Shown: one piece after another, positions 1 through 30,247 of the stretch
Layout of the letters: every line of letters begins with the position of its first letter
How positions within the stretch are numbered: the first letter of the stretch is position 1
NCBI GenBank assembly: GCA_034530875.2
Contig: JAVRCJ020000061.1
Span: 1-30,247 of the forward strand
Direction: 5' to 3'
DNA: 30,247 nucleotides
DNA from: Nostoc sp. DedSLP01
GTDB taxonomy: Bacteria; Cyanobacteriota; Cyanobacteriia; Cyanobacteriales; Nostocaceae
Notes under the pieces: generated by a model
The model's database searches: none
Told to the model about the DNA's origin: nothing
Seen by the model: only the letters and a program-made list of their open reading frames with translations
Translations under genes and position numbers: made by a program

Positions 1-101
1 CTTGACGCTGACCACTTGTTGTATAATGGCTTTCAAACTATAATATTTTCATGGTTCGGTGTCCTGGCGACCTCGCTTTTGGGGGTGCGTTCTTCCAGCG
101 C
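1..101 (-). other. rRNA operon leader (boxB-like hairpin and boxA-like antitermination motif)
   Basis: Minus strand: CTGG...CCAG stem, then GAACCATGAAAA (57-46) and ATAGTTTGAAAGC, resembling the cyanobacterial pre-16S leader. The 16S gene itself is not in the window. Confidence 0.7.
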
Positions 102-107
102 TTATTC

Positions 108-157
108 AATATAACGAACCTATTTAGGATTGTCAACTATTTTTTCAAAAAAATTTT
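108..157 (-). promoter_or_regulatory. Strong sigma70-type promoter, probably of an rRNA operon lying left of the window
   Basis: The minus strand reads TTGACA (136-131), a 17-bp spacer, then TATATT (113-108), preceded by an A/T tract (137-157) resembling an UP element. No ORF follows. Confidence 0.8.
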
Positions 158-664
158 CGGGTCTTTGTAAGGTGGCTAGAAGCTTTAGGTTGCAAAGACT
201 TCAGCTTTTGCATACTCGAAGTTTTTAAGGATGAGTAATTTTCACCAGAGACGAAAAGTTTTTCACAGACTTTAGCAGCTTTGAAGTAGGGAATGGAAGC
301 GACCCAAATCAACTACTACCATCTGAATTTCAAGTACTTCTGTTTTAAGTCGAGATTCTGGCGATCGCCAGCCCTGAAAACTTTGGCTGAAACTGTTATT
401 CTTTCGTCAACTTTTAAGAGATGTTGCACAGATAAGGTTGGGTTTCCTTGTTGAATTCAACACTTTGATAGGTTTTAGGCACTTCATAACTAAAGACTAT
501 GAGGCCAATTGTGACTGCAATTTAGCTCTTAGATGCTGTGCCCCAAGCAAAGTTAAATACAACTAGCCATTTTGGTAGGTAGAATTCTCTCCATTTTTCC
601 GATGCTATCTCTAGAGATAAAACGTCACGATATAAGCATCACAAAGATATTAGTGGAGAATTTT

Positions 665-1570
665 ATGTCTTCATTGCTGGCACTGTCTAACAATTTAGCC
701 GACACAGTGGAACAAGCAGGGAGTGCTGTGGTTGCTGTAAATGCCGGGAAACGCATTTGTTCTAGTGGTATTCATTGGCGTAATGGTATTATTATCACTT
801 CGGATGAGTCGCTTGGGCGTTATGAAGAAATCACCATTACTCTATCAGATGGGGAGACTCGACCAGTTTCTTTCGTCGGTCACGACCCTAGTACTGATAT
901 AGCTGTATTTCAACTGCAAAATCATGAACTCCCTGCGATCGCAATTGGCGATGGAACAAATCTCAAAGTCGGTCATTTGGTACTGGGACTAGCAAGAGGT
1001 AGTGAAGGTGATTTACGCGCAGCGATGGGAGCAGTAAGTGTAGTTGGTGGTGCGTGGCGGAGTATGAGTGGTGGTAATATCGATCAATTCATCCGTCCAG
1101 ATATTACTTTTTATCCTGGTTTTGCAGGCGGGCCACTCGTAGATGCGGCTGGTTATATAGTTGGTATGAATACATCGGGGCGACGGGGTACAGTTTTAAC
1201 TATCCCTGCTGCTACAATCGATCGCGTGCTGAATCAATTATTGACTAGAGGGCATATTTCACGGGGCTATTTGGGTGTGGGAATGCAGCCTGTACGCTTG
1301 CCTAGCAACCTGAAAACTGCTTTAAATTTAACTACAGCAACGGGGGTGATTGTCGTTAATGTCGAACCCTCTAGCCCTGCCGATAATGCTGGTCTGTTGC
1401 TGGGGGATGTGTTAGTAAAATTTGATGGTATTGCCGTCAGTAATACCGATGATGTGTTGGCACTGCTAAATAATAGCGATCGCATTGGCAAACAAATCAA
1501 GGTGCAGCTTGTTCGAGGTGGTGCATTAGTTGATTTAGATATCCTAATTGGCGAACGGCCTGCTGAGTAA
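665..1570 (+). CDS. HtrA/DegP-like trypsin (S1C) + PDZ protein, predicted catalytically inactive
   Basis: Trypsin fold motifs DPSTDIAV and GGPLVD..G..VGMNT; PDZ GYLGV...PSSPADNAGL..GDV. ITSDE replaces TNAH and PGFAGGP replaces GNSGGP. ATG at 665 (GGAG upstream) preferred over TTG at 572. Confidence 0.88.
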   Translation: MSSLLALSNNLADTVEQAGSAVVAVNAGKRICSSGIHWRNGIIITSDESLGRYEEITITLSDGETRPVSFVGHDPSTDIAVFQLQNHELPAIAIGDGTNLKVGHLVLGLARGSEGDLRAAMGAVSVVGGAWRSMSGGNIDQFIRPDITFYPGFAGGPLVDAAGYIVGMNTSGRRGTVLTIPAATIDRVLNQLLTRGHISRGYLGVGMQPVRLPSNLKTALNLTTATGVIVVNVEPSSPADNAGLLLGDVLVKFDGIAVSNTDDVLALLNNSDRIGKQIKVQLVRGGALVDLDILIGERPAE

Positions 1571-1596
1571 ATAATTACCGCTTAATCAAGGAAATC

Positions 1597-2412
1597 ATGA
1601 TTACACAATTAAATGATGAAGTCTCAGCAGTAGCCGCTACACTGCGTCAAAGCACAGTCAAAGTTAAAAGCGGTAGTGCGGGAGTTGGTTCTGGCGTTAT
1701 CTGGCAACCTGACGGGTTGATTATTACTAATGCCCATGTAGCAACCAGCAACCGGGCAACTGTAGAATTATCTGATGGTAGAGTATTTCCAGCAGTGCGA
1801 TCGCACTTTGACCCCCAGCAGGATTTAGCAGCGCTGAAAATTAACGCCACGGATTTAAAGACTGCAACTATCAATGATGCTGATAAATTACGAGTTGGGG
1901 AAGTAGTCTTAGCAGTAGGAAATCCTTTAGCTGATAGTGGTGCAGTCACAATCGGCATTGTTCACACTAATCATCCACGGGCGGTAATTGCAGATTTACA
2001 GTTGTATCCTGGTAATTCTGGCGGGCCGATGGCTGACTGTCTGGGCCGAGTGGTTGGCATTAATACGATGATTGTCAATAATTTGGCTGTGGCGATTCCT
2101 AGTAGTACTGTCAACCGCTTTTTACGTAGTAGTCATCGTCTGCAATTGGGAGTGACACTGCAATCGGTGGTCTTAAGCAGACGCACTCTAGGTTTGCTAG
2201 TGTTATCAATAATTCCTGGCAGTGTAGCAGAAAATGTGGGATTACAAATTGGTGATGTATTAGTTGGAGTTGCTGGGAAGGCTTTTACTCGACCTGATGA
2301 TTTGACTAAATATCTGCATCAAAGTTACAAGACTATTCCATTACAACTCCTGCGAAATAGTCAGCAATTGGTAGTTTACATCACCCCAAAAACTGCTGTG
2401 GAGGCGACATGA
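1597..2412 (+). CDS. HtrA/DegP-like trypsin serine protease with PDZ domain
   Basis: Intact triad: ITNAHV, DPQQDLA, PGNSGGP. C-terminal PDZ (LGV...PGSVAENVGLQIGDV). No signal peptide. AAGGA upstream of ATG. Confidence 0.92.
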   Translation: MITQLNDEVSAVAATLRQSTVKVKSGSAGVGSGVIWQPDGLIITNAHVATSNRATVELSDGRVFPAVRSHFDPQQDLAALKINATDLKTATINDADKLRVGEVVLAVGNPLADSGAVTIGIVHTNHPRAVIADLQLYPGNSGGPMADCLGRVVGINTMIVNNLAVAIPSSTVNRFLRSSHRLQLGVTLQSVVLSRRTLGLLVLSIIPGSVAENVGLQIGDVLVGVAGKAFTRPDDLTKYLHQSYKTIPLQLLRNSQQLVVYITPKTAVEAT

Positions 2413-3026
2413 TTCGGGTGATAGTGGTTGCTACTTCTCCCGTTGTACGCGCAGGTTTATCGGCGGTGGTGAGTAGCAATCCGCAGCTGACAGTTGTGGG
2501 CAGTGCATCTGATTTAGATTTAGTATCTAGAGAAGTTGAGCAACTACAACCGGATGTAGTTTTGCTCGATTTAGGCAGTAACCCAGAACTAATTTGGTCA
2601 AAATTGCAGTTAATTGCAGAACAGCAAATTATAGTAATTGCTGAAGATATCGATAGTATTGACCTAGAAACAGCATTTGGTTTGGGTATCCGAGGTGTAT
2701 TATCTAGTAGCAGTAAAGAGGCAGAAATTATTACAGGTGTTCAGGCAGTTGCTTCTGGTTTGGTAGTGCTGCACCCTGATGTTTTGGAATTGCTGCCGAT
2801 GCGGGAGAAAGTGGTAACTAACCCCGTGCAAACTTTGACTCCCAGGGAAATAGAGGTTTTAGGAATATTGGGTTATGGGTTGGGGAATAAAGCGATCGCC
2901 AAACGCCTGCAAATTTCCGAACATACGGTAAAATTCCATATTTCATCGATTTTTCAAAAGCTTGGTGTGTCCAGCCGTACTGAGGCAGTTACGGCTGGCA
3001 TCCGCTTAGGTTTGATTATGTTGTAA
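2409..3026 (+). CDS. NarL/LuxR-family response regulator with atypical receiver
   Basis: LTPREIEVL...GLGNKAIAKRLQISEHTVKFHISSIFQKLGV LuxR HTH; PDVVLLD receiver strand; ATGA overlap with the upstream protease. Confidence 0.93.
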   Translation: MIRVIVVATSPVVRAGLSAVVSSNPQLTVVGSASDLDLVSREVEQLQPDVVLLDLGSNPELIWSKLQLIAEQQIIVIAEDIDSIDLETAFGLGIRGVLSSSSKEAEIITGVQAVASGLVVLHPDVLELLPMREKVVTNPVQTLTPREIEVLGILGYGLGNKAIAKRLQISEHTVKFHISSIFQKLGVSSRTEAVTAGIRLGLIML

Positions 3027-3085
3027 AAGCTTTGGGCGATCGGAAAAGTTATGACTAAAACTACAGTAAAAACTTGCCTGTGGTA

Positions 3086-3177
3086 TTAACGAAGGCAGGA
3101 GGCCGTTTTTATAACGAGGATTTATAATTCCAAAAACTTTGAACCAAGTACGGTTTTAGACCCGATTGTTTCGATAA
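3086..3177. repeat. ~92-bp dispersed repeat, copy 1
   Basis: Closely matches 7207-7303 (TTAACGAAGGCAGGAGGC...AAGTACGGTTTTAGACCCGATTGTTTCGATAA). Confidence 0.9.
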
Positions 3178-3316
3178 ATATAGACACGCGATGTTTTTCA
3201 AGTCTCTACAACAGCGATCGCTTTTTGTTGTTTTGCATAATTATACACTCAAAAAATCCCCAAATTTTTTGAAAATTCAGGGAGTTAAAGAAAATAGGAC
3301 TGCTTATGAATGTTTA

Positions 3317-3799
3317 TTAATTTGTTGCTAATGCTGGCTCTGCTAGAAAATATTTCAGATTTTCTTTATCAGTGGTAAATTTCAAATACACAGATGCCAT
3401 TTCTGGTGTTAGAAATTCAAGCATTAATCTATTTTCTACCCAGAACTCAATTACATCAAAAAAAGATTCGCGGTTACAGCGGACTACACGCCAGTCTTCA
3501 CGGGCACCGATTTCTTCAATTTCTTTCTGGCTAGTGGGTACAGAAACAGCGGCATGAATATCAGTAAATTTTGAACTAATAGCGGTATGCACGAATGTAC
3601 ACTCTCCGTCGCCTTCACCAGGCTCGATTTGAGAACCTAAAGGAAAAAGTTCAATGGCTGTACCGTATTCATCAAGAGGCATAACCATATAACTGCCTGG
3701 GTTAGGAGGAAAAGGAACAACTTGTGCTTTTAAAATTTCTGCAAGAACTCGGGCAACATGGGAGGGATTTTTAACAGCAATGGAGATATGGTGAATCAT
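3317..3799 (-). CDS. VOC/glyoxalase-like conserved protein
   Basis: MIHHISIAV start; later H and E motifs (HAAVSV, IEFWVEN..MLEF) typical of the vicinal-oxygen-chelate fold. Confidence 0.7.
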   Translation of the reverse strand: MIHHISIAVKNPSHVARVLAEILKAQVVPFPPNPGSYMVMPLDEYGTAIELFPLGSQIEPGEGDGECTFVHTAISSKFTDIHAAVSVPTSQKEIEEIGAREDWRVVRCNRESFFDVIEFWVENRLMLEFLTPEMASVYLKFTTDKENLKYFLAEPALATN

Positions 3800-3813
3800 A
3801 AGAATAACCTCTG

Positions 3814-3860
3814 TTTGATATTTTGTAGATTAGGAAATAATCGGGGAGAAATAGGGGAGA
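3814..3860 (-). promoter_or_regulatory. TCCCC direct-repeat promoter, copy A (VOC gene)
   Basis: Sense strand TCTCCCCTATTTCTCCCCGAT-N7-TAATCT-N7-ATCAAA. Confidence 0.7.
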
Positions 3861-3892
3861 ATTCGGAATTCGCAATTAAGAATTTATCTAGC

Positions 3893-4420
3893 TTATTTAG
3901 GTCGTCCATAATGAGCTTTACCTTGACCATCAGTAGTTTCAAGCACTAGAACTTGCTGGCCGTACTCATTGGTTTCAATCGACCACTGGTAGGTTTCAGG
4001 CTTTGCTGAATTCTCGCTGGAGTAAGTGCGCCCGCTATTGCAAATTTGCCCTTGGGATTTACTGGCGCTGGGTTGAAAAGTTAGACGTCCAGCTTCAACT
4101 TTAACTTTGCCTTTTTCTTCTATAAACAAATTAGACGTACAGTTGTAGGTGGTGATTTGAATCAGCCTGCTTCGCTGGTAATTACCGTTAGAAGCGAGTA
4201 AAAACTGGTCGCTAGAACCACTTGGGGCTGCTGGGCGTCCTGTATAGCTGTCTTGGTATTGGATGGTCGAGACTCGACCATAGCGCCACTCACCTTGAAG
4301 TTCGGTTGGTACTCCGGCATCATTTGGATCGGCATGGCTAACACTTGGGTAAGAAACAAGGCTAGCACTCAAGCCCAAGGTGAGGACACTAGCGGCGAAG
4401 AAACCTGTAGCTTTTGGCAT
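3893..4420 (-). CDS. Secreted hypothetical protein, possibly lipocalin-like beta-barrel
   Basis: Signal peptide ending VSHA-D; ELQGEW motif; beta-rich pattern; two Cys. Confidence 0.7.
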   Translation of the reverse strand: MPKATGFFAASVLTLGLSASLVSYPSVSHADPNDAGVPTELQGEWRYGRVSTIQYQDSYTGRPAAPSGSSDQFLLASNGNYQRSRLIQITTYNCTSNLFIEEKGKVKVEAGRLTFQPSASKSQGQICNSGRTYSSENSAKPETYQWSIETNEYGQQVLVLETTDGQGKAHYGRPK

Positions 4421-4515
4421 AGAATTAAGTGACTTATTTGCGATTGAATATATGGGATTTTTTGAGCAAGAATTCTGAATTTTGAATCCTCAGTTATACT
4501 ATGCAGTTTTCCAAT

Positions 4516-4968
4516 TTAGCTAACAAACTGCAATCCATATTTGGTCAAAACAGGCTGTACTTTTTCCATATTAATTGATAAACTATCTGCTACTTCACCC
4601 ATTTCTTCATAAAACTGTTGCGCTCCCTTGGGTGAAATTAAAACTAGGAATTTTGTTGTAGCAGAACGAACTTTGAAAGCGTGTGGTGCATTGTGAGGAA
4701 TATTAACGAAACAGCCTGGCGATGCCAAAAATATTTCTGTACCAACTTGAACTTCTATTTCTCCTTCTAAAATATAAAATGCTTCTTCCCAAGGATGAGT
4801 ATGTAGTGGCGGGCCATTTTCTTGTGTATCTGTAATTTCATAAACTGTCCAAGCTCCATTTGTTTGTTCGCCAGTTGCTTTGGTTGTAAAATTAGCGCCA
4901 AGAATGGAAAATTGATTACCTTCTCCTGGTGTGAGAACAATTGGTTTACGCATGGTTAAAGTTTGCAT
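4516..4968 (-). CDS. Cupin domain protein (quercetin dioxygenase-like)
   Basis: [18 protein letters not shown] and [14 protein letters not shown] cupin motifs. Confidence 0.88.
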
Positions 4969-5018
4969 ATAAGTTACTCGTGGTTGTGTAATTTAGAAAA
5001 TGTTAGCTACAAACTTGA

Positions 5019-5065
5019 TTTGATGTTTATTAGATTAGTTATCAATCGGGGAGAAGTAGGGGAGA
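5019..5065 (-). promoter_or_regulatory. TCCCC direct-repeat promoter, copy B (cupin gene)
   Basis: Sense strand TCTCCCCTACTTCTCCCCGAT-N7-TAATCT-N7-ATCAAA. Confidence 0.7.
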
Positions 5066-5172
5066 TAATTGGGTAATTGGGATTTTTTTTGTAACTGATT
5101 ATTAAGAAACCGAACTAAGGTGAAAATTTCTAGGAATAATGAGTAACCTATTTGGCTAAGGTCGATATTGTA

Positions 5173-6729
5173 ATGCTTAACCAGTCACTCAAATTCCCCA
5201 AAGCTGACATTTTGGTAATTGATGACACACCAGAAAACCTGAATCTCTTATCTGCTATGCTGACGGAGCAGGGATATAAAGTCAGGAGTGTAACTAAAGG
5301 TTCTACAGGCTTACGGGGAGCAAATGCAGTTCCCCCTGACTTGATTTTGTTGGATGTGAATATGCCTGAGATGAATGGCTATGAGGTTTGTCAAAGTTTG
5401 AAAGCAAACGATCGCACTCGCGATATTCCGGTCATTTTTATCAGTGCTTTAGGTGATGTCTTAGATAAAATCAAAGCTTTTGCAGTCGGTGGAGTAGACT
5501 ATATTACTAAACCTTTTCAACTAGAAGAAGTTTTAGCACGTATTGAAAATCACTTAACGATACGGCAATTGCAACAACAACTGCAAGCCCAAAATCAGCT
5601 GTTGCAACAAGAAATTCACGATCGCACTAAAGCAGAAGAGAAGTTTGCTAAAGTTTTTCGTTCTAGTCCCAATCCAATTGCGATCGCTACAGTTTCTGAA
5701 GCTCGTTTTCTTGATGTCAATCCCAGCTTTTTAAGGGTCAGTGGCTATTCTGTAGAGGAAGTAATCGGACACACAGCAACTGAAATTGATTTAGGGAAAA
5801 ATACAGTAGCATTAGCTCAGAAAATTCAACATTTACCCCAAGCTGGAGCGCTTTACAATCAAGAATTTGAATTTACTACTAAATCTGGTGAAGTCAAAAT
5901 TATACTTATTTCTATCGAATTAATTGACCTCGCCGGAGTGCCGTGTGCTTTATTAATTGCCAATGACATTACCGAACGCAAACGTCTAGAAAACGAGTTT
6001 ATCTCTTTAGTCAGCCATGAGTTGCGTACACCTTTAACTTCCACAATGGGAGCATTGGATTTATTGGGTGCAGGGCAACTAGGAACTCTCACCCAACAGG
6101 GACAAAAAGTCCTTAGCATTGCCACAACTAATACCGAACGCCTGATGCGCTTGGTGAACGATATTCTCGATTTAGAACGGATGAAATCGGGCAAAATCTT
6201 CATGCGAAAAGCTAAGTGCAATGTTGCCGAATTGCTAATTACATCAACAGAAGCAATGCAAGCAATGGCAGATAAATTCCAAGTGGAACTAATTGTCAAT
6301 CCTTTAACAATTGAACTTTGGGCAGACTCCGATCGCTTGCTGCAAACATTGACAAATTTAATCAGTAATGCAATCAAGTTTTCCGAACCAGGCGATCGCG
6401 TCTGGATTAGTGCGATTCTCTCAGAATATAAAACTGCTGAGTCTCCAGGCAATGGGCATTCAATCGCACCGCAGACTTACCCTGGCAACTATGTCTTGAT
6501 TACCATCCAAGATGAAGGCAGAGGAATTCCTGAAGATAAATTACAAATTATCTTCGAGCGTTTTCAGCAGGTAGATGCATCTGATTCCCGTAACAAAGGT
6601 GGAACAGGTTTAGGACTAGCTATTTGTCGAAATATTGTGCAGCAACATAACGGTAAAATCTGGGTTCAAAGCAATTTAGGTGAAGGTAGCACATTTTATG
6701 TGCTGTTACCTTTAACTAGCTCTACATAA
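5173..6729 (+). CDS. Hybrid sensor histidine kinase (REC-coiled coil-PAS-HisKA-HATPase)
   Basis: ILVIDD...DLILLD...KPF receiver; PAS ending [15 protein letters not shown]-box; NLISNAIKF, DEGRGI, GGTGLGL. ATG at 5173 preferred over TTG at 5152. Confidence 0.93.
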   Translation: MLNQSLKFPKADILVIDDTPENLNLLSAMLTEQGYKVRSVTKGSTGLRGANAVPPDLILLDVNMPEMNGYEVCQSLKANDRTRDIPVIFISALGDVLDKIKAFAVGGVDYITKPFQLEEVLARIENHLTIRQLQQQLQAQNQLLQQEIHDRTKAEEKFAKVFRSSPNPIAIATVSEARFLDVNPSFLRVSGYSVEEVIGHTATEIDLGKNTVALAQKIQHLPQAGALYNQEFEFTTKSGEVKIILISIELIDLAGVPCALLIANDITERKRLENEFISLVSHELRTPLTSTMGALDLLGAGQLGTLTQQGQKVLSIATTNTERLMRLVNDILDLERMKSGKIFMRKAKCNVAELLITSTEAMQAMADKFQVELIVNPLTIELWADSDRLLQTLTNLISNAIKFSEPGDRVWISAILSEYKTAESPGNGHSIAPQTYPGNYVLITIQDEGRGIPEDKLQIIFERFQQVDASDSRNKGGTGLGLAICRNIVQQHNGKIWVQSNLGEGSTFYVLLPLTSST

Positions 6730-6748
6730 GAGGTTTTAGCTGGCTATT

Positions 6749-6782
6749 TTTCCCCGACTTTTCCCCGATCGCATTTTACAAT
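6749..6782 (+). promoter_or_regulatory. TCCCC direct-repeat promoter, copy C (CheY-like regulator)
   Basis: TTTCCCCGACTTTTCCCCGAT-N7-TACAAT. Confidence 0.65.
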
Positions 6783-6835
6783 AATTCTTAATCGGTCAAG
6801 CTAATGGGCATCACATATCATGCGTGAGTGACACT

Positions 6836-7210
6836 ATGAACAGAAATATCTTGATTGTTGATGATGAAGAAGATGTGCAAGCGATCGCAAAACTGGGATT
6901 AGAAATGGGTGCTGGGTGGAACGTCTTGACTGCTTGTTCTGGTCGGGAAGCCTTGAATGTGGCTGCTAACTTTAAACTTGATGCGATTTTATTAGATATG
7001 ATGATGCCTGACATGGATGGGCGTGCTACCCTGCAACAACTCAAGGCTAACCCCGTTACTCAGCCAATTCCGGTAATTTTACTAACTGCCAAAGTCCAGG
7101 ATTCAGATCGCGATAGCTTTACAGGTTTAGATGTAGCTGCTGTATTTGCCAAGCCTTTTCGTCCTCTGAAACTGGCAGGACAAATAAGCGAAGCATTGGG
7201 TTGGTCTTAA
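6836..7210 (+). CDS. Single-domain (CheY-like) response regulator
   Basis: ILIVDDE, AILLDMMMPDMDG, LLTA, AKPF all intact. Start at ATG 6836 or GTG 6824. Confidence 0.93.
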   Translation: MNRNILIVDDEEDVQAIAKLGLEMGAGWNVLTACSGREALNVAANFKLDAILLDMMMPDMDGRATLQQLKANPVTQPIPVILLTAKVQDSDRDSFTGLDVAAVFAKPFRPLKLAGQISEALGWS

Positions 7211-7303
7211 CGAAGGCAGGAGGCAGTTTTTGTAACGAGGATTTATCCCCACATTCCAAAAACTTTGGACGAAGTACGGTTTTAGACCCGATTGTTTCGA
7301 TAA
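7207..7303. repeat. ~97-bp dispersed repeat, copy 2
   Basis: Match to 3086-3177; overlaps the TAA stop of the regulator and is followed by TTAA. Confidence 0.9.
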
Positions 7304-7506
7304 TTAAGGAATGCATCCTCATACTAATTGCAGCTCGCCCTGATAGCCAGTAACAATGCGGCTACCATCTTTGAGAATATGAACTTCTATCTGGTCGCTG
7401 GCCCAAGTAATCCGGTCTTGAAAAGCTGGGTTAAATATCCGACAGTTTTCTCATCTGCTTAAACAAAAAACCTACCCTTGAAAGCCTCCCCACCTCCCCG
7501 TTCTTC

Positions 7507-8289
7507 TCATTTCCCCATTGCTCTGCCATCTCCCAAGTCAGCTCGATCGAATTCAGCTGTTTTGAGCAAATTAATCTCTGCATTTGATATGGCATCAATT
7601 TCGACTCTAGTATTTTGAAACTGCCCATCTAAAAGATGTCCGCCAGTTTTTCGATTTGCAGTTAAAAAATGAAAATGATAGCCGCTAACATTTACTCCTT
7701 GCATATATTTTGGTGTACGAAATCCTACTAAAGTACCATTGACATTCTTTAATTCAAAAACTGATTGTTCTTTTAGCGCTTCTGCCAAAGGGCGATAAGG
7801 AGGTTTTTGTTTGGGAACAGTTCTATATTTCAGAAACGGAAAATTACCTTGAATACGAATTGCATAAGGATAATTTTTAGTCGATAAGCGCAGATCCAAA
7901 GATTCTTGCAATTGCTGATAATTCAACTGCCCTTCTAGATAAATTGATTTTTCTGGTTTGAAAAAGGTGACTGCCGCAAAAGGGCTTTTGATTGAATCAG
8001 GGATTATAGAAGCAACTCCATCAGCTTTCACTTCATAAAATTTACCATCTAATCCAATCATTTCTCCGTCTAAATAATTGACTGTACCCAACCCAAAATT
8101 ACCGTATTTTTTGATTTTTTTGAAAGTAGTATCTCCCTCATAAATTCCTGCTGATAAAGCGCTAATTGTAGATATTTGAAAAAGGCTATTTGATGGTGTA
8201 TGCGCCTGAATTTTTTCTGGCGAAATTACACCTATTAATGTAGTAATACTTAAAATAGCTATCCAGAAATAATGCTTGAATTTCATCAT
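7507..8289 (-). CDS. budA: Alpha-acetolactate decarboxylase with N-terminal signal/TM segment
   Basis: FQISTISAL..G.YEG, GNFGLGT...LDGEMI.LDG, PFAAVTFF, GYHFHF...GGH zinc ligands. Confidence 0.9.
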   Translation of the reverse strand: MMKFKHYFWIAILSITTLIGVISPEKIQAHTPSNSLFQISTISALSAGIYEGDTTFKKIKKYGNFGLGTVNYLDGEMIGLDGKFYEVKADGVASIIPDSIKSPFAAVTFFKPEKSIYLEGQLNYQQLQESLDLRLSTKNYPYAIRIQGNFPFLKYRTVPKQKPPYRPLAEALKEQSVFELKNVNGTLVGFRTPKYMQGVNVSGYHFHFLTANRKTGGHLLDGQFQNTRVEIDAISNAEINLLKTAEFDRADLGDGRAMGK

Positions 8290-8329
8290 ATAAACTTGTT
8301 GTAAGTTCTCATTTTGTCACCTTGTCTCA

Positions 8330-9385
8330 CTATCTAACCACTAGATAAATCAGCGCCTCTACCAAAGTTTGATTTTGTTCTTCAGTACCAACGCTGATGC
8401 GTAATTTATCTTCTAGTCCTGGCTGCTTGAAGTAGCGGATTAAAATTCCCTGTTCCTTGAGTTTTTGATAAAGATACTCAGCGTTTCCTTGTGGAGGTTG
8501 TGCCAGCAAAAAGTTAGTTTGGGAATCCCAAATCTGAAAGCCTAATTGTTTCAAGTCTGCTGCAAGCTTAATCCGCGATGCTTTAATTTTTGCCACACAA
8601 GCATTTTTATAAGCTTGGTCAGTAATTGCAGCCGTGCCAATTGCACAGGCGATCGCATCAATGTTATAGCTATCTTTGACTTTAAACAATCCATGCAACA
8701 GCTTGGGATTCGCCACCCCAAATCCTAGCCGCAATCCTGCTAATGAGTAGCCTTTAGAAAGTGTCCGGATTGCGATGACGTTTTCGTATTCTTTTACTAA
8801 ATCCAAGGCGTTCTCTTCAGTAAAATCTACATAAGCTTCATCAATGACTAAAACTCCAGATAGGTTTCTAGCTAGTTTTCGCAAGTCATCTTTTGCCACT
8901 ACATGTCCTGATGGACTATTAGGTGAAGCAATAAATGTTACAACCCCATCAATCGCAATCAATTCTTCTAGCGGTAAACTGTAGTCCTTGCCGTAGGGTA
9001 TCTCAATAATATCCGCGTCCTGCATTTGAGCTAATGTGCGATACAGCACATAAGTCGGCATAGGATAGACTACTTTCCGTCCGGGTTCTGCACAGGCTCG
9101 AATTACTACGCTTAACAATTCATCACTGCCATTTCCGATGATTATCCAATCACTAGGAACTCCCAAAACTTTACTAGCAGCTTGCCGGAATTCCCCTCCG
9201 AAAGGTTCTGGATAGCGTCGCAACCATTCTCCATCGATATTTTGCAGCACAGCTAATGCCGCAGGTGAGGGAGGATACGGGTTCTCGTTACTGTTAAGTT
9301 TAATAATCTGCGTACCCCGTTGAGGCTGCTCGCCAGGTACATAGCTAGCCATTGCATCAACATTGGCACGGAAAAATTTGGTCAT
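8330..9385 (-). CDS. hisC: Histidinol-phosphate aminotransferase
   Basis: KLNSNENPYPP, GNGSDE, SPNSPSG, DEAYVDF, RTLSKGYSLAGLRLG (PLP Lys), RISVG. Confidence 0.95.
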   Translation of the reverse strand: MTKFFRANVDAMASYVPGEQPQRGTQIIKLNSNENPYPPSPAALAVLQNIDGEWLRRYPEPFGGEFRQAASKVLGVPSDWIIIGNGSDELLSVVIRACAEPGRKVVYPMPTYVLYRTLAQMQDADIIEIPYGKDYSLPLEELIAIDGVVTFIASPNSPSGHVVAKDDLRKLARNLSGVLVIDEAYVDFTEENALDLVKEYENVIAIRTLSKGYSLAGLRLGFGVANPKLLHGLFKVKDSYNIDAIACAIGTAAITDQAYKNACVAKIKASRIKLAADLKQLGFQIWDSQTNFLLAQPPQGNAEYLYQKLKEQGILIRYFKQPGLEDKLRISVGTEEQNQTLVEALIYLVVR

Positions 9386-9388
9386 GCT

Positions 9389-9490
9389 AATTCATAATTC
9401 TGAATCCATAATTCATAATTTACAATTTATGGAGAAGAATTCAGAATGGGCTACGCCCCGCTACGCTAACAAGAGTCAGAATTCAGAATG
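9389..9490. repeat. Heptamer tandem repeats (AATTCAT-like x6) and a small GC-rich element flanked by direct repeats
   Basis: 9389-9430 holds six AATTCAT-like units. GGGCTACGCCCCGCTACGCTAAC (9448-9470) lies between two AGAATTCAGAATG copies (9436-9448, 9478-9490). Confidence 0.8.
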
Positions 9491-9588
9491 ATTCTGTACC
9501 ACTGGATTGATGAATATTGGTTTAAAACCTTGCCTGTAAGTGGCGCGAAAAAATTTAAACATTATTCCTTTTGGGGAAAACATGAAAA

Positions 9589-10068
9589 TTAGCGATCGCC
9601 AACAGCTACAGCTACCTTTGCATGTTTGTTAACGTAGTCCACAAATAGTTGCTTCAATCGAGGACTAACGCCAGCGTGTTCAAAGAACCCAAAGCCTACA
9701 TTCCGAGCTTTGGATAAGGTTTGCTCTGGCGTCAATCCTTCTTGAATAGCGACACTTAATAGTGCAATTCCAGTTGATCGCATCCCTGCTGCACAATGCA
9801 CAACCGCTGGTTTGGGAATTTGTTCGAGTGTTGTCAGTATTTTGGTAATTAACTCTTCATTGAGTGCTTCTAGCTTCAGTGGCACATTCCTATAGTGCAG
9901 TCCCAAGGCTTCCGCTATCTGTTGCTCATCTTTGGAGAATCCCAACTCATCAGGCGATCGCAAATTTAAAACCGACTTAAAACCTTCTTGTCTAGCTTGC
10001 TCGAGCTGTTTGGGGATGATTTGTCCTGTGGTTGTCAAGTTTTCATTAATTTGTATAGCGTCGATCAC
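9589..10068 (-). CDS. DUF442/PTP-like (sulfurtransferase/phosphatase-like) protein
   Basis: GFKSVLNLRSPDE and PAVVHCAAGMRS (HCx4R loop). Confidence 0.8.
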   Translation of the reverse strand: MIDAIQINENLTTTGQIIPKQLEQARQEGFKSVLNLRSPDELGFSKDEQQIAEALGLHYRNVPLKLEALNEELITKILTTLEQIPKPAVVHCAAGMRSTGIALLSVAIQEGLTPEQTLSKARNVGFGFFEHAGVSPRLKQLFVDYVNKHAKVAVAVGDR

Positions 10069-10383
10069 ATTCGCTCCTTTGAATTTTCCAATCTCTTACA
10101 GTTTCGTAAATGCTCTAATAAGCAAGCTTTGAGAAGATATTTGAACAAAGTCAACAAAATTCGCCAAATATTAGAAGCTATAGCTTAATTGCTTCTGAAT
10201 TTGCCTTTTAGCGTCATTATTTTATTGCTCTACCTATAATATACGGTTTGTCGATAGAATTACTGTATATTAAAATATATTATAGTTTTTAACAAGAAAT
10301 TTACTTGAGTTTATATGGCAACTTGATATTCTAATAAAAACGAAATAGAACAGGCATCTAACTCAAATGCTTGCCTTAAAACC

Positions 10384-10878
10384 ATGAGTGCCAATAAAAT
10401 ATCTCTTCGACCTGCTGAGGAAAAAGATGGCTGGGCGCTGAGTGCAATTCATATTGCTGCTATTAAAGCTCTCCCTGCAACTTTTTATACCGAAAAAGAA
10501 CTTTTAGCTTGGCGTAATCATCGCAACCAGCCTGATGGTGCAAATATATTAAAAAGTATGAAAGTGGAATCTATGTGGGTTGCAGTGGAGGGAGATATTG
10601 TTACAGGTTTTGCTAGCTTCGTTGTTGATGAGTTGATTGGACTATACGTCCATCCTAAATATCAAGGTCAAGGTATTGGGCGTGCTTTAGTCGAGCATTT
10701 TTGTAAACAAGCAAGCGATCGCGCCATAGATAAGGTAATTACAACTGCTAGTCTTTATGCAGAAGGATTTTATTTAAAACTGGGATTTACTGCCATCCAA
10801 AGAACGCCTCATTATTTAAGGAACGGGGTATTTGTTCCAGTTACCAAAATGAGTAAAATACTAACTATGGGTGAGTAA
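10384..10878 (+). CDS. GNAT family N-acetyltransferase
   Basis: LYVHPKYQGQGIGRAL acetyl-CoA motif; AEGFYLKLGF. Confidence 0.92.
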   Translation: MSANKISLRPAEEKDGWALSAIHIAAIKALPATFYTEKELLAWRNHRNQPDGANILKSMKVESMWVAVEGDIVTGFASFVVDELIGLYVHPKYQGQGIGRALVEHFCKQASDRAIDKVITTASLYAEGFYLKLGFTAIQRTPHYLRNGVFVPVTKMSKILTMGE

Positions 10879-10903
10879 ATATTGTAAAAATCAGTTATTA
10901 AAA

Positions 10904-11815
10904 ATGCAAAATCAGACGAACCAATCTATAGGTTTTATTTTATTAACACACACAAAACCTCTACAAATTTACAGACTGATAAATACTTTAAACAGGATGT
11001 TCAATTATCCTGTTATTGTGTGCCATCATGATTTTGATAAGTGCGACTTATCTGTAGATGCTCTGTCAAAAAATGTTTTACTAGTACGGCCTCATATAAA
11101 GACAGAATGGGGAGGATTTACTCTCATAGAGGCTACAATTAAGTCACTTCAATTGATGTATGAGACTCCAGATGCACCGGATTGGTTCGTATTACTCAGT
11201 GGCGCAGACTATCCCATTAAAAGTGCAAATCAAATATTGGACGATTTAGGCTCAAATCCCTACCATGCTTACATCCAGTACGAACAAATTACATACGATA
11301 TTTATAAACAAGATTTAAAACCAAACATGTTATGGTTGAAAAACTCCTATCAAAGATATTGTACAAAGTCATTTTCTTTGAATTACTCAAAAAAATACTT
11401 TGGTCAACTGAATATAGAAATCTGCTTAGAACATCCTTTATTAACAAAAGCTTTTCTTCCTTTTTCTAAGAAATTTGCTTGTTTTAGTGGCAGTCAATGG
11501 TTTTGTGCCAATTGCAAAGCTGCTGAGTACATTATCGATTTTCACAATCAGAAAAATGCTGTAACTTTATACTACGAAAAACTGAAGTATACTGACGAGT
11601 CATATTTTCAGACTATACTTGCAAATGCACCTCACCTCACGCTAAAAAACGATCGCCGCCGCTATATTGATTGGTCAACTGGAGGCCCTCATCCAAAAGT
11701 ATTGTTAATGGAAGATTTACCTAATTTGCTGGCGTCGTCTGCTCATTTTGCTCGGAAATTTGACATCGATATAGATAGCAATATTCTTGATGAACTCGAT
11801 CGCATTACATCCTAG
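10904..11815 (+). CDS. GT14 (Core-2/I-branching beta-1,6-GlcNAc transferase-like) glycosyltransferase
   Basis: TEWGGF, LLSGADYPI, GSQWF, DESYFQT, RYIDW, HPKVL, FARKF. Start at ATG 10904 or GTG 10871. Confidence 0.88.
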   Translation: MQNQTNQSIGFILLTHTKPLQIYRLINTLNRMFNYPVIVCHHDFDKCDLSVDALSKNVLLVRPHIKTEWGGFTLIEATIKSLQLMYETPDAPDWFVLLSGADYPIKSANQILDDLGSNPYHAYIQYEQITYDIYKQDLKPNMLWLKNSYQRYCTKSFSLNYSKKYFGQLNIEICLEHPLLTKAFLPFSKKFACFSGSQWFCANCKAAEYIIDFHNQKNAVTLYYEKLKYTDESYFQTILANAPHLTLKNDRRRYIDWSTGGPHPKVLLMEDLPNLLASSAHFARKFDIDIDSNILDELDRITS

Positions 11816-11864
11816 CATCAAGAGTAAAATCAATCTCATATACTACGAGTGCTTCAAGTTAAAT

Positions 11865-13367
11865 ATGAAACTTATTTGCCAGGGATGCAGTGTAATTTTC
11901 CAAGTATTAGCCACCATCGCTTTAGCTACTCCTGCACTTGCAGAAATCGTTAACATTAACCTGTTGCAACTTAACGATATTTACGAAATTACTCCTGTGG
12001 AAGGTGGGACTCGTAGCGGTTTAGCGCGTGTTGCTACTCTACGACAGCAACTTTATAAAGACAACCCCCGCACCTACACGGTGTTAGCTGGAGATGCTTT
12101 GAGTCCATCGGCTTTAGGAACTGCCAAAATTAACAGTACACCTTTAGCTGGCCAGCAAATGATAGCTGTAATGAACGCTTTGGGGTTAAATTATGCGACT
12201 TTTGGGAATCACGAATTTGACCTACCAGAAAACCTCTTCTACCAAAGATTGCAAGAATCGCGATTTCGCTGGGTTTCCAGTAATGTATCTGATAGTACAG
12301 GACAAGCCTTAAAAGGCGTTCCTCGCTCGATAGTATTCAATGTGAAAGGCGATCGCGGTGCTGTAGTTAGGGTAGGATTAATTGGCGTTACCCTTGCAGA
12401 GAATCAGTCTAAATACGTCAGCTACACCGATCCGATTGCAACAGCTCGACAGCAGGTTAGCAAACTCAAGGGTAAAGTTGATATCATAGTTGCTCTTACC
12501 CATCTCTCAATTGAAGATGACCGCAAACTAGCCGAAAACGTACCAGAAATTGACATAGTTCTGGGAGGTCACGAGCATGAAAATATCCAGCAATGGCGAG
12601 GTCGGGATTTTACACCGATTTTTAAAGCAGATGCCAATGCACGTACAGTTTACGTTCATCAATTGAGTTACGATACGATCGAAAGAAGCCTTGCAATTAA
12701 CTCTCGGTTAATACCGATTACCGATAAAATTCCTGAAGAACCAAAAACGGCAAAGATAGTCCATGAATGGGTAGAAAAAAGCTATCAAGCATTTCGCGCC
12801 AACGGTTTTGAGCCAAATCAGAAAATTGCTGAAGTGAAATTTGCTTTAGATGGTTTAGAAGCTAGCGTCCGCAATCAGCAAACAAAGCTGACAGAATTAA
12901 TTGCCTCAGCAATGTTAAAAGAAGTACCTGATGCAGATTTAGCTATATTTAATTCCGGTTCAATTCGACTTGATGACGTGATTTTACCAGGCCCAATTAC
13001 TCAATATGATGCGATTCGCATCTTGCCTTTTGGCGGCAAAGTTGTTGCAGTAGAGATAAATGGTGACGTTTTGCAGAGAGTATTAGATCGAGGGCAAGCC
13101 AATAAAGGCAGTGGTGGTTATCTGCAAACAGCCAAAGTTAGTCAACAACCAAATTCTAAAAATTGGTTGATTCAAGGTCAACCTCTTGACCCTCAACGCA
13201 CTTATAAAATAGCGATCGCTGAGTTTTTAATCAGTGGTAAAGAAAAAGGATTAGACTTCTTAAACCTTCAACAACCGGGGATTAAATTCATTGCTGAAAA
13301 ACGGGATATTCGTTTTGCACTCATTGACCAGTTAAAGTTTCAAGCAACTAATATTGAGAGTAAATAA
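11865..13367 (+). CDS. Exported bifunctional metallophosphatase/5'-nucleotidase
   Basis: Signal peptide ending PALA-E; NDIY, AGD, GNHEFD, LTH, GGHEH motifs; C-terminal nucleotidase domain (NSGSIR, LPF). ATG at 11865 preferred. Confidence 0.9.
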   Translation: MKLICQGCSVIFQVLATIALATPALAEIVNINLLQLNDIYEITPVEGGTRSGLARVATLRQQLYKDNPRTYTVLAGDALSPSALGTAKINSTPLAGQQMIAVMNALGLNYATFGNHEFDLPENLFYQRLQESRFRWVSSNVSDSTGQALKGVPRSIVFNVKGDRGAVVRVGLIGVTLAENQSKYVSYTDPIATARQQVSKLKGKVDIIVALTHLSIEDDRKLAENVPEIDIVLGGHEHENIQQWRGRDFTPIFKADANARTVYVHQLSYDTIERSLAINSRLIPITDKIPEEPKTAKIVHEWVEKSYQAFRANGFEPNQKIAEVKFALDGLEASVRNQQTKLTELIASAMLKEVPDADLAIFNSGSIRLDDVILPGPITQYDAIRILPFGGKVVAVEINGDVLQRVLDRGQANKGSGGYLQTAKVSQQPNSKNWLIQGQPLDPQRTYKIAIAEFLISGKEKGLDFLNLQQPGIKFIAEKRDIRFALIDQLKFQATNIESK

Positions 13368-13495
13368 TACTATAATTCCAAATTAATTAAGGATTTTTAT
13401 ATCTATTTTCAAGGGTAAAGTAGAGATTGTGATATTCTAAAGAGTTAGATTGATTGAGTTCTTAATTATAAATTTTCCCACTGACTGATTTAAAG

Positions 13496-14797
13496 CTAAA
13501 TTGGGAGAGTAATAATAAACTTCGTTCCCTTCCCAGAGATTGACAAGCAGTTAATTTGTCCATTGTGTTTATCGACAATAATTTGATAGCTGATAGCTAA
13601 TCCTAGTCCAGTTCCCTTACCCACAGGCTTAGTTGTAAAAGATGGCTCAAAAATTTTAGCTTGCACCTCAGGAGGCATACCAAGAGCATTATCTTCGATG
13701 CAAATTGTAACGGTTTTTTGGTGGTGATCGCACGATGTAGTAATAGTGATGGTGTAATCGCAAGCAGCTATCTCCCGCTCCGATCTGCTTTGATAAAGGT
13801 CATCAAATGCATCAATAGCATTAGCAATAATATTCATAAACACCTGGTTCAGTTGTCCTGGATAACAACTAATTGGAACTAACTCACCGTAATGTGTAAC
13901 AACTTCAATTTTAGGACGGTCTCCTTGGTCTTTGAGTCGGTGTTTTAATAACATTAAGCTACTATCGATTCCTTCATGAACTTGAAACTCAACCTGAGAT
14001 GAAATATCGGCTCGAGCAAAAGTTCTTAAAGAGAGACTGATATCCTTAAGACGATTAATTCCCTGCTCCATTGATAAGAGAAGTTTTGGTAAATCTTCAG
14101 CCAGATACTCTAGGTCAATTTCTTCAATAAGTTCTTCAATTTCTGGATCTGAGTTTGGTAGCTTTTGCTGTTGCAAATTCACCAAACGAAGCAGATCCTT
14201 TGTATATTCCTCAATATGGGAGCAATTTCCACTAATAAAACCAATTGGGTTATTAATTTCATGACCGATCCCTGCAACAAGTTGTCCAAGAGCTGACATT
14301 TTCTCACTCTGGATTAGTTGTAGTTGGGTTTGTTGTAACTGTTGTAAAGATTCGCTTAATTCGGCAGTGCGTTCTTGTACCCGTTGTTCTAATGTCCGCG
14401 TCAGATGGGAAATTTTCAGGTGTAACTTTAATCGAGCAATTACTTCTTCTTGTTGAAAAGGTTTGGTAATGTAGTCAACCGCACCAATTTCCAGCCCTTT
14501 CACTTTGTCTGTGGCATCCGACAAGGCACTCATAAAAATGACCGGAATGCTCTTAGTTATGGCATTGGCTTTCAGCCTGCGGCAAGTTTCAAACCCATCC
14601 AGACCTGGCATCATAATATCGAGGAGAATCAGATCGGGATGGGCGTATTCTATTTGTTCGATCGCCGACTCTCCATCGGTTGCCATGAGCGCTTTCCAAC
14701 CACATCCTTGAATCGCTTCAGATAGCACTTTCAGATTATTTGGATTATCGTCCACCAACAAGATATGCATTGGCTGCAAAAGAGTTTCGGTCATCAT
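13496..14797 (-). CDS. Hybrid histidine kinase (N-terminal REC, HisKA, HATPase), no sensor domain
   Basis: [50 protein letters not shown]. 4-bp overlap with the upstream CHASE2 kinase. Confidence 0.93.
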
Positions 14798-17655
14798 GAA
14801 TGTGACTCCGTTGTTACAAATGATTTGAGGAACTTACGGATTTTGGCGGTCTGGAAGTTGGCAGTGAGTTTGTTTAACTCAGTTGCGAAAGGAGTTAACT
14901 TACTGTCTTGCTCCATTAACTCTTTTATGGTTCCCTCAATTGCCGGAATATCTCCCATCATTGCCAGATGATAAAGTTGTTGCAAAATATCTTGAGACGG
15001 CAAAATTAATTCAGTATTATCTACTTGCTCATTCTTGCTCAATAATTGCTGCGGTTTAGATTGGCTATAGATCCAGTCAACTTTTAGTAAGGAACCCAGC
15101 GCATTGAAAAGTTCATCAATTTGGATGGGTTTGGGCAAGAATGCTGTTGCTCCTGCTTGTAAACTCCGTTGTCGATTTTCTTCAAATACACTGGCACTAG
15201 AAACAATAATTGGAATCGAACGAGTTAGAGGATTTTCTTGTAAGCGAACCATCAATTCAAAACCATCCATATTGGGCATGGCTAAATCAAGCACGATCGC
15301 ATCCGGTTGATGTTGAGTTGCCATCTGTAGCCCATGTTTGCCATCGCTTGCTTCCAAGATTCGACAGCCAATTTCTTGTAGTAGAGCAGTCAACATAAAA
15401 CGATGATTGCGATCGTCATCGACAATCAGAATTTGTGGCGCGCTACCCCGAACCCCGGTGATTTTCTGATGGGTTGAGGCGATGGTTCCTGGATACCAGT
15501 CATGGGAAATTGGTACTGGTACTGTCAAATCCAACCAAAATAGACTTCCTTCACCCAAGCAACTCTGCACTTGAATTTCGCTGCCCATCAATGCCGCAAT
15601 TCTTTGGCTGATTGCTAATCCCAAGCCAGTACCTTCAGATTTCCGTCCAGCCTCACCTACCTGCTCAAAGGCCAAAAAGATTTTCTCTAATTGGTCTGAT
15701 GACATTCCAATACCTGTATCTTCAATCTGGAACCGAATCTTGGCGGTTGGTGATTGGTTATTGGAAGCGCTCAATGTTGAGTGTTGAGTGTTAACTGAGA
15801 AGTTATTCTGTTCGTTCTCTTGTCCACCCAGTAGATCTACTTTGAACGTCACGCTACCGTTATCTGTAAATTTGATAGCGTTGCCTAGTAAGTTGATTAA
15901 CACTTGCCGCAGTCGCTTTTCATCTACTTGAATAACAGCTGGTAGGCAATTATCTATTAAGACGTTAAATCCAATTCCTTTCTGCTCGGCTCGGATACTG
16001 CAAATCTCAGTCACACCATGTAAGAAAGTCGGCAGATGTACGTTGGTGGTAACCAATTCTAATTTCCGAGCTTCAATTTTTGAAAGGTCGAGAATGTCAT
16101 TGATTAGCATCAGCAGGTGAGAACCGCATTGGTAGATAATCTTGATCCCTTCGCGATTTTTATCTGTGAGGTTGGGCGATACCTCTAGCACCTGAGCAAA
16201 ACCAAGGATACCATTGAGGGGCGTGCGTAGCTCGTGGCTCATATTGGCTAAAAACTCGCTCTTTGCTTCGTTAGCAGCATCAGCAGCTTGCTTTGCCTCC
16301 AAGAGTTCGCTAGTTCGCTCTTCAACTTTGAACTCTAAGGTTTTGGAATAATCTAATAATTGAGCATTGGCAATTTCTAGTTGCTGATTCGCTTGTTCTA
16401 ACTTCTGTTGTTTATAGGTATTGATTGTGGCAATTACGCTGCTGATGAATGCAGCTAAGGCAGGTGTTACCGGAATCAGAATACCTTGTAACAACATCCC
16501 GTAGCCACCACCAATAAATGCACCAGTGATACCTACAGTTGCCCAAAGAATTTTGCCGCCTGGAATCTGCCACTTAGTACGCGTACTGACTAACCACCAA
16601 CTACCACTAGAACCGACAAAAGACCAGAAAATAATCCACAACGACACAGCCATACCAGAAACACCGTGCAGATTTGCTTTCCCTGTTTTTGCTCCTTGCA
16701 CCAGTTGATGGGCGATATTGGCATGGATAATTACACCAGGTGTAGGTTTTTGGGCAGAAATTAAGGAAGAACTAAACGGTGTGCTAAAGAAATCATTGGT
16801 ACTGGCAGCAGTCGATCCAATAAACACCATGCGATCGCGCATCAGATTTGCTGGAATTTTTCCTGCCAACACATCCCGCATCGCAACTGTGCGAAACGAT
16901 GCTTCGGAACCATACCAGTTGAGCAAAATTTGATAGCCGCCGACATCAGTATCGGCATAACCTGCTTCTTGATTTTGTAGTGGCAGGTAGATTTGATTGC
17001 CTAATCGATACTTCTGCTGCTTTTCGTCAACAGATTCTAACGTTATCTTTTCGGCTTCAAGGTACTTGAGGGCTACAAGAGTTGCCAGTCCTGCTTTAAC
17101 TTTGTCTTCTTCTTTAGCATCGGTTGCCGTCAGTAAGGCACGACGCACAAAGCGATCGCTATCCAACACCAAATCTGCCAAGCCTACGCGATCTGCTTTT
17201 TTCAATTCTGGTGCGGGATTGACACGCTCTCCAGTAATTTTCTCGACGCCAATCAAATTGGTATTGTCCCGAAAGACTTTCACAAGTTGCTCGTGTCCGC
17301 TGCCTTCTGGTAAATCTCGATAGAGATCCAAGCCGATGGCGCGTGGTTGTTGCGCCTGAATTTTTTCTAGTAATTGTGCTAGCGACCAATCTGGAATTGG
17401 CCATTTACCAACTGATTGGATATCTTGTTCGTCAATTGTAACAATGACGATTTCTTCAGCCATAGTATTTTGCCAACACCCAATAAGGGCGGGTGCTTCA
17501 CAAGATCGCTGTCGCATCCATTCATCACGAAGTTTCCACTCAGGCAAATTGAAAAGTCCCAACGACTGCGCCAGAAGAACTGTTAGGGCAACGCTGGGAG
17601 TAATAATCAAAACACTGCGAGAGCGTTGGATGAAAGTTTGGAATTTGCGCCACAT
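14794..17655 (-). CDS. CHASE2-domain hybrid sensor histidine kinase (TM-CHASE2-3TM-HisKA-HATPase-REC)
   Basis: [11 protein letters not shown]...[33 protein letters not shown]2 motifs; three TM helices; [15 protein letters not shown]-terminal receiver. Confidence 0.93.
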
Positions 17656-17740
17656 AATTCCACAGGCTTAATTAAATAATATTGATTAGCATTCGTGAGT
17701 CATGACTCCACTAAATACTTGTCTGGGATTGGGTGGCTTT

Positions 17741-17810
17741 GAGAAAAGGTAACGGTTAAAGAGAAAAAGAATTTAACAAACTTCTTCCCCCTTTCCCTTT
17801 ACCTTTTCTC
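17741..17810. repeat. Inverted repeat/hairpin just downstream of the DUF928 gene
   Basis: GAGAAAAGGTAA (17741-17752) and TTACCTTTTCTC (17799-17810) are perfect 12-bp complements, with imperfect pairing inside. Confidence 0.75.
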
Positions 17811-17819
17811 TCACCTGTT

Positions 17820-18740
17820 TTAATTCGCTGAGGCTACTAAGGGAACTGTTGCAATATCCTTTAAGCTAACTGACGACAGAAGTTCTTCCCATTGCTTGAC
17901 AATAGTTGCATTTTTGGGTTGGGCAGCGTGCAGTACAGCCAAGGTTGCCACACAGTCGTACCAGACTCCATTTTTACCAAAAGCAGCCGCACGCTTTAAA
18001 GCATCTTCCTGCTGCATTGCTGTTGCCAGTTCAGCAGTAGGCTGGATACGCTCAATCCAACCATCAACGTAAGGCGTACTTGGGCTGAGCGTTCCGTCCA
18101 CTTTCAATGCCAGGAACCACTGGTAGTTTTTACCAACGGCTAAAGCGGGTGCGTCGGCTGGTAATTTGATGGCGATGGTTCCAGCTTTTTGTGCTACAGG
18201 AATGCTCATTTGATACTGTGTATTGCCAGCTTCATCTTTAAGGCTGAACACAGCTTCTTGCGCATTAGAAGCGGGAAGGTACACCAGAATTGTGGGACGT
18301 TCGGACACGGTTGTGCCATAGAAGCTTTGCGGTAGGAGTGCAATTAGGGCTGCGGGCCCTCCTGCTGCTATAGTCGATGAATTCAAGTAGTAAGTACCTA
18401 CACGGGAAGCCCCTCCCGATGCTTGTCTGGGGGCGCTGTTACCTGGAGCAGGGGTAAAGAGGTTGCCGCGGGAAGCTCCTCCTGTTGCTTGTCTGGGAGC
18501 GCCGTTACCTGGAGCAGGGGTAAAGAGGTTGCCGCGGGAAGCTCCTCCTGTGGCTTGTCTGGGAGCGCTATTTTTAGAGGGCGGGGTAAAGAGGTTACCG
18601 CGGGAAGCTCCTCCTGTGGCTTGTCTAGGGGCACTATTTTTAGAGGGCGGGGTAAATGTTACAGCATAGGCACTAGCCCATATACTGCTAGCAATCAGAG
18701 CCATGATGCTCAATGCACTAGTTAAATATCGACGTTTCAT
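17820..18740 (-). CDS. Exported DUF928 domain protein with N-terminal tandem repeats
   Basis: Signal peptide MKRRY...ASAYA; GGASRG motifs; LIALLP...GTTVSERPTILVYLP, LAVGKNYQW, GWIERI, GVWYD, WEELL.SV.L. ATG at 18740 preferred over 18782. Confidence 0.88.
   Translation of the reverse strand: MKRRYLTSALSIMALIASSIWASAYAVTFTPPSKNSAPRQATGGASRGNLFTPPSKNSAPRQATGGASRGNLFTPAPGNGAPRQATGGASRGNLFTPAPGNSAPRQASGGASRVGTYYLNSSTIAAGGPAALIALLPQSFYGTTVSERPTILVYLPASNAQEAVFSLKDEAGNTQYQMSIPVAQKAGTIAIKLPADAPALAVGKNYQWFLALKVDGTLSPSTPYVDGWIERIQPTAELATAMQQEDALKRAAAFGKNGVWYDCVATLAVLHAAQPKNATIVKQWEELLSSVSLKDIATVPLVASAN
18402..18656 (-). repeat. 66-bp (22-aa) in-frame tandem repeat, ~3.9 copies
   Basis: FTPPSKNSAPRQATGGASRGNL x2, FTPAPGNGAPRQATGGASRGNL, FTPAPGNSAPRQASGGASR; DNA period 66 bp (18475/18541/18607). 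Confidence 0.97.
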
Positions 18741-18929
18741 GATCTTTGTCCTCATCTGATTCAACAGCGATCGAAAATACATTCAAATCACTGCACTAAA
18801 AACTCATGGAATACTTTTAAACGCTATTCAGATATGGGAAGGCTACTAGCATTTATAACCGAATTTCGATTCCAATTCCATAAATTCGCTGTTTTTTTAA
18901 GTGCATCTTATAGCAGTAATTATACGTAT

Positions 18930-21491
18930 TTAAAGCCAGTTGCCAACCAAAACAAAGGCAGACCAAAAAAACGGATCGCTAAAATCAGTTTGGCGAATTA
19001 GGTTAATTTGTGCCTGTCGTAGCGCTTCAGCTTTAGTGATTTTAGGTTGGCGTAGTTGGTCATAGAAGCGAGTCATGAGCATTTCGGCCGCTTTGTCTTT
19101 GACTGGCCAGAGTGTGGCAATGGTAGAACGCGCACCAGATTTGACAGCCAAGCCTGCTAATCCCAAAACGGCGCGATCGTCACCAGTGGCAGTATCACAG
19201 GCACTCAGTACCAATAATTCGATCGCTTTTGATGAATTACCACTACGATTTTTCAGGAGTTCGGACAACTCTTTGACACTAACTTGTCCGTCCCAGGTAA
19301 GTAAAAATGTATCTTCGAGACGAGAGCTAAACTGTCCGTGGGTTGCTAAATGGACAACATTGGCTTTACTAGATTTGATGCGATCGGCAAGGGCAAGATT
19401 TGTGAATTTTTGGTTGAGTAACATCGAAGATGGCACTGTTTCGGAGATTTCTTTGACTTCTGATTCCACAGCTGGCAAGGCACTAAAACCATTGCGAGAT
19501 TGACTAATACCGCCAACAACTGCATCAATCTGGTTTTGCTGAAACGATCGCGCCGCCATCAGTTGCAATCCCGGTGAGAGCGCCACAGCATATTTTTCAA
19601 TCAGATATCGATTACCGTCATACAAGGCTGCTATTGGGATGTTCCGCAACCGACCATCCAAAACAAATACTAATGTCTGAGTGTCTTTAAAGGCTCCATC
19701 TGCTTCTGCCGGACGAATCAGCCAGTCATAAATTTGCTGGGACAATCGCTCCCGAACTTTTGAGTCTGAAACTGGGTTGAGAGCCACGAGGAAGTTATCT
19801 AGAGTTTGCTCAATTTCAGCTTGAGATTTTTGAGTGGCATAATAACGCAGGGGTTGTCCAGCCTTGGAGAGAATTACTCCTAAGCGATCGCTTAAGATAA
19901 TCGGATAAATCACTGTTGCCGTGGAGTCAACTTTGTCAATCTGCTGTGCTTTATCTAAACAAGCTTCGCGGAAAAAGTTATCAAGTTCGGCGATTTGCAG
20001 TGACTCAATCAATTCCCGCGCTTGCGTTAATGCAGCCTGGGTTGGTTGCTCGTCCAGAAGTAAACTTACCAGTTCCCGATAGACAGGCTCCACACTTTCG
20101 CGGAAAGAAAACTGTACATCGGGGTTGACACCAACCATATCTGCTCGTAGTGCCTTTAATGATTTAACTGCTTCGGTATAAGCTGTAATTGCTTGTTGGC
20201 GATCGCCTTGTTGTTTGTACAATTTTCCTACCTGCCATGCTGATTGAGCGATCAGATCGTCAGCTTGGAGTTGACGGGCTATATTGAGAGATTTTTCAGC
20301 TAGTTCCTGTGCCTGGGGCCACTGTTTTGTATGGTTGTAGAGTTGTGCCCATTGATAGAGTGCATAAGCTTGGGCAGTTCCATCCTGAATTTTTTCGGCA
20401 GACTTAACTGTATCTGCCATAAGTTCTGCCAAATCTTTGTTTGGTAAAACTCGCTCTGGATTTTCCAAGCGATTTAAGGTGGCGACAAAATTAATTGCTG
20501 CATTCAAGGAACTATGACTGGGTGCTAATTGTGACAACTGTTGTCGTAATTGGGGTGCTAGGGGAATGGCATATTCGAGTTTGTCGTAATCCACTAATAA
20601 TTTGAAATGGGCTAAACGCGCTTGTAAAGCTTCATTGGGGTTTGTAGCTGCTGTTTGGGCATCTTCAAAGTAATTTAATGCTGCTTCTGGGTGGTGAAAG
20701 TCAGCAGCAACTTTCCCTAAACTCGAAAGAATGGAACTTAACTCGGTTTTAGCGGCAATTTTGTTGGCTGTGGCTAGACTTTGTTCTAAAACTTCCTGGC
20801 TTTGAGGATCGCCGATGGCGTGCAAAGCTAAACCAAGCGATCGCAACCCACTAACTTTAACTTCCGAATCTGGCATTGCTGAAAGCTTTTGCGTCAGCGC
20901 TTCTAACTGTTGTTTGGAACGACGGTAAAATCCCAAACTTTGTAAGGCTTGTGCCTGGTTGATTTGACTGCCTAAGCTACCGATTGTATCGCCTGAGCGT
21001 TCGTAATATTTTTGAGCTTGTTGCCAAATTTCTATGGCGGTTTCAGCTTTATCTGTACGTAGTTTTAAATTGGCTTGAGTATTCAGTATTTGCGCCCAGA
21101 TAATCGCATCGGCAGAAGGTTTAGCCGTTTGCAAAATTTTTAGGCTTTGTTCGATAGATTGTCTAGCTGCTTCCCACTGGTTGAGTTCCTGTTGCGCTAA
21201 CGAGAGGTAACTCAAACTCAAGGCTTCGTTGGTGCGATCGCCTTGACTATGGTAATTTTGTACTGCCCTTTGCCAAGCCGTCGCGGCTTCACTAAAGTTG
21301 CCTGAACTGTACAGTTTCCGCCCCTGTTCTAGCCAATTAGTAGATTCGGAAGTAGATACTGACACATTCAACGCAGAATTAGTTGCTACGCTTACACTTG
21401 CTCTAGCTGGGGTAATTGTCACTGCTAAACACAAGCTCAAAATACTCAGACTGATATATAACCAGCGATGTCGTTTAATTTGCAAATTCAT
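18930..21491 (-). CDS. Exported TPR-CHAT (caspase/HetF-like) protease
   Basis: Signal peptide ending PARA-S; TPR-like helical repeats; catalytic VVHLATHG and LLVLSACDTA; ATLWPV.D, KAEALRQAQ, PFFWSAFVLVGNWL. Confidence 0.93.
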   Translation of the reverse strand: MNLQIKRHRWLYISLSILSLCLAVTITPARASVSVATNSALNVSVSTSESTNWLEQGRKLYSSGNFSEAATAWQRAVQNYHSQGDRTNEALSLSYLSLAQQELNQWEAARQSIEQSLKILQTAKPSADAIIWAQILNTQANLKLRTDKAETAIEIWQQAQKYYERSGDTIGSLGSQINQAQALQSLGFYRRSKQQLEALTQKLSAMPDSEVKVSGLRSLGLALHAIGDPQSQEVLEQSLATANKIAAKTELSSILSSLGKVAADFHHPEAALNYFEDAQTAATNPNEALQARLAHFKLLVDYDKLEYAIPLAPQLRQQLSQLAPSHSSLNAAINFVATLNRLENPERVLPNKDLAELMADTVKSAEKIQDGTAQAYALYQWAQLYNHTKQWPQAQELAEKSLNIARQLQADDLIAQSAWQVGKLYKQQGDRQQAITAYTEAVKSLKALRADMVGVNPDVQFSFRESVEPVYRELVSLLLDEQPTQAALTQARELIESLQIAELDNFFREACLDKAQQIDKVDSTATVIYPIILSDRLGVILSKAGQPLRYYATQKSQAEIEQTLDNFLVALNPVSDSKVRERLSQQIYDWLIRPAEADGAFKDTQTLVFVLDGRLRNIPIAALYDGNRYLIEKYAVALSPGLQLMAARSFQQNQIDAVVGGISQSRNGFSALPAVESEVKEISETVPSSMLLNQKFTNLALADRIKSSKANVVHLATHGQFSSRLEDTFLLTWDGQVSVKELSELLKNRSGNSSKAIELLVLSACDTATGDDRAVLGLAGLAVKSGARSTIATLWPVKDKAAEMLMTRFYDQLRQPKITKAEALRQAQINLIRQTDFSDPFFWSAFVLVGNWL

Positions 21492-21545
21492 AGGTAATTA
21501 CTCATAGTTTGGCAATTTACTCGATTTAAAGAGTTCTTGAGATAA

Positions 21546-24008
21546 CTATTTAGCTACAAGTGCAGCACAGGTTAAAGGCGATCGCACATTAGTGGGTGAT
21601 TGTGCTGCAACTAACTCAACTTTTCCCTGGGCGTTACGATGCCAAGAAGTAGCTTGGATAAGAGTTTGCGAAGATGAGGGTTTTTGAGCTTGTGTTTTGC
21701 GGAATGCCCAGACATCACGCACATCAAGCCAAGTGCGATCGCTCCTTACTTCCTGTGTAGGATTTTGCGGTACACCACCGCGTCCCGTAGCCACAAATTT
21801 ACTGCTGTCATCGCTGGCGCAACCTGTAGCAATTTGCTGCGATGGATCTGTGACATTTGCGGGTAGTTCAATTAAGCCAGAATTAGGATCGACGCCGATA
21901 TTATTGATTTGGACTGTGCCACTAACACCAAATTGGGAACTCGCAGTAATGTCATTTTCTGGGGTGAGTGCGGGACGAAATTGCAATCCGATGATGCCCT
22001 GAGTGGTGATTTGAATATTGCCACCCCTTCCTCGGACTGCGTTAGCAATAATGTCGCTGTTTTCTAATCCGACAAAAATCGGAGCATTGATATTAATATT
22101 ACCTCCATTACCATTACCGCCTGCGGTGGCTGCGATCGCGCTATTACCACGCAGCATTAACAACTTCCCTACTTGTAAGGCAAGATTACCGCCATTACCT
22201 GATTCTGTCTGTGCCTGGATGCTTGCTTGACGGTCTAAAAGGATGGTATTAGCTTTGATATTCAGAATGCCACCATTGCCGCTACCTTGGCTAGTAACAC
22301 TTACAGCACCACCATCTCTCAATATCAGGTTGGGCGTGGAGAGGTTCGCATTACCGGCATTAGCAGTTAGTAGATTTGGCAGGCCAAATATTCGCTGTAA
22401 TTGCGGGGGTAAGTGCAGAACAGATGAGTTAATACTGCTGTTATTACTCCGACTGCGGCCGCTAATCTCGATTGATTCCGTGGCATTAATGTTTAAATCG
22501 CCCCCATTACCTGTAAAGAATGTAGTTGCCGCAACTACTCCCCCATCAAGAACTTGTAACTTAGCAGTATCCAGCGTCAAAGTTTTGGCGTTTCCGGTAG
22601 CCAACGTGGTTGAGCTAATGTTGCTGTAGAGTCCGAAGGGATTTTCTCCCATCACAGTAGTACGATTGTTGCGAATTGTGACTTGACCGCTAGAACCACT
22701 GCCAAACGTAGCTGAGGACAATGAAGCTCCACTTGATAGTACTAAACTATTGCCATTGACGAAGATATCCCCTGCATTCCCTGAAGCATAGGTAACGGAG
22801 GTAAGATTGCTAACACCAGTAGGTTTGATTGGCGAAAAGCCAGATATGTCAATTGCTGCCGCCTCAATCTGGATGTTGCCACTCGCACCTCTTCCCAAGG
22901 TTACACTATTCAATCCTGCTCCCTTCTGGAGTGTCAGCCGAGGAGTAATAACGTTGATATTACCACTAGTTCCCATAGCTAAGGTTTCAGCGCGAATCCC
23001 ACTGGCAATTGCCTTATCATCTGTGCCAATCAGATCTATCGCTGCTGATGCTTGCAGGTGAATTTCTCCAGCAGCTAAATAACCGAAATTTTGTGACAGT
23101 AGCAGCGAACCATCAGTAAATTTAATATGTTGCCCTTGAACCTGTACAGAACCAGCATTGACTCCACTAACGTCCAATAGTGACTTTTGTGCTAGCTGGA
23201 TATCGCCAAAGCTTTGCCCATTTTCATATCCCAAGGTATAGCCCTGTAGTGTTGGTATCAAGCGGACTAGCCCTGCACCACTTACACTGCCTAATTCTAT
23301 TCGCCCTTGCTTGGCAGTTAGGGTTGCCCCATTCAGATCCAAATTTCCGCCCACCAAAGCAAGGGTTTGCCGTGGCTGTACCCGCAGTTCGCTAACGCTG
23401 GGAGCCACAACGATAGGAGGCTGTCCAGTCGGATTGCTCAAGGAGTGTCCTGTGCCTTGAACGCCGATCGATGCAGGATTAGTACCCATTTGCAAACCAA
23501 TGGGAACATTGATGCTCAATAGTGGCGTAGTTTGGGAATTAATCGCCCTAAACTCGATACCATCGCTAAATTTAATACTGTCAGCAGTTGTACCAATAAA
23601 CGAACCCCCGATGTTGAGTTGGGCGTTGGCTCCAAAGATAATGCCGCTAGGATTGATTAAAAAAAGACTAACGGGGTTGTTGCTGTTAATCGTCTGAATC
23701 AAACCATCAATGTTAGATAGATTACCACCTGTGACACGGCTGAAGATGGTAGAAATCTGAGGCGTGTTGACTAAATCAAAAGTAGCTGAACCTTTCGTGG
23801 GAATCGAGAACTGCTGGAAACTATGAAATAGATTGCTGTTAACAACACTACCATTGGTAATAGTAAAGTTATTGCCTGTTTGAGAAACTGTAGTATTGAG
23901 AGTGCCATCTGGCGTGACCTGGGCATTGGCAAAACCGCACCACAGAAATATCCCACCTGTCAAAACTCCATAAATTAAATTCCACCAAACAGAGGGCGCT
24001 TTCATCAC
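21546..24008 (-). CDS. TpsA-type filamentous haemagglutinin-family exoprotein (copy 1)
   Basis: Signal peptide ending ANA-Q; TPS domain NLFHSF, RVTGG, NPSGIIFG; G/N-rich beta-helix repeats. Start at GTG 24008 or ATG 24005. Confidence 0.92.
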   Translation of the reverse strand: MMKAPSVWWNLIYGVLTGGIFLWCGFANAQVTPDGTLNTTVSQTGNNFTITNGSVVNSNLFHSFQQFSIPTKGSATFDLVNTPQISTIFSRVTGGNLSNIDGLIQTINSNNPVSLFLINPSGIIFGANAQLNIGGSFIGTTADSIKFSDGIEFRAINSQTTPLLSINVPIGLQMGTNPASIGVQGTGHSLSNPTGQPPIVVAPSVSELRVQPRQTLALVGGNLDLNGATLTAKQGRIELGSVSGAGLVRLIPTLQGYTLGYENGQSFGDIQLAQKSLLDVSGVNAGSVQVQGQHIKFTDGSLLLSQNFGYLAAGEIHLQASAAIDLIGTDDKAIASGIRAETLAMGTSGNINVITPRLTLQKGAGLNSVTLGRGASGNIQIEAAAIDISGFSPIKPTGVSNLTSVTYASGNAGDIFVNGNSLVLSSGASLSSATFGSGSSGQVTIRNNRTTVMGENPFGLYSNISSTTLATGNAKTLTLDTAKLQVLDGGVVAATTFFTGNGGDLNINATESIEISGRSRSNNSSINSSVLHLPPQLQRIFGLPNLLTANAGNANLSTPNLILRDGGAVSVTSQGSGNGGILNIKANTILLDRQASIQAQTESGNGGNLALQVGKLLMLRGNSAIAATAGGNGNGGNININAPIFVGLENSDIIANAVRGRGGNIQITTQGIIGLQFRPALTPENDITASSQFGVSGTVQINNIGVDPNSGLIELPANVTDPSQQIATGCASDDSSKFVATGRGGVPQNPTQEVRSDRTWLDVRDVWAFRKTQAQKPSSSQTLIQATSWHRNAQGKVELVAAQSPTNVRSPLTCAALVAK

Positions 24009-24224
24009 TCAGTTTCCACTATCTATATTAATAGAATTCCCTAGAATGACATTAGTCTTAAACACTGCCAACAGTTTTACCAGTTATTTTGTTTGAGTAG
24101 AAAATACGGCTTAACGCAGACATCGTTGTGATATAAAGTTCGGACGATCGCTACATCTACAGCAAAAATCCTCAAAGCCTCTTGTCCCCCTGAAGCTTCC
24201 TACTCCCTTGCCCTATAAAGGGCT

Positions 24225-26687
24225 TCAGTTGGCAACCGCAGCACAAGTTAACTGCGACTGTACTTGTTTGAGAGATGGGGTTGCAACTAACTCAACTTTG
24301 CCTTCAGCATTCCGATGCCAAGAAGTAGCTTGGATGAGAACCTGTGCTAATGTGGGTGCTTGAGTAATTACATCACCCGTTTTTTTGTATCCAGAGATGT
24401 CCCGGATGTCAGACCAAGTGCGATCGCTAATCACCTGTTGATTCGGATTTTGCGGCGCACCGCCCCTTCCCGTAGCTATAAAACGACTACCTTGATTTGC
24501 CGAACAACCTGTAGCAATTTTTTGAGATGGATCGGTGATATTTGTTGGCAGTTCTACTAAACCCGAATTTGGATCGATACCGATGGTATTGACTTGAACT
24601 GTGCCACTTAAGCCAAATTGGGAACTGGCAGTAATATCATTTTCCGGCGTCAATTGGTCGCGGTACTCCAGTCCTAAGATGCTTTGAGTGGTGATTTGGA
24701 TATTGCCACCCCGTCCTTGCACAGCGTTGGCAATTATATCGCTGTTTTCCAGGCCCACAATCACGGGCGCATCGATCGCAATATTGCCACCATTGCCACT
24801 ACCACCTGCTTCAGCACTGACGAAACTACCATTGCGCATTAACAATATGTCTCGCAGTTGCAGATTGATGTTGCCTCCTTCTCCAGCTTTTGTCGATGCT
24901 GAAATGTTTGCCCTATTGTTGAGTTTAAGAGTATTGGCATTAATTTGCAGAGTGCCAGCTGTACCAGAGCCAAGGTTTTGCACAAAAACCATTGCACCAT
25001 CACTAATGTTAAAAATTGGGGTACTAATAGTGGTATTACCTGCATTCGCCCTGGAAATTTTACTAAACAGACCAACAGGACGAACAGCCGTACCAATATA
25101 GCTGGGATTTTCTGCATCTTTTACACCACTAACATGAATCGATTCAGAGGCATTGATAGTCAGGGAACCCGCATTTCCTAAAATTATGCTAGAAGCAGAC
25201 ACTCTACCACCACCTTCCACTGACAGCCTGCGGGTATCGATTTTCAGATTCCCTGCATTACCAGACCCGAATGTGGCAGTAGAAATGAGACTAAAATAAC
25301 TACCGCTTGGAGTTCCCGCATTTGTCACCTGAATTGTATCTGCATTGACAGTCAAATTGCCGCCTTTGCCAGAATTATAAGGTCTGGCTGCTATATTAGC
25401 TCCAGCCGAAACAGAAAGGTTTTGAGTGGAAATGAAAATATTTCCACCATTTCCACTGGCATAGGAAGCGGCTAATATTTGGCTTACCGAGCGAAATGGA
25501 GAAGGATCGCCAAATGCAAAACCGTTGACTCGCATTTCATTAGTATTTACTACAATATCGCCAGCCGACCCTGTGCTAAAAGTACGGTTAAAGATATATC
25601 CACCGCGATCGATATTCAATTTTGGAGTCGTAATAATCACATTTCCTGCCGCACCAGTAGATGTAGTTTCATTCACTAAACTGCTGGAACTCTTAAAATC
25701 AGGAGACTTACCGATGATATCCAAGAACTCTGTAGCATTAATTGTAATATCACCAGCAGTTTGGTTACTGCGATTTTGTACTAATATCAGGGAACCATCT
25801 CGAATGCTCACCTGTTTACCTTGAATTTGGATGGCTCCTCCACTTCCTCCACTGAGATCCCGTGTAGATGCTAAAGCTCGTTGGCTGATTGCAATATTGC
25901 CGAAACTCGATCCATTGGGATAAGTCAGCGTCAATCCTTGAGGGATGAAATTGAGAGCGACGTTGGTGTTAGTAATGCTACCGAGTTCTATTCGTCCTCC
26001 TGGTGCGGAGAGTAAGCCTCCATCCAAGGCAATATTTCCACCTACTAATGCCAGGGTTTTTTCAGGTTGCAGCTGTAATCCTCTTGTACCCAGGTTCAAT
26101 CCAGAAACCTGAAGCGAGTCGCCTAATTGGGCATTGTGTCCTGCTCCTTGAGAGGTAATTGGCCCTGGATTGCTACCAAATTGCAAGCCAACGGGGACGC
26201 TGATAGTCAATAAAGCAGTCGGTGATATGGCATTGGTTGCACTAAATTTCAATCCATCCGCAAATACTACGCTATTGGCAGTTGTCCCTACAAAGGAACC
26301 CCCAATACTCAATTGAGCATTAGACCCAAACAGAATACCCGCAGGATTAAGCAGGAACAAGTTAGCACTACCGTTGGCGCGGATTAGCCCATCAATATTG
26401 GATATGCTACCACCTGTGACGCGGGCGAAGATGTTTTGCACATCGATGGAATTGTCGAACAGGGCAGAACCACCCGTAGGTATAGAGAATTGACTGAAGC
26501 TATGGAATAGGTTATTGCCGCGCTGGTTACCGTTGCTGATGGTAAAGTTATCGCCATTTTGGGAGACTTTGGTGTTGAGGGTGCTGTCAGATGTCACCTG
26601 GGCGTTGGTAGCATTGCACCACAGGAGTATACCAGCCAAAGCTATTCCACTTCTCAATATGCTATTTACCAAGCTGATTGCTTTCAT
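24225..26687 (-). CDS. TpsA-type filamentous haemagglutinin-family exoprotein (copy 2)
   Basis: Signal peptide ending TNA-Q; NLFHSF, RVTGG, NPAGILFG; beta-helix repeats; C-terminus similar to copy 1. Confidence 0.92.
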   Translation of the reverse strand: MKAISLVNSILRSGIALAGILLWCNATNAQVTSDSTLNTKVSQNGDNFTISNGNQRGNNLFHSFSQFSIPTGGSALFDNSIDVQNIFARVTGGSISNIDGLIRANGSANLFLLNPAGILFGSNAQLSIGGSFVGTTANSVVFADGLKFSATNAISPTALLTISVPVGLQFGSNPGPITSQGAGHNAQLGDSLQVSGLNLGTRGLQLQPEKTLALVGGNIALDGGLLSAPGGRIELGSITNTNVALNFIPQGLTLTYPNGSSFGNIAISQRALASTRDLSGGSGGAIQIQGKQVSIRDGSLILVQNRSNQTAGDITINATEFLDIIGKSPDFKSSSSLVNETTSTGAAGNVIITTPKLNIDRGGYIFNRTFSTGSAGDIVVNTNEMRVNGFAFGDPSPFRSVSQILAASYASGNGGNIFISTQNLSVSAGANIAARPYNSGKGGNLTVNADTIQVTNAGTPSGSYFSLISTATFGSGNAGNLKIDTRRLSVEGGGRVSASSIILGNAGSLTINASESIHVSGVKDAENPSYIGTAVRPVGLFSKISRANAGNTTISTPIFNISDGAMVFVQNLGSGTAGTLQINANTLKLNNRANISASTKAGEGGNINLQLRDILLMRNGSFVSAEAGGSGNGGNIAIDAPVIVGLENSDIIANAVQGRGGNIQITTQSILGLEYRDQLTPENDITASSQFGLSGTVQVNTIGIDPNSGLVELPTNITDPSQKIATGCSANQGSRFIATGRGGAPQNPNQQVISDRTWSDIRDISGYKKTGDVITQAPTLAQVLIQATSWHRNAEGKVELVATPSLKQVQSQLTCAAVAN

Positions 26688-26798
26688 TGTTTAGTTTGCC
26701 CTTTATATCTAAAATTCCAAATTCCCTAAATTCATGACTCCGAATACCAGAGAAGAGTGAGTCGTATTCATAATCAGAGGAATTGTCCATCGCCTCTA

Positions 26799-28619
26799 TC
26801 ACAATGCTGAATACCGCACCGAGAAGTACAAACCATTTTCCTGGAGCGATCGCTTTTCATCGTCTACCGATATCAAGGGAATACCCCAATCGACTCTCGC
26901 AGATAATTTATCGCTTTGTTGCCACAACAGCCCTAACCCAGTACCTACCAACGTACTAGGTGATGGATTGTCGCCCTTGGTATTCCAGCCTGTACCCACA
27001 TCAATGAATGGTGTCAGTTGTAGTACTCCTCCTAGTTTGGAGGCACGTACAATGGGCAACCGGAATTCAGCTGAAAACAACATTCCATTATCTGTGAGTA
27101 ATGCATCCTGGCGATAGCCCCGCACGCTCAGCTGTCCGCCAAGGCCAAATTGTTCTAAAGGCACGAGGGAATCTGCTGCTAGTTGTAAATCACCTCTAGC
27201 TAAAAACAGAGTGTCTGGTGCGAACTGCCGCACCCATTGGGCTTGCCCCCGCCAAGCAAAAAAGCGACTATCAGGGGCATCTCGATTGACATTGGCATCA
27301 AACCAATCTACCCCGACGCTAAATTGCGATCGCGCTGCAAAAACTTGTTTGCTGTTGCGTTGCGTATACTCTTGAGTAAAACGCAACGCAGAGATTTTGG
27401 TTTTGCCGTTGGCATCTGCACCAGGCGATAAAGGAAAGCCGCCAATATTATCCAGACCTAACTCTGTTTGGCTTTCTTCGCGTGAGAATGATACCCCCAC
27501 AGCTAATTCCTGAGTTGGCTTTTGCACTAACGGTTGCCGATAACTGAATTCGTAAGATTTACTGTTTGACTGAATATCAAGAACGTTGAATGGTTTTTCA
27601 ATTACGCGGTTCCACCCTTGGTTAAAACCAAAGGAGACAGTGCCATTGCGAGCATTAATCGGCAATGTGTAATTGAGATTGATTGTATTACTGCCATCTG
27701 TATTGGCATATCCCACACTCAAGGTATCGCCAAAGCCCAGTAGATTGGCTTCTTGCACATCCACACCGCGACGAAAACTGCCAACACTAGGCGATCGCCC
27801 ATTATCTAAAGTTGTTGTCAGTGAGAAAGTATCGGCTTCTTGAACCTCGACTTGTAATATATTGCTTCCAGGACGTACACCCATCTGCAACTCAGCTGAT
27901 AGGTTTTGAATGTGCGGATCGAGGCGCAGCAGTTGCAGTTTTTCTATTAAACGAGGCACATTCAGAGGGGTTTTGGCACCGAGTCTGATGCGATCGCGAA
28001 TGTATTGACTGCGCAATCGACGATTGCCGACGATTTTAATTTCTTCCAAACTGCCTTCGACTACCTGAATTTTGATAACTCCAGCTTCTAGTGTCTGCGG
28101 TGTAATTAAAGCCCCAGTAGTTACATAGCCTTTATCTGTGTAGAGCTTGGCGATCGCATCTTTGACTTGTAACAACTCTGTAAATGATACTTCCCGCCCA
28201 ACAAAGCCGGCCGTAATCGCAGCAAAATCTTCTGGTTTGAAAACTGTACTGCCAACAACTTCAATGCGATCGACTTGGAATTTAGTATTAGGATCGTCCT
28301 CTCCTACAGCCGGCCGATCCGGTAATTGTGGGGAAGGAAGTAATTGATTCTGCTGTGATGACTGCGGTAGTACATCCCCAGATAAAGGAGTGGTAGGGAT
28401 ATCTTCTATCCGACCAGGTGGTAGCGTTTGCGGATTAGAAGTTTGGGCATAGGCGCAGTTCGTCGTAGATATGGCTTGATAACAGTTGCACAATACTGCC
28501 AGAACAATGCCCAATCTTAAAGGTCTAAGTGTTACTATGCGAGGTTTAAGTTGCTGTCTTTGCGTATAGTTAATTATAGATGCTGTATTCAGATTTAATA
28601 AGTATAAATGCTTACGCAT
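26799..28619 (-). CDS. ShlB/FhaC/HecB-family TpsB outer-membrane transporter
   Basis: POTRA motifs (IEVVGSTVF, LY.DKGYVTT, IQVVEG), SVRGY lid-lock motif, C-terminal beta-barrel. Start codon uncertain. Confidence 0.93.
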   Translation of the reverse strand: MRKHLYLLNLNTASIINYTQRQQLKPRIVTLRPLRLGIVLAVLCNCYQAISTTNCAYAQTSNPQTLPPGRIEDIPTTPLSGDVLPQSSQQNQLLPSPQLPDRPAVGEDDPNTKFQVDRIEVVGSTVFKPEDFAAITAGFVGREVSFTELLQVKDAIAKLYTDKGYVTTGALITPQTLEAGVIKIQVVEGSLEEIKIVGNRRLRSQYIRDRIRLGAKTPLNVPRLIEKLQLLRLDPHIQNLSAELQMGVRPGSNILQVEVQEADTFSLTTTLDNGRSPSVGSFRRGVDVQEANLLGFGDTLSVGYANTDGSNTINLNYTLPINARNGTVSFGFNQGWNRVIEKPFNVLDIQSNSKSYEFSYRQPLVQKPTQELAVGVSFSREESQTELGLDNIGGFPLSPGADANGKTKISALRFTQEYTQRNSKQVFAARSQFSVGVDWFDANVNRDAPDSRFFAWRGQAQWVRQFAPDTLFLARGDLQLAADSLVPLEQFGLGGQLSVRGYRQDALLTDNGMLFSAEFRLPIVRASKLGGVLQLTPFIDVGTGWNTKGDNPSPSTLVGTGLGLLWQQSDKLSARVDWGIPLISVDDEKRSLQENGLYFSVRYSAL

Positions 28620-29054
28620 AAATTCTTAGCCATTTTTCAATACGGTTTAATCGTTATATTTATTTACTCTTAAGAGTTCTTTGCCTCACTGGATAATTGA
28701 TTTTGCACGACTAGTTATCTAGTGGAATAAGAAATCCTATATGATTTTATATAAATATCTCTAAATTTTTTACAATTTGTATCAGTAAAAATACTGGTTT
28801 TATTGAAGAAGTACCTCAAGTTTTAGATTATTAAATACCTACTATTCATCAGAAAATCTTAGCTATGTAGAGAATTGCACGTATTTGACGATAGCTACTA
28901 TGTTACTTTTCAAGTTTGGATAGTTTATACATATAAAAACGGAGAAGACGAGCTTAGTCTGTTGATGCTGTACTAGGAAAAATGGCGCTCTTTCTGACTG
29001 AGGATTTGCGCTACCCTAAGTCTGGAAGCCAAGGATATATATAAAGATAAAGAT

Positions 29055-30101
29055 ATGAAAATATGGATTTGGCTGATGCTGGTGGTGTTGATGGCAGTTA
29101 CAGTCGTGGGTAGCAGAGGTAGCACATTTTTTGAACAGCCTCCCTCACCAGAAATTGTTAGGAGCATTCCAGCAGAAACTCCCCAACCACAGCCAGAGTC
29201 AGACAAAGTTGACAATACCCTAAAAGTGTCTGCCGATCGCTTGTTAGCCCATATTCAAAAATTGAATTTTCAGCGCTATACGACAACAGAGCGATCGCGT
29301 ACTCGCACATATATCATCAATGAACTGAAAAAATTCGGCTGGAAGCCCAAATTAGAAAAGTTCTCCGACGGTGTGAATGTTTTTGCCGAACGTGCAGGAA
29401 CGAACAAAGCCGCCAAAGCAATTCTCATAGGAGCGCATTACGACACTGTTGCCTCTTCTCCAGGTGCCGATGATAATGCTAGCGGTATCGCCGTAATGCT
29501 GGAAATTGCTCGGTTACTCGGTTCCCATCCTACAGCACGGACTCTACAACTAGCTTTTTTCGATCGAGAAGAAGCAGGACTTTTAGGTAGTCAGGCTTTT
29601 GTCAGCAACCAAGCACGCTTGGAGAATTTGGGCGGGGCGATCGTTATGGATATGGTAGGTTATGCTTGTTACACTGCTGGGTGTCAACAATATCCAGCGG
29701 GATTACCTGTTACCCCACCTAGCGAGAAGGGCGATTTTTTAGTGGTAGTTGGCGATACAGAACATTTACCTTTACTAAATACCTTCCAGAAAATTCCGCC
29801 AACTGGGCTAAATAAACAAGAATCAAATCTGCCAGCAGTTCTGACACTGCCGATTCCTCTCAAAGGTTTACTGACGCCAGATACCCTACGCAGTGACCAC
29901 GCACCGTTTTGGTATCAGGGAGTCGGTGCTGTACTGGTGACAGATACCGCAAATTTACGTACTCCACACTATCATCAACCCAGCGACCTGCCAGCGACTA
30001 TTGACCGTTCTTTCTTTACAGGAGCAGCCCAGATTGTGGTCAATGCTACAACTGCTTTATTAGAAAAAAATGAAGTTTTAGTAACTCAACCAGCAACTTA
30101 A
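29055..30101 (+). CDS. M28-family zinc peptidase, exported or membrane-anchored
   Basis: N-terminal hydrophobic segment; GAHYD, GADDNASG, EEAGL, DMVG, SDH, YH motifs. Confidence 0.9.
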   Translation: MKIWIWLMLVVLMAVTVVGSRGSTFFEQPPSPEIVRSIPAETPQPQPESDKVDNTLKVSADRLLAHIQKLNFQRYTTTERSRTRTYIINELKKFGWKPKLEKFSDGVNVFAERAGTNKAAKAILIGAHYDTVASSPGADDNASGIAVMLEIARLLGSHPTARTLQLAFFDREEAGLLGSQAFVSNQARLENLGGAIVMDMVGYACYTAGCQQYPAGLPVTPPSEKGDFLVVVGDTEHLPLLNTFQKIPPTGLNKQESNLPAVLTLPIPLKGLLTPDTLRSDHAPFWYQGVGAVLVTDTANLRTPHYHQPSDLPATIDRSFFTGAAQIVVNATTALLEKNEVLVTQPAT

Positions 30102-30170
30102 GTAAATCATCCCTTGATTTAGCAATCTCAGGGACTTCTAGCTAAAAAATAATCAACGGTATTAGTCCGC

Positions 30171-30247
30171 CTTCAAGGGGCGACAAGCTCCCTAAAGTGC
30201 TTGCTGTATAAGCTTCATAGCCCTTAAACCTCGCTGATAATATGCCT
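30171..30247 (-). mobile_element. Probable end of an IS4-family insertion sequence (transposase C-terminus + terminal inverted repeat)
   Basis: Minus-strand frame 30245-30192 reads AYYQRGLRAMKLIQQAL*, resembling C-termini of cyanobacterial IS4-type transposases as I recall them, followed by CTTGTCGCCCCTTGAAG (30187-30171), an IR-like end. Confidence 0.6.

Follow-up and report, generated by a model that had tools for sequence, protein, structure and literature searches.

Orthologous loci of an envelope gene cluster in Nostoc sp. DedSLP01 conserve a four-gene core, composed of a TPR-CHAT protease, a DUF928 protein, a CHASE2 kinase and a REC kinase, and the DUF928 protein of this core looks like a multi-copy peptide precursor, a new reading of its sequence. 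We propose that CHAT cuts DUF928 after arginine and that the freed peptide acts on CHASE2, a proposal to which we give an even chance of being correct. We found no study of this gene combination in the literature searched, whose coverage largely left out subscription journals, and DUF928 is scarcely covered there.

A seven-gene locus on the minus strand

The window, that is, the whole stretch of 30,247 nucleotides that was analysed, contains seven intact minus-strand ORFs at 13496..28619, as established from the ORF list and Pfam. The genes and their relevant parts are as follows.

26799..28619, minus strand: TpsB outer-membrane transporter, 606 aa (Pfam POTRA_2 and ShlB barrel)
24225..26687, minus strand: TpsA1, 820 aa, with a predicted signal peptide, TPS domain, variable passenger and conserved C-terminal tail
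24228..24647, minus strand: C-terminal region of TpsA1, aa 681-820, with Cys728/Cys815 and Gly-Arg741-Gly-Gly
21546..24008, minus strand: TpsA2, 820 aa, same plan as TpsA1
21549..21968, minus strand: C-terminal region of TpsA2, aa 681-820, with Cys730/Cys814 and Gly-Arg743-Gly-Gly
18930..21491, minus strand: TPR-CHAT caspase-clan protease, 853 aa, with a predicted signal peptide, His718/Cys765 and Glu678
17820..18782, minus strand: DUF928 protein, 320 aa, probable start Met15, with a predicted signal peptide, four units and an Ig-like plus helical core
18402..18662, minus strand: four tandem DUF928 units, candidate released peptides (sequence and orthologue profile)
14794..17655, minus strand: CHASE2-HisKA-HATPase-REC hybrid kinase, 953 aa, with four predicted membrane helices, His474 and Asp790
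13496..14797, minus strand: REC-HisKA-HATPase kinase, 433 aa, with Asp60 and His179

From TpsB to the REC kinase, the intergenic gaps are 111, 216, 54, 147, 164 and -4 bp. The earlier note on this DNA had described seven co-oriented genes with short gaps and a 4-bp overlap of the last two kinase genes; both descriptions hold, and the overlap is kept in 65 of 74 orthologous pairs. Promoter and terminator scans stayed at chance level (34 vs 29.9; 18 vs 16.8). A crude signal-peptide rule (not SignalP), which is also positive for 715 of the 2950 long ORFs of the genome, flagged TpsB, both TpsAs, CHAT and DUF928 of the locus. Among orthologues it was positive for CHAT in 73/74, DUF928 in 79/79, TpsA in 83/95 and REC kinases in 0/74, and it thereby recovered the predicted signal peptides that had been noted on both TpsAs, CHAT and DUF928.

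Conservation of the gene set

Across 80 orthologous loci, in which kin are not independent (as in all our conservation counts), CHAT lies upstream of DUF928 in 76 of 78 cases, CHASE2 downstream of DUF928 in 76/76 and the REC kinase next in 73/73. TpsA and TpsB are variable accessories of this four-gene core: TpsA is present near it in 63 of 74 orthologous loci, with none within the flank in the other 11. The gene-neighbourhood check suggested previously upheld the core as a conserved unit, with TpsA and TpsB outside it. In 80 diverse DUF928 loci, CHASE2 adjoins DUF928 in 57; TPR-CHAT is found in just 27 and TPS genes in 23, and we count these last two figures, together with the 11 orthologous loci that have no nearby TpsA and a locus that lacks CHAT (L059), against our preferred explanation.

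Within a set of 151 genomes, DUF928 occurs in 51, this CHAT subfamily in 52 and both in 50, and three genomes of the same family jointly lack DUF928, this CHAT subfamily and the TpsA tail. In three genomes CHASE2 has a match although DUF928 is absent, and in two of these the match carries a Ser/Thr-kinase-like tail; this also counts against our explanation. In the Nostoc genome itself, 10 of the 12 DUF928 genes lie <8 kb from a CHASE2 gene, whereas 2000 random draws averaged 0.34 and never exceeded 4; this clustering exceeds chance. Gene order, adjacency and clustering together support a conserved envelope signalling set, as the earlier note had supposed, and argue for its suggestion that DUF928 is a partner of CHASE2.

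The locus could also consist of two separate pairs, TpsA with CHAT and DUF928 with CHASE2 and its REC kinase, which would be linked and co-regulated without interacting. The two are found apart in many loci, but CHAT and DUF928 stay adjacent within the clade even where TpsA is lost or moved, the three genomes mentioned above lack DUF928, CHAT and the TpsA tail together, and high-GC metagenome contigs carry the same parts clustered in different orders. We regard such a lack of interaction as highly improbable.

A predicted two-partner secretion pair with a conserved tail

TpsB combines a POTRA domain with a ShlB/Omp85 barrel (Pfam), as in two-partner secretion (type Vb), and both TpsAs carry the N-terminal TPS domain PF05860 (E 1e-67 and 2e-68), which TIGR01901 also matches. 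The locus thus appears to encode a two-partner secretion pair, and export of the TpsAs through this TpsB is predicted. The genome has 16 TPS-domain genes vs 4 strong TpsB matches, and TpsB is probably common to several TpsAs.

The two TpsAs are 32-47% identical in the middle and 63-76% at the C-terminus, which is among the most conserved parts of TpsA (p-distance 0.30 vs 0.56 for the middle). For the TpsA2 C-terminal region, we found no match in Pfam, NCBIfam or PDB sequences, no toxin family of the CDI or polymorphic type matched at the TpsA C-terminus (Pfam, NCBIfam), and the gene after each TpsA is another TpsA or CHAT rather than a small immunity gene. On these observations we reject a toxin-immunity locus, in agreement with the earlier note.

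The tail, which is putatively periplasmic, keeps its Cys pair in 112/119 and 48/53 tails and its Arg in 115/119 and 46/53. The genomes that carry it number 43: every one of the 42 whose CHAT match reaches E <=2e-116, plus one with a weak match. The tail goes together with the TPR-bearing type of CHAT: neither is present in four TPS-CHAT fusion proteins, and one fusion (L249) retains a tail-like segment ahead of its TPR. Standalone TpsA tails were set aside as gene fragments or deletion relics. In the mirror-tree comparison of tail and CHAT, the interval of the distal/proximal control spans zero and linkage could explain the signal, which suits pairs that do not interact.

The tail also invites an inside-out reading similar to LapD/LapG/CdrA adhesin release, in which CHASE2 and DUF928 would hold or free CHAT, and CHAT would cut the tail at Gly-Arg-Gly-Gly and shed the filament. 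The conserved Arg-Gly site fits this reading, as do the small-residue-Arg-Gly motif common to both candidate substrates and the Cys pair near the C-terminus, which resembles the HMW1/HxuA-type disulfide anchor described in excerpts of PMC5422565. However, the transmitter kinase of the CHASE2 protein is intact and is followed by a REC kinase dedicated to it, which points to signalling from outside in; loci that have no TpsA nearby still keep the four-gene core, and the TPS-CHAT fusions without a tail have nothing to cut. We consider adhesin release distinctly unlikely.

DUF928 resembles a peptide precursor

DUF928 orthologues contain 3-7 tandem 22-residue units, starting at the predicted signal-peptide cut, with an AxA-like site two residues ahead of the first Phe of the repeats. 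In the Nostoc protein, the units follow the pattern xxFTP..P.Q..GGASR and span aa 41-61, 62-83, 84-105 and 106-127, with Arg61, 83, 105 and 127 as last residues. Arg terminates 358/358 motif-defined units, with GASR in 279/279 internal units and Arg in 79/79 last units, the units having been selected by the same GASR/Arg motif that is counted; unit spacing is 22 in 276/282. Arg also fills the unit-end column of 77/77 CHASE2-adjacent DUF928s in the alignment, and an alignment-free motif recovered it in 116/126 non-orthologous DUF928s. Independent duplications in other DUF928 clades likewise end at Arg, and all six Arg codons occur at unit ends, which indicates that selection acts on the protein. 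In the structure model, the unit is disordered (pLDDT <50 at residues 15-27).

The likely CHAT product is a repeated N-terminal DUF928 peptide of 21-22 residues ending in Arg. The earlier idea that CHAT cleaves DUF928 gains plausibility from adjacency, the Arg units and Glu678 of CHAT, with the product now refined to the repeat peptide. When longer fusions of DUF928 were sought, a lone TPR-DUF928 protein turned up in one search and none in another, which is weak evidence; a single in-frame CHASE2-cyclase-DUF928 ORF was found (L254).

Alternatively, DUF928 may stay uncut as a periplasmic adaptor or inhibitor whose Arg units attach to CHASE2 or block the active site of CHAT, in the manner of a gingipain prodomain loop or securin, with the repeats adding avidity. 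Gingipain indeed has an Arg-injecting inhibitory loop, according to the portion of PMC4357240 available, and the adjacency of DUF928 to CHASE2 (57/80) is far tighter than that to CHAT (27/80). Yet units of constant length stretch from the predicted start of the mature protein up to an Arg and are duplicated whole, which suits release, and DUF928 and this CHAT subfamily are common to 50/53 genomes. We consider an uncut DUF928 rather unlikely.

The CHAT protease and its possible specificity

The CHAT domain (PF12770, E 7e-64) has the His-Cys dyad of the caspase fold, and the dyad is intact, as previously noted: His718/Cys765 at the locus, with His and Cys in 196/196 CHAT domains. The acidic Glu678 is kept in 195/196. 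On topological grounds, it may be the S1-position equivalent of the acidic residue that Arg-specific clan CD proteases are described as having on helix alpha1 (PMC4357240, in part). From Glu678 only, we infer that CHAT may prefer Arg. The Trp+8 position, the putative equivalent of the Arg-binding Asp2151 of separase by a provisional mapping from an alignment of CHAT sequences only, is Ala in 103 and Glu in 26 of 196 CHAT domains; the separase-type Asp thus appears not to be conserved, which counts against Arg specificity. An assignment of the invariant CHAT Asp799 to Asp2151 was dropped. Craspases, which share the fold, cut after Met or Leu (PMC11506125, excerpts), and this was likewise counted against Arg specificity.

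The TPR part of CHAT resembles the TPRs of LGN, Pins and kinesin light chain. The top PDB match of the CHAT profile was 8rot (E 0.015), which, from its length and dyad numbering, we infer to be DdvA; sequence searches of the PDB with full CHAT, DUF928, CHASE2 and the TpsA tail yielded no informative match. The literature searched names no substrate for exported CHAT proteases of this kind.

CHASE2 and its divergence with DUF928

In an AlphaFold model of residues 16-420 (pLDDT 92.5), CHASE2 is flanked by one N-terminal and three C-terminal helices, which supports its earlier placement between TM segments. A fold search with the CHASE2 model, which included the helices, returned membrane-helix bundles only. 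Phosphotransfer residues are intact in the hybrid kinase (His474/Asp790) and in the REC kinase (Asp60/His179). CHASE2 is described as having no known ligand in the consulted part of PMC10581220. The kinase is one output among several, since in CHASE2 paralogues encoded elsewhere in this genome its place is taken by a cyclase, GGDEF, Ser/Thr kinase, cytoplasmic CHAT or AAA_35 domain; of six CHAT-CHASE2 proteins in the genome, five lie beside a DUF928 gene.

Divergence of the DUF928 peptide tracks CHASE2 profile columns 45-130 (partial r 0.47, 77 pairs), columns that were chosen on the same data as tested. The same columns gave -0.04 to 0.19 with eight DUF928 core windows, and the peptide gave partial r -0.17 to 0.16 with other CHASE2 segments. 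Thirteen metagenome pairs kept aside as a check did not reproduce the signal (partial r 0.18, p 0.25). Compared with the CHASE2 periplasmic domain as a whole, the peptide had no advantage over the strongest core window (bootstrap difference -0.27 to 0.06). Divergence of the DUF928 core likewise follows that of CHASE2 (partial 0.58), a point in favour of an uncut adaptor. In 39 triples, the peptide tracks CHASE2 (0.18) and CHAT (0.10), both weakly and about equally, which again suits two separate pairs.

The DUF928 core is shaped like MtxA

The modelled DUF928 core is Ig-like plus helical and resembles the C-terminal domain of MtxA (Foldseek E 2.7e-5; VIA Z 9.9, rmsd 3.9, 150 aligned). MtxA came top in both fold searches; among the matches listed, the next has Z 9.1 and only MtxA has 150 residues aligned, over model residues 40-209. 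Identity is 11-12%, and sequence profiles gave no DUF928-MtxA match, with no PDB profile hit and no such match among the best 25 of 37 Pfam families; a weak Atlas lead (0.78) hints at a link. According to extracts of PMC4439547, MtxA of Magnetospirillum gryphiswaldense (PDB 4z29) is exported, its gene is followed by a CHASE2-adenylate cyclase gene, and ahead of the C-terminal module that matches the DUF928 model lies a flexible, protease-sensitive N-terminal part. MtxA differs from DUF928 in having a folded N-terminal region instead of peptide repeats; its function is given as unknown, and these extracts mention no CHAT or TPS link. They also report that mtxA deletion had no phenotype under standard conditions, which we count against our explanation.

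Proposed mechanism and known systems

Our preferred reading predicts export, Arg specificity, cleavage, peptide binding and a phosphorelay. TPR-CHAT, once exported, would cut DUF928 behind the Arg closing each repeat; the freed peptides of 21-22 residues would act as CHASE2 ligands and alter the activity of both the hybrid kinase and the REC kinase paired with it, and the 3-7 copies found in the clade would raise the peptide dose per precursor. More tentatively, TpsA may gate CHAT: its C-terminal tail would remain in the periplasm behind TpsB, docked on the CHAT TPRs, and the cut would be triggered by an event at the variable, surface-exposed region of TpsA. A broader version appears doubtful to us, namely a two-membrane proteolytic relay in which a library of TpsA filaments gates the protease and DUF928 pro-peptides form a CHASE2 ligand class. 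There, a securin-like tail would gate a separase-like protease until contact or pulling frees it, and matched peptide-receptor pairs would keep about ten paralogous channels separate in one cell.

LapD is the c-di-GMP receptor of the LapD/LapG/CdrA system, and LapG is not known to be a CHAT protease; at our locus, the protease is a CHAT protein and the receptor a CHASE2 histidine kinase (Pfam). CdrA/CdrB with LapG of Pseudomonas aeruginosa (PMC5422565) combines a TpsA whose C-terminal tail lies in the periplasm, as we predict here, with a periplasmic protease and ties to cell signalling. Control in that system is exerted inside-out via c-di-GMP, and it includes neither DUF928 nor CHASE2. DdvA-DdvS of Myxococcus xanthus places a periplasmic TPR-CHAT domain in transmembrane signalling; DdvA is an anti-sigma factor of the membrane, and its CHAT active site is incomplete (PMC11506125, in part). 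Such factors are marked by a zinc anti-sigma domain in the cytoplasm, a membrane helix and a cognate ECF sigma. In contrast, the CHAT of our locus stands alone as a protein, its predicted signal peptide and a short hydrophobic stretch at the N-terminus being its only such segment, the receptor is CHASE2, and the window has no sigma gene. In the NsrA - CyaK/CyaD1/CyaD2 - Clr system of Sinorhizobium meliloti, CHASE2 receptors are supplied with a protein signal by the outer-membrane protein NsrA, but NsrA is not a TPS pair and the output is cAMP; CHAT, DUF928 and a direct CHASE2 ligand are not mentioned in the sections of PMC13001267 consulted.

Caspase-CHASE2 coupling was predicted for EACC2-caspase-CHASE2 proteins (Kaur et al. 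2021), in which the caspase is fused N-terminal to CHASE2; that account is a prediction only, and its available text mentions no DUF928 or TPS (PMC8195603). Our locus instead encodes a separate exported-type TPR-CHAT and a CHASE2 that begins at residue 23, and paralogues elsewhere in the genome have the fused arrangement. A recent Lysobacter report is said to describe a homologue of caspases, together with an inhibitor, that targets a diguanylate cyclase bearing CHASE2; it did not appear in the literature searched. Separase-securin and craspase Csx29-Csx30 show a TPR-regulated caspase-fold protease cutting an unstructured segment, with separase cutting after Arg and restrained by an extended pseudosubstrate, but both are cytoplasmic, unlike the predicted exported CHAT (PMC10317155, PMC9729208, both in part).

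Implications

The fold match ties DUF928 to MtxA, a protein formerly held to be specific to magnetotactic bacteria. Roughly one in three of the genomes sampled from the phylum carries the gene set, frequently as multiple copies whose outputs differ, so that one result would explain many uncharacterised receptors. The DUF928 repeats offer a 22-residue peptide as a candidate CHASE2 ligand and a defined candidate scissile bond for CHAT; if the broader two-membrane relay is true, the Arg-ended peptide would represent the long-sought class of CHASE2 ligands.

Seven co-oriented genes and their relatives in the same genome

Open reading frames and Pfam domains in the window bore out the earlier note: the seven genes are intact and share one orientation, and their domains and gaps (-4 to ~216 bp) are those that it had described. 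The set and its surroundings are as follows.

13496-28619, minus strand: whole set (TpsB, TpsA1, TpsA2 and the four genes below)
18930-21491, minus strand: TPR-CHAT, His718/Cys765 dyad
17820-18782, minus strand: DUF928 protein, 320 aa
14794-17655, minus strand: CHASE2 hybrid kinase
14797-15120, minus strand: the last ~100 residues of that kinase, past the REC domain and unannotated; they match no NCBIfam family
13496-14797, minus strand: REC kinase
11787-13367: 5'-nucleotidase, converging on the REC kinase
29055-30101: M28 peptidase, pointing away from tpsB, its N-terminus with a hydrophobic segment
572-3026: two tandem trypsin-PDZ (HtrA-like) proteases, then an overlapping REC-LuxR regulator
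5152-7210: REC-PAS-histidine kinase, then a single-domain response regulator; absent from orthologous loci as far as seen
7507-8289: alpha-acetolactate decarboxylase that follows a hisC-like aminotransferase and has an apparent signal peptide

A crude signal-peptide rule was positive for both TpsAs, CHAT and DUF928, the four proteins claimed to carry such peptides, and also for TpsB. Among orthologues it was positive for CHAT (73/74), DUF928 (79/79) and TpsA (83/95), with REC kinases (0/74) and long ORFs (715/2950) as controls. CHASE2 is modelled between transmembrane segments, with one helix before the sensor domain and three after, which would place the kinase in the cytoplasm.

The genome of Nostoc sp. 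DedSLP01 holds 14 CHASE2, 12 DUF928, 20 CHAT and 16 TPS-domain matches and four strong TpsB matches. Ten of the 12 DUF928 genes lie within 8 kb of a CHASE2 gene, and seven of the 12, like nine of the 16 TpsA tails (the conserved C-terminal region, aa 681-820), lie as close to a CHAT of the window's subfamily (random-draw means 0.28-0.37). The kinase is one of several outputs: its CHASE2 paralogues bear a cyclase, GGDEF, Ser/Thr kinase, cytoplasmic CHAT or AAA_35 domain.

Gene order is near-fixed

Of the 160 loci confirmed from the DUF928 query, the 80 best, mainly from Nostocales, were used. Neighbourhood conservation, a check proposed in the earlier note, was borne out by a near-fixed order of CHAT, DUF928, CHASE2 kinase and REC kinase among these 80. 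Where flanks sufficed, CHAT lay immediately upstream of DUF928 in 76/78 loci (the exceptions being a gap-size miss and L059, an orthologous locus without CHAT), the CHASE2 kinase downstream in 76/76 and the REC kinase next in 73/73. TpsA was upstream in 59 of 74 loci, inverted in two, downstream in two and outside the flank in 11, and TpsB was detected in 28/67, an undercount because the flank spanned only 10 kb. We consider it very improbable that these are two pairs of genes that are only linked.

Among 80 loci hand-picked from 150 DUF928 matches listed in other genomes, 57 had an adjoining CHASE2, and 27 held a TPR-CHAT, 23 a TPS and five a TpsB gene in the locus. Across 151 genomes of the phylum, DUF928 occurs in 51, the CHAT subfamily in 52 and both in 50, counts whose negatives are mainly distant small genomes and whose related genomes are not independent. 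Three same-family genomes lack DUF928, the CHAT subfamily and the TpsA tail, with one CHASE2 match in each. The single CHASE2 of L195 and L196, from genomes without DUF928, has a Ser/Thr-kinase-like tail, which suggests a CHASE2 class independent of DUF928. Metagenome contigs (55-78% GC) carry the same parts in different gene orders.

The record that carries one orthologous seven-gene set (L023) bears the title of a 1.8 Mb plasmid from Nostoc linckia NIES-25. Nostocales-like orthologues inside MAGs labelled Acetobacteraceae and Actinomycetota (L044, L091) are probably on mis-binned contigs. An unlabelled ORF of ~322 aa recurs between a CHAT-CHASE2 fusion gene and TPR-CHAT (L102, L105, L112, L116, L128).

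DUF928 resembles a peptide precursor

DUF928 looks like a peptide precursor. In the window, its predicted signal peptide is followed by four ~22-residue units ending at Arg61, 83, 105 and 127. Orthologues have 3-7 units, spaced by 22 residues in 276/282 cases; GASR occurs in 279/279 internal units and Arg in 79/79 last units, an invariance partly by construction because units were located by that motif. In the orthologue profile, the initial Phe-Thr-Pro and a central Pro are nearly fixed and the middle is variable; all six Arg codons encode the terminal Arg. Single-unit paralogues follow an equivalent plan, F.PP...P...GGxxR, then Cys. A quick tree with only 10 of the 80 orthologues united the multi-unit Cys-less proteins in one clade (16 rows, SH-aLRT 82), within which unit sequences differ in L205, L206 and L208; shorter duplications, likewise ending in Arg, arose outside it. 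The longest DUF928 observed (L208:1404-2813) has nine units built on another repeat sequence, and in one MAG (L042) the gene is broken into two ORFs, of 174 and 139 aa.

The AlphaFold model shows a disordered unit and a remainder of beta-sandwich and helices. Its top structural match is the C-terminal domain of Magnetospirillum gryphiswaldense MtxA, a remote match with a Z margin below 1 and the sole listed row with 150 residues aligned over both subdomains. The mtxA gene precedes a CHASE2-cyclase gene (PMC4439547).

A candidate relay from CHAT to the REC kinase

Exported CHAT would cleave DUF928 after Arg, the released units would bind CHASE2, and the hybrid kinase would hand phosphate to the overlapping REC kinase. 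This is the most likely reading, one that we believe about as much as we doubt. Among natural PDB entries, the TPR profile best matches LGN, Pins and kinesin light chain, whose TPRs bind extended peptides. The CHAT domains examined have His and Cys in 196/196 and Glu678, in the helix following the first core strand, in 195/196. In Arg-specific clan CD enzymes, an acidic residue on helix alpha1 binds the P1 Arg (PMC4357240). By analogy with that placement, we infer that CHAT prefers Arg at P1. Two points count against this preference: CHAT seems not to conserve what we take to be the Asp position of separase, and craspases cleave after Met or Leu (PMC11506125).

Co-evolution, another check raised in the earlier note, gave a divided answer. 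Across 77 adjacent DUF928-CHASE2 pairs, the peptide diverges in step with CHASE2 columns 45-130, at a partial r of 0.47 overall, 0.58 in the 43 pairs with C-terminal output and 0.31 in the 34 with N-terminal output. This exceeds all eight DUF928 core windows and all four other CHASE2 segments, columns 45-130 having been picked on 67 earlier pairs. Taken by themselves, the 13 new pairs did not replicate the signal (0.18, p 0.25). When compared with the whole CHASE2 periplasmic domain, the peptide did no better than the best DUF928 core window, and in 39 triples its divergence followed CHASE2 just as weakly as CHAT. Peptide-CHASE2 co-divergence is a lead, not proof. The 12 strongly conserved acidic positions of the CHASE2 periplasmic part are compatible with an Arg-bearing ligand. 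We think it unlikely that DUF928 stays uncut and acts as an adaptor or inhibitor.

An in-frame CHASE2-cyclase-DUF928 ORF on a 78% GC metagenome contig (L254:2525-5305), between TPR-CHAT and tpsB, may be a read-through or lost stop rather than a true fusion.

The TpsA tail and TPR-CHAT

TpsA would gate CHAT, the weakest step of the proposal, and the full relay that includes it is doubtful. The claim that this is not a toxin locus stood: p-distance is 0.56-0.57 in the TpsA middle and 0.30-0.31 in the tail, opposite to what a polymorphic toxin shows. The tail carries a Cys pair and Gly-Arg-Gly-Gly; the periplasmic tails of HMW1 and HxuA are locked by a disulfide, and that of CdrA is cleaved by LapG (PMC5422565). 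The TpsA tail may either gate CHAT or serve as its substrate. Inside-out adhesin release, for which CdrA offers a parallel, seems improbable.

All 42 genomes whose CHAT scores at the top (E 2e-116 or better) have the tail, against 1/10 other CHAT-positive genomes, by a CHAT profile biased toward the TPR type. Five of those ten were examined with 1.5-kb flanks, and their 14 CHAT loci encode either short proteins without TPR or long ORFs that look like fusions. Tail and TPR are also both missing from four TPS-CHAT fusions, so the two act like a pair replacing a covalent link. Across 37 orthologous pairs, distances follow CHAT more closely in the tail (0.63) than in the TPS domain (0.29); the linkage control in 31 two-TpsA loci gave an interval that spans zero.

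Genomes without the tail encode TPR-less CHAT proteins of 430-460 aa with signal-peptide-like N-termini (L184, L185, L189, L190, L191). An Ig-like region and Pro-Thr linker precede CHAT in TPS-CHAT fusions without TPR or tail (L020, L146, L163, L176, L264-L277), and the L020 ORF starts with a glycosyltransferase 2 domain. One ORF (L249:5146-9870; 73% GC), adjoining tpsB, joins a TPS domain, a tail-like segment, TPR and CHAT. Short TpsA deletion relics immediately upstream of CHAT (L029:6843-7256, L219:6664-7062) retain the N-terminus together with the end of the tail.

Relation to known systems

The component parts are all from known families. A Lysobacter caspase homologue and its inhibitor reportedly act on a CHASE2 diguanylate cyclase, a precedent not found in the literature searched that, if real, would lower the novelty. 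No study of the gene combination was found in the literature searched. In that literature a single paper mentions DUF928, and it remarks on a CHASE2 neighbour. By their membership criteria, the seven-gene set lies outside the CDI, Lap, DdvA and EACC2 systems. The gene set is real, conserved and apparently unstudied and, by the mechanism that we infer, may work like a blend of these systems.

Follow-up and report, generated by a model that had tools for sequence, protein, structure and literature searches.

A tandemly multiplied N-terminal motif of a Nostoc DUF928 protein: a putative multi-copy peptide precursor between a TPR-CHAT protease and a predicted CHASE2 receptor

We analysed a stretch of 30,247 nucleotides (the window), which makes up positions 1 to 30,247 of contig JAVRCJ020000061.1 of Nostoc sp. 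DedSLP01. On one strand it presents, in this order, genes for a TpsB transporter, two TpsA-type exoproteins, a TPR-CHAT protein, a DUF928 protein, a CHASE2 hybrid kinase and a REC-histidine kinase, the last of which probably constitutes the next phosphorelay step. The closest relatives of the DUF928 protein in named genomes are those of Nostoc species, with at most 92% identity over the DUF928 domain.

Table 1. Coordinates of the features of the locus in the window. The arrow (↓) marks a candidate cleavage point.
Feature	Position	Strand	Basis
TpsB (POTRA-ShlB) outer-membrane transporter	26799..28619	minus	domain search
TpsA-type exoprotein 2, same C-terminal C-x-F-x-TGR↓GG-x-P motif as exoprotein 1, Arg codon 24465-24467	24225..26687	minus	
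TpsA-type exoprotein 1, C-terminal C-x-F-x-TGR↓GG-x-P, Arg codon 21780-21782	21546..24008	minus	
TPR-CHAT caspase-clan protease (predicted), signal-peptide-like N-terminus	18930..21491	minus	domain search, alignment, model
DUF928 gene	17820..18782	minus	320-aa ORF from first ATG; Pfam DUF928
Predicted Sec signal peptide ending AYA	18663..18740	minus	inferred from pattern
Unit 1, 21 aa, PSKNS type, ends GGASR↓G	18600..18662	minus	translation
Unit 2, 22 aa, PSKNS type, ends GGASR↓G	18534..18599	minus	translation
Unit 3, 22 aa, APGNG type, ends GGASR↓G	18468..18533	minus	translation
Unit 4, 22 aa, APGNS type, ends GGASR↓V	18402..18467	minus	translation
Folded part, Ig-like beta-sandwich and helical TPR-like subdomain	17823..18401	minus	predicted model
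CHASE2-HisKA-HATPase-REC hybrid histidine kinase, predicted receptor	14794..17655	minus	domain search
REC-histidine kinase, overlaps the receptor's stop codon	13496..14797	minus	domain search

The DUF928 reading frame likely starts at its second Met (18740), which gives a protein of 306 residues, as in the database form. A profile search of the ORF matched Pfam DUF928 (PF06051) over residues 123-315 (E 1e-57), with 195 bits against a curated cut-off of 26, and the N-terminal (F/Y)-x-PP...GG-x-(S/T)-R motif common to single-copy members is present as well. The GGASR unit ends fall at residues 61, 83, 105 and 127 of the 320-residue ORF, and the Pfam model begins with the last five residues of unit 4, i.e. 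with the last GGASR. These units form the sole tandem array of the whole window (Tandem Repeats Finder, period 66, 3.4-3.8 copies, 89% matches). A preliminary description of this DNA had given four units of 22 residues in two variants (PSKNS twice, APGN(G/S) twice), ending in GGASR and all followed by Gly. The number of units, the variants and the ends are as described, but unit 1 has 21 residues and the fourth junction is R↓V, in the window and across orthologues. Comparison of the final 19 codons shows three synonymous and no non-synonymous differences between units 1 and 2, and three and two, respectively, between units 3 and 4; that description, too, had the motif kept despite synonymous DNA differences. 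The AlphaFold model predicts disorder in the array, followed by a beta-sandwich and helices. The protein combines, as expected of a multi-copy precursor, an export signal recognised by its pattern with tandem units bounded by a conserved basic residue.

The signal cleavage after AYA, assigned by pattern, is supported by the homologues, 111 of 120 of which show A-x-A ahead of their first unit. Export through the Tat pathway was rejected as unlikely because the twin Arg is not conserved, being found in only 55 of 120 homologues. Contig pieces of three DNA runs, all from one study, tile the array without joints, no single piece spanning it; an assembly artefact is unlikely, since the orthologues of other species have 3-9 copies, with lengths stepping by 22 residues. 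RNA structure was rejected as the reason for the repeat, the array RNA folding no better than shuffles (z +1.37), and a scan for promoters and terminators stayed at chance level (31 vs 30.7; 13 vs 14.7). Self-cleavage of the FecR type takes place at Gly-Ser/Thr and was set aside here, considering that the units are predicted to be disordered, that Lys occurs at this place and that the free-standing peptides described below end after Arg. PatS and PatX peptides carry a five-residue, Arg-ended HetR-binding motif involved in heterocyst patterning, which the units, ending in GGASR, do not match.

Judged from the sequences, the array is the ordinary N-terminal motif of DUF928 proteins, tandemly multiplied. 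Among 150 representatives of less than 50% identity, Arg occupies the motif position in 143 of 149 aligned rows, the others having His (4) or Gln (2); Ser or Thr precedes this Arg in 116 of 148 representatives and a Cys lies three places after it in 145 of 148 (conserved G-x-C), Gly and Cys after the last Arg being lost in the repeat clade. All 11 aligned paralogues of the same genome, 21-31% identical to the window protein, possess one copy with the invariant Arg, and in 120 distant relatives the motif reads Y-x-PP-x-RG-x-P-x-x-R-x-GGG-(T/S)-R↓G. The statement, in the preliminary description, that many DUF928 proteins carry one such motif is matched in paralogues, representatives and distant relatives alike; the latter include a few named from Verrucomicrobia, Rokubacteria and Deltaproteobacteria. 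When 135,131 six-frame segments were searched with a profile made exclusively from single-copy relatives, the window protein was retrieved with 21.0 bits (E 0.0026), and no reversed control scored above 8.9 bits. The nearest single-copy relatives of the repeat clade have a very similar unit. Two motif copies are present in 9 of 146 representatives, and several of the additional copies seen in other lineages lack the Arg or have His at their end. At E ≤ 0.001, 7,273 representatives of the family were counted; neither DUF928 nor any of the three free peptides that were tried is covered by an NCBIfam model.

Copy numbers of orthologues among the matches listed for the best 120 of 580 homologues range from 3 to 9, the mode being 5. 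Of the 363 unit anchors identified in 78 of the 80 orthologous loci, 362 retain the Arg; the remaining one, located within a signal peptide, is a false anchor. Every one of the six Arg codons is in use at this position. Between genomes (352 units, 77 loci), the pN/pS ratio is 0.058 at GGASR and 0.037 at FTP, compared to 0.63 for the six middle residues of each unit; for P-x-QA it is likewise 0.058. Both unit ends are held by strong purifying selection while the middle drifts, and the repeat is beyond chance. The selection on the peptide that had been deduced from the window is supported, and two of the checks proposed at that time, copy-number variation in orthologues and invariance of the Arg, in orthologues as in the diverse relatives, gave the anticipated outcome. 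Gly follows the Arg at 280 of 282 inner junctions and at 0 of 76 last junctions. Two orthologues among the matches listed (P0034 and P0113) have a damaged last unit.

In the repeat clade, the CHASE2 kinase lies downstream in 77 of 80 orthologous loci, the three misses being contig ends, and TPR-CHAT is present in 77 of 80, the misses corresponding to two contig ends and one true loss of the protease, at a locus (L123) that has kept five copies. TpsA is found in 63 of the 80. Of the 12 DUF928 genes of the same genome, 10 have CHASE2 within 12 kb and 8 have TPR-CHAT. For other cyanobacteria, 60 family-wide loci were hand-picked from the best 150 of 378 DUF928 matches, and within about 10 kb they showed CHASE2 in 44, TPR-CHAT in 21 and neither in 13. 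Within 1 kb of DUF928 genes, CHASE2 occurs in 45 of 63 cases and TPR-CHAT in 11 of 63. Additionally, 32 metagenome contigs with distant DUF928 genes, many of them short, carry CHASE2 on 13 and CHAT on 6, two being ordered TpsB-CHAT-CHASE2-DUF928. CHASE2 is the constant partner of DUF928; the protease is frequent, and in the repeat clade nearly fixed. The frequency of CHASE2 within 1 kb agrees with its predicted role as the likely target, put forward in the preliminary description, and that of TPR-CHAT speaks against the adjacent CHAT, to which the cut was ascribed there, being an obligate partner throughout the family. So does the Arg itself, which 43 of 44 DUF928 proteins keep although their retrieved neighbourhood has no TPR-CHAT (five misses of the search pattern were put right on inspection). 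The same genome gives 35 CHAT matches in total, which could act in trans. PDB sequence searches with CHASE2, with DUF928 and with the CHAT domain returned no relevant match, the CHAT profile giving two unrelated weak ones.

The TPR-CHAT neighbour has an intact catalytic dyad, His718 and Cys765, and the model of its CHAT domain matches SAVED-CHAT, Csx29, DdvA (8ROT among the fold matches) and MALT1. Dyad and modelled caspase fold together point to an active clan CD protease. In this clan, helix 1 and loops 4 and 5 determine the S1 specificity, and MALT1 and gingipain, which are Arg-specific, have acidic residues there (PMC4357240). The candidate S1 acids of the neighbour, assigned by alignment and placed on the model, are Glu678 in helix 1 and Asp799 in loop 5, the arrangement of the HetF/separase type. 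Glu678, Trp795 and Asp799 are invariant in 28 of 28 diverse copies, and His, Cys, Glu and Asp are kept in all 78 full-length copies of the clade. Both acids are also found in the protein of the same genome that, from its layout and Cys position, is the probable HetF orthologue; one or both are absent from 3 of 22 other aligned CHATs. HetF cuts PatU3 after Arg117 and is blocked by the R117H exchange in PatU3 (PMC9457339), while Craspases cut after Met or Leu (PMC11506125) and a Runella CHAT enzyme after Leu (bioRxiv 2021.06.07.447441). We infer with good reason, from alignment and model, that the TPR-CHAT protein is Arg-specific. The Arg-cutting protease supposed in the preliminary description is represented by a neighbour that has kept dyad and candidate S1 acids and is predicted to prefer Arg.

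The same genome encodes, directly behind a CHASE2-PAS-GGDEF gene, an ORF of 78 residues with a signal peptide, which ends Y-x-PP-x-x-GGP-x4-GSGTR-stop. The ends of such peptides were counted using a DNA pattern that requires neither the Arg nor the stop and that listed 74 places in 301 genomes, of which 56 were read, the second batch being picked by an in-frame look, blind to what followed. The 56 places comprise 39 Arg-stop ends, 11 Arg followed by a tail, 3 other ends and 3 out of frame (merged by hand); one of the 39 is a DUF928 protein with the motif at its very C-terminus. Free-peptide variants ending in His, Met or Tyr also stop at the Arg position. Starting from the receptor, 20 further regions gave eight more peptides, which end at the same position with Arg (six), His (one) and Met (one).

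A search that demanded the stop gave a first set of 20 loci, of which 16 have CHASE2 just upstream and none has CHAT, TpsA or DUF928 within about 8 kb; in a wider set of 40 loci, the same distance contains CHASE2 in 1 and CHAT in 2. For the free peptides without adjacent CHASE2, no other common receptor was found among 40 neighbour proteins scanned. In a sample of 201 genomes, the full-length receptor is encoded by 41, among them all 23 that have a verified Arg-stop peptide. In a quick tree that omitted 22 of 36 repeat-clade rows, the receptors of the free peptides form one branch among the DUF928-linked CHASE2, repeat clade included (SH-aLRT 100). As the free peptides belong mostly to one orthologous family and their receptors to one branch, they represent about one evolutionary event. 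A profile of the free peptides alone matches the N-termini of DUF928 proteins, with at least 5 bits in 76 of 120 distant members compared to 0 of the shuffled ones, and weakly those of the repeat clade (11 of 120 compared to 1 shuffled). With the single-copy DUF928-motif profile, the genome's own free peptide was not within the top 28 rows. By analogy, the free peptides look like ligands that are already cut, and they are the best evidence for cutting. Ending in Arg, these free-standing relatives favour a released peptide with a free C-terminus rather than the new N-terminus that the preliminary description had also considered as ligand.

The TpsA exoproteins share the C-terminal C-x-F-x-TGR↓GG-x-P motif, seen in 74 of 81 members of the clade with a strict pattern and in 12 of 16 TpsA of the same genome, and absent from two TpsA-CHAT fusions. 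By its sequence this Arg is a second candidate cleavage site, and the TpsA proteins may be the trigger or a second substrate of the protease, which is the weakest step of the scheme given below.

The predicted model of the folded body matches the C-terminal domain of MtxA (PDB 4Z29, Foldseek E 6e-6) and reproduces the two-subdomain Ig and TPR fold of MtxA-like proteins; VIA-align superposed 150 residues on 4Z29 with an rmsd of 3.9 and a Z of 10.8, and no other of the 48,161 chains reached a Z of 8. An Atlas search gave leads under 0.9 only, one cluster being partly labelled MtxA at 0.75. The DUF928 protein has no match to the Pfam MtxA models PF22121 and PF22433, and MtxA_C matched in 0 of 151 cyanobacterial genomes, the controls being likewise without match. 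On the model, the DUF928 body and MtxA would have the same fold while belonging to separate sequence families. MtxA of Magnetospirillum gryphiswaldense has a signal peptide and a trypsin-sensitive linker ahead of its C-terminal domain, its gene precedes that of a CHASE2 adenylate cyclase, and its deletion is without phenotype (PMC4439547). The two proteins have in common the signal peptide, the predicted Ig-like and TPR-like C-terminal domain and a CHASE2 receptor gene next to their own; they are 11-12% identical, and MtxA presents a folded N-terminal domain where the DUF928 protein has the peptide array.

Taken as a whole, these data lead us to favour, with modest confidence, a multi-copy precursor whose released peptides, with Arg at their C-terminus, bind CHASE2. 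Considering the Arg in every unit, the Gly after the inner junctions, the adjacent protease of predicted Arg type and the relatives that stop at the Arg, the simplest account has as its active species a peptide whose C-terminus is free at this position. The precursor would be exported by means of its predicted Sec signal and then likely be cut behind each GGASR by the neighbouring TPR-CHAT, which would free peptides of 21-22 residues with a free C-terminal Arg, three or four per precursor. The receptor of these peptides would be the adjacent hybrid kinase, bound at its outer CHASE2 domain, and binding would likely turn on its phosphorelay, activation being here assumed rather than inhibition. 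The Ig/TPR body may present the tail to the protease or hold it until it is cut, the last R↓V site might be cut slowly or left attached to the body, and more copies would yield more peptide per precursor. Most speculatively, the C-terminal tails of the co-encoded TpsA proteins might switch the protease on, so that the system would report the state of the surface layer. The broader proposal, that in this lineage CHASE2 domains serve as receptors of short peptides rich in Pro and Gly with a free Arg at the C-terminus, DUF928 proteins being latent pro-ligands unmasked by an exported, TpsA-gated caspase-clan protease, the GSGTR-stop genes their pre-cut forms and the array an amplifier, is advanced tentatively, as possible but short of probable.

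The main rival, which we hold to be rather unlikely, is that the units are never cut: the intact tail would bind CHASE2, the copies adding avidity or cross-linking dimers, and the protease would serve the TpsA proteins or end the signal. It would account for DUF928 following CHASE2 far better than TPR-CHAT, for the Arg being kept in the absence of a neighbouring protease and for the His-ended and tailed variants, and the TpsA proteins do offer a conserved Arg-Gly site of their own (74/81). However, of the 50 free-standing matches that have the Arg, 39 terminate directly after it, and the variants with His, Met or Tyr end at the same place, which together point to the need for a free C-terminus. 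The Gly at 280 of 282 inner junctions and the protease kept in 77 of 80 loci of the repeat clade are also at odds with uncut motifs.

An array that acts on the protease instead of the receptor, whether as a bait, as a competitive inhibitor or as an activator that binds the TPR, with the copy number setting the threshold, is improbable. The tail is predicted to be disordered, is Arg-ended and fits the predicted S1 pocket, its gene lies directly behind that of TPR-CHAT in the repeat clade, and an inhibitory loop that inserts an Arg is known for gingipain (PMC4357240). Against this, most DUF928 genes have no TPR-CHAT nearby and yet have CHASE2, and CHAT is near none (0/20) of the free peptides of the first set.

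Very unlikely in our judgement is a signal consisting of the remaining Ig/TPR body, which would bind CHASE2 with its new N-terminus, the units being a discarded inhibitory pro-region. The G-x-C kept after the Arg by single-copy relatives (Cys in 145 of 148) and the CHASE2 gene that adjoins the fold homologue MtxA would suit such a ligand, but in the repeat clade neither the Gly nor the Cys follows the last Arg any longer, the free peptides lack a body altogether, and there would be no need to conserve FTP in every copy (pN/pS 0.037) of a pro-region that is thrown away. Finally, the neutral expansion of a flexible linker, with which the 3-9 copies, the predicted disorder and the drifting unit middles would agree, is hardly credible in view of the pN/pS of 0.04-0.06 at both unit ends, the use of all six Arg codons and the duplication of the motif in other lineages too (9/146 representatives).

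CHASE2 is a widespread sensor, coupled to kinases, to cyclases of the adenylate and diguanylate types and to caspase fusions. For this domain, the locus supplies an exact candidate ligand of 22 residues and natural pre-cut controls, and in the candidate enzyme for its maturation the catalytic residues and those of the predicted pocket can be named, and therefore cheap binding and cleavage assays could settle the question. Were the precursor reading true, DUF928 would gain a function and the many exported TPR-CHAT proteases of filamentous cyanobacteria would gain a substrate. The broader proposal on CHASE2 domains would amount to a widespread, so far undescribed, bacterial system of protease-activated peptide signalling.

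Processed peptide-signal precursors are known in the yeast alpha-factor with Kex2, in Bacillus Phr and in streptococcal ComC with its receptor ComD. The predicted system would have in common with them an exported precursor, its release by proteolysis and a membrane receptor, with tandem copies as in alpha-factor. It differs from alpha-factor, Phr and ComC in employing a protease of the caspase clan, in the folded body at the C-terminus of its precursor and in its setting in a Gram-negative periplasm, and no homology to them is expected. By analogy, it would work like known processed-peptide signalling, but from different parts.

With HetF-PatU3 of Anabaena PCC 7120 the proposed system shares a cyanobacterial CHAT and an Arg cut of one partner (PMC9457339), the S1 acids being those also present in the probable HetF orthologue. 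In HetF a membrane helix separates the CHAT from the periplasmic TPRs, and the cut eliminates an inhibitor (PMC9457339), whereas the window protease is predicted to be wholly exported and its product to be a receptor ligand. A periplasmic TPR-CHAT in envelope-crossing signalling is also found in DdvA-DdvS of Myxococcus xanthus (PMC11506125); unlike the window system, DdvA is a membrane anti-sigma factor with a proposed self-cleavage and, in the accessible part of that account, is without a separate peptide precursor or CHASE2 (PMC11506125).

CHASE2 is the sensor domain of CyaD1, CyaD2 and CyaK of S. meliloti and of Dgc2 of Leptolyngbya, as it is of the window kinase. The rhizobial cyclases answer a protein signal through the outer-membrane protein NsrA (PMC13001267). 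Dgc2 has the CHASE2-PAS-GGDEF layout of the receptors that lie beside free peptides, and one CHASE2 receptor suppresses motility and biofilm formation in Leptolyngbya, in an account of 2023 that calls the CHASE2 ligands unknown (PMC10581220). Neither of the two accounts, in their accessible parts, mentions a DUF928 protein, a protease or a self-made peptide (PMC13001267, PMC10581220). In the literature searched, which comprises few of the subscription papers, CHASE2 together with a CHAT domain was not found, and the same search gave no description of a TPR-CHAT/DUF928/CHASE2 module. For DUF928 itself, it yielded a record of a neighbouring CHASE2 and of the response of sll1891 to acid stress (PMC5587647).

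CHAT-CHASE2 fusion loci are described for the EACC2-caspase systems with DUF1822 and an ECF sigma factor; the accessible part of this account treats CHASE2 as a small-molecule receptor, unlike the peptide-ligand reading presented here (PMC8195603). Several DUF928 paralogues of the same genome adjoin CHAT-CHASE2 fusion loci of the EACC2 kind.

A motif of the form C-x(3-14)-F-x-x-TGR|GG-x-P-x-x-P is common to the C-termini of the TpsA exoproteins in the window and in the 80 orthologous repeat-clade loci (L101-L180), being present in 74 of 81 when the strict pattern is applied, with one Lys variant. Two TpsA-CHAT fusion proteins do not carry the C-terminal TGR|GG motif. This motif is a candidate for either a second Arg site or a TPR-binding trigger.

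The single-copy DUF928 relatives keep two cysteine residues, one located after the Arg and the other in the beta-sandwich, and both are missing in the repeat clade, which suggests that this clade has lost a disulfide bond by which the motif was tethered to the DUF928 domain. In the DUF928 protein of locus L240, the N-terminal motif is degenerate and a complete copy is found at the extreme C-terminus, where the Arg is followed directly by the stop codon. The terminal Arg is repeatedly replaced by His in several lineages (DUF928 homologues P0143, P0159, P0202 and P0205; locus L310), and these His-ended copies may represent another specificity class. More than one motif per locus also arises by an alternative route, in DUF928 proteins with two domains and in DUF928 genes paired in tandem (P0121, P0122, P0135 and P0140; loci L057, L063, L084 and L097).

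In locus L123, the TPR-CHAT gene has been naturally lost, and the five-copy DUF928 gene comes immediately after TpsA and before the CHASE2 kinase gene. Four DUF928 paralogues, in loci L002, L004, L005 and L008, adjoin N-terminal CHAT-CHASE2 fusions with DUF1822 nearby, an arrangement that corresponds to the EACC2-caspase systems of PMC8195603; in these fusions, the CHAT probably serves as the receptor's cytoplasmic output.

Related motifs are also carried by signal-peptide ORFs. The 78-aa ORF of locus L181, ending in GSGTR-stop, is directly preceded by a CHASE2-PAS-GGDEF gene and converges on a gene that probably encodes L-aspartate oxidase (FAD_binding_2); its comparison with Pfam and NCBIfam gave no match. 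The ORF of about 148 aa from the source genome lacks a DUF928 body; its DUF928 motif lies close to the C-terminus, with a tail of 11 residues behind it. Very short signal-peptide ORFs of another type, 46-74 aa long, were observed in L283, L285, L288, L290, L291 and L292; here the motif comes directly behind the hydrophobic segment, the Arg is followed by a tail that varies, and CHASE2 does not adjoin in these loci.

Coordinates of the features described
Feature	Position	Strand	Remark
Arg codons of the TpsA motif	window 21780-21782 and 24465-24467		two TpsA C-termini
Repeat-clade DUF928 without both Cys	window 17820-18401		
DUF928 with C-terminal motif copy	L240:1494-2852	minus	
Locus without TPR-CHAT	L123:3275-10236		
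78-aa ORF	L181:4814-5050 = G000:C5:216814-217050	minus	
~148-aa ORF	G000:C36:66110-66589	plus	immediately upstream of DUF928 gene
Trypsin-PDZ pair and regulator	window 572-3026		

Separate from the DUF928 repeat finding, the window also holds two neighbouring genes for trypsin-PDZ (HtrA-like) proteases, with a LuxR-type regulator gene after them.
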